In this document: positions 1-32,000 of the stretch, piece after piece
Position numbering within the stretch: position 1 is the stretch's first letter
Layout of the letters: each line of letters starts with the position of its first letter
Assembly: GCF_000250675.2 (NCBI RefSeq)
Contig: NC_018681.1
Span: 4,897,031 to 4,929,030, forward strand
Direction of reading: 5' to 3'
Source of the DNA: Nocardia brasiliensis ATCC 700358
GTDB lineage: Bacteria > Actinomycetota > Actinomycetes > Mycobacteriales > Mycobacteriaceae
DNA: 32,000 nucleotides
Position numbers and translations under genes: made by a program
Notes under the pieces: generated by a model
Told to the model about the DNA's origin: nothing
What the model saw: only the letters and a program-made list of their open reading frames with translations
Databases searched by the model: none

Positions 1-665
1 TCGGTGCCGTAGCCGGTGGCGAGATAGTCGATCCATTTCCACGCCAATTCACCGGTGGCCAGTTCGCGGGCGTGGATCTGCGCGGTCAGCAGAAAACGAG
101 GCTTGCGCGTGGTGGGCGCCAGATCGCACCCGACGGGCTTCATCGTGGTTTTCGCGGCGGCCTTCTCCGCGTCGGTCCCCGCGGACGTGCCGGTCAGGCA
201 GATCACGTTCATCGTGTGCCCGCCCCGGCCCCGATCGGCCAGCCACGATTTGCCGATGTTGTGCACCTGCGCGATTCCGGGATATTTGGCGGCGGTGTCG
301 GTCGCATGACGCAGCAGATCGGCCGCCGTGTGATAGCCGCCGTAGTAGGTGGCGTCAGGAGTCCGCCGCTCCGAAGGGTCCGATTTGTAGACCGGCGCCT
401 TCTTGGTGAGGGTCAGCCCCTTCGCGCGCAGCGCCTGGGCACCGGCCTCGTCGACCGCGATGGTGACCTTCCCCGGTCCGGCGGGAACCATTTCGATCCC
501 GGCGTTCTCGATGATCTCCACCTGCGCGCGCGACGGCACCGGCACATCCCAATAGTAGGGGGAATCATCGGCGGCGTTCGCCGTCACCGGACAGAAGAAT
601 AGCGTCGAGAATCCACCGACCGCCGCCACGGTGATAGACGCAAGAATATTGCGAAACCTGCTCAT
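1..665 (-). CDS. Secreted zinc carboxypeptidase, peptidase M14 family (C-terminal part runs off the window edge)
   Basis: Absent from the ORF track because there is no stop inside the window. My own minus-strand translation from ATG 665-663 gives MSRFRNILASITVAAVGGFSTLFFCPVTANA (signal-peptide-like), then YHTAADLLRH, IGKSW and RFLLTAQIHARELATGELAWKWIDYLATGYGT, open to nt 1. QIHARE is the HxxE zinc motif of M14 carboxypeptidases. AGGAAAG lies just upstream of the ATG. Confidence 0.75.
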   Translation of the reverse strand, partial: MSRFRNILASITVAAVGGFSTLFFCPVTANAADDSPYYWDVPVPSRAQVEIIENAGIEMVPAGPGKVTIAVDEAGAQALRAKGLTLTKKAPVYKSDPSERRTPDATYYGGYHTAADLLRHATDTAAKYPGIAQVHNIGKSWLADRGRGGHTMNVICLTGTSAGTDAEKAAAKTTMKPVGCDLAPTTRKPRFLLTAQIHARELATGELAWKWIDYLATGYGT

Positions 666-950
666 GGACTTTCCTAGTCTTGGGCGGCGACCACGGCCAC
701 CGCGAGCCATGTCGTTCTTCTGTGCGGAGATTAGGCCGGTGCGTCGGCGCGGAGAAACCCCAGTCGGCGAGTGGGGAACGGCGCCGGGTGGCGGCATACT
801 CGCAGCACTCCGTAAGGTGTCGCACAACAGGTTTCGCCGATTCGCGCATCTTTTGCGCCCGCCCGGGTAAAGCACGGCCAACAGCGGTCACCGGAGGTGG
901 TCTCGCCGGACGGCGTGCACCCGTCCGGATCGGCGAGGAGTTCGATCGAA

Positions 951-2048
951 ATGCAGGCACTCACGGTAGGTTTCGAAGAGGAATTTCTGCTGGTCGACGC
1001 GGAAGGCCGGCCGGTACCCGAATTCGACACGGTCTGCGGCTGGCTGACGGACAAACTCGAGGCGGCCGACAGCGCCCGGTTCAAGCCGGAACTGCAGCTG
1101 ACGCAGATCGAGACGATCAGCGGCATCCACACCAGCATGACCGCGCTGGCGAGCGAATTGCGCAGCGCCAGAGCCACGCTCGCCGCCGCGGGGGACGCGT
1201 GCGCCGTGACGGTGCTGCCGGTCGGCACCGCGCCGCAGTCGATCGCCGACGACACTCCCCTGCCCGATTCGGCCCGCTATGCCCGCATCCACGACCGGTA
1301 CCGGGGTGTGCTCCGCGACTACACCGCGTGCGGGGCGCACGTGCACATCGGCGTCGCCGATCCGGATCGCGCCGTGGCCGTCGTGAATCATCTGCGGCCG
1401 TGGTTGCCGACATTGCTTGCGGTCGGGGTGAATTCACCCTTCCATCGCGGCCGCGACTCCGGGTACGGCTCCTGGCGGATCGCCGAGCAGGCCCGCTTCC
1501 CCGGCGCCGGACTGCCGCCCTACGCGCGTTCGGCCGACGACTACGACGCGCGGATCGCCACCCTCCTCGAATGCGGCACGCTCGTCGACGATCACATGTC
1601 CTTTTGGCTGGCCCGGCCGTCGAAGGTGTACCCCACCGTGGAGGTGCGCGCCGCCGACACCGCCGCCACGGTGGACGACGCGATTTTGCAGGCGGTGCTC
1701 ACCCGCGGTTTGGTGCAGACGGCCCTGAACAAGCTGGACGAGGGTGTGGAAGGCCCGCGCATCGACGAACAGGTTGGCGCCGCGGCGATTTGGGCCGCCG
1801 CGCGCTACGGATTGGCCGGCCCCGCCGTCGATCCGATCGAAGAGATCCGGGTGCCCGCGGTATCGCTGCTGCGTTCCCTCGTCGCCTGGATCGCCGACGC
1901 GCTCACCGCCACCGACGACACCGCCGTGGCAAAGCGGCTGTTGCGCAATGTCGAACGCCACGGCACCGGCGCCGCCCGGCAGCGCCGGGCCGCACAGCCC
2001 GGCCTGCGCCACCTCGTCGACACGTTCCGCCTGACCACCTGGTCGTGA
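951..2048 (+). CDS. Carboxylate-amine ligase, YbdK / glutamate-cysteine ligase family 2
   Basis: The track ORF 897..2048 begins with GTG. I prefer ATG 951, which is preceded by GAGGAG (935-940). The N-terminus MQALTVGFEEEFLLVD and the overall ~365 aa length are typical of YbdK/GCS2 enzymes. Confidence 0.85.
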   Translation: MQALTVGFEEEFLLVDAEGRPVPEFDTVCGWLTDKLEAADSARFKPELQLTQIETISGIHTSMTALASELRSARATLAAAGDACAVTVLPVGTAPQSIADDTPLPDSARYARIHDRYRGVLRDYTACGAHVHIGVADPDRAVAVVNHLRPWLPTLLAVGVNSPFHRGRDSGYGSWRIAEQARFPGAGLPPYARSADDYDARIATLLECGTLVDDHMSFWLARPSKVYPTVEVRAADTAATVDDAILQAVLTRGLVQTALNKLDEGVEGPRIDEQVGAAAIWAAARYGLAGPAVDPIEEIRVPAVSLLRSLVAWIADALTATDDTAVAKRLLRNVERHGTGAARQRRAAQPGLRHLVDTFRLTTWS

Positions 2049-2058
2049 CGCACGAACA

Positions 2059-2095
2059 GCGTTGCCGGTCAACGCGATTCGCTGACCGGCAACGC
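2059..2095. terminator. Candidate bidirectional intrinsic terminator hairpin between convergent genes
   Basis: Perfect 13-bp inverted repeat gcgttgccggtca (2059-2071) / tgaccggcaacgc (2083-2095) with an 11-nt loop that can add 3 more pairs. It sits between the YbdK stop (2048) and the CsbD stop (2127). No clear U-tract, which is common in actinomycetes. Confidence 0.45.
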
Positions 2096-2126
2096 GGCAC
2101 CGGCGGTGCTCGCCGCTCTGCGACGA

Positions 2127-2369
2127 CTAGCTCTGCTGATGTCCGGCTTGGCGCGCCTCGTTCACATCGGCTTCCGCGCGGGCCTTCTCCGCGGCGGCTT
2201 CCTTCTGCGCTGCCTCGCGCTGGGATTCGGCTTTGTCCTGCTGCGCCTTGCCCTCGCCTTTGAGGCTCTCGTCACCGGTGACGACACCGGCGGCCTCCTT
2301 GGCCTTGCCTTTCACGTCTTCGACGACACCTTCGACGCCCTCGCGGGGGCCACTTCCATGTTCTGACAC
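2127..2369 (-). CDS. CsbD-family general stress protein
   Basis: 80 aa with a GTG start (cac at 2367-2369) and GAAAGGTG upstream. The repetitive KGKAKEAAG...GDESLKGEGKAQQ pattern is typical of CsbD. Confidence 0.85.
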   Translation of the reverse strand: MSEHGSGPREGVEGVVEDVKGKAKEAAGVVTGDESLKGEGKAQQDKAESQREAAQKEAAAEKARAEADVNEARQAGHQQS

Positions 2370-2448
2370 AGTTATTCACCTTTCGCACTGCGACTGCGGC
2401 TGACCTTCGGCGCTTACCCGGAGTCGCTCGACTCAATCCACCGCGCGG

Positions 2449-3288
2449 TCAGAGGATCGGCCTGCCGCCGGTCACGGCGATCCGCGCGCCGGAGATGTAG
2501 CTACCGTCGTCGGAGGCGAGCAGAACGTAGGCCGGGGCGAGTTCGGCGGGCTGGCCCGCGCGCCCGAGCGGCACGTCGTCGCCGAAGTTCGCCACCTTCT
2601 TCGGCGGCATCGTCGACGGGATCAACGGCGTCCAGATCGGCCCCGGCGCAACGCTGTTCACCCGGATCCCGCGTTCACCGAGCAGCTGGGCCAGGCTCGC
2701 GGAGAAGTTCGCGATCGCCGCCTTCGTCGCCGCATAGGGTGCGAGAGTCGGTGAGGGCATATCGGAGTTGACCGACGAACTGCCGATGATCGACGCACCC
2801 GGCCGCATATGCGGCAGCGCGGCTTTGACCAAGCGGAAGTACGCGCTGACGTTCACCTGGAAGGTGTGATCGAACTCCTCGTCGCTGATCTCCTCCAGCG
2901 TCTCGTGCGTCATCTGGTAGGCCGCGTTGCTCACCAGGACGTCGATCTTCCCGAACTCCTGCACGGCCCGATCGATAACGGTCCGGCATTGCCCCGGCTC
3001 GGCGAGATCGCCGGGCACCAGCACCGCCTTGCGCCCGGCCTGCTCGACCAGCTCGGCCACTTCCTTGGCGTCTTCGTCCTCGCTCAAATAGGAAAGCAGC
3101 ACGTCCGCGCCTTCGCGCGCGAAGGCGATCGCGACCGCGCGCCCGATACCGCTGTCGGCGCCGGTGATCACAGCCGCCTTGCCGGTCAGCTTGCCCGACC
3201 CCCGGTAGCTGTCCTCCCCGCAGTCCGGCACCGGATCCATTCGCGCCTGCACGCCGGGAACCGGCTGCTGCTGTTCAGGAAATCCCAT
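2449..3288 (-). CDS. SDR-family NAD(P)-dependent oxidoreductase (YghA/YhxC-like)
   Basis: The true start is taken at ATG 3288 (MGFPEQQQ...) with AGAGGAG directly upstream; the 334-aa track ORF is over-extended. The TGADSGIG cofactor motif, NAAY and YAATKAA (YxxxK) catalytic motifs are present. Confidence 0.9.
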   Translation of the reverse strand: MGFPEQQQPVPGVQARMDPVPDCGEDSYRGSGKLTGKAAVITGADSGIGRAVAIAFAREGADVLLSYLSEDEDAKEVAELVEQAGRKAVLVPGDLAEPGQCRTVIDRAVQEFGKIDVLVSNAAYQMTHETLEEISDEEFDHTFQVNVSAYFRLVKAALPHMRPGASIIGSSSVNSDMPSPTLAPYAATKAAIANFSASLAQLLGERGIRVNSVAPGPIWTPLIPSTMPPKKVANFGDDVPLGRAGQPAELAPAYVLLASDDGSYISGARIAVTGGRPIL

Positions 3289-3416
3289 GACCACTCCTCT
3301 CGTCGCACACGCCATGTAGTCGCCGACTACCGCGATACGTGGTCGGCAAACACCGGGCCGACGCGTTTGGACCGCCCGGCCGCGGCAGGCAGGAGAGAAG
3401 CGGTGGCCGGGTTCGG

Positions 3417-5144
3417 CTACCCGGCGACCTCGACTGGCCTCGTGGGCAGCCAATTATCCTGCAACAGTTCGGATATGAACTCGATCACCGCGTCCTGGCC
3501 CCCGTCGGAGCGCCTGCCTGCCAACGGCAGATCGTGCAGCGTGAACGTGCGCGGATCGATGTCACACGCGGCCGTCGGGTAGCCGATGCGGGTCGCCGCG
3601 CGAGCCATGATCACCTGCATCATGGCCTCGAGCACGCGCCGGTTGGCGCCGAGCCGGCGACGTATCTCCGCCGACCCGAGCGGACCGTGATCGCCAGACG
3701 TGCCGAACGACGATTTCAGGGCCGGCGTGCCGGTGTGATCGAAGAAGTGGCAGTGATCGCGTCCCGGTTCCCGTTCGTCCCATTCCCGGAAGAAGGCCTG
3801 CATGCGCTCGTTCAACAGCCGGAAGTCGGCCAGCTCGGCGCCGACGACCGCGGGCGCGTAGGCGTCGGTGGTGTTGCTGCGGATCAGCAGGCCCAAGAAC
3901 GCATGGTGCAGATACCGGTCGAAGACCAGTTTCGCGAACCACACCTGCGGGTTGCCCATCAGCCTGTACTGATCGGTCCAGACCGGCAGCAAAGTGTCGT
4001 ACACCTCGAGGTAGAAGTCGTTCAAGCGCGCCGCGAGGTCGTCGGTCGCCGCCCCGTCGAGGTCGCGGACGACCATATCGGTCACCAAGGTATTGGACAT
4101 CGCGATGAAATCGCTGCCGGGCGAGTAGAGCGGATCGTTGAAGACACCCGCCTCGCCGGTCAACGCCCACCGATCGCCGGAATACACCTGCGCACAACTG
4201 TGCGCGAAGTGCCGCAGCCGCTTGAAGTCCTGCAGCGACTCCCGGTGCCTGGCGACGGCGCGCGCGACCTCGGGTTCGTGCCGGGTCAGCCAGTCGAGCG
4301 CGGCCTCGAACGTGCCGATTTCCTCGAACGGCACATATCGCGGGTCGGACACGATACCGACACTGATCGACCCCGACACCAGGGGGATGAGCCAGACCCA
4401 ATAGCCCTTTCCCATCAGATGATTGGTGGACCGCCAGCGCAATCCCTCCGGAACCCTTTCTCGCCAGGCCGATTTGGCAGCCGCAGAAGTGCCGACCTCT
4501 TCCTCGACGAGTTCATCCATCCAGATCATCTCGCTCAGCCGGAACCAGACGGCGTCGCAGTTGTGCGGGCTGTCCTTGCGCAGGCCCAGCTTGCTTTTGA
4601 GCAGGCCGCGCCGACCGGTGGCGTCGATCACCCACCGTGCCCGCACCGTCTGTCCCGCGCCCGCCCGCGCGATCACGACCTCGTGCGGCGCATCCGATTT
4701 CAGACGTACGTCGACGACTCGATACCCGTGCCGGAATTCCGCACCGCCCGCGACGACGATGGCACCCAGCGCGTTCTCGAAGACGCCGCGATCGAGCTGA
4801 AAGGTCGCCGACGCGTAGAAGAACCCGCTGGGCCCCGATTCCGCACGCTGCGACAGCGGCGGCGGCGGGACCGAAACGGACGGCAGGAACCGCAGGCCGG
4901 TCTTACGAATCTGGCTCTGCTCCAGGTGTTCTCGCAGCTGTAGCGTTTCCGCGAAGTAGGTGCCGCTGATCACGACGGTGGATTCGCCCACCTTGTGCGC
5001 GGCCGCGCGCACCGGATGCGGCACCCGCTCCACCACGAGAACGGTGGTGTCCGGCCTGCGCAAGAGCACTTGCCGCGCGAGACTGAGCCCGGCCAGCCCA
5101 CCGCCCAGCACAACGACGTCATAGTCCGAACGGTCGGTGATCAC
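3417..5144 (-). CDS. Flavin-dependent halogenase-family protein (tryptophan-halogenase-like FAD enzyme), 575 aa
   Basis: Hidden inside the 1193-aa track ORF 3417..6998. The start is GTG 5144 in a GTGA overlap with the upstream gene's stop. It has VVVLGGGLAGL (GxGxxG), HKVGES, GYWVWLIPL (WxWxIP, nt 4383-4400) and GEAGVFNDPLYSPG (FxxPxxSxG, nt 4116-4142). Confidence 0.8.
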   Translation of the reverse strand: MITDRSDYDVVVLGGGLAGLSLARQVLLRRPDTTVLVVERVPHPVRAAAHKVGESTVVISGTYFAETLQLREHLEQSQIRKTGLRFLPSVSVPPPPLSQRAESGPSGFFYASATFQLDRGVFENALGAIVVAGGAEFRHGYRVVDVRLKSDAPHEVVIARAGAGQTVRARWVIDATGRRGLLKSKLGLRKDSPHNCDAVWFRLSEMIWMDELVEEEVGTSAAAKSAWRERVPEGLRWRSTNHLMGKGYWVWLIPLVSGSISVGIVSDPRYVPFEEIGTFEAALDWLTRHEPEVARAVARHRESLQDFKRLRHFAHSCAQVYSGDRWALTGEAGVFNDPLYSPGSDFIAMSNTLVTDMVVRDLDGAATDDLAARLNDFYLEVYDTLLPVWTDQYRLMGNPQVWFAKLVFDRYLHHAFLGLLIRSNTTDAYAPAVVGAELADFRLLNERMQAFFREWDEREPGRDHCHFFDHTGTPALKSSFGTSGDHGPLGSAEIRRRLGANRRVLEAMMQVIMARAATRIGYPTAACDIDPRTFTLHDLPLAGRRSDGGQDAVIEFISELLQDNWLPTRPVEVAG

Positions 5145-6226
5145 GGTACGAGCGTCCCTTCGCACGCGGCGGCGACGGGTCGCAGCACCTCGTCCATGCA
5201 GCGTTGCATCGCCCGGTACGTGGGTTCTCCCGGCGGATTGGCGTCGAAGGCGAGTATGAAATGCGTTAGCCCGGTCGACTCGTACAGCTCGGTGAGGCGG
5301 TCCCGGCAGCGCTGCGGCGTACCGACCAGATTGAGCGGAATCATCTTCTCGACCACACCGGAAGCGTCCCGGCCCCCGGCCTTGCGGCCCGCGTCCACCG
5401 CGTCGAAATAGGTGCGGTAATTCGGCAGCAGGTGCCGGCGCGCGAGCAACCCGTTCGAGGTCGCGCCCTCGGCGACCCACCACCCCACGTGCTCGCGTAC
5501 GGTGTCCGCGGCGCGGTCGTTCGTATCGTCCAGTACGGCAATGCAGGTCAGCGCGTGCCGCGCGGCCGCGTCGAGCTGTCCGTGCGGTCCGGCCGTTTCG
5601 CGGTAGCGCGACATCAGTGCCCGCTTCTCGTTGTCGGGCATGGCTTCTCGGATCAGCAGTGGATATCCGTGGGCGGCCGCCCACCGGACGGTGTCCGGCG
5701 ACCCAGAGGCGACGTAGACCGGCGGATGCGGGTGCGTCAGCGGCTTCGGCTGCACCGGCACCGCGTCCAGCGTGCCGTCCATCGAGGAGATCACGTACGG
5801 CTCTTCGCCCCACGCCCGCACCACCTGGTCCATGGTCTCGACCAAGGCGAGGTGATTCACCGTCATATCGACCGCGAAGGCTTCGAAGTCCCGGGCGTAG
5901 GTGCCGCGCCCGATGCCGAAATCGAAACGACCACCGCTGAGATGATCGAGCATCGCGACTCGTTCGGCGAGCTTGATCGGATGTTCCAGCGGAACGATCG
6001 TGATCGCAGAGCCGACTCTGATCCGCTCGGTTCCGCCCAGCAGGAACGACGCCATGTTGAGGGCGTTGGTGCACAGGCTGTAGTTGGTGAAATGGTGTTC
6101 CAGCAGCCAGATTCCGGAATAGCCGAGTTCCTCGGCCCACTGCGCCGACTGGGTCGCGGCCGCGAATGTCTCCCGCTGACCGATACCGGGCCGCTGCGCG
6201 ACGCTCAGTACGATGTCGAATCTCAT
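5141..6226 (-). CDS. Luciferase-like (LLM class, LuxA/LuxB-type) flavin-dependent monooxygenase
   Basis: 361 aa starting at ATG 6226, with GGAGGAG in the 15-nt gap upstream. IWLLEHHFT, GRFDFGIGRG, PVYVASGSPDTVRWAAAHGYPLL and LNLVGTP align block-by-block with Vibrio LuxA as I recall it (WLLEHHFT, GRFRFGICRG, PVYVVAES..EWAAERGLPMI, INPVGTP). Confidence 0.9.
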   Translation of the reverse strand: MRFDIVLSVAQRPGIGQRETFAAATQSAQWAEELGYSGIWLLEHHFTNYSLCTNALNMASFLLGGTERIRVGSAITIVPLEHPIKLAERVAMLDHLSGGRFDFGIGRGTYARDFEAFAVDMTVNHLALVETMDQVVRAWGEEPYVISSMDGTLDAVPVQPKPLTHPHPPVYVASGSPDTVRWAAAHGYPLLIREAMPDNEKRALMSRYRETAGPHGQLDAAARHALTCIAVLDDTNDRAADTVREHVGWWVAEGATSNGLLARRHLLPNYRTYFDAVDAGRKAGGRDASGVVEKMIPLNLVGTPQRCRDRLTELYESTGLTHFILAFDANPPGEPTYRAMQRCMDEVLRPVAAACEGTLVP

Positions 6227-6241
6227 CTCCGGGTCTCCTCC

Positions 6242-7432
6242 CTAGACGTAGTCCACATAGGCCGGTGCGGCCGGCGGCCGTTCCCTCCCGGTGACGTTCA
6301 CGAGCGTCACGGTGTCGCGCCTCAGCCATCCGGCCCGCGCCAGCTTCAGCGCGCAGGCCAGGGCCACCGACGAGGTGAGACACGCATCGACCCCTTCCAG
6401 GTCCCGGGCAAGTCGTCTGGCCGCGAGAATCTCCCGATCCGGCACGGCCTCGAAGGCACCGCCCGTCGCCTGCACGATCCGGTGCACGAATGGGTAGGAG
6501 TCCGCCGGGTTTCCCCGCAGGATCGCCTTGGCGATACCGCTCGGCCGCCGTTTGATGTGCTCGGGGCGGATCGTCGCCGAGTTGTCTCGGAAGGCCTCGT
6601 ACATCGGCGCGCACCGCGATTGCTGGGCGCATACGATGCTCGGCACCCGCGCCAGCCTGCCGAGCGCCACATATTCGGTGGCGCCTTTGAACGCACCGTA
6701 GATACCCATCCCGCTGCTCACCGCCTGGACGACCACGTCGGGTGCGCGCGGCGCCAGTTGGTCGAACGCCTCGAGGTAGGCGAGCTTCAGGCCTTCGCGC
6801 CGCGCCGGGTTGAAGAAACCGCTCTCGAACGGCAGTCCGCGGTCGGCGGCGAACCGTGCCGCCGCCGCACCCGCACCGACATAGTCGGCGTCTACGCAGT
6901 ACACCCGCACATTGGGCGCGTCGGGCACATCGATCCGGTCCAGGAAATCCCGCGCGCAGAAAATGTGCAGCGTCACCTCCGGCATGCGCGCGGCGCACCG
7001 GCCCATCGAGGTCGAACTGTTGCCGGTGGACGAGACGACGAATTCGGTCACGCCCTGCTGCACCAGGAACGGCATCGCCACCCCCGCCATGCGGTCCTTG
7101 GCGGTCCCGCTCGGGTTGGCGCTCTCCACTTTCAGATACAGGAAGTCCAAACCCGCCCAGCGCCCGAGTTCACGTGCCCACAGCAGCGGAGTGTTGCCCT
7201 CACCGAGCCAGACAGCGTGCTGAAAGTCGTTCAACGGCAACAGATCGAACCAGCGCACCAGCGGGTTGTCGTCGTCGCGGATCCGCGCCCGGGTCAAGTC
7301 GTAGAACACATCCGTGGCGCCCGCGCAGCGGGGGCAGCGCGGCACGAAAGCGGCCGCGACGCCGAATCCGCAAGCCCGACACTCCAATACGACCCGCTTG
7401 CGCAACTGCGGCGTGGTCGATGTCTCGATCAT
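6242..7432 (-). CDS. Fold-type II PLP-dependent enzyme, threonine-synthase-like, with N-terminal Zn-ribbon
   Basis: 396 aa. CRACG...CPRCAG is a CxxC...CxxC ribbon. GNTPLL and KVESANPSGTAKDR contain the PLP-lysine motif (compare PTGSFKDR). Its ATG 7432 overlaps the upstream stop (ATGA). Confidence 0.85.
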   Translation of the reverse strand: MIETSTTPQLRKRVVLECRACGFGVAAAFVPRCPRCAGATDVFYDLTRARIRDDDNPLVRWFDLLPLNDFQHAVWLGEGNTPLLWARELGRWAGLDFLYLKVESANPSGTAKDRMAGVAMPFLVQQGVTEFVVSSTGNSSTSMGRCAARMPEVTLHIFCARDFLDRIDVPDAPNVRVYCVDADYVGAGAAAARFAADRGLPFESGFFNPARREGLKLAYLEAFDQLAPRAPDVVVQAVSSGMGIYGAFKGATEYVALGRLARVPSIVCAQQSRCAPMYEAFRDNSATIRPEHIKRRPSGIAKAILRGNPADSYPFVHRIVQATGGAFEAVPDREILAARRLARDLEGVDACLTSSVALACALKLARAGWLRRDTVTLVNVTGRERPPAAPAYVDYV

Positions 7433-8544
7433 CTCGCCGTACCTTCGGTCGCGTAGGCCGACGCACCCGTGAGAGTCATGATGGCCATACGTGATCCGAT
7501 GCCCATCCGATGCAGCGTTCGACCGTTCCGGTACAGGTCGCGGCCGGTCGCGGCCGAGGCCATAGTGACGATGGCGTCGAACTGCCGGTGCGGCGTGCCG
7601 ACCAGCGCGGCAAGCGCGGCCAACGGCACCGCACCGGTCCGCACATGCTCATCGAGGAATCGATGGTCGGTACCGCGCGGGGCGAGGATGGACCGATATC
7701 CGGGGGCGGCACGCAGCGCGTCGACCAAACTGGGTGCGGTGCACTCGTAGGTGTGCCCGAACCATTCGAGCGCGGTCGGCAACCGTACGCCCACCTCGCG
7801 CCCGAGCAGCACCCGCTCCCGGTCGGAGGCCTCGATGATCCGGGCGACCGCAGCCGATACGCCCTCGGCGTAGAAACGATGCCGGTCGCCGTGGTCGAGC
7901 CGCGCCAGATTGGCCAGTGCCACAACGGGTTGGATCACGGCCGTGACATTGGCCAGACTCGTCTCCCAGATCGAGCCCACGCTGCGGACGGCGGGAAAAC
8001 TCCGCGCGAGCAGGTCGCGGGCGATGTCCGCGTGCCGCCGCTGTCGTGCCCCGAGCGGAACATCCTTCTTGTACTGGAAGATTCGGACGGTCGAGGATCC
8101 TTCGCCGCGGCAGACGAACGGCAGGTTCATCTCGGCGAGAGCCGGGCCGAGCGCGCTCTCACACCAGCCCACCCGATCGCGCAACGCGGTGGTGACCTCC
8201 AGGACGCCGCCGGTGTGCCCGGGCACGAGCACGACCGCTGCGGCTTGCCGCAGCGCGGGCCAGGACGCTGTGACCAGGTCACGATGTGCGGCTGCGGAAA
8301 TCGCGACCAGGACGAGATCCGCGCCCGAGCACACCGCCGCAAGATCGGTCGACACCGCGGCCAGGCGGACCGTACACGCGTCCGGGTCGCGCAGGGTCAG
8401 TGTCGCGTCCTCGATATCCGCGAGATGCGCTGCGGTCCGGTTCCAGAGCCGGACTTCGCAGCCGGCCCGCGCCAGCACTGCCGCCAGCGCCCGGCCCGCA
8501 TCGCCCGCGCCGAGTACCGCCGCCTTGATCGACTTGTCCCCCAT
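7429..8544 (-). CDS. NAD(P)-dependent octopine/nopaline (opine) dehydrogenase-family protein
   Basis: 371 aa. The N-terminal Rossmann motif is KAAVLGAGDAGRALAAVLARAG. The length and C-terminal helical domain are consistent with the opine dehydrogenase family. The start lies 2 nt after the luxC-like stop. Confidence 0.75.
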   Translation of the reverse strand: MGDKSIKAAVLGAGDAGRALAAVLARAGCEVRLWNRTAAHLADIEDATLTLRDPDACTVRLAAVSTDLAAVCSGADLVLVAISAAAHRDLVTASWPALRQAAAVVLVPGHTGGVLEVTTALRDRVGWCESALGPALAEMNLPFVCRGEGSSTVRIFQYKKDVPLGARQRRHADIARDLLARSFPAVRSVGSIWETSLANVTAVIQPVVALANLARLDHGDRHRFYAEGVSAAVARIIEASDRERVLLGREVGVRLPTALEWFGHTYECTAPSLVDALRAAPGYRSILAPRGTDHRFLDEHVRTGAVPLAALAALVGTPHRQFDAIVTMASAATGRDLYRNGRTLHRMGIGSRMAIMTLTGASAYATEGTAR

Positions 8545-8546
8545 CG

Positions 8547-9992
8547 TTATTCGCTCGAATCACGAACCGGCAGACCGTATATCCGCTGCTCGAACTCGGC
8601 TCGATCGGCGGCCCGGAAGCGGCCTCGGTAGTCCAGACCGCGTTCCACCGAGACCCAGCGCACCAGCGAGTGCAGCGGACGCATCTCGTCGTGCACGAAC
8701 CCGGGGCGGGGCCTGCTCATCAAGCCCACCTCGGTGACGCGCGAGGCGCCGGCCAGGGTGAGTGCGCGCCCGAGCTGCTTGCCGCGGTGCCACGGATACA
8801 CGGCGACGGTCTGCGTGTCTCGGTGCACCGCCGCCACGGCGTCCGCCAGCCGCGCGACAGAATAGACGTAGGCGGTCCGGCCCAGCGGGTGTTCCAGTTC
8901 CGGTGTCTCCCCCGGCGGGACAGTCACCACCGTCCAGTCGGACCCGGCGCTCTGCCGGACCCGGTACCCGTCGAACCGGGCCTCCTGTCGCGCCCGGGTG
9001 ATGTGCGCCTGTGCGTCCACGGTCCGAAAACCGCACGGAAGCCGTTGCGCCACATGCTCGAGCCCGCGCACGAGACCGGCGGCGAAGACGTCGCCGTCGC
9101 CTTCCACAAAGATCCGCTGCGGACTGAAGCAGGCCTCCTGCTCATAGACGCTCAGGTCGTACGCCGCGCGCACCGCGACGTCCGCCCAGCCGCCGTCGTC
9201 GGCACCGATCAAGATGATGCTCTCTTTCGGGCCGAACTCCACCAGCTCGGTCCCGACCGGGATCCGCGGCTTGATCGCCGCGATCGAGGAGTGTTTTCCC
9301 CACGCGCACACCACATCCGAAGCGTCGATGAAATCCTGCTCCACCGGATCACCGCCGGGCCAATAGAGTACGGAGAGCGCGCGGGTGAGCGGATGCCAGG
9401 GATCGACGTCGGCGAAGGTGCGGGCGAAGGCGAGCGTCGAGACCAGATCGCGGCGCGGCAGTTTCGCGACGGTCACGTTCTTCGTGAGCAACCCGCGAAT
9501 CACCGTGAACAACCCGGCCAGCGGAACATTGCCGACCATCAAATGCAGTACGCGCCCTTTGGGCAACGCCCGCAGGAAGATCGACTGCTTGGGCAGCCAA
9601 TCATCGAGCAGCAGCGGATTGTCCAGGTCTGTCTCGACGATGTCATAGAGCTTGGCCCGAGCGCAGGCGCGCGCGATCCGCGTGTAGTCGTCCTCGATCA
9701 TCGTCTCGTGGTAGCCGGTGATCCGTGCCGCCAGCGCGACGGCGTCGCGGCGGCCGGGGTAGCCGGGATCGCCCCACAACCGGCCGACCCGCTCGAGGAA
9801 AACCGTGATCTCGTCCAGGTGCAGCTCGGCGAGCGCATCTCGTTGCGTCTTCAGCACGTCCCGGACCAGTTCGGCGGTCGGCCGGGGAATCGTGATCCGC
9901 CAACCCGATTCGTAGGTGACTACGAGCGGTTCGACCCCGCTGTCGGCCACCGTCTCGCCGTTCACGAGAATCGGCAACGCTACCTCGTGCAT
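8547..9992 (-). CDS. luxC: LuxC-family acyl-CoA / acyl-protein reductase (aldehyde-forming)
   Basis: The start is taken at ATG 9992 (MHEVALPILVNGE...) with GGGAG upstream. It overlaps the upstream gene's stop by 13 nt. LHLMVGNVPLAGLFTVIRGLLTKNVTVAKLP and YEQEACFSPQRIFV (candidate nucleophile Cys) are characteristic of the LuxC branch of the aldehyde dehydrogenase superfamily. Confidence 0.8.
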   Translation of the reverse strand: MHEVALPILVNGETVADSGVEPLVVTYESGWRITIPRPTAELVRDVLKTQRDALAELHLDEITVFLERVGRLWGDPGYPGRRDAVALAARITGYHETMIEDDYTRIARACARAKLYDIVETDLDNPLLLDDWLPKQSIFLRALPKGRVLHLMVGNVPLAGLFTVIRGLLTKNVTVAKLPRRDLVSTLAFARTFADVDPWHPLTRALSVLYWPGGDPVEQDFIDASDVVCAWGKHSSIAAIKPRIPVGTELVEFGPKESIILIGADDGGWADVAVRAAYDLSVYEQEACFSPQRIFVEGDGDVFAAGLVRGLEHVAQRLPCGFRTVDAQAHITRARQEARFDGYRVRQSAGSDWTVVTVPPGETPELEHPLGRTAYVYSVARLADAVAAVHRDTQTVAVYPWHRGKQLGRALTLAGASRVTEVGLMSRPRPGFVHDEMRPLHSLVRWVSVERGLDYRGRFRAADRAEFEQRIYGLPVRDSSE

Positions 9993-11278
9993 CCGGCACT
10001 CCCGGCCTGTTCGCTCGGCAGCAGCTCCAGCACACCGCCCGCGCGGAAGGTCTCCTGCACGACGAGCCGCACCCACTGGGCGTACCGAATCACGTGGCGT
10101 AGGTTGTCCACCGCGAAGCGGCGCTCGGGATCATGCGACAGCCGGACCACCCGGAAGTCACCCATCATCGGCGGCAGTGTGTGTTCGGCGCGGTCACGGT
10201 GGTAACTCACTTCGAACGCCGAACGGCCGCCGGTCGAGCACCCGACGGTCTGATGACCGCGGTAGTGGGTGTCCTCGTTGAAAAAGATCATGTTGTCGGC
10301 GGCCTTCTCGACCCATTCGCCGCGCAGGCAACCGTCGCCGAAATAGTTCACCACCGCTTTGCGCTTCAGCTTGATCATCCGGGCCCGCAATGTCGCACGC
10401 AGGCGCTGCTCCGACTCGTGCCCCAGTTGCTCGGCGAAGCGGGCCAGGGCCAGGCCCTCATCGATCACCGTATGCGTGAAGAACTGGTCGGACGCGTCCA
10501 GCTCGCCGGGGCGGTCGAGCAGCACCCCGCGCACGCAGGTGACCGTCACATGATCGACCGCGAGGGCGCGATCGCGCACCGCGCACCGCATCAGCGCCTC
10601 GACCAGCTCCTTGGATTGCCCACGGGCGGTGAGGCATTGCCTGGTGGCCGCGGGCAGCCAGCGCGCGGCCACGCGCGTGTCGGGCAGGCCGGGTGCGATT
10701 TCGGTCAGCCCCTCGACCACCTGGCCGGGCAGTTCGGTCCAACTCACCTGCGCGCGGGCGAGCAGACCCTCTGTGCGATGCCATTTCGCACCGTCGATCA
10801 CGGAATACCTGAAGTAGTCCCGTTCGACGTGTTCCCTGACCATCCGGGTGCGATCGGCGAGTTCCAGGAGGGGCAGGTGATCCAGTGTCCTCGGCTGGCC
10901 GATCGACAGCAGGTAACCGCCCAGCCGTTGCGCCAGCACCGCACGCACCGCACGCAGCGAGAATTCACCGTCGAGTTGTTCGAGACCGATTCCGGCGCGT
11001 CGCAGCACGGCCAGCCCGAGGACGAGTTCCGCGTCGGCCTCGGTCCACGTTCCGTACGGACGTGCCTCGACCACGGTCAGCGCGTCCCGGAATTCCTTTC
11101 GGCCGTGCCAGGTCCCGTCGAAACGCAGCCAGTGATGCCTGCTGAAGATCAACGTGGCGCCCGCGGCCCGGATCAGCTCCCGCACCGAGTCCGCGGCATC
11201 GTCTGCGGCACAACGGGACAACAGTCCGGTGACGTCATCCAGCGCCGACGTGCTCGTCGGTATGGTCTCGATCGACAC
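9980..11278 (-). CDS. Hypothetical protein, no family recognised (first gene of the minus-strand operon)
   Basis: The track ORF 9980..11290 starts at TTG. I prefer GTG 11278, which has GGAG 6 nt upstream. The long ORF has coding-like composition and is translationally coupled to the luxC-like gene. The C-terminal segment FFNEDTHYRGHQTVGCSTGG...YHRDRAEH is rich in potential metal ligands. Confidence 0.7.
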   Translation of the reverse strand: MSIETIPTSTSALDDVTGLLSRCAADDAADSVRELIRAAGATLIFSRHHWLRFDGTWHGRKEFRDALTVVEARPYGTWTEADAELVLGLAVLRRAGIGLEQLDGEFSLRAVRAVLAQRLGGYLLSIGQPRTLDHLPLLELADRTRMVREHVERDYFRYSVIDGAKWHRTEGLLARAQVSWTELPGQVVEGLTEIAPGLPDTRVAARWLPAATRQCLTARGQSKELVEALMRCAVRDRALAVDHVTVTCVRGVLLDRPGELDASDQFFTHTVIDEGLALARFAEQLGHESEQRLRATLRARMIKLKRKAVVNYFGDGCLRGEWVEKAADNMIFFNEDTHYRGHQTVGCSTGGRSAFEVSYHRDRAEHTLPPMMGDFRVVRLSHDPERRFAVDNLRHVIRYAQWVRLVVQETFRAGGVLELLPSEQAGSAGCTR

Positions 11279-11290
11279 GATCGGCTCCAA

Positions 11291-11573
11291 TCAGAGGTAC
11301 GCGGTGCGTACGGGAATTGCTGGGGAGCACTGCGCCGAAACTATCACCGAATTTTCACTGACGCGATAACCCGAAAGTCACATCGAGTATGTGACCGATG
11401 ACTCGGCGAATACCGCGCCGTCGTACGAATGACGTTACCCGGCGCGCGTTTTCGAATATCGAATCGCGGTAAGTGTGCCGAACGGAGCATTGACAGCGCC
11501 TGCGGAATTCCCGTTTGGTGGACAGGGAGCACGAACTGGCCGAGAAACTCTGGCACGAGGAGCCCTGGGAACA
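11291..11573. promoter_or_regulatory. Divergent promoter/operator region of the lux-like cluster
   Basis: A 283-bp non-coding gap between divergent operons, locally AT-richer. It contains the perfect palindrome GTCACAT-n5-ATGTGAC (11377-11395) and TTCGA-ata-TCGAA (11451-11463). Confidence 0.5.
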
Positions 11574-11795
11574 ATGCGAGTGTGGATCGAACGCGCGCTC
11601 TGCCAAGGTGCGGAGCTGTGCTGCGAACATGCCGCGGCGGTGTTCGCGACGGACGACGAATATGTGGCGTACGTGAAGGCGGACGTCGGCGCCGACTGCG
11701 CGCACAAGGCGCTGCTCGTGCCCGGCGAACACGAGGAACAGGTGCGCCGCGCCGAGGCAGAATGCCCGTCACGCTGCATCAACATCATCGACTGA
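11574..11795 (+). CDS. Small ferredoxin ([3Fe-4S]/[4Fe-4S] type)
   Basis: 73 aa from ATG 11574 (MRVWIERALCQGAELCC...ECPSRCINIID). The CxGxxxC...CP cluster-binding pattern matches actinomycete ferredoxins. The track ORF 11475.. is over-extended. Confidence 0.8.
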   Translation: MRVWIERALCQGAELCCEHAAAVFATDDEYVAYVKADVGADCAHKALLVPGEHEEQVRRAEAECPSRCINIID

Positions 11796-11819
11796 CCGGG
11801 CGCCGGCCGAGGACAGACC

Positions 11820-12953
11820 ATGACAACGCACGCCAAGGTCACCGTCATAGACTCCATTCGGGCGATCGATGACCTGATCCATCAGCGCGACGATGCTTTC
11901 ACGCTCGCCGGGGCCGAGCTCAATGAACTCCGCGACGAATTGATGCGCGCCGCGGTCCGCCACCATTGGCAGCACTGCGCGTCCTACCGGCGCTATGCCG
12001 AAGCCAACGAATGGTCGCTTTCCCGGCTGGACCTGCCCGGTTTCATCGAATCGTTGCCGCTGATACCGGCCTCGGTGTTCAAGCGTCACGACGTTTCGAG
12101 CTGTGCGCCCGAAAAGGTGGTGCAGGTCTGCACCAGCAGCGGTACCCGGGGTACGAAAAGCCGGATATATCGCGACGGAACCACCCTGGAACGTTTTGTC
12201 GGCAGCATCGATCAGGGCAGCCGGCTCGCGCTACCGAATCCCGACATCGAACGGCAGCTGTTCGTACTGGGGCCGGACACCGGCGAGGCCGGCGATCTCT
12301 GGTTCTCCTACGTACTGAGCATCGTGGATCTGCTGCATCCCACCCGATTCTTCGTCACCGCGGGCATTTTCCGGATCGACGAGGTGATCGACGCGTTGCT
12401 CGACGAGTCGGTCGAGCGGCCGGTGGTGATCGGACCACCGGTCCTGGTGCGGGATCTCGCAACAGCGCTGCGCGAACGCGGCATCGATCCCGGCCTCGGT
12501 GCGCGCAATGGTCTCGTCATCACCGCGGGCGGCTGGAAGCGCGCGAACGCGACGGCGATGTCCCGGCGGGACTTCGAGGAATTCGTCACGGCCGCTTTCG
12601 GTTTGGCCGGCGACGCGCCGATCCGCGACTGCTACAACGCGGTCGAGCTGAACACCGTGCTGTTCGAATGCCGGTTCCGGGCCAAACACGTGCCCGCATG
12701 GCTGCATACGAGTGCGCGGGATCCGGCGACAATGCGGCCGCTGCCGCCTGGCGAGGTGGGCGTGCTCGCGTTCTGCGACGCCTCCCCCACCAGCTATCCG
12801 GGATTCGTGGCGACCGATGATCTGGGCTCGGTGTCGCGCGAGGGAAGTTGCCCGTGCGGCAACGACTCCGCGGTGCTCACCGTGGTGCGCCGCATCGCGA
12901 CGGCCGAAACTCGCGGCTGCGCCCTACGACTCGACGCCGAGGTCATCCGATGA
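11820..12953 (+). CDS. luxE: LuxE-family acyl-protein synthetase (long-chain-fatty-acid--luciferin-component ligase-like)
   Basis: 377 aa starting at ATG 11820, with GAGGA upstream. It has the TSSGTRGTKS adenylation P-loop, WKR, and a C-terminal ...AETRGCALRLDAEVIR. The Cys (nt 12918-12920) lies 10 residues from the C-terminus, the position I recall for the acylated Cys of LuxE. Confidence 0.85.
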   Translation: MTTHAKVTVIDSIRAIDDLIHQRDDAFTLAGAELNELRDELMRAAVRHHWQHCASYRRYAEANEWSLSRLDLPGFIESLPLIPASVFKRHDVSSCAPEKVVQVCTSSGTRGTKSRIYRDGTTLERFVGSIDQGSRLALPNPDIERQLFVLGPDTGEAGDLWFSYVLSIVDLLHPTRFFVTAGIFRIDEVIDALLDESVERPVVIGPPVLVRDLATALRERGIDPGLGARNGLVITAGGWKRANATAMSRRDFEEFVTAAFGLAGDAPIRDCYNAVELNTVLFECRFRAKHVPAWLHTSARDPATMRPLPPGEVGVLAFCDASPTSYPGFVATDDLGSVSREGSCPCGNDSAVLTVVRRIATAETRGCALRLDAEVIR

Positions 12954-13957
12954 CGACTGCACCAGTAGGACAACGCCGTTCGACCACTCCGGTGACCGTC
13001 CGGTCGGAGCGGTTCGAACTGCCCACGCCCCGCGGCATGTTGCGTGGCCTGCGCCAATACCAGCCCGACAACCACGATCCGGTCGGCCGCGTCATCGTGG
13101 CGCCGCCGTTCGGCACGGTGATGCGGCGCGGCCGTGGCATCGCCCTCTACTTTCTCCTCAACGGGTTCGACGTCATTCGCTACGACCCCACCAATCATGT
13201 GGGCGAAAGCGACGGAACTATCCGGGAATTGACCCCCGATGCCCTCGCCGCGGATCTGGCGCTGGTGCACGACTGGGTCGCGACCTCCGGCCCGCGCCGC
13301 GGGCCCGCCGCCCTGTTCACCGCGAGTATCGCCTCGCGCATCGCATTCGCGACGGCCGCGCGGTCGGGTCGGCGTCCGGTCGCGATCGGCGCCATCTCCG
13401 CTGTGGTCGACATGCAGGCCACCATCGCGGCGGCCAACGACCAGGACTTCATCGGGCAGTGGCTGCGCGGCGAGCAGACCGATCCCGACCGCACCGCGCT
13501 CGTCCTCGACCACGAGGTGAAATGGCGGTTCGTGCAGCGGTTGGTCGAATTGGGCTGGCACACCACCGAGTCCACCCGCGTCGATATCCGATCGATCGGG
13601 TCTGTGCCGATTCTGGCGGTCCAGGGCAGCCGCGACTCCTGGGTCGATCTGCGCGCCGTGGCGGATGCCTTCCGCGACCACGCGTCGGCCGACATCGTCG
13701 TGCTGTCCGATGCCACGCACGAACTCAACACCGCGAGTGCCCGCACGGCGCTCGCCGAACTGGTTCGCTTCTTCCGGCCCGCGCCCGCGACCGGCGATCC
13801 CGTCCTCGCCCCGACCTTCGCGCACGTCGTCGCGCAGAACAAGGGCGAGCGACAGATCGACCGGTCGCAGCCGGACGGTTTCGCCGTGGAAGTCACCCAT
13901 TGCGCACCGTTCGACTACGACTTGGGCCCGGGTGCCTCTTCGGCCCCCACCACGTGA
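12950..13957 (+). CDS. luxD: LuxD-family acyltransferase / acyl-ACP thioesterase (alpha/beta hydrolase)
   Basis: The start ATG 12950 overlaps the luxE-like stop (ATGA). IVAPPFGTVMRRGRGIALYFLLNGFDVIRYDPTNHVGESDGTIRELT aligns with Vibrio LuxD LIASGFARRMDHFAGLAEYLSENGFHVFRYDSLHHVGLSSGSIDEFT. LFTASIASRIAF aligns with LIAASLSARVAY, the nucleophile Ser region. Confidence 0.85.
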   Translation: MTTAPVGQRRSTTPVTVRSERFELPTPRGMLRGLRQYQPDNHDPVGRVIVAPPFGTVMRRGRGIALYFLLNGFDVIRYDPTNHVGESDGTIRELTPDALAADLALVHDWVATSGPRRGPAALFTASIASRIAFATAARSGRRPVAIGAISAVVDMQATIAAANDQDFIGQWLRGEQTDPDRTALVLDHEVKWRFVQRLVELGWHTTESTRVDIRSIGSVPILAVQGSRDSWVDLRAVADAFRDHASADIVVLSDATHELNTASARTALAELVRFFRPAPATGDPVLAPTFAHVVAQNKGERQIDRSQPDGFAVEVTHCAPFDYDLGPGASSAPTT

Positions 13958-15345
13958 TCGGCCGCGCCGGTACCGTCGTGGGTTGCCGCGGCGCCGTTGT
14001 CCGACGTCGCCGCAGCATGATTCGACGCCGTGGCGAGCAGCGGCGGACGCGGCGTTCGCGGGAACGCGTAGTCCAGCCACATGCCGGCCAGCGAGGACGT
14101 CACAATGGAGAGCACCACGATGCTGGTGAAGAATTCCTCGTTGATGAGACCCGCGGACAAGGTGACGGTGGCCAGCACGATTCCCGGGCCACCACGTGCG
14201 TTCAGCGCGACGGCGAAATTCTTGGCGTGCCGGTTCGATTCGCCCACCGCGCGCGCGGCGGCCCAGATGCTGAGCCCCTTGACCGCGGTTGCCGTCAGCA
14301 AGAAGGCGGCGAAGAACACGAGGTCGAAATTGCGTGCCAGATCGAGTTGCATGCCCACCCCGGCGAAGTAGATCGGGATGAAGAACGCCAGCGAGAAGTC
14401 CTTGATCGTATCCCATGCGCCTGCGCCCGGCGTCGACTCTCCGTCTTGATTACTTTGCGGCGCAATGACATCGGAGGAAGCGATGCCGGCCAGCAGTGCG
14501 CCGAAGATGGCGTTGATCCCGAGGAATACACACGAAAGGACCAGCGCGAGTGCGAATACCAGCCGGAACGCGATCGGGTTCGCCTTCTCCATCAGATTCG
14601 CCTTGCTCGCGGCCAGCCGGTTGAACAACCACTTGCCGGCCAGCAGCAGCGCCGTGATGAAGACCAGGCTGACGATCACCTGATACGCCATCGCACCCGT
14701 ACCGTGTAGCTGCAGCAGTGAGCCGAGCCCGAACGTCTTCTGGTCGCCCTGGACCAGGCTGAACGTCACGGCGAGCGCCACATACAGCACGACGTCCTCG
14801 AGCAGCGCCACCGCCAGGACGACCCGGGCGAAGCTGGTGTTGAGCAACCCGAGGTCGAGCATTATTCGCGAAATGACCGGAATGCTGGTGACCGCGAAGG
14901 CGATTCCGAAGATGAGGGCGAAGGTGGCGTCGGTCCCGTGCGGGCCGGAGTAGTCGGCGTGGTCGAGCGCGAGGGCCACCCCGACCCCGAGCACCATCGG
15001 AATCACCAGCCCGGCCGCGGCCAGCGCCGCCACGGTGCGCTGCTTGCCCGGATTGCGATAGGTCATGACCTCTCGCCCGGCCAGGAACATCAGCAGCAGC
15101 AGTCCGAACTCATTGAGCATCTGGATTCCGGCGTGGACGACGCCGTCGGCGGGGAACAGTTGGCTCGCCACACCCGGCGCCACCTGCCCGAACACCGTGG
15201 GCCCGAGGAACAGTCCACCGAGGATCTCTCCGATCACCGGCGGCTGGCGCAGTTTCGCACAGATCTGCGCACCGAGATGGGCGGCGACGAGGATGATGAT
15301 CAGTGCGATGAACAGACTGGCGAAATCGCCACGGGACAGCGACAT
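13915..15345 (-). CDS. flH: Cation:proton antiporter (Na+/H+ exchanger family; FlH-like)
   Basis: The start is taken at ATG 15345 (MSLSRGDFASLFIALIIILVAAHLG...) with AAGGAGGG upstream. It is a polytopic membrane protein with QPPVIGEILGGLFLGP, typical of CPA antiporters. The 544-aa track ORF is over-extended. Confidence 0.9.
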   Translation of the reverse strand: MSLSRGDFASLFIALIIILVAAHLGAQICAKLRQPPVIGEILGGLFLGPTVFGQVAPGVASQLFPADGVVHAGIQMLNEFGLLLLMFLAGREVMTYRNPGKQRTVAALAAAGLVIPMVLGVGVALALDHADYSGPHGTDATFALIFGIAFAVTSIPVISRIMLDLGLLNTSFARVVLAVALLEDVVLYVALAVTFSLVQGDQKTFGLGSLLQLHGTGAMAYQVIVSLVFITALLLAGKWLFNRLAASKANLMEKANPIAFRLVFALALVLSCVFLGINAIFGALLAGIASSDVIAPQSNQDGESTPGAGAWDTIKDFSLAFFIPIYFAGVGMQLDLARNFDLVFFAAFLLTATAVKGLSIWAAARAVGESNRHAKNFAVALNARGGPGIVLATVTLSAGLINEEFFTSIVVLSIVTSSLAGMWLDYAFPRTPRPPLLATASNHAAATSDNGAAATHDGTGAADHVVGAEEAPGPKS

Positions 15346-15357
15346 TTGACCCTCCTT

Positions 15358-15380
15358 GCAGGCCGATGCCGGCGGCCTGC
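15358..15380 (-). promoter_or_regulatory. Intercistronic stem-loop abutting the antiporter RBS
   Basis: 8-bp GC stem gcaggccg / cggcctgc with a 7-nt loop. On the mRNA it ends 1-2 nt before AAGGAGGG-n4-AUG. No U-tract. Confidence 0.4.
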
Positions 15381-15415
15381 CGGAACTCGCCCGGCCGGCC
15401 GCCGACAGTGCTGGA

Positions 15416-16336
<921 letters not shown>

Positions 16337-16406
16337 TTACTGTGCGGTGAATTCCGCCACCTCCACGGGCGGAAATCTCGATGCCCGGTAGCCGCCCGGG
16401 CGGGCG

Positions 16407-17861
16407 TCAGTAGCGGTACTGCTCCGATTTGTACGGGCCTTCGATCGGAATATCGAGATAGTCCGACTGCCGCGGTGTCAATGTCGAGAGCCGGGCGCCT
16501 AGAGCGGGCAGATGCAAACGCGCGACCATTTCGTCCAGTCGCTTCGGCAGCGTGTACACGCCCACCGGGTATTGCGCCGACTTGGTGAACAGTTCGATCT
16601 GCGCGAGCACCTGATTCGCGAAACTGTTGCTCATGACGAACGACGGGTGGCCGGTGGCGTTACCGAGATTGAGCAGCCTGCCCTCCGACAGGACGAGCAC
16701 GGCATGACCGTCCGGGAAGACCCACTTGTCGACCTGTGGCTTGATGTTCTCCTTACGGACACCCGCGATCCGAGCCAGGCCCGCCATATCTATCTCATTG
16801 TCGAAGTGGCCGATATTGCCGACGATCGCCTGATGCTTCATGGCCGAGAGATGGCCGGCCGTGATCACGTCCACATTCCCGGTGGCGGTGACGAAGATGT
16901 CGGCGAACCCGACCACATCGTCGAGCGTGGCCACCTGGAAGCCGTCCATCACGGCCTGCAGGGCGCAGATCGGGTCGATCTCCACCACCACGACGCGGGC
17001 GCCCTGCCCGTGCAGCGCCTCTGCGCAACCCTTGCCCACGTCCCCGTAACCGCAGACGACAGCGACCTTTCCGCCGATCAGCACGTCCGTCCCCCGATTG
17101 ATGCCGTCTATCAGCGAGTGCCTGATGCCGTACCGGTTGTCGAACTTCGACTTGGTGACGGAATCGTTGACGTTGACCGCGGGGAACAGCAGCGCACCGC
17201 TGTTGGCCATCTGATAAAGCCGGTGGACACCTGTCGTGGTCTCCTCGGTGACACCGCGAATGCCCGCGGCCAAGTCGGTCCACTTGCGCGGGTGGGCAGC
17301 CAGCGAGGCCCGGAGCAACGCGTCGATCACCTCGTCGTCGGCCGACCGCTCGGCGCCGGGATCCGGTACGGCGCCCAACTTTTCGGCCTCTACCGCCCGA
17401 TGCACCAGCATCGTGGCGTCACCACCGTCGTCGAGCAGCATGTTCGGACCCGCGCCGTCGGGCCAATCGAGCATCTGCCCGGTGGCCCACCAGTACTCGT
17501 CGAGCGTTTCGCCTTTCCAGGCGAAGACCGGGACCCCCTGTGGGGCCTCGACGGTGCCGGACGGCCCGACGACGGTGGCGGCGGCGGCATGATCCTGCGT
17601 CGAGAGAATATTGCAGCTCGCCCAGCGCACCCGGGCGCCGAGCGCCGTCAGGGTTTCGATCAGCACGGCGGTCTGCACGGTCATGTGCAACGAACCGGAA
17701 ATACGGGCACCGGTCAGCGGTTTGTTGTTCGCATACTGTTCGCGCAGAGCCATGAGGCCCGGCATCTCGTGCTCGGCGAGTTCGATTTCCTGGCGCCCGA
17801 AATGGGCAAGTGATAGATCGGCGACCCGATAAGAGAATTCAGTTGTCACGGCCAACTCCAT
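16407..17861 (-). CDS. ahcY: Adenosylhomocysteinase (SAH hydrolase; FlI-like)
   Basis: The start is taken at ATG 17861 ([40 protein letters not shown]...). Classic SAHH motifs are present ([31 protein letters not shown]). Confidence 0.95.
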
Positions 17862-18091
17862 AAATGCTCGACCACTGTCCGTACTGACGATAGGGCGACG
17901 TACCGCCCAATACAACGCAGATCAGCGGGGTAAGCAGAAAATACGACGGCAAGCAATTGGTGACACACCGTAATGTGTAGCAATTTGCGCCGATCGGTAC
18001 ATCGCGGGCCGGATCGGACCGCCGATATCCTGAAGATCGTTGTCAGACAGTAAAGTCGCGCCGAAATGCGGCGAACTCCGGGACGGATACC
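17862..18091. promoter_or_regulatory. Divergent promoter region (ahcY-flA-flH operon vs phosphorylase-apt operon)
   Basis: A 230-bp non-coding gap between divergently transcribed genes, with an AT-richer stretch at 17935-17990. No specific element could be assigned. Confidence 0.45.
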
Positions 18092-18970
18092 ATGGTTGCA
18101 CCTGCGGCAGAAATCGAACTCGGCATCATCGGCGGCAGCGGGTTGTACGACCTGGAAACGCTCGCCGGTCGCCGCGAAGTCGCGCTCACCACACCCTACG
18201 GCGACCCGAGCGACAAGATCGGGGTCGGCCTGCTCGACGGGCGACCCATCGCCTTCCTCGCCCGGCACGGCCGCGGCCACCGCTACCTGCCGACCGAGGT
18301 GCCCGCCGCGGCGAATATCCACGCGCTCAAGCAACTCGGGGTCCAGCGCATCCTCAGCATCAGCGCCGTCGGCAGTCTCCGCGACGAGATCGAGCCGAGC
18401 CATCTGGTGGTGCCCGACCAGATCATCGACCTGACTCGGCACCGCCGGTCCACCTACTTCGGAGCCGGTGCCGTCGCACACGTACCGCTGGGCGACCCCT
18501 TCTGCCCGGTGCTGCGCGCCGGGTTGACCGACGTCGCCGCGTCGACCGGTGCGACCGTGCATCGGGCGGGCACTTACGTCTGCATCGAGGGGCCGCAGTT
18601 CTCCACCAGGGCTGAATCCGAACTCTACCGGGCCTGGAGCACAGACATCATCGGCATGACCGCGGCCACCGAGGCCAAACTCGCAAGAGAGGCCGGAATC
18701 TGTTTCGCCACAATGGCATTGGTCACCGACTACGACTGCTGGCGCACTGACGGGCCGTCCGTCACCGCGGATATGGTCGCGTCGGTGATGCGGGCCAATA
18801 TCGCAACGGCCAAGGACATCATCCGCAAGTTCGCCGCGTCCTCGGACGGCACGGCGCGCGACTGCGAGTGCGCCGATGCGATGCGGCACGCCGTCATGTC
18901 GGACCCCGCGGGCATACCCGGTGACACCGCGGACCGGCTCGCGCTCATCGCCGGAAAACTGCTGCGCTGA
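18092..18970 (+). CDS. flB: S-methyl-5'-thioadenosine phosphorylase-family purine nucleoside phosphorylase (FlB-type 5'-FDA phosphorylase by context)
   Basis: 292 aa starting at ATG 18092. GIIGGSGLYDL, FLARHGRGH, SAVGSL and TDYDCW are MTAP hallmarks. It lies divergent from the fluorinase operon. Confidence 0.9.
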   Translation: MVAPAAEIELGIIGGSGLYDLETLAGRREVALTTPYGDPSDKIGVGLLDGRPIAFLARHGRGHRYLPTEVPAAANIHALKQLGVQRILSISAVGSLRDEIEPSHLVVPDQIIDLTRHRRSTYFGAGAVAHVPLGDPFCPVLRAGLTDVAASTGATVHRAGTYVCIEGPQFSTRAESELYRAWSTDIIGMTAATEAKLAREAGICFATMALVTDYDCWRTDGPSVTADMVASVMRANIATAKDIIRKFAASSDGTARDCECADAMRHAVMSDPAGIPGDTADRLALIAGKLLR

Positions 18971-19005
18971 CACCCTCCCCGACTCTCGAGACCGCAGGAT
19001 TCGTC

Positions 19006-19581
19006 ATGTCCGACACCGTCGACTACTCGACCGCCCCAGACCGCACCGACGACCGGCTCGCCGCCGATGTCGCCGACCTCATCCGGGCCTATCCCGATTT
19101 CCCCTCCCCCGGTGTGCTTTTCCAAGACCTCTGCCCAGTCATCGCGACTCCCACCATGACCACCCGGATCGCCAAAGCGGCGATCCGGCATTTCGCCGGC
19201 GCTTTCGACATCGTCTTGGCGGTGGAAGCACGCGGCTTCGTGTTCGGCACCGCGGTGGCGCAGGAATCGGGCAGCCCGCTGGTGCTCGCCCGCAAATCGG
19301 GAAAGCTGCCGGGGCGGGTGTACAACGTCAGCTACGACCTCGAGTACGGCCGGGCAGCGCTCGAGTTGCAATGCGATGTCCTGCCCCCGTCCGCGCGCGT
19401 CCTGCTCGTCGACGACGTCCTGGCAACCGGTGGAACACTTTCCGCCGCAGCGGAATTGGTGGAACTCGCGCACGCTACCGTGACGGGCTACGCGGTGGTC
19501 GCCACGCTCACCGAGCTCGGCGGGCCCGCCCGGCTCGGGCGATACCAGGGCTACTGCACGCTGACCTTGCCGATCGACTGA
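19006..19581 (+). CDS. apt: Adenine phosphoribosyltransferase
   Basis: 191 aa starting at ATG 19006, with AGGA upstream. YPDFPSPGVLFQDL, EARGF and VLLVDDVLATGGT (the PRPP-binding motif) are present. Confidence 0.95.
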   Translation: MSDTVDYSTAPDRTDDRLAADVADLIRAYPDFPSPGVLFQDLCPVIATPTMTTRIAKAAIRHFAGAFDIVLAVEARGFVFGTAVAQESGSPLVLARKSGKLPGRVYNVSYDLEYGRAALELQCDVLPPSARVLLVDDVLATGGTLSAAAELVELAHATVTGYAVVATLTELGGPARLGRYQGYCTLTLPID

Positions 19582-20555
19582 CCCGACGGCGTGATCACCC
19601 GATCCTCGGTGACGATCGCGGTGACGAGATCAGCGGGTGTCACATCGAACGCCGGATTGCAGGCGGTGCTCGCCGCGGGAGCGATTCGCGCACCGCCCAA
19701 TTCGAGCACCTCCGTCGCGGCACGCTCTTCTATCGGCACCTCGGCACCGCTCGGACAGGTCAGATCGATCGTCGCCTCCGGCGCGGCCACGACGAACGGG
19801 ATCCCCACGCGCGCTGCGGCCAACGCGTGGCTCAGCGTGCCGACCTTGTTGACCACGTCACCGTTGGCCGCGATCCGATCCGCACCGACGACCACCGCGT
19901 CGACCCGGCCGTGCACGATCATCCCCGCAGCCGCACCGTCCACGATGACGGTGTGCGCGATCCCGGCCCGGCCGAGTTCCCACGCGGTGAGCCGGCTGCC
20001 CTGCAACAGCGGCCGGGTTTCACAGGCGTACACCAACTCCAGCTTGTTCGCCACATCCAGCGCGCCGATGACCGACAGCGCGGTACCGCATTCGACGCCG
20101 GCCAGCGCACCGGCGTTGCAATGCGTCAGAATCCGCCGGGCGCCGGCGAGCAGGTCGGTGCCGCGCGCGCCGATCGTTCGATTGGCGGTGATGTCGGCGT
20201 CTCGGACGGCCAGCGCCGCGGCCAGGATCGCGTTCGGACCGCCGTCCCGAACCGCGAGCACCTGTTCCACACCCCACGCGAGATTGACCGCGGTGGGTCG
20301 CGCCTCGGTCATGATCACGGCAGCCGCGTCGAGTGCTCGCTCGAGCGATTCGCCCCGTTCCACGGCCCGCAGCGCCGCGAGCGCCACACCGAGCGCGCCC
20401 GCCACACCGAGCGCCATCGCGCCGCGCACCGCGAGCCGGGCGATCTCGCCGGCGAGCTGCGCGGCCGTGGTCACCGTGACGACCACTTCTCGATGTGGTA
20501 GCAACGTTTGATCGAGAATGACTACTTTTCCGTCGACCCAGTCGATTGTCCGCAT
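19551..20555 (-). CDS. mtnA: S-methyl-5-thioribose-1-phosphate isomerase homologue (5-fluoro-5-deoxyribose-1-phosphate isomerase by context)
   Basis: The start is taken at ATG 20555 (MRTIDWVDGKVVILDQTLLPH...). It is MtnA/eIF-2B family, with THCNAGALA and VVVGADRIAANGDVVNKVGT motifs. Its 3' end overlaps apt by 31 nt. Confidence 0.9.
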   Translation of the reverse strand: MRTIDWVDGKVVILDQTLLPHREVVVTVTTAAQLAGEIARLAVRGAMALGVAGALGVALAALRAVERGESLERALDAAAVIMTEARPTAVNLAWGVEQVLAVRDGGPNAILAAALAVRDADITANRTIGARGTDLLAGARRILTHCNAGALAGVECGTALSVIGALDVANKLELVYACETRPLLQGSRLTAWELGRAGIAHTVIVDGAAAGMIVHGRVDAVVVGADRIAANGDVVNKVGTLSHALAAARVGIPFVVAAPEATIDLTCPSGAEVPIEERAATEVLELGGARIAPAASTACNPAFDVTPADLVTAIVTEDRVITPSGQSIGKVSVQ

Positions 20556-20752
20556 AGGATCACTTTCCGGCCGGGGTCGTTTTCCGTCAACAACGCGACC
20601 TCGGCCATAGCCGAACGGCCATGTCCCAGAATACTTTCGACGCACAGAGTAGACACGTTCGTCGTATTGCGCTGCCGCAGTGCGGATTATTAATGTCTAT
20701 CGTGAGAAACTGCCGAAACGCAGGGGCAGTGTCTCCCGCCGATCGGAGTGAA
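20556..20752. promoter_or_regulatory. Divergent promoter region (isomerase vs transaldolase)
   Basis: A 197-bp gap containing the most AT-rich stretch of the island (20640-20720, e.g. gcggattattaatgtctatcgtgag). Confidence 0.45.
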
Positions 20753-22600
20753 ATGACCGAGCTCAGCATCGATACGCCTCTGTCGCTTACCGCAATTCGG
20801 GATCTGGTGACCCGCGAGGAGGTGGACAACGAGCAGGTGTTGCATCTGACCGCCAATGAAACGGTGCTGTCCCCGTTCGCACAGAACGTGCTGTCCACCA
20901 AATTGGCGAACCGTTATCTGCTCGAACATCTCGATATGCGGCTGGACTCTCCGTCGCGCCTCAACAACTTCCTCTATCGCGGGCTCAACCGGGTGAACGC
21001 CATCGAGCAATCCGCGACCCAGGTGTGCCGCGAGCTCTTCGGCGCCGAATACACCGAATTCCGTTGCCTTTCCGGCTTGCACGCGATGCAGACGACCTTC
21101 GCCGCACTGTCCCAGCCCGGCGACAAGATCATGCGTATTTCCACGAAGGACGGCGGCCACTTCCTGACCGAGCTCATGTGCCGGTCGTTCGGCAGGCGGA
21201 GCACCACCTACGCGTTCCGCGACCTGTGCACCATCGACATCGAGCGGACGCGGGAGATATTCGAGCGTGAACGTCCGTCGCTGCTGTACATCGACGCCAT
21301 GAACTACCTCTTCCCGTTCCCGCTGCGGGAACTCAAACAGATATGCGGCGACGTCCCGCTGATCTTCGACGCCTCGCACACCCTCGGGTTGATCGCGGGC
21401 GGGCAGTTCCAGGATCCGCTGGCCGAGGGCGCCGACATCCTGCAGGCCAACACACACAAGACCTTCTTCGGCCCGCAGAAGGGACTCATCCTCGGAAAGA
21501 GCCGCAGCCTCATGGAGCGGATCACCTACACACTCTCGAACGGCATGGTGAGCAGCCAGCACACCGCTTCGACCCTCGCGCTGTTCATCGCCCTGCACGA
21601 AATGTATGAAGACGGGCGCGAATACGCGGCGCGGGTGATCGAAAATGCCAGGCATCTGGCGGGTTTGCTCAACGAGCGCGGGATCCCCGTGCTCGCCGCG
21701 GATCGCGGATTCACCCAGAACCACATGTTTTTCATCGACACCCGGCCGCTCGGCGCCGGCCCCATGCTGGCCAAGAAGCTGCTCGACGCGAACATCTCGG
21801 TGAACCGCTCGATCGCGTTCGAGCACATCGATACATTGCGGCTCGGCGTGCAGGAGATCACGCGGCGGGGATACAGCGGCGCCGATCTCGAACGGATCGC
21901 CGGCTGGATCGAACACCTGCTGCTCCGGGACGCGAACCCGGAATCGGTCGCGCGTGATGTCGCGACATTCGTTGTCGGCAGGCAGAATATCCGATACTGC
22001 GGTAAGAGCGCAGGTCCGCGCCGCGCACCTCGCGGCAAGCCGTCACCTGCGACCCCGGCTCGGCCGCGCTGGGTCAACATCAGCCTGACGAAAGCCGACA
22101 ATCGTTGTGCCCCAGAGACGGTCGAAGCCGTCCGCACGCTCGGTGCCGCCGCCGCGGTATTCGAGCACCAAACCGATTCGGCAGGCAACATCAGCGTCCG
22201 GACGAACGGTCACACCTTCGTTTCGGCGAGCGGCTCTTACCTCAAAGATCTGGCGTCGCACGATTTCGTCGAACTGGTCGACTTCGCGGACTGGACGCTC
22301 CGCTGCGAAGGCGCCGGACCGCCGTCGGCGGAGAGCTACATGCACTATCTGGTGCGAACATCGGTGGACGCCCGCTACATCGTGCACAACCACTACATCC
22401 CGGGTGACGAGATCGCGGACCTGGATGTGCTCGTCATCCCGCCCAAGGAGTACGGGAGCGTGCAGCTCGCGGAGGCCGTCGCGAAAGCGGCGCCACGCAG
22501 CCACATCATCTACATCCGGCGCCACGGACTGGTGTTCTGGAGCGATACGCTCGAGGAATGCACCGCCCTGATGGCCCAGGTTGCGAGCCGGCGGATCTGA
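20753..22600 (+). CDS. 4-fluorothreonine transaldolase-type fusion protein (N-terminal SHMT-like PLP domain + C-terminal class II aldolase/adducin-like domain)
   Basis: The start is taken at ATG 20753 with GGAG 5 nt upstream (the track starts at 20621; ATG 20693 is also possible). NTHKTFFGPQKG matches the SHMT THKTLRGPRGG PLP-lysine motif (Lys at nt 21458-21460). A Pro/Arg linker follows. The C-terminal GNISVR...SASG...PSAESYMHYL...YIVHNHYIP...IRRHGLVFW is a class II aldolase fold. This two-domain architecture is that of the S. cattleya and Streptomyces sp. MA37 fluorothreonine transaldolases. Confidence 0.85.
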   Translation: MTELSIDTPLSLTAIRDLVTREEVDNEQVLHLTANETVLSPFAQNVLSTKLANRYLLEHLDMRLDSPSRLNNFLYRGLNRVNAIEQSATQVCRELFGAEYTEFRCLSGLHAMQTTFAALSQPGDKIMRISTKDGGHFLTELMCRSFGRRSTTYAFRDLCTIDIERTREIFERERPSLLYIDAMNYLFPFPLRELKQICGDVPLIFDASHTLGLIAGGQFQDPLAEGADILQANTHKTFFGPQKGLILGKSRSLMERITYTLSNGMVSSQHTASTLALFIALHEMYEDGREYAARVIENARHLAGLLNERGIPVLAADRGFTQNHMFFIDTRPLGAGPMLAKKLLDANISVNRSIAFEHIDTLRLGVQEITRRGYSGADLERIAGWIEHLLLRDANPESVARDVATFVVGRQNIRYCGKSAGPRRAPRGKPSPATPARPRWVNISLTKADNRCAPETVEAVRTLGAAAAVFEHQTDSAGNISVRTNGHTFVSASGSYLKDLASHDFVELVDFADWTLRCEGAGPPSAESYMHYLVRTSVDARYIVHNHYIPGDEIADLDVLVIPPKEYGSVQLAEAVAKAAPRSHIIYIRRHGLVFWSDTLEECTALMAQVASRRI

Positions 22601-22607
22601 GCCGCCC

Positions 22608-23183
22608 TTACCAGCCCGACACCGGATAGGTCATGACCAGCACGGCCTCGACATTGTCGGTCGTCGCCTCGTAGAAATGCGGCACGTCGGCGCCGAACAC
22701 CACGAAATCGCCTGCGGCAGCGTCGCAGGGCGTGTCGACGGCGCCGACCCGCAGGCCGCCCTTGGCCACGTGCAGATGCTCCACCGTGCCGACCGTGTGC
22801 GCCGGACTGTCGATCCGGTTGCCCGCCTTACGGATTCGAATCCGCCACACCTCGACGTACACGCCGGCGCCGACGCGCTGCAAAAGTTCCTGTTTGCTGT
22901 AGTCCGGCTCGGACGTGCCGGGCCGGAGCGTGGCCCTCGACGGTGCCGTCGCGACGATGAGATCGCCGAGCGGCAGCCGCAATGCGACCGCGATGGCGGA
23001 CAACGTGTCGATACGCGGATTGCCCGCACCCGATTCCAAAGTGGACAACGTTGCCTTACTGATCCCGGATTGGCGGGCGAGTTCCGCCGCCGACATGCCC
23101 CGAGCCTCCCGCATCCTGCGGATCTGTGCGCCGATGGCCGCGGCGGCACTGTCCAGCTTCGTGCTGTCTGCTAGATCGGACAT
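22608..23183 (-). CDS. XRE-family transcriptional regulator with C-terminal cupin domain
   Basis: The start is taken at ATG 23183 (MSDLADSTKL...). The HTH is MSAAELARQSGISKATLSTLESG. The C-terminal beta-rich region HTVGTVEHLHVAKG...FVVFGADVPHFYE is cupin-like. Confidence 0.85.
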   Translation of the reverse strand: MSDLADSTKLDSAAAAIGAQIRRMREARGMSAAELARQSGISKATLSTLESGAGNPRIDTLSAIAVALRLPLGDLIVATAPSRATLRPGTSEPDYSKQELLQRVGAGVYVEVWRIRIRKAGNRIDSPAHTVGTVEHLHVAKGGLRVGAVDTPCDAAAGDFVVFGADVPHFYEATTDNVEAVLVMTYPVSGW

Positions 23184-23241
23184 CGACCACCGTTCGCTAG
23201 AATGTGCCGCTGGGCTCAATCTAACGTACCGGGCTGGGTGA

Positions 23242-24192
23242 TTACGGTCCGGATCCGGTGGTGTCGGGCCCGGTCCGCAACGGATGACGGCTCGGTTCGG
23301 CGACGACGCGGGCGGGAACTTTCCGTGCCCCTTCGAGACTGCGGCCGACGATCGCGGAACCGACCACCAGCGCGCCGCCTATCCACTGCACCACGGTGAG
23401 CTGCTCACCGGCCACCAGCACCGCGAAAAGGGTCGAAAAGACCGGCTCTGTACAGAGAATCAAGCCGACCCGGGTGGAGCTCGTCCGGCGGGCGCCACGG
23501 AGCTGGGCGAAGAACGCGAACGACGTGCCGATCACGCCGAGATAGACGATCAGCAACCAATTCGATCCGCTCACCGCGCCGGCCAGGCGCCACATCGGCG
23601 CACCCGTCAGTACCGAGGTCGCCGTCGCCAGCAGCAGCACCACGACGAACTCGATCAGGGTGATATTCACCAGCGACTGATTCTGACCTTCGGAACTGCG
23701 GCCGAACAGGGTGATCTGCGTGGCCCTGATCATCGCCGCGGCCAGAATGATCAAATCTCCGCTCTGCGGATGGAATCCACCCTTCGACAACAGCAACAGA
23801 CCGCAGCCGGCAAGCGCGGTGACCGTCGCGAGATAGACCGGAAGCGGTTGTGCCCGGCGACTGAGCACACGCTCGAGGACCGGCACGAGCACCACGGAAA
23901 CGGTGATCAGAAAGCCGGAGTTGGCGGCCGAGGTATGCAGTACGCCAATTGTTTCCAAGATCAGAATGCCGTACAGCATGAACCCGAACGCGATGCCGTT
24001 GCGCACCTCGGACGAGGTGAGCTGAGGCAGCGTGCGTAATGCGAGCAGCGCGATGACCGGTATCGCCGCCGCGAAACGCAGCGCGAGAAAGCCGGCCGCG
24101 GGCACCGCGCTGCCTACCGTCTGCATAACGACGTAGCTGGAACCCCAGGTGATCGCCACCAGCAAGATGGACAGATCCGTCAGGGCCACCAT
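23242..24192 (-). CDS. DMT-superfamily transporter (EamA family; candidate amino-acid/4-fluorothreonine exporter)
   Basis: About 10 predicted TM segments in two EamA-like halves. The start is uncertain (ATG 24192 MVALTDLSILL..., or ATG 24225). Confidence 0.85.
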   Translation of the reverse strand: MVALTDLSILLVAITWGSSYVVMQTVGSAVPAAGFLALRFAAAIPVIALLALRTLPQLTSSEVRNGIAFGFMLYGILILETIGVLHTSAANSGFLITVSVVLVPVLERVLSRRAQPLPVYLATVTALAGCGLLLLSKGGFHPQSGDLIILAAAMIRATQITLFGRSSEGQNQSLVNITLIEFVVVLLLATATSVLTGAPMWRLAGAVSGSNWLLIVYLGVIGTSFAFFAQLRGARRTSSTRVGLILCTEPVFSTLFAVLVAGEQLTVVQWIGGALVVGSAIVGRSLEGARKVPARVVAEPSRHPLRTGPDTTGSGP

Positions 24193-24730
24193 CGACCCTG
24201 GTTGTGACGCGTCCCCACCCCGCATCGTGGTACACCGTTCCCTCGATCGCCAAAGGTTTGCCACCCTCGACTGCCGTACAGCATATTAGGCTGAATCGTA
24301 CAGTTTGTTACGCCCGGCGCTCTGCCCCCAATTCCGGTGTCAGCGGTAAGTTGTACTGCCTGCTGCGACCTCGTGCACCCTTGCGACTGTCCAGTCGCAT
24401 AGGTCACACTGACTATCGGACATGCAGCGCGGAATGTTCAGGTCACTCGGGCCGCTGCGATCATCGCTCGTCGGCGGACCAGATCATCATGGGAGTCACG
24501 GTGGTTTGCCAGATGAATGCTCGGCGGTCAGCCGAGGCCGCCTGGCAGCACGTCGGCCCCCATGCAACCCTCGAGCGATCCCATTCGCACGCCGACCCGC
24601 AGTCCACACTCGAACCCTGGATGTCCGAGTGCCGGGCCGGCGTTCACAGCACAGGCGCGCACGTTCGGCCTAGGGGTGCGCACCAGCCTCCCTAGTTTTG
24701 ATACACAGCACGAAAGCGGGGGCAGATTTG
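24193..24730. promoter_or_regulatory. Unusually long (~0.5 kb) divergent intergenic/regulatory region
   Basis: No convincing ORF. It contains the direct repeat CGTACAG (24275-24281 and 24297-24303, 22 bp apart), the hairpin tgcgact-gtcc-agtcgca (24382-24399), and AGGTCAC twice (24401-24407 and 24440-24446). Confidence 0.4.
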
Positions 24731-25405
24731 ATGGTTGCACCGGCAGGAATACGACTGGTAGTCGTCGATGAACATGTGTTGTATCGGCACGGAATAGTGG
24801 AGATCCTTTCCCACGAACACGATATGGAAGTCGTCGGGCAATGCGGTGAGCGCGATGTCGAGGCGACGCTCGAGCGGCACCGGCCGGATATCGCGATCAT
24901 CAGCATCAGCCAATACGAGCGGCGACCGGAACGTTGGATACGCAGCGTTCTGCTGAGCACGCCCAGCGCGGTCGCGGTGATCATCCTGGGCGACCGGGAC
25001 ACTCCGCGCGGCATCGGCGATCTGATCGCGGCGGGCGCGGGGGGATACGTGTGGAAGAACTCGACCCGGGAGGAGTTGATCAGCGCGGTACGCAAGATCT
25101 TCGAGAACCCCGAGCAGGTGGTTTTGTCGGTCACCCGAGGCATGCTGCAAGGCCTGGGCAGCGGGGACGGAGCCATACTCTCCACCCGGGAACGAGAGGT
25201 GCTGACTCTCGTCGCCGCGGGCCTGAAGAACTCGCAGATCGCCGACCGGCTGTATCTGGCCGAAGGTACCGTCAAACGGCATCTGACGAATATCTACGCC
25301 AAACTCTCGGCCTCCTCACGCGTCGAAGCGATAAAACAGGCAATCGCCCTGGACCTGCTTTCGGTCGAGGCGATACTCGAGCCCGATGCCTCCAGGCAGC
25401 GATGA
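24731..25405 (+). CDS. LuxR/NarL-family response regulator, atypical receiver (FlG-like regulator)
   Basis: The start is ATG 24731 (the track start 24698 is TTG). It has a REC domain plus the C-terminal HTH LSTREREVLTLVAAGLKNSQIADRLYLAEGTVKRHLTNIYAKL. The position aligned to the NarL phospho-acceptor Asp reads IAIISIS. Confidence 0.9.
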   Translation: MVAPAGIRLVVVDEHVLYRHGIVEILSHEHDMEVVGQCGERDVEATLERHRPDIAIISISQYERRPERWIRSVLLSTPSAVAVIILGDRDTPRGIGDLIAAGAGGYVWKNSTREELISAVRKIFENPEQVVLSVTRGMLQGLGSGDGAILSTREREVLTLVAAGLKNSQIADRLYLAEGTVKRHLTNIYAKLSASSRVEAIKQAIALDLLSVEAILEPDASRQR

Positions 25406-25849
25406 ATGTCGCACCGAGCCACCGCGATCGTCGTCGGCTTGGCCGAAAGACCCAGCGCCTTCGCTGCTCTCGATGCGGCCGCCGGTCTGGCCAGAGATCT
25501 CGCGGACGAATTACATGTGGTGCACGCCGTCGATCTAGGCGACTATCCGGTGGATCCCGATATCGATGATTGGGAAAGACGGGCAGACGCGAAACAGGCG
25601 ACCGTGCGGGCGCGCGCAGCGGCCGTGCTCCACGACTATCGTTCGATCGAGTGGACCTACCATGCCCGACGAGGAGCCCCGGAGCGAGTCCTGCTCGCCG
25701 TCGCGCACTCGGTAGACGCCAGGATGATCGTCATCGGCTCGCATCCGCATTCGTTTCTCGGTTATCACTACAGTGGTTCCGTGTCGCGTGCGCTGCTGCG
25801 CCAGCACGAATACCCGATCCTCCTTGTCTCCGAGCGTAGTTCGACCTGA
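25406..25849 (+). CDS. Universal stress protein (UspA family)
   Basis: 147 aa. The ATG immediately follows the regulator's TGA. IVVGLAE...HVVHAV...MIVIGSH...GSVSRALLRQHEYPILLV is the typical Usp pattern. Confidence 0.85.
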   Translation: MSHRATAIVVGLAERPSAFAALDAAAGLARDLADELHVVHAVDLGDYPVDPDIDDWERRADAKQATVRARAAAVLHDYRSIEWTYHARRGAPERVLLAVAHSVDARMIVIGSHPHSFLGYHYSGSVSRALLRQHEYPILLVSERSST

Positions 25850-25872
25850 GTGCGCGCTCTCCGACCCCAGTG

Positions 25873-25907
25873 CCGGGCACGGCCGGGCTACGCCCGGCCG
25901 TGCCCGG
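25873..25907. terminator. Candidate bidirectional terminator hairpin
   Basis: Perfect 16-bp GC-rich inverted repeat ccgggcacggccgggc (25873-25888) / gcccggccgtgcccgg (25892-25907) with a 3-nt loop. It lies between convergent genes and is followed by tcttgtgg. Confidence 0.55.
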
Positions 25908-26115
25908 TCTTGTGGAACAACACATCTCGGAGCCGGTTCGTACCGACCAGCGCGACACGGCGGACATCCGCGAAGCCGTGGCCTGCCGGTAGCGCGCCGG
26001 TGTCGTCCCCGACCGCGCGCATCGCGTGCAATTCAGCGCTGACACGCTCGACGTCACGGTCGACGAAATTCGTCGAGCCCGCCAGGTGGCTTCTATCGGA
26101 TTCTTTGGTAGTCAT
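25888..26115 (-). CDS. Small hypothetical protein (75 aa)
   Basis: ATG 26115 has GGAGG 8 nt upstream. No family recognised. Its stop codon lies in the loop of the 25873-25907 hairpin. Confidence 0.55.
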   Translation of the reverse strand: MTTKESDRSHLAGSTNFVDRDVERVSAELHAMRAVGDDTGALPAGHGFADVRRVALVGTNRLRDVLFHKTGHGRA

Positions 26116-26155
26116 CAGCAGACCTCCGAGAATGTATGTTCTGTCGGCAATCGGA

Positions 26156-26671
26156 TTACGTCATCGCCTCGCCCATGGCCGCCTCGTACTGCGCGATCTT
26201 CTCGGTGCGCGGTTGGGCCAAGCGCACGTAGTCGCCGGTGCGCAACGCCATCGACCGATCGAGCCGGGCCGCGTTGAAATACAGCTCGGGGATGTCGAGT
26301 ACACCGGGGTCGACGATGAGTTCGAGATCGGGATGAAACGAGAAGGGCAGGATCGTGCCCGCCACGGAACCGGAAAGATTCTCGGCGATCTCGGGGGTGG
26401 CAAAGGAAACATAGGTGCCGTCGAAGAGCGCGCGCACCGCGGTGAGATCGACCTTTGCGTCACCCGGCACCACCGCCAAGACGTACCGCTTGGTCTTCTT
26501 ACCGATCTTCACCATCACCACCATGCATTTCGCCGCATCGTGCAAGTCGTTGCCGCGCATCGGACTGACCAGATCGGTACGGCCCTCCGGTTCATGATCG
26601 ATCAATCGATATTCGGCGGAACCTGCGTCGAGGAACTCGATGAGGCGCTGGTAGGGATCACTCTGGGTCAT
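26156..26671 (-). CDS. YbaK/ProX (INS-domain) aminoacyl-tRNA deacylase-family protein; candidate fluorothreonyl-tRNA deacylase (FthB-like) by context
   Basis: The start is taken at ATG 26671 (MTQSDPYQRLIEFLD...). AAKCMVVMVK (conserved Lys region) and SGSVAGTILPF (GxxxP substrate loop) are typical of the YbaK/ProX editing domain. Confidence 0.8.
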   Translation of the reverse strand: MTQSDPYQRLIEFLDAGSAEYRLIDHEPEGRTDLVSPMRGNDLHDAAKCMVVMVKIGKKTKRYVLAVVPGDAKVDLTAVRALFDGTYVSFATPEIAENLSGSVAGTILPFSFHPDLELIVDPGVLDIPELYFNAARLDRSMALRTGDYVRLAQPRTEKIAQYEAAMGEAMT

Positions 26672-26863
26672 GCGAACCTTTCTGAGTCGACAAAGACCGA
26701 CGCGAGCACAACCTCCAGGCACAGCACATCCCGGCAGGTGTGGTGCGATAGACGAGCGTTTAGTAAAACGAACGATACCGACTACTATACTTTACGACAC
26801 AGGCACGGCGATAGTCCGTACATACCGTCGAATATCTACTGCCGCTTCGGTTTTACCGCAGGC

Positions 26864-27334
26864 TCAGGCGCCGGTGACCCGCGGTTCGCAGCGCACGTCG
26901 AAGTTGACGGAGTTGGCGATGAAGCAGAGATCATGGGCGCGCTCGTGCAGCGCGAGCGCGCGCTCCCGGTGCTGCGAATCGGCGATCTGTATCCGGGGGC
27001 GCAGTACTACTTCGGAGAAACGGCCGCCGCCCTCGGGATCTTCGACCATGGTGCCCGACGGGTGATCGGTGTATTCGGTGACCACGATCCCCGCGCGAGC
27101 GCACAGCACGAGGTACCAGAGCATGTGGCACTGCGACAGCGAGGCCACCAGCAGCTCTTCCGGATTCCAGTGTTCGGGCGCGCCGCGGAACGCCGGATCC
27201 GCTGTGCCGAGGATCGGCGGTTTGCCCTCGGCGCTGACGATATGCGATCGCTCGAAATCCCGGTACCCGCTGGTGCCCGTGCCGGTGTTACCGGTCCAGG
27301 CCACGTCCAGTGTGTACTCGTGCGCCTTGGTCAT
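26864..27334 (-). CDS. OsmC/Ohr-family peroxiredoxin-like protein
   Basis: 156 aa. WNPEELLVASLSQCHML and LCFIANS carry the two conserved Cys of OsmC. The start is only 10 nt after the upstream stop, with GGGGGTGG as RBS. Confidence 0.9.
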   Translation of the reverse strand: MTKAHEYTLDVAWTGNTGTGTSGYRDFERSHIVSAEGKPPILGTADPAFRGAPEHWNPEELLVASLSQCHMLWYLVLCARAGIVVTEYTDHPSGTMVEDPEGGGRFSEVVLRPRIQIADSQHRERALALHERAHDLCFIANSVNFDVRCEPRVTGA

Positions 27335-27344
27335 CCGCCACCCC

Positions 27345-29066
27345 CTATGGCACCGTCTCGATCAACTTCATCACACCTGTCAGTGTCGCAGCATAGCTCG
27401 GTTCGGTGGCGTAGCCTGCGGCCGCCACTTCGCGGGCGAACGCATAGGGATCGGCGGTGTGCGCGAACGCTTTCGCGTACCGGGGCTGCAACAGCACCCG
27501 CGCGTGGCCGTCGAACGACTCGGCCGGGGAAGCATAGGCCCGGAACCACGCGCGCACGACGTAGTTGTACCGGCCGTCGGGCCTCGGCGTCACCGAAATG
27601 ATCTCGGGGTAGCTACGGACGTTCGGTGTGCTGTGGACTTCCGTGGTCGTGCACAACTTACGTTGCGCCTCCGGCACTTTCGCACCCGCTTTGATGCCGA
27701 AGAAGTTGTTGCCGCAGGCCTTCGCGCCCCAACCGGTTTCGAGCGCCGCCTGACCGAGGGTGACCAGCCACGGTATGCGGCTGCGGGTTTCGTTCGCCTG
27801 CGCGTGCGGACGGTACTTGCGCACGAAATCGACGACGTGCGCGGGCACCCGGCCGCTCGGTCGCGGCCCGGGTTTCGGCGTCGGCGCAGGTGCGCTACCG
27901 CCGCCCAAGCCGGGAACAGGTCCGGCGAACAGCGGACTCGGCGATCGCGCACCCTCCCAGCTGAGGTCGACGTGAATGTGGTCGGTGTGCGGGTTGCTGC
28001 CGCCGTACGCCCGCCAACCCTGCGCCCGGTACTGCCAGCCCCACTGCCGTCGATTCCAAATGATGTACGCCACTTGCAATTCCACCGCGTTGGCCTGCAG
28101 CCAGGCGAGATAGGCGTCGACCTGCGCCCGGTGCGCCGGGTCCGCCGCGTTCGCGTAGAGGTCGATCGACCGCCCCTCCCCGTGCAGCGACGGGGTGCCG
28201 AAAGTGGTTGCCCGGCAGTTGAATGTGCCCGCCTGGCGGCCGGTCAAGCGCTTCCACTGATTCGCCATGGCGCGGGCGCCGGGCTGCTCCCCCGTCGCAC
28301 ACTTGGTGAACGAACCGCGCCGTACGATGCCCGCCGCACGATCGGGCGTCCGGGTCGGAGTGGGCGTGGGCGTAGGCGTTGGTCCCGGCTTCGGCGTCGA
28401 CCGGTTCAGGCGATACTGCCGCACATGGGCGAGTGCGGCCGCGTTGGCCGAACCGGTCAGATACGTCCAGGTGTCGGGTCGACCGCGCACGTCGATATGC
28501 GCGAACGTACCGCCGACGCCGAGCGCGATATCGTTGCCGCAGGCGTCGATCGCCAGTTCCGCGATCTGTAGTCCGGTGAGACCGGCGATGGTGATGTCGG
28601 CGGCCTGCCCGCTGCAATGCCTACTGAGCGTGGGCTTTTGCCCGCGCGCCCGGTAGACGGCGACATTGCTCGCCCAGGACCGGTAGCCCGAGGTGATCTT
28701 CACCGGCTTTCCCACTCGATCGCGGATCGCTTGCAGACAGCGGACCAGTGCCGGCGAGATGCGGGCGCGGTCTGCGGGACGTCCACCGCTGCTGACGAGT
28801 TCACCGACGGTGAAGTTCGGCGCCAGCTTCTTCGTGCGGACCTGCGGCCCGGTGTCGTAGAGCGGCAGGCCGGTGTTGTTCGGATCCCAATGCTCTTGCC
28901 CGGCGGCCGATGGGCCGGGCCGGGCGGTGAGCACCAGCCCTGACGGGAAACTTTCGGCCTCGAAGGCCGCCTCGGCACCAGCGCTGCTCTCGTCGAACTC
29001 GTGCTGCTCGACGGCACCGGATTCTTCGGCTGCGCTGTGGGCGGGCCACTCGGCAACGACACTCAT
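27345..29066 (-). CDS. Three-domain peptidoglycan hydrolase (M15A-like peptidase + LAS/VanY-like Zn peptidase + GH73 glucosaminidase), no signal peptide
   Basis: ATG 29066 is preferred (GGGAGG 6 nt upstream; the track starts at GTG 29069). Domain 1: FTVGEL..SGYRS..HCSGQAADI..AHIDV. Next comes a PT linker. Domain 2: HGEGRSID (Hx6D) and HTDHIHVD (HxH). Domain 3: LGQAALETGWG...NNFFGIKA (catalytic Glu at nt 27738-27740). The N-terminus is acidic and not signal-like. Confidence 0.85.
   Translation of the reverse strand: MSVVAEWPAHSAAEESGAVEQHEFDESSAGAEAAFEAESFPSGLVLTARPGPSAAGQEHWDPNNTGLPLYDTGPQVRTKKLAPNFTVGELVSSGGRPADRARISPALVRCLQAIRDRVGKPVKITSGYRSWASNVAVYRARGQKPTLSRHCSGQAADITIAGLTGLQIAELAIDACGNDIALGVGGTFAHIDVRGRPDTWTYLTGSANAAALAHVRQYRLNRSTPKPGPTPTPTPTPTRTPDRAAGIVRRGSFTKCATGEQPGARAMANQWKRLTGRQAGTFNCRATTFGTPSLHGEGRSIDLYANAADPAHRAQVDAYLAWLQANAVELQVAYIIWNRRQWGWQYRAQGWRAYGGSNPHTDHIHVDLSWEGARSPSPLFAGPVPGLGGGSAPAPTPKPGPRPSGRVPAHVVDFVRKYRPHAQANETRSRIPWLVTLGQAALETGWGAKACGNNFFGIKAGAKVPEAQRKLCTTTEVHSTPNVRSYPEIISVTPRPDGRYNYVVRAWFRAYASPAESFDGHARVLLQPRYAKAFAHTADPYAFAREVAAAGYATEPSYAATLTGVMKLIETVP
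28344..28394 (-). repeat. Pro-Thr linker-encoding low-complexity repeat
   Basis: Encodes PKPGPTPTPTPTPTRTP between domains 1 and 2 of the hydrolase. Confidence 0.8.
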
Positions 29067-29084
29067 CACTTGCCTCCCTACGTC

Positions 29085-31196
29085 TCAGTAGGTGCTCTGG
29101 TGGAGGGGGCGGCGCTCCCGCGGCGGCCGCGCGGGCGGCGCGGGACGCACCCCGAGGTCCGCGAGGGTGACCACGGTGCTGCCGCTGGTCCAGAAATTCT
29201 TCGCCTGCCCCCGCGCGACGAGCTCGACGCACGCGGCGTGCGCGCACTGGCTGACGCCGGGGCGGGCGGGATGGAATTCGTAGTAGTCCAGCATCGAGAT
29301 CTCGATCCGGGTGGCGGGCTTCTTCCGCCAATCCTTGGGCGCGGACGGCAGCACCCGCCACTGCACGCAGTCGATCGCGCCATAAGCGAATTGCAGGTCG
29401 CTGTCGCGATATTCGCTCTGCTCGAGCCGGGTGAAGCCGATGTCGCCACCGCGCGCGATCGACTTGCGGATCTTCTCCCGCACGCCGGCCGACCGCTTGA
29501 TCATGTCGGCCACGTCGATGGTGACCTCGGCACCGCTGGCACCGAGGAAGTGCGCGAACAGCCGGGCCGCGAGCGGCCCCGCGGCGATCACACGCGCCAT
29601 CGAGAACAGCGCCACATCGCGCGGATCGCCGAACGCGCACGCACAATCGATGGCCGCTTTGGCGTCGAGGCGATGACTGGTCAGGCTGCAGCGCTTGCGG
29701 AATCGCTGCTGCATCTCGCTCCAGGGCGCCTCCGGCCTCAGATCGTCCTGTACCGGCTTGCATTTGCCGAGCATCCGGCGAGCGCGGGCGGGCGGAGCTT
29801 CTTCCTCTAACGATTCGCTGTCCTTGCACCGGCACCCGCACTCCTGCGCGATCGACTCCCCCGCGAAATCCTCGGATTCCCAACCGGTCTCGCCCCAGTA
29901 TTCGCCGTCGCCCTCCTGCGGCGTCCACAGCTCCTCGGTGCTCTCGTCGGCCGCCTCCCGGCTGAGGACCCCGCCGCTCAGGTTCGCGGACGCGTCGGCG
30001 AGCAGCTGCCAGCCGAATCGACGCGGAATATCGTTGTGCGGCACCCGTGTTCGCTCCACCCGGAAGTTCGGCGAACCGGCCGCCCGGACCGCCGCCCCGA
30101 CCCGCTCACTGGCCCGCGCGGTGCCCTCACCGGGGCGGTACAGCACCCGCAGCGCGCCGGTACCCGCCGCCATGCGCTTGCGCGCCCAGTCGATCAACGC
30201 TTTCGGATCGTTGTACAGCGCGTCGAAGGTGTGCACCTCGTCCGGATCGGTGTGCCCCAGGACCGACATCAGCGCCGCTCCACCGCCGGAGTGTGCGGTC
30301 AAAATCAGCCGATTGCGCCGTACGCTCGTTCCGGTCGCCGCGCCGAAACGGGCCAGCGCGTCATCGATCAGCGCTTGCAGTGCACCGGGTTTCGTGAGCG
30401 CCGGGAACGTGTAGCGTGCCGGATTGCCCTTCGGCTGATGGTGACCGCGGGGCAGGATCAGCAACGTCGGGACGGTCCGTCCGGCGACTCCCGGCTTGGC
30501 CGGATCGGTGAAATCCAGTCCGCTGATCGGCTTCTTGTGCTTGACGATCTGCATGGCCGCGCCGTGACCGGAGTAGCCGTGCAAGTGGACGACCACATCG
30601 ACCACCGAGGGCTCGACCATGCCGTTCCACTCGATCAGCAGATCCGGTGGCGTGCCCGCGTGCGCACGCAATTGGGGATGCCGGTGCACGAGCAACCGGC
30701 CGGGTGTCACCGCGACTGGCTGGGCGTCTTCGTAATCCGCGTCTTCGTAATCCGCATCCTCGTAATCGGCTTCCCCGTAGTCGGCTTCCTCGTGGTCGGC
30801 CTCCTCATAGTGGATGTTCTCGAAGTCGGCATCCTCGAAGTCGGCGTTCTCGTAGTCGACCTCTTCGTAGACCCCGCCTTCGTAGCCGGCGTTCCCGTAG
30901 TCCGCTTCCGTATCGTCTGCGGCCTCGAAAGTCGCTGCCTCGCTGTCTACTTCGAAGACAGCGTCCTCCTGGCCGGCGTCCTCGCGGTCGCACTCGGTCC
31001 CGTAGGCGTAGTCCGCCTCGGTATCCCCGGCTTCGTCGAACTCGGTGTCGGAATCCTCGTTCTGCCAGCCGGTTTCGCCGTCGTGCTCCAGCGCACCCAC
31101 GTCTTCGGCGAAGACGTCTTCGCGCGTGGGCCACACGCCGGTATCGGGCGTCGCCTCGGGCGAAGCGAAGATCGATGATTCGGCAACGGTACTCAT
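29085..31196 (-). CDS. Large hypothetical protein: hyper-acidic repeat N-terminus + alpha/beta-hydrolase-like core (AHSGG) + Cys-rich unknown C-terminal domain
   Basis: ATG 31196 (MSTVAESS...) has TGGAG 7 nt upstream (the track starts at TTG 31208). There is no signal peptide. LILTAHSGGG is an AxSxG nucleophile elbow (Ser codon at 30288-30290), with a downstream VPHNDIP. The C-terminal ~230 aa have no recognisable family. Confidence 0.8.
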   Translation of the reverse strand: MSTVAESSIFASPEATPDTGVWPTREDVFAEDVGALEHDGETGWQNEDSDTEFDEAGDTEADYAYGTECDREDAGQEDAVFEVDSEAATFEAADDTEADYGNAGYEGGVYEEVDYENADFEDADFENIHYEEADHEEADYGEADYEDADYEDADYEDAQPVAVTPGRLLVHRHPQLRAHAGTPPDLLIEWNGMVEPSVVDVVVHLHGYSGHGAAMQIVKHKKPISGLDFTDPAKPGVAGRTVPTLLILPRGHHQPKGNPARYTFPALTKPGALQALIDDALARFGAATGTSVRRNRLILTAHSGGGAALMSVLGHTDPDEVHTFDALYNDPKALIDWARKRMAAGTGALRVLYRPGEGTARASERVGAAVRAAGSPNFRVERTRVPHNDIPRRFGWQLLADASANLSGGVLSREAADESTEELWTPQEGDGEYWGETGWESEDFAGESIAQECGCRCKDSESLEEEAPPARARRMLGKCKPVQDDLRPEAPWSEMQQRFRKRCSLTSHRLDAKAAIDCACAFGDPRDVALFSMARVIAAGPLAARLFAHFLGASGAEVTIDVADMIKRSAGVREKIRKSIARGGDIGFTRLEQSEYRDSDLQFAYGAIDCVQWRVLPSAPKDWRKKPATRIEISMLDYYEFHPARPGVSQCAHAACVELVARGQAKNFWTSGSTVVTLADLGVRPAPPARPPRERRPLHQSTY
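30720..30854 (-). repeat. 15-nt periodic tandem repeat encoding nine [Y/F/H]-[E/G]-[E/D/N]-A-D pentapeptides
   Basis: The peptide is YENAD FEDAD FENIH YEEAD HEEAD YGEAD YEDAD YEDAD YEDAQ. The DNA shows gcgtcttcgtaatcc repeated with drift. Confidence 0.85.
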
Positions 31197-31249
31197 ATCA
31201 GGCTCCAATCGGTATCGCGCGATGGCGAAAGGCTCGACGTCCCAGCGGC

Positions 31250-32000
31250 TCAGAGCCGTGGGGCAACTCGTCGATGTCCGTTCGTCGCGGCCGCCGCCGG
31301 CGCCGCCGGTGCCGAGGGTGCGGTGGTGCCGGACAGCACGCCGGCGGGCAGCAGTTTCGTCGGCTGTGCCGATCGGACCTGATTCGTGCTGCGGCGCATG
31401 GTGACCGCCAGATCCTTGACCCGCTCACCAGTCGCCGACTGCCACAGATCGATGATGCGGTTCATCGTCTGGGCGGGGCCGGGCCCCGGCACGCCGGTGG
31501 AGCGATACAGCAGTTCGGCCTGCGACTGTTCGTCGAACACCCCGAGCTCGATCGCCCACAGCAGCGGGGAGACCAGCGTGGCGAGTTCGAACAGTTCCCG
31601 CGCCTGACGCGAGGGCGCCACGCCGACTCGCCTGCCGATCGTCGCGAGCCGATCGGCCGGGTTGCCGCCGCTGATGCCCGCGTTGGCGCTGAGATCCCGG
31701 ACCACGGCGCTCTCGTAGTCGACCGTGAGATGGAACCAGTTCAGCAGGCAGACGTAGCTGAACTCTTCGCGCGAGAGCATCCCGCCGAGCCTGCGCAACC
31801 GCAGCATCTCGGCCAGCGTCTGGCACAGGTATCCGATGTAACTGGCGTCGGTCGGGTTCGAGCCGGAGGTGTTGCGCTCGTTCTCGATGCCGAGCCAGAC
31901 CTGCCGCAGCAGTTCGTTCCACATCTCGATGAAGCGGATGTTGCTCGCGGCGCCCGCGTCTCGCTTCCATGCCTGGCTGTCCGCACCGGGCGCCGGATGC
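31250..32000 (-). CDS. Hypothetical protein (N-terminus beyond window)
   Basis: The track ORF is 31250..31924, but the frame stays open upstream of the ATG to nt 32000 (…QAWKRDAGAASNIRFIEMWNELL…), so the gene probably starts outside the window. No family recognised. It sits 41 nt upstream of the acidic-repeat protein gene. Confidence 0.6.
   Translation of the reverse strand, partial: HPAPGADSQAWKRDAGAASNIRFIEMWNELLRQVWLGIENERNTSGSNPTDASYIGYLCQTLAEMLRLRRLGGMLSREEFSYVCLLNWFHLTVDYESAVVRDLSANAGISGGNPADRLATIGRRVGVAPSRQARELFELATLVSPLLWAIELGVFDEQSQAELLYRSTGVPGPGPAQTMNRIIDLWQSATGERVKDLAVTMRRSTNQVRSAQPTKLLPAGVLSGTTAPSAPAAPAAAATNGHRRVAPRL

What the first reader, a model, noticed from the sequence alone, without database searches (positions are those of the whole stretch)
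3417..13957. Nine-gene lux-like / halogenase cluster with no characterised counterpart that I know of
Six minus-strand genes are translationally coupled, with GTGA and ATGA overlaps, a 13-nt overlap, and 2- and 15-nt gaps. In order they encode an unknown 432-aa protein, a LuxC-like reductase, an opine-type dehydrogenase, a Zn-ribbon threonine-synthase-like PLP enzyme, a LuxA/B-like flavin monooxygenase and a flavin-dependent halogenase. They diverge from a plus-strand operon of ferredoxin, LuxE-like synthetase and LuxD-like acyltransferase (ATGA overlap).

The cluster therefore holds all three components of the bacterial-bioluminescence fatty-acid reductase (LuxC, LuxD, LuxE) plus a luciferase-family monooxygenase, in a high-GC actinomycete. 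These are wired to halogenation and amino-acid (PLP/opine) chemistry that lux operons never contain. The predicted logic is acid activation, then aldehyde formation, then condensation, oxidation or halogenation. That points to a halogenated N-alkyl or opine-like amino acid or lipid-derived metabolite, but the product is unknown.
Basis: partly seen in the sequence, partly recalled or inferred. Interest (0 to 1): 0.85.

Follow-up and report, generated by a model that had tools for sequence, protein, structure and literature searches.

The report
Lux-like amino-acid cluster beside fluorinase genes
Nine tightly packed genes in Nocardia brasiliensis join the light-organ "lux" enzymes that turn fatty acids into aldehydes with amino-acid-modifying enzymes, an unknown protein and a halogenase, so they probably make an undiscovered, possibly chlorinated, lipid-derived amino acid next to one of the few known fluorine-fixing gene clusters.

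Summary
All nine genes, their family assignments and every reported junction are real.

The window is Nocardia brasiliensis ATCC 700358/HUJEG-1. Three things change the picture.

1. **The unit is a core plus two add-ons.** Seven genes recur in at least 8 actinobacterial lineages, with shuffled order and 37-60% identity: ferredoxin, LuxE, LuxD, unknown protein A, LuxC, an opine-dehydrogenase-like enzyme and a threonine/cysteate-synthase-like PLP enzyme. The LuxA-like monooxygenase occurs only in Nocardia and one Streptomyces. The halogenase occurs only in Nocardia.

2. **The lux-like set was already catalogued.** It appears as the luxB-less operon "DExxCxxA" (Yudenko et al.). Its LuxA-like protein is closest to a proven homodimeric luciferase.

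The core occurs elsewhere without a fluorinase, so a functional link is unlikely.

Most likely the cassette makes an aldehyde and joins it to an amino-acid skeleton by PLP replacement and imine reduction. In Nocardia the resulting non-proteinogenic amino acid would then be oxidised and halogenated. The product and the role of protein A are unknown.

Verdict: a moderately interesting orphan cluster, a new variant of a known kind.

The parts
3417..5144 (-). Flavin-dependent halogenase (575 aa, GTG start, GTGA overlap with the upstream gene). A Nocardia-specific tailoring gene.
   Evidence: Pfam Trp_halogenase 6.7e-9, partial. NCBIfam CmlS 8.6e-20. The best PDB matches are all halogenases: PltA 3.9e-16, CtcP 2e-15, CmlS. 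The motifs GGGLAG, RKTG (Lys aligned to PltA K73), WVWLIP and FNDPLYSPG are present. Homologs at about 57% identity sit in unrelated PKS/NRPS contexts. No ortholog was found in the other core loci.
5141..6226 (-). LuxA-like luciferase-family flavin monooxygenase (361 aa). It is WP_014985126.1, entry 'Nb3' of Yudenko et al.
   Evidence: Bac_luciferase 3.4e-59. The best NCBIfam model is luciferase subunit alpha, 8.9e-51, below its cutoff. The best PDB hit is 8CBB EsLuxA at 4.3e-60, then V. harveyi LuxA at 1.9e-48. E43-H44-H45-F46 is conserved and the mobile-loop region is present. An exact-sequence look-up gives the accession, which is listed in Table S3. The only other core locus with an ortholog is Streptomyces L005, at 63% identity.
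6242..7432 (-). Fold-type II PLP enzyme related to threonine synthase and cysteate synthase, with an N-terminal CxxC...CxxC zinc ribbon (396 aa). Core gene.
   Evidence: PALP 6.2e-44. NCBIfam PRK08197 threonine synthase scores 150 bits against a cutoff of 303, and cysteate synthase gives 1.6e-30. PDB ThrS 2D1F gives 4.3e-29 and cysteate synthase 9K3C gives 2.7e-19. The PLP Lys (TAKDR), the STGN loop and the equivalent of Arg160 are kept. The NPARREG and QAVSSGMG motifs resemble cysteate synthase.
7429..8544 (-). Opine-dehydrogenase-family NAD(P) oxidoreductase with altered catalytic residues (371 aa). Core gene.
   Evidence: Octopine_DH 1.2e-33. A full-length match to CENDH 1BG6 gives 1.7e-45. 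In alignment A2, CENDH His202 aligns to Gln and Asp297 to His, while Arg292 is invariant; the Asp-to-His change is in all cluster orthologs and the His-to-Gln change in all but L009.
8547..9992 (-). LuxC-like acyl-thioester reductase (481 aa). Core gene.
   Evidence: LuxC 2.5e-80. P. phosphoreum LuxC 7XC6_A gives 4.6e-76, with the catalytic Cys kept (YEQEACFSPQ against YDQQACFSTQ). The NCBIfam LuxC equivalog scores 300 bits against a cutoff of 750.
9980..11278 (-). Protein A: 432-aa protein of unknown function. It founds a very rare family and is a core gene.
   Evidence: No Pfam or NCBIfam hit, even at E<=1. There are only 27 clusters among 5.8 billion proteins and 80 representatives among 1.84 billion at E<=1e-3. 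The AF2 model has pLDDT 89.8, and no Foldseek PDB hit reaches E<0.001. Distant relatives are fused to UDPG_MGDP_dh domains. Invariant residues are R152, G167, H346, D378 and R380.
11279..11573 (.). 295-bp divergent intergenic region between protein A and the ferredoxin gene. It presumably holds the two promoters.
   Evidence: No sigma-70-like consensus was found there, which is uninformative for actinomycete promoters. In most other lineages the two halves form one co-directional operon.
11574..11795 (+). Single-cluster ferredoxin (73 aa). Core gene.
   Evidence: Fer4_15 4e-9 and Fer4_13 5.3e-6. The Cys pattern C10-x5-C16 ... C64-P is visible in the translation. The gene is conserved next to LuxE or the PLP gene in the other loci, although most of them have no P450.
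11820..12953 (+). LuxE-like acyl-protein synthetase (377 aa). Core gene.
   Evidence: LuxE 3.6e-64. 7XC6_E gives 1.3e-62. GGWK Lys, the RR pair and the C-terminal acylation Cys (ETRGCAL against EQKGCSL) are conserved. The roles of these residues are taken from PMC9157457.
12950..13957 (+). LuxD-like acyltransferase/thioesterase (335 aa, ATGA overlap with LuxE). Core gene.
   Evidence: Acyl_transf_2 3e-17. NCBIfam LuxD 2.2e-18, below cutoff. V. harveyi LuxD 1THT gives 6.4e-16, with the nucleophile Ser aligned (TASIAS against AASLSA). Its 3' end overlaps the 3' end of nobH convergently by 43 nt.
13915..26722 (.). Neighbour, NOT part of the unit: the nob fluorometabolite cluster. It comprises nobH (antiporter), nobA (fluorinase, 15416-16318), SAH hydrolase, PNP, PRTase, isomerase, 4-fluorothreonine transaldolase (20621-22600), regulators, an EamA exporter and a tRNA-editing protein.
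   Evidence: Pfam. Fluorinase against 1RQP gives 2.8e-162. TIGR04507 scores 613.9 bits against a cutoff of 400. TIGR04506 scores 1215 bits against a cutoff of 650. The cluster was defined by Wang et al. 2014 and ends at nobH.

Best explanation
The nine genes are one orphan biosynthetic locus of Nocardia brasiliensis HUJEG-1. It is built from a rare, conserved seven-gene actinobacterial cassette plus two recruited tailoring genes.

**Shown**
- The cassette is ferredoxin, LuxE, LuxD, protein A, LuxC, an opine-DH-like reductase and a ThrS/cysteate-synthase-like PLP enzyme.
- It travels as a unit across genera.
- The Lux proteins keep their catalytic residues.

**Inferred steps**
1. LuxD takes an acyl chain from acyl-ACP.
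2. LuxE adenylates the acid and thioesterifies itself with it.
3. LuxC reduces it with NADPH to an aldehyde.
4. The PLP enzyme generates an electrophilic aminoacrylate or vinylglycine species from a phosphorylated serine or homoserine.
5. The aldehyde-derived unit is joined to this amino-acid skeleton, by one of two routes. Either a C-C beta/gamma-replacement is followed by cyclisation to an imine, as with CndF/CndE and Fub7. Or the aldehyde condenses directly with an amino group.
6. The opine-DH-like enzyme reduces the resulting C=N with NAD(P)H. The product is an alkyl-substituted cyclic imino acid or an N-alkyl amino acid.
7. Protein A, probably working with the dehydrogenase and the ferredoxin, performs a further step that is still unknown and may be a redox step.

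In Nocardia, two two-component flavin enzymes then tailor the product. The LuxA-type monooxygenase oxidises an aldehyde or related intermediate. The halogenase installs Cl or Br on an electron-rich (enol, enamine or similar) position. The reduced flavin must come from a reductase encoded elsewhere.

The neighbouring nob fluorinase cluster is an independent unit.
For: **Reality and coupling.**

**The cassette is a functional unit.** Protein A homologs are extremely rare (27 clusters). Every assessable context holds the same seven families despite reordering:
- Streptomyces L005
- Microbispora L006/L007
- Metagenomic L008, L009, L011 and L015
- Actinophytocola L010

Orthology was confirmed by tblastn.

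**Active Lux reductase.** The catalytic residues are conserved.

**The product is amino-acid-like.**
- Accessory NRPS A-T and C domains occur in L008 and L009.
- A LysE amino-acid exporter and a second PLP enzyme occur in L010.
- ABC-2 and MFS exporters, methyltransferases and a glycosyltransferase occur elsewhere.

**The PLP enzyme is replacement-competent.** It keeps the Lys, the STGN loop and the equivalent of the phosphate-binding Arg.

**The ODH-like enzyme.** It is full length and keeps the Arg, but it has a conserved alternative Gln/His pair. This fits a dedicated, non-classical imine substrate.

**Precedent.** The logic 'PLP gamma-substitution, then cyclic Schiff base, then imine reductase' is documented for CndF/CndE and Fub7.

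**Protein A pairs with a dehydrogenase.**
- Distant relatives are fused to NAD-dependent UDPG_MGDP_dh domains.
- The ODH gene overlaps the protein A gene in L009 and L015.

**LuxA-like and halogenase are accessory.**

**Lipid-type halogenase substrates are plausible.** Close homologs carry SCP2 lipid-binding domains.
Against: - No step has been tested, and no product is known from any of the eight lineages.
- The PLP enzyme is fold-type II. The C-C-forming precedents (CndF, Fub7) are, to my knowledge, fold-type I, so that route would be a new activity for this fold.
- The chain length and identity of the acid are unknown. LuxD/LuxE/LuxC score far below the NCBIfam equivalog cutoffs, so the substrate need not be a fatty acid.
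- Protein A and the ferredoxin have no assigned chemistry.
- The halogenase has only motif-level support.
- No flavin reductase is encoded in the cluster.
- A LuxA-like enzyme that re-oxidises the aldehyde would oppose LuxCDE unless it acts on a later intermediate.
Confidence: 0.5

Rival explanations
1. The locus is a luxB-less 'protoluciferase' lux operon. LuxCDE recycle an acid to an aldehyde. The LuxA-like homodimer oxidises the aldehyde with FMNH2 and O2. The benefit is weak light, oxygen or ROS consumption, or aldehyde detoxification. The other genes would be passengers.
For: - The LLM is closest to EsLuxA, a proven homodimeric luciferase (4.3e-60), and to V. harveyi LuxA. It keeps His44/His45 and the loop region.
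- It is listed among luxA-like genes with luxC/D/E nearby, as Nb3 with gene order DExxCxxA.
- The LuxC, LuxD and LuxE catalytic residues are intact.
- Luxb-less CEDA, CAED and AxxCE operons exist in other phyla.
Against: - The LuxCDE genes of this family are conserved together with protein A, ODH, PALP and ferredoxin in at least 5 lineages that have no LuxA-like gene within 10 kb. The aldehyde therefore has another fate.
- The 'passenger' genes are translationally coupled between luxC and the luxA-like gene.
- NRPS, exporter and methyltransferase neighbours point to a metabolite.
- Yudenko et al. themselves caution that light may not be the function.
Confidence: 0.15
2. The nine genes belong functionally to the adjacent nob fluorometabolite pathway, forming a supercluster. 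For example, LuxE/LuxC would reduce fluoroacetate back to fluoroacetaldehyde. This would replace the missing FlK-type resistance or feed the transaldolase. Alternatively, the PLP and ODH enzymes would convert fluoroacetaldehyde or 4-fluorothreonine into a new fluorinated, perhaps also chlorinated, amino acid.
For: - LuxD and nobH overlap tail to tail by 43 nt.
- The adjacency is kept in three N. brasiliensis lineages at about 88-98% protein identity.
- The nob pathway lacks a clustered aldehyde dehydrogenase, an aldolase and FlK. No fluorometabolite was detected in this strain.
- Both systems deal with aldehydes and beta-hydroxy amino acids.
Against: - The seven-gene core occurs in Streptomyces, Microbispora, Actinophytocola and four metagenomic lineages with no fluorinase, transaldolase or other nob gene within 10 kb.
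- Conservation within one species complex is expected from vertical descent alone.
- Wang et al. end the nob cluster at nobH.
- To my knowledge, fluorinase clusters of other genera contain no lux-like genes. I did not test this here.
Confidence: 0.07
3. The opine-type dehydrogenase reductively couples the Lux-derived fatty aldehyde to an amino acid made by the PLP enzyme. The resulting N-alkyl (opine-like) amino acid is then halogenated.
For: The family assignments are as. Opine dehydrogenases catalyse reductive C-N coupling (established knowledge). Amino-acid-type accessory genes occur in related loci.
Against: - The His/Asp dyad used by classical opine dehydrogenases for imine formation and reduction is replaced.
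- Halogenation is not part of the conserved pathway.
- This version gives no role to protein A or the ferredoxin.
- It differs from the best explanation only in how the C-N or C-C bond is made, and I count it as a sub-case of that explanation.
Confidence: 0.2

Closest known systems
Canonical bacterial lux operon (luxCDABE), including the LuxC-LuxE fatty acid reductase complex (PDB 7XC6) and LuxD (1THT)
   Same: Homologs of LuxC, LuxD, LuxE and LuxA are all present, and their catalytic residues are conserved. The acid-to-aldehyde logic is presumably the same.
   Different: - There is no luxB and no luxG.
- The gene order differs and the genes are split into divergent operons.
- All four proteins score far below the NCBIfam equivalog cutoffs.
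- Five non-lux genes are interleaved.
- The host is an actinomycete.
luxB-less lux-like ('protoluciferase') operons: CEDA, CAED, AxxCE and DExxCxxA (Vannier 2020; Yudenko et al., EsLuxA, PDB 8CBB)
   Same: This very locus is entry Nb3 in Yudenko's Table S3. The LuxA-like protein is most similar to EsLuxA.
   Different: The published work considers only the lux genes. It does not address the x genes (ferredoxin, protein A, ODH-like, PLP), the halogenase or the recurrence of the cassette without a LuxA-like gene. Here those findings point to biosynthesis rather than light.
CndF/CndE (6-methylpipecolate) and the Fub7/Fub8/Fub9 (fusaric acid) pathways
   Same: The proposed logic is the same: a carboxylic-acid-reductase-type supply of aldehyde or ketone, PLP-dependent replacement on an activated homoserine, a cyclic Schiff base, then imine reduction or flavin oxidation (plus established knowledge for the Fub pathway).
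   Different: No homology was shown. The PLP enzyme here is a fold-type II ThrS/cysteate-synthase relative. The reductase is of the opine-DH family, not an SDR or IRED. The aldehyde comes from LuxCDE, not from an NRPS-like CAR. This is an analogy, not membership.
Opine dehydrogenases (CENDH 1BG6, octopine DH 3C7A, staphylopine CntM)
   Same: The fold and length match, the match to CENDH is strong (1.7e-45) and the substrate-binding Arg is conserved.
   Different: The catalytic His is replaced by Gln, and the Asp partner is replaced by His, conserved in nearly all cluster orthologs (L009 has Ile at the His position).
fl/nob fluoroacetate and 4-fluorothreonine clusters (S. cattleya flA-flL; N. 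brasiliensis nobA-I)
   Same: They are physical neighbours: nobH ends inside the 3' end of the LuxD-like gene.
   Different: No gene is shared. The cassette occurs without a fluorinase in all other genera sampled.
Flavin-dependent halogenases PltA, CmlS and CtcP
   Same: All signature motifs and the catalytic Lys are present, and there is a C-terminal extension of similar length to that of CmlS and CtcP.
   Different: Similarity is low (E about 1e-16). The substrate is unknown. Close homologs are spread over unrelated BGCs.

Membership tests
Canonical lux operon (luxCDABE) | Heterodimeric luciferase: both luxA and luxB are present | tested here: not met
   There is only one LLM gene in the locus. 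Yudenko et al. list the locus as lacking luxB.
Canonical lux operon (luxCDABE) | LuxC, LuxD and LuxE with catalytic Cys, Ser and Cys | tested here: met
   Alignments to 7XC6_A, 1THT and 7XC6_E. All score below the NCBIfam equivalog cutoffs.
Canonical lux operon (luxCDABE) | Light emission | not testable with these tools
   This needs an assay of the 5141-6226 protein with FMNH2 and aldehydes.
luxB-less lux-like (protoluciferase) operons | A LuxA-like LLM near the LuxA/LuxB branch point, with His44/His45 and the long mobile loop, and with luxC, luxD and luxE nearby | tested here: met
   The best hits are EsLuxA and VhLuxA, EHHF lies at residues 43-46 and the protein is 361 aa. The exact protein WP_014985126.1 is listed as Nb3.
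Flavin-dependent halogenase | GxGxxG, a catalytic Lys, WxWxIP and the Fx.Px.Sx.G motif | tested here: met
   GGGLAG, a Lys aligned to PltA K73, WVWLIP and FNDPLYSPG are present. The K73 assignment for PltA rests on my own knowledge.
Flavin-dependent halogenase | Halide-dependent halogenation of a substrate | not testable with these tools
   No substrate is known.
Opine dehydrogenase (CENDH/OcDH type) | Full-length two-domain homology and the substrate-binding Arg | tested here: met
   1BG6 gives 1.7e-45 over residues 8-352, and R295 is invariant.
Opine dehydrogenase (CENDH/OcDH type) | The catalytic His-Asp dyad (CENDH His202/Asp297; residue roles from my knowledge of Britton 1998 and Smits 2008) | tested here: not met
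   His202 aligns to Gln and Asp297 to His in the window protein; the Asp-to-His change is in all orthologs and the His-to-Gln change in all but L009.
Threonine synthase | Score above the curated equivalog cutoff, and the full set of phosphate-binding residues | tested here: not met
   The best model, PRK08197, scores 150 bits against a cutoff of 303. The equivalents of Ser155 and Asn188 are replaced, while Lys61, the STGN loop and Arg160 are kept.
nob/fl fluorometabolite cluster | Co-occurrence with a fluorinase across taxa, or homology to fl genes | tested here: not met
   The core is found without any nob gene in L005-L011 and L015. The published nob cluster ends at nobH.
CndF/Fub7-type PLP C-C gamma-substitution pathways | A fold-type I (CGS-like) PLP enzyme acting on O-acetylhomoserine | tested here: not met
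   The PLP enzyme is PALP (fold-type II) and ThrS-like. The resemblance is in pathway logic only.

The most novel reading that the evidence does not exclude
The seven-gene cassette encodes a previously unknown route to lipid-derived non-proteinogenic amino acids. Three features would be new. A LuxCDE-type fatty-acid reductase is used for biosynthesis instead of light. A fold-type II threonine-synthase-like PLP enzyme forms the bond to the aldehyde-derived unit. Protein A, with its ferredoxin and the re-wired opine-dehydrogenase homolog, is a new enzyme family with a new fold. In N. brasiliensis a protoluciferase-type LuxA and a halogenase would then act on this scaffold, right next to a fluorinase cluster.
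Probability: 0.2. Interest if true: 0.8.

Novelty: new variant of a known kind. Interest (0 to 1): 0.55.

Why it matters
- **A different use for Lux enzymes.** If the cassette makes what I infer, the bioluminescence fatty-acid reductase (LuxCDE) and a protoluciferase-type LuxA have been co-opted for secondary metabolism in actinomycetes. That bears on the open question of what luxB-less 'protolux' operons are for and how bacterial luciferase arose.
- **New enzymes to characterise.** Protein A is a confidently folded, Pfam-less protein family. The cluster also holds an opine-dehydrogenase subfamily with a swapped catalytic pair and a zinc-ribbon ThrS-like PLP enzyme. All are candidates for new chemistry and biocatalysis.
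- **Relevance to the host.** N. brasiliensis is a human pathogen that causes actinomycetoma, and its fluorinase pathway is described as 'latent'. A neighbouring cryptic halogenating cluster is worth knowing about when that region is activated or engineered.

Tried and rejected
- **Exact look-up of the fluorinase ORF** found nothing, probably because of a start-codon difference. The LLM look-up succeeded instead.
- **Pfam at E<=1 on all 28 protein A homologs** gave nothing credible.
- **Rfam** found no family in the window, so there is no fluoride or other riboswitch.
- **Promoter and terminator consensus scans** gave no more sites than shuffled sequence.
- **Literature searches** for a characterised cluster combining LuxC/LuxE with an opine dehydrogenase or PLP enzyme found none. 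The tambjamine TabE reductase paper is unrelated.
- **Downstream SDR (2449-3288) as a tenth gene.** I considered and rejected this. It belongs to the general-stress-type SDRs and is followed by a CsbD-like gene. It shares only about 29-32% identity with the SDRs near other core loci.
- **Halogenase as part of the conserved unit.** I considered and rejected this.
- **BLASTP of a fusion relative's dehydrogenase domain against the window ODH** showed no similarity. The Rosetta-stone hint therefore concerns dehydrogenases in general, not this family.

Full report
**1. What is there**

GC3 frame analysis and ORF listing give nine genes between 3417 and 13957.

On the minus strand, in transcription order:
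- Protein A, 9980-11278, 432 aa
- LuxC-like, 8547-9992
- Opine-dehydrogenase-like, 7429-8544
- PLP enzyme, 6242-7432
- Luciferase-like monooxygenase (LLM), 5141-6226
- Halogenase, 3417-5144

On the plus strand, after a 295-bp divergent gap:
- Ferredoxin, 11574-11795
- LuxE-like, 11820-12953
- LuxD-like, 12950-13957

Pfam and NCBIfam confirm the families. Protein A matches nothing, even at E<=1 across 28 homologs.

**2. Where the window comes from, and its neighbour**

The LLM, LuxC-like and LuxE-like proteins are identical to WP_014985126.1, WP_014985129.1 and WP_014985132.1 of Nocardia brasiliensis ATCC 700358/HUJEG-1.

Immediately to the right lies the nob fluorometabolite cluster. Its genes in the window are:
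- A Na+/H+ antiporter (nobH), whose 3' end overlaps the LuxD-like gene convergently by 43 nt.
- The fluorinase NobA, 15416-16318. It matches 1RQP at 2.8e-162 and scores 613.9 bits against the TIGR04507 cutoff of 400.
- SAH hydrolase, PNP, a phosphoribosyltransferase and an MTR-1-P-isomerase homolog.
- The 4-fluorothreonine transaldolase, which scores 1215 bits on TIGR04506.
- Regulators, an EamA permease and a stand-alone tRNA-editing domain protein.

Wang et al. 2014 defined this cluster and ended it at nobH. They detected no fluorometabolites in the strain and found no flK.

**3. The unit is a conserved seven-gene cassette plus two add-ons**

Protein A is the most specific marker. It has only 27 clusters among 5.8 billion proteins. 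An exhaustive profile search found only 80 representatives at E<=1e-3 among 1.84 billion.

I fetched the context of eight homologs at 37-60% identity:
- Streptomyces sp. NPDC059517 (L005)
- Microbispora hainanensis (L006/L007)
- Actinophytocola sp. (L010)
- Metagenomic contigs L008, L009, L011, L012 and L015

All but the transposon-disrupted L012 carry the same seven families: ferredoxin, LuxE, LuxD-like, protein A, LuxC, Octopine_DH and PALP. They usually form one co-directional operon, and in L009 and L015 the order is permuted. tblastn confirms orthology for each gene. Retention of the same set through rearrangement and deep divergence is strong evidence for one function.

The accessory genes vary:
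- HamA_HO-like oxygenase in four lineages
- ABC-2 and MFS exporters
- Methyltransferases
- A glycosyltransferase
- A P450 with NRPS A-T and C domains (L008), and A and T proteins (L009)
- A LysE exporter, a second PLP enzyme and an Amdase-family enzyme (L010)

The LuxA-like LLM has an ortholog only in the Streptomyces locus, at 63% identity. The halogenase has none outside N. brasiliensis.

Halogenase homologs at about 57% identity sit in unrelated PKS/NRPS contexts, and several are fused to SCP2 lipid-binding domains. The halogenase is therefore a recruited tailoring enzyme.

None of the other loci contains any nob gene.

**4. Individual proteins**

*LuxC, LuxE and LuxD.* All three align end to end, or nearly so, with the Photobacterium and Vibrio proteins.
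- LuxC keeps the reductase Cys.
- LuxE keeps the GGWK Lys, the Arg pair and the C-terminal acyl-accepting Cys.
- LuxD keeps the nucleophile Ser.

(LuxE residue roles from PMC9157457; the LuxC and LuxD roles rest on my own knowledge of those enzymes)

All three score well below NCBI's equivalog cutoffs. The chemistry is probably conserved, but the substrate need not be myristate.

*The LLM.* It is most similar to PDB 8CBB (4.3e-60), then to V. harveyi LuxA (1.9e-48), and it keeps His44/His45. 8CBB is Enhygromyxa salina LuxA, shown to be a functional homodimeric luciferase with C4-C9 aldehydes.

Yudenko et al. list this exact Nocardia protein as 'Nb3' with gene order DExxCxxA. It sits among luxA-like genes that branch near the LuxA/LuxB split. 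Vannier et al. described the wider class of luxB-less lux-like operons. The lux-like character of this locus is therefore already in the literature. The four x genes and the halogenase are not discussed there.

*The opine-DH-like protein.* It matches CENDH over its full length (1.7e-45). In the window and in nearly all orthologs, CENDH His202 aligns to Gln; in all of them Asp297 aligns to His and Arg292 is invariant. L009 alone has Ile at the His202 position. The catalytic roles of these residues come from my knowledge of the CENDH and OcDH structures. This is a distinct subfamily, probably still an NAD(P)H-dependent C=N reductase but not a textbook opine dehydrogenase.

*The PLP enzyme.* It is a zinc-ribbon ThrS/cysteate-synthase relative. 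It keeps the PLP Lys, the STGN loop and the Arg that binds the substrate phosphate in ThrS. Other phosphate ligands are changed, and two motifs resemble cysteate synthase. I read it as a beta- or gamma-replacement enzyme acting on an activated serine or homoserine.

*The halogenase.* It has all the motifs of flavin-dependent halogenases, and its only solved relatives are halogenases.

*Protein A.*
- It folds confidently (pLDDT 89.8) but has no significant Foldseek match in the PDB.
- Across the wider superfamily R152, G167, H346, D378 and R380 are invariant.
- Several distant relatives are fused to a UDP-sugar-dehydrogenase-type NAD domain.
- In L009 and L015 the ODH-like gene overlaps the start of the protein A gene.

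Together these points suggest that protein A works with an NAD(P) dehydrogenase.

*The ferredoxin.* It is conserved although most loci lack a P450. Protein A, or HamA_HO-like where present, is its most plausible client. This is inference.

**5. How it most likely works**

*Shown.* A conserved cassette with an apparently active Lux-type reductase, a replacement-type PLP enzyme, an imine-reductase-like dehydrogenase, a ferredoxin and an unknown protein. Its neighbours are typical of amino-acid-derived natural products.

*Inferred.* LuxD, LuxE and LuxC convert an acyl group to an aldehyde. The PLP enzyme and the ODH-like enzyme join it to an amino-acid skeleton and reduce the resulting imine. Two routes fit.
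- Route (a): C-C bond formation on a PLP-bound aminoacrylate or vinylglycine, followed by cyclisation and imine reduction. The product would be an alkyl-substituted proline- or pipecolate-type imino acid. This is the logic documented for CndF/CndE and Fub7.

The altered catalytic pair of the ODH-like enzyme, and the loading of the presumed product onto NRPS A-T proteins in L008 and L009, mildly favour a dedicated imino or amino acid building block. They do not decide between (a) and (b).

In Nocardia, the LuxA-type monooxygenase and the halogenase would then tailor the product. Both need free reduced flavin, and no reductase is encoded in the locus.

**6. Rivals**

*A pure protolux function (light, ROS or aldehyde turnover).* The LuxA-like protein supports it. 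The conservation of LuxCDE with the other four genes in lineages lacking a LuxA-like gene contradicts it.

*A functional supercluster with nob.* This is attractive because of the tail-to-tail overlap and the gaps in the nob pathway. It is disfavoured because the cassette lives without a fluorinase everywhere else. Adjacency within one species complex is explained by descent.

**7. Novelty and verdict**

Already known:
- The lux-like set of this strain, catalogued bioinformatically.
- The neighbouring nob cluster, which has been characterised.

New here:
- The recognition of a rare seven-gene cassette that recruits LuxCDE for what looks like amino-acid natural-product biosynthesis.
- The Pfam-less protein A family and its dehydrogenase fusions.
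- The swapped catalytic pair of the ODH-like enzymes.
- The accessory status of the LuxA-like gene and the halogenase.

I rate it a new variant of a known kind, with interest 0.55. It is a good orphan cluster with several enzymology leads, but nothing yet forces a categorically new mechanism.

Noticed in passing
window 13915-26722: This is the complete nob fluorinase / 4-fluorothreonine cluster of N. brasiliensis HUJEG-1. It holds nobH, nobA, SAH hydrolase, PNP, PRTase, an isomerase, the fluorothreonine transaldolase, HTH-cupin and LuxR-type regulators and an EamA permease. It sits flush against the finding.
   Followed up: yes
window 26156-26722 (-): A stand-alone aminoacyl-tRNA editing domain protein (tRNA_edit 1.2e-18; no NCBIfam model). 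It lies at the far edge of the nob cluster and is not in Wang et al.'s gene table. To my knowledge it resembles the role of FthB, the fluorothreonyl-tRNA deacylase of S. cattleya. I did not compare it directly.
   Followed up: partly
window 13915-13957: The LuxD-like gene (+) and nobH (-) overlap tail to tail by 43 nt, and no terminator-like structure lies between them. Convergent transcription could couple or interfere with expression of the two clusters.
   Followed up: partly
window 7429-8544 and orthologs (alignment A2): In the window and nearly all orthologs of the opine-DH-like enzyme, the canonical catalytic His is replaced by Gln and its Asp partner by His; L009 has Ile at the His position. 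An apparent relocation of the catalytic His defines a subfamily.
   Followed up: partly
proteins P0192, P0195, P0209, P0204 (distant relatives of 9980-11278): In these distant relatives the protein A-like domain is fused C-terminally to UDP-glucose/GDP-mannose-dehydrogenase domains. Other relatives of about 600-665 aa carry N-terminal extensions that match no Pfam family.
   Followed up: partly
L005, L008, L009, L015: A HamA_HO-like (heme-oxygenase-like, PF11251) gene accompanies the seven-gene core in four of the non-Nocardia lineages. It is absent from the Nocardia window, where the LLM and halogenase occupy the accessory position.
   Followed up: no
window 27345-31924 (-): An endolysin-like protein carries Peptidase_M15 and glucosaminidase domains (PHROG endolysin families down to 5.8e-35). 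It is followed by a 707-aa ORF and a 224-aa ORF with no Pfam family. This may be a prophage remnant or a cell-wall remodelling operon.
   Followed up: partly
window 897-3288: The left flank holds a YbdK/GCS2 carboxylate-amine ligase (897-2048, +), a CsbD-like small ORF (about 2127-2369, -; named from the matching gene call in L001) and a general-stress-type SDR (2449-3288, -). The SDR is 128 nt downstream of the halogenase on the same strand. I judged them not to be part of the cluster.
   Followed up: partly
L012: A decayed copy of the cassette. The Octopine_DH gene is truncated, LuxE and LuxD are missing, and IS66-family transposases lie next to protein A. The cassette can evidently be lost or mobilised.
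   Followed up: no

Follow-up and report, generated by a model that had tools for sequence, protein, structure and literature searches.

The window, the whole 32,000-nucleotide stretch of DNA analysed here, almost certainly carries the nob fluorometabolite gene cluster of Nocardia brasiliensis ATCC 700358, whose full unit extends over approximately 13.9-26.7 kb. This island is genetically oriented to 4-fluorothreonine (4-FT) and is silent in culture. Six of its proteins (NobA, NobM, NobB, NobE, NobI and NobC) proved residue-for-residue identical to deposits from ATCC 700358 in an exact look-up, which identifies the region as the cluster described by Wang, Deng and Qu in 2014 (GenBank KF963271; PMC3999930). 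The two are the same sequence, and the gene sizes agree with Table 1 of that paper. The finding itself is a rediscovery of a cluster published in 2014 and by itself adds nothing. That paper already noted that isomerase and transaldolase are consolidated, that an aldolase and flK are missing and that an aldehyde dehydrogenase is encoded at a remote site (PMC3999930), and both the gene content and the missing steps are already known from the literature of 2014-2022 (PMC3999930, PMC9173684). The annotation of 2014 ends at nobG and leaves out an FthB-type deacylase gene at 26156-26671; the role of such deacylases was reportedly first described in 2017.

Gene content of the nob island

The original prediction placed eight genes in 13915-22600. 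Seven are found there, and the island continues to 26.7 kb with orthologues of FthC (exporter) and FthB (fluorothreonyl-tRNA deacylase). The functions that it listed, from fluorinase to ion antiporter, were all recovered in place with TIGRFAM and Pfam scores far above chance. Features of the window, including a CsbD gene outside the island, are as follows.

2127-2369, minus strand: CsbD
13915-15345, minus strand: NobH, FlH-like CPA2 cation:proton antiporter, 476 aa (PF00999, 144 bits; size equal to NobH in Table 1 of PMC3999930)
15416-16318, minus strand: NobA, fluorinase (5'-fluoro-5'-deoxyadenosine synthase), 300 aa (TIGR04507, 614 bits; identical to W8JNL4 / AHK61118.1)
16407-17915, minus strand: NobI, predicted S-adenosylhomocysteine hydrolase, FlI homologue (TIGR00936, 625 bits; identical to AHK61117.1)
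18092-18970, plus strand: NobB, predicted 5'-FDA phosphorylase of the FlB / MTAP family (TIGR01694, 316 bits, cutoff 275; identical to AHK61116.1)
19006-19581, plus strand: NobE, predicted adenine phosphoribosyltransferase, Apt (NF002636, 183 bits, cutoff 125; identical to AHK61115.1)
19551-20555, minus strand: NobD, predicted MtnA-type 5-FDRP isomerase, 334 aa (TIGR00512, 355 bits, and PF01008)
20621-22600, plus strand: NobM, predicted 4-fluorothreonine transaldolase (TIGR04506, 1215 bits, cutoff 650; PF00464 and PF00596; identical to AHK61113.1)
22608-23183, minus strand: NobF, FlF-like regulator with HTH_3 and cupin domains (Pfam HTH_3 and Cupin_2; NobF is 191 aa in PMC3999930)
23242-24264, minus strand: NobC, EamA/DMT transporter, FthC orthologue (PF00892; identical to AHK61110.1)
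24734-25405, plus strand: NobG, FlG-like response regulator of LuxR/GerE type (PF00196 and a weak Response_reg match; listed in PMC3999930)
26156-26671, minus strand: FthB orthologue, free-standing YbaK/INS-type aminoacyl-tRNA editing protein, 171 aa (PF04073, 68 bits)

The island was compared with a sample of 50 fluorinase loci, 25 genomic and 25 metagenomic; its own flanks were viewed for 9 kb past the right end of the window (locus L028) and for about 1 kb past the left end. The antiporter gene starts with the ATG at 15345, preceded by the ribosome-binding site AAGGAGG, and therefore does not overlap the fluorinase, which an FlH-like antiporter adjoins in 20 of the 25 genomic loci. The NobD gene is divergent from the transaldolase gene, and the gene call of 334 aa in L028 matches the NobD size given in PMC3999930. 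For NobM, the RefSeq annotation begins at another start, 20753, yielding 615 aa. A regulator of the NobF type occurs together with a transaldolase in seven loci, and NobG homologues lie close to the fluorinase in 15 genomic loci.

The gene identities rest on curated models and on orthology to characterised S. cattleya enzymes. NobA passes the curated equivalog cutoff of TIGR04507 (614 bits versus 400) and contains the fluorinase-specific loop of about 23 residues at positions 94-116, as well as Asp16, Thr80, Phe156 and Ser158; these four positions are invariant in 13 fluorinases. Recombinant NobA is active in vitro, producing 5'-FDA from SAM and fluoride (Wang et al. 2014, PMC3999930). NobM likewise passes the curated equivalog cutoff of TIGR04506 (1215 bits versus 650), shares 61.6% identity with the S. 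cattleya transaldolase (FTase) and has two domains, an SHMT-like domain (PF00464, residues 59-430), with the PLP lysine at Lys280 in an NTHK motif, and a C-terminal class-II-aldolase-like A domain (PF00596, residues 515-654). Transaldolase activity with fluoroacetaldehyde and L-threonine has been demonstrated in the orthologues from S. cattleya and MA37, and by the curated model and this orthology NobM is a predicted 4-fluorothreonine transaldolase.

With the exception of NobA activity, we infer the steps of the route, its end product and the source of its aldolase. NobA joins fluoride and SAM to give 5'-FDA, and the inhibitor SAH would be removed by NobI. Phosphorolysis of 5'-FDA by NobB would yield 5-FDRP and adenine, the latter salvaged by NobE, and NobD would isomerise 5-FDRP to 5-FDRulP. 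Fluoroacetaldehyde would then be released by an aldolase that has no separate gene in the island and be moved by NobM onto the glycyl unit of threonine, forming 4-FT. The FthC-like NobC probably exports this product, while mis-charged fluorothreonyl-tRNA would be hydrolysed by the FthB-like deacylase. The FlF-like and FlG-like regulators may control the gene set, and the FlH-like antiporter is an ion transporter whose part in the pathway is putative.

Elsewhere in the window, a LuxC/LuxE/LuxD-like, halogenase-like and threonine-synthase-like set occupies 2449-13957. Its membership of the fluorine pathway was weighed and rejected, as it stands beside a fluorinase only in N. brasiliensis: the set is near the fluorinase in none of the 23 other genomic and none of the 25 metagenomic loci. 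An ORF of 137 codons at 11355-11768, of a size suitable for FlK, was also discarded; it lies inside a 529-bp divergent intergenic region, and its Arg-rich, low-complexity translation has no Pfam or NCBIfam match. Rfam matches to regulatory RNAs, including the fluoride riboswitch, are absent from the window. Four families from other loci (fam57, fam43, fam44 and fam37), judged by eye from their sequences, were dismissed as ALDH or aldolase candidates because they resemble pyruvate kinase, glycosyl hydrolase, TetR regulator and terpene synthase.

Missing steps and end product

The original prediction held that a stand-alone class II aldolase, an aldehyde dehydrogenase (ALDH) for fluoroacetate and an FlK-type thioesterase are all absent, and these absences stand. 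In six-frame searches of the whole window, the sole class II aldolase match was the A domain of NobM (22064-22597), no canonical ALDH appeared, and tblastn found no FlK (best E = 4.4). The FlK-type (PF22636) fluoroacetate self-resistance of S. cattleya thus has no counterpart in the window. The FlK query was identical to PDB 3KV7 and the ALDH query was verified against PDB 1NZX; as a control, the FlK search recovered homologues in loci L007, L024 and L052, with the L007 match reaching 102 bits on PF22636. None of the three genes turned up in the 9 kb past the right end (L028), where a nearby aldolase or flK would have told against the original prediction, and flK is absent genome-wide in N. 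brasiliensis (PMC3999930). The neighbouring, unrelated gene set includes a LuxC-type acyl-CoA reductase (8547-10076), a distant relative within the ALDH clan.

Several features of the island point to 4-FT. NobC shares 69% identity with the product of the second gene upstream of FTase on S. cattleya pSCATT, and the product of 26156-26671 is 73% identical to that of the pSCATT gene adjoining the FTase gene; on pSCATT, the FthB gene sits between the FTase and FthC genes. With its free-standing YbaK/INS domain, its S. cattleya orthology and its linkage to a transaldolase, the product of 26156-26671 is a predicted fluorothreonyl-tRNA deacylase. In the loci examined, FthB-type genes are confined to those bearing a transaldolase, plus L020, an incomplete contig. 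FTase, FthB and FthC occur together in nine genomic and five metagenomic loci; published work already covers the function of fthB and fthC and their conservation (PMC7408626, PMC9173684). The presence of both orthologues supports orientation to 4-FT. Among the 50 fluorinase loci, FlK occurs only where the transaldolase is absent, and this distribution supports 4-FT rather than fluoroacetate as the product.

The original prediction went further, proposing a pathway dedicated to 4-FT. Its preference for 4-FT over fluoroacetate is strengthened by the FthB and FthC orthologues and by the mutual exclusion of FlK and transaldolase, but dedication is not established, given the remote NobJ and the absence of any detected fluorometabolite. 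NobJ shares 78% identity with the fluoroacetaldehyde dehydrogenase of S. cattleya, and both products were proposed (PMC3999930); this enzyme could divert fluoroacetaldehyde to fluoroacetate. As Wang et al. suggested, fluoroacetaldehyde might be split between 4-FT, through NobM, and fluoroacetate, through NobJ, with a housekeeping aldolase encoded elsewhere, a reading that we regard as credible but short of probable. N. brasiliensis has two aldolases that share 62% identity with counterparts in S. cattleya (PMC3999930), and S. cattleya, like Streptomyces sp. MA37, makes 4-FT as well as fluoroacetate. Fluoroacetate also persists in an S. cattleya flFT knockout, which implies that this species has a further aldolase besides the transaldolase. 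With FlK in neither window nor genome, however, fluoroacetate would arise in N. brasiliensis without known self-protection; FlK and the transaldolase module share none of the 50 loci; and fluoroacetate was not seen by 19F-NMR (PMC3999930).

Indeed, N. brasiliensis fed 2 mM NaF yielded no fluorometabolite at all, fluoride being the only 19F-NMR signal (PMC3999930), and the in vivo function of the cluster is therefore unproven. This result would fit a silent or decaying remnant from which the pathogen can no longer make a fluorometabolite, but such a loss seems improbable: every cluster gene is an intact open reading frame with normal GC3 codon bias, the whole gene set is kept in three divergent N. 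brasiliensis lineages at 88-99% protein identity, recombinant NobA is active (PMC3999930), and biosynthetic clusters are commonly silent under laboratory conditions.

Source of the aldolase step

To our knowledge, no fluorometabolite producer has an assigned gene for the aldolase that converts 5-FDRulP to fluoroacetaldehyde, and the missing aldolase gene is not peculiar to the nob island. S. cattleya likewise is without an assigned gene for this step (PMC3999930). The comparison of loci leaves two candidates: a DrdA-like enzyme beside the isomerase in Actinoallomurus fluorinase clusters (in L014, at 14515-15156), and the aldolase-like domain of the fluorothreonine transaldolases. Identifying the enzyme would help to build complete biofluorination pathways in heterologous hosts.

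It is conceivable, though on the whole unlikely, that the NobM A domain itself splits 5-FDRulP into DHAP and fluoroacetaldehyde, passing the aldehyde on to the PLP domain. In that case NobM would be bifunctional, an aldolase as well as a transaldolase, in which fluoroacetaldehyde is made and consumed without release, and the island would constitute a complete 4-FT pathway. No report of an assay for ketose 1-phosphate (5-FDRulP) cleavage by the domain was found in the searchable literature. In the A domain, His589, His591, His635 and Glu571 align with His92, His94, His155 and Glu73 of FucA; these residues, a zinc-binding His triad and a catalytic Glu, do not vary among 13 transaldolases whose domain identity falls as low as 34%. 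Asn523, Ser537-Gly538 and Ser569 align with Asn29, Thr43-Gly44 and Ser71 of E. coli FucA, which we take to be its phosphate-binding pocket, the Asn, Gly and Ser being invariant. The MA37 FTase binds zinc 1:1, His and Asn mutations lower its activity, and its modelled fold resembles that of DrdA, a 5-deoxyribulose-1-phosphate aldolase; the similarity of the A-domain fold to DrdA and MtnB was already published in the FTase study. Gene neighbourhoods point the same way. In two loci with MtnA and no transaldolase (L006 and L014), the gene next to MtnA codes for a stand-alone DrdA-like aldolase (best PDB match 6BTD/6BTG, E = 3e-40), loci with both MtnA and the transaldolase contain no further class II aldolase, and MtnA directly adjoins the transaldolase gene in four lineages. 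A stand-alone aldolase only where the transaldolase is absent suggests that the A domain might supply the missing step; this association of MtnA without transaldolase and a DrdA-like aldolase is not found in the searchable literature. Consistent with such a role, Wang et al. did not find a fuculose aldolase homologue in the N. brasiliensis genome (PMC3999930).

Against this stand several observations. Because fluoroacetate is still formed by the S. cattleya flFT knockout, that species must have an aldolase besides this domain, and the in vitro reconstitution reportedly relied on a separate aldolase. All transaldolase A domains lack the last ~45 residues and a 16-residue segment (VDELPAIHYMVALFDG in the L014 aldolase) that, in the stand-alone enzyme, follows the HxH motif and carries a 'PAIHYM' tyrosine loop, its tyrosine presumably corresponding to Tyr113 of FucA. 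The NobM A domain accordingly has neither the tyrosine loop nor the C-terminal tail by which the aldehyde site is completed. Dehydration of fluoroacetaldehyde hydrate is the function preferred for the domain in the FTase study, and the complementary pattern is based on a single lineage that has the stand-alone enzyme.

Relation to other fluorinase clusters

Clusters of the fdr or Sal type, which contain a phosphoesterase, an SDR and a dihydroxy-acid dehydratase, share flA, flB, flH and flI with nob, whereas the fdr-type genes (YmdB-like phosphoesterase, ILVD/EDD-SDR fusion and cyclase) are absent from the window and occur in L004, L005, L009-L012, L016-L018, L024 and L025.

The fl and fth genes of S. 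cattleya (Streptantibioticus) are closer relatives, since nob contains a homologue of each of flA, flB, flF, flG, flH, flI, the isomerase, the transaldolase, fthB and fthC. Identities range from 39% to 81% (PMC3999930) and were computed here as 62-73% for FTase, FthB and FthC. The S. cattleya genes are spread over at least three loci, namely a chromosomal fl locus, a chromosomal isomerase and a megaplasmid FTase-fthB-fthC group, and the contrast drawn by the original prediction holds, as the transaldolase there lies apart from flA. S. cattleya has flK, which the nob island lacks, whereas the nob island adds apt.

Consolidated flA-flFT-fthB-fthC clusters in Amycolatopsis, Paractinoplanes, Streptomyces iconiensis and S. 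morookaense differ from nob in gene order and orientation; some add MetK, a PfkB kinase or DUF190, and some have no isomerase nearby. Pardo et al. surveyed these clusters in 2022 and described the same conservation pattern (PMC9173684). They share the same core as nob, all of it found no more than 10 kb from the fluorinase in 9 of the 25 genomic loci.

Relation to the published nob cluster

Because the G+C content of the window is about 66%, genes could be called through third-position GC bias, and these were annotated with Pfam and NCBIfam. The original prediction had described a compact 4-fluorothreonine (4-FT) island of eight genes at 13915-22600. Seven were called there, with the functions it had assigned, and both the fluorinase and the transaldolase score above their TIGR cutoffs. 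The island also extends past 22600, through five further genes downstream of the transaldolase.

Genes of the fluorine island, with functions from Pfam and NCBIfam annotation (window coordinates)
13915-15345, minus strand: CPA2 antiporter; ATG start with an AAGGAGG ribosome-binding site
15416-16318, minus strand: fluorinase (NobA); TIGR04507, 614 bits, cutoff 400
16407-17915, minus strand: adenosylhomocysteinase (NobI)
18092-18970, plus strand: MTAP/FlB-type phosphorylase (NobB)
19006-19581, plus strand: adenine phosphoribosyltransferase (NobE)
19551-20555, minus strand: MtnA-type isomerase
20621-22600, plus strand: fluorothreonine transaldolase (NobM), an SHMT/class-II-aldolase fusion; TIGR04506, 1215 bits, cutoff 650
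22608-23183: HTH-cupin regulator (NobF)
23242-24264: EamA transporter (NobC)
24734-25405: LuxR-type regulator (NobG)
downstream of the transaldolase: Usp protein
26156-26671: free-standing tRNA-editing-domain protein

The whole window (1-32000) yields no Rfam match at or above the gathering score, and no fluoride or SAM riboswitch lies near the fluorine genes.

Exact-sequence look-up matched six proteins of the window to Nocardia brasiliensis ATCC 700358 entries without a single difference: NobA (UniProt W8JNL4, FLA_NOCB7), NobM, NobB, NobE, NobI and NobC. The island is therefore the nob cluster KF963271 of Wang, Deng and Qu 2014 (PMC3999930), whose gene sizes agree with those called here. In a genome scan limited to one representative per species, the fluorinase is 99% and 97% identical to copies in two N. 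brasiliensis genomes. The GenBank entry of 2014 and RefSeq give different start sites for the fluorinase (300 versus 287 aa), transaldolase (659 versus 615 aa), NobC (340 versus 316 aa) and NobI (502 versus 484 aa), and exact matching of these proteins succeeds only with the correct start version.

The 2014 study reports that the isomerase and transaldolase cluster with the fluorinase, unlike in Streptomyces cattleya, a consolidation that the window bears out. It also reports that no 5-FDRulP aldolase was found, the genome having no fuculose aldolase homologue, that flK has no homologue in the genome either, and that an aldehyde dehydrogenase (ALDH), NobJ, sharing 78% identity with its S. cattleya counterpart, lies at a remote site. 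Recombinant NobA produced 5'-FDA, and cultures given 2 mM NaF yielded no organofluorine signal (PMC3999930). Since clustering, missing aldolase, missing flK and remote NobJ are all reported there, every element of the original prediction had already been published: the feature exists and its reading was right, yet it was known as the nob cluster. A comparative picture of fluorinase clusters had likewise been given by a 2022 survey, in which flB, flG, flH and flI are conserved, flIso and flFT occur in most actinomycete clusters, and fthB and fthC lie near flFT, with fdr-type genes instead in some clusters (PMC9173684).

A separate gene set (2449-13957) lies directly upstream of the island. It encodes an SDR, a halogenase-like protein, a luciferase-like monooxygenase, a threonine-synthase-like PLP enzyme, an octopine-dehydrogenase-like protein, LuxC, a 436-aa protein without family, LuxE and a LuxD-like acyltransferase. 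The flavin-dependent-halogenase-like protein (3417-5138, minus strand) has GxGxxG and WxWxIP motifs, and its CmlS and Trp_halogenase matches are weak. The 5141-13957 portion is kept at 87-95% in two other N. brasiliensis lineages, whose fetched loci end before the SDR and halogenase-like genes; the set is missing from every fluorinase locus examined outside N. brasiliensis. To the right of the island, window 29085-32000 and positions 4077-12112 of the flank extension (L028) encode six consecutive proteins without Pfam family (75, 828, 416, 179, 444 and 703 aa), with two BTAD-domain regulators before them and a cell-wall hydrolase after.

The absent genes and the cleavage of 5-FDRulP

The window was said to contain no stand-alone aldolase, ALDH or fluoroacetyl-CoA thioesterase (FlK), and searches uphold all three absences, the ALDH and FlK queries having been verified. 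When the six reading frames of the window were searched with two queries, a stand-alone class II aldolase and the C-terminal domain of NobM, the one match was the transaldolase domain itself (22064-22597). The S. cattleya FlK sequence, checked as identical to PDB 3KV7, has no homologue in the window (best E = 4.4). The search method works, since the same query recovers clear homologues, 49-51% identical, at three fluorinase loci elsewhere: L007 8683-9048 (Microbispora rosea; 102 bits on Pfam FlK, PF22636), L024 1317-1721 (a Streptosporangiaceae MAG) and L052 2-304 (a metagenome contig). The ALDH query gives no match in the window, where no intergenic gap is big enough for an ALDH or aldolase gene. 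The LuxC-type reductase (8547-10076) is a distant ALDH-clan relative, and belongs to the neighbouring set found beside a fluorinase solely in N. brasiliensis. The 9 kb past the right end likewise hold no class II aldolase, FlK or ALDH; on the left, inspection covered about 1 kb.

The gap at 5-FDRulP cleavage is known and general rather than peculiar to this island, because the aldolase gene likewise lacks an assignment in S. cattleya. Transaldolase-bearing loci share no gene family beyond those in the window. Two Actinoallomurus loci, L006 and L014, have the isomerase and no transaldolase, and each carries a divergent stand-alone aldolase adjoining MtnA.

Stand-alone class II aldolases
L014 14515-15156, minus strand: 213 aa
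L006 14503-15141, minus strand: 213 aa

Their best PDB relative is DrdA (6BTD/6BTG, E = 3e-40). DrdA is a 5-deoxyribulose-1-phosphate aldolase, whose reaction is analogous to the missing step but involves no fluorine. The Actinoallomurus enzyme is a candidate for the long-sought 5-FDRulP aldolase, and no mention of such a gene beside MtnA in fluorinase clusters was found in the searchable literature. The sole lead beyond published work is the complementary distribution, beside the isomerase, of this DrdA-like aldolase and the C-terminal (A) domain of the transaldolase.

Could the A domain itself cleave 5-FDRulP? No second class II aldolase was found in loci with both transaldolase and isomerase, and the two genes directly adjoin in four lineages. 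The domain keeps residues aligning with FucA Asn29, Thr43-Gly44, Ser71, Glu73, His92, His94 and His155, and these never vary among 13 transaldolases whose domain identity falls as low as 34%. According to published work, the MA37 transaldolase holds a single zinc, and mutation of these His and Asn residues causes a loss of activity; the authors of that work propose that the domain dehydrates fluoroacetaldehyde hydrate. Against an aldolase role, an S. cattleya flFT knockout retains fluoroacetate production, and the domain, compared with stand-alone aldolases, is missing a 16-residue loop that bears a tyrosine as well as the ~45 residues at the C-terminus. On balance, we consider an A-domain aldolase rather unlikely.

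L012 (Amycolatopsis sp. H20-H5, 1-20870) is a hybrid cluster of transaldolase, FthB, FthC and fdr/Sal-type genes (YmdB-like phosphoesterase, dihydroxy-acid dehydratase), with an HpcH/HpaI aldolase, a PfkB kinase, a methyltransferase and no MtnA nearby; it could represent an alternative route to fluoroacetaldehyde, in which a 2-keto-3-deoxy acid is cleaved by the HpcH aldolase. In L022 (Streptoverticillium reticulum J-35, ~12336-12846) the A domain is split over two reading frames; either the gene is a frameshift pseudogene or the assembly is in error there. A minimal, divergent island, L048 (metagenome contig Ga0209810_1000218, 10001-18134), runs in one direction through fluorinase, FthB, a ~680-aa P-loop protein without family, transaldolase and MtnA, after which comes a large serine recombinase. 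Homologues of FlB, FlH and FlI were not detected in the vicinity, and the island may be a mobile unit.

A plausible orientation towards 4-fluorothreonine

Across 50 fluorinase loci, 25 of them genomic and 25 metagenomic, the editing protein is confined to those bearing a transaldolase, except for one locus ending at a contig edge, and FlK is present only in loci without one. None of the three FlK homologues has a transaldolase within reach, and FlK and the FTase/FthB/FthC module share no locus among those examined. The original prediction is thus partly supported: an island oriented to 4-FT is plausible rather than established, and the comparison of loci, together with the FthB and FthC orthologues, lends it some weight. 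The further claim of a pathway dedicated to 4-FT goes beyond this: exclusivity is unproven, given that NobJ exists and no product has been observed. On the S. cattleya megaplasmid, a transaldolase 61.6% identical to that of the window is flanked by genes 73% identical to the window editing protein and 69% to the window transporter, known in the literature as fthB (fluorothreonyl-tRNA deacylase) and fthC (4-FT exporter) (PMC9173684).
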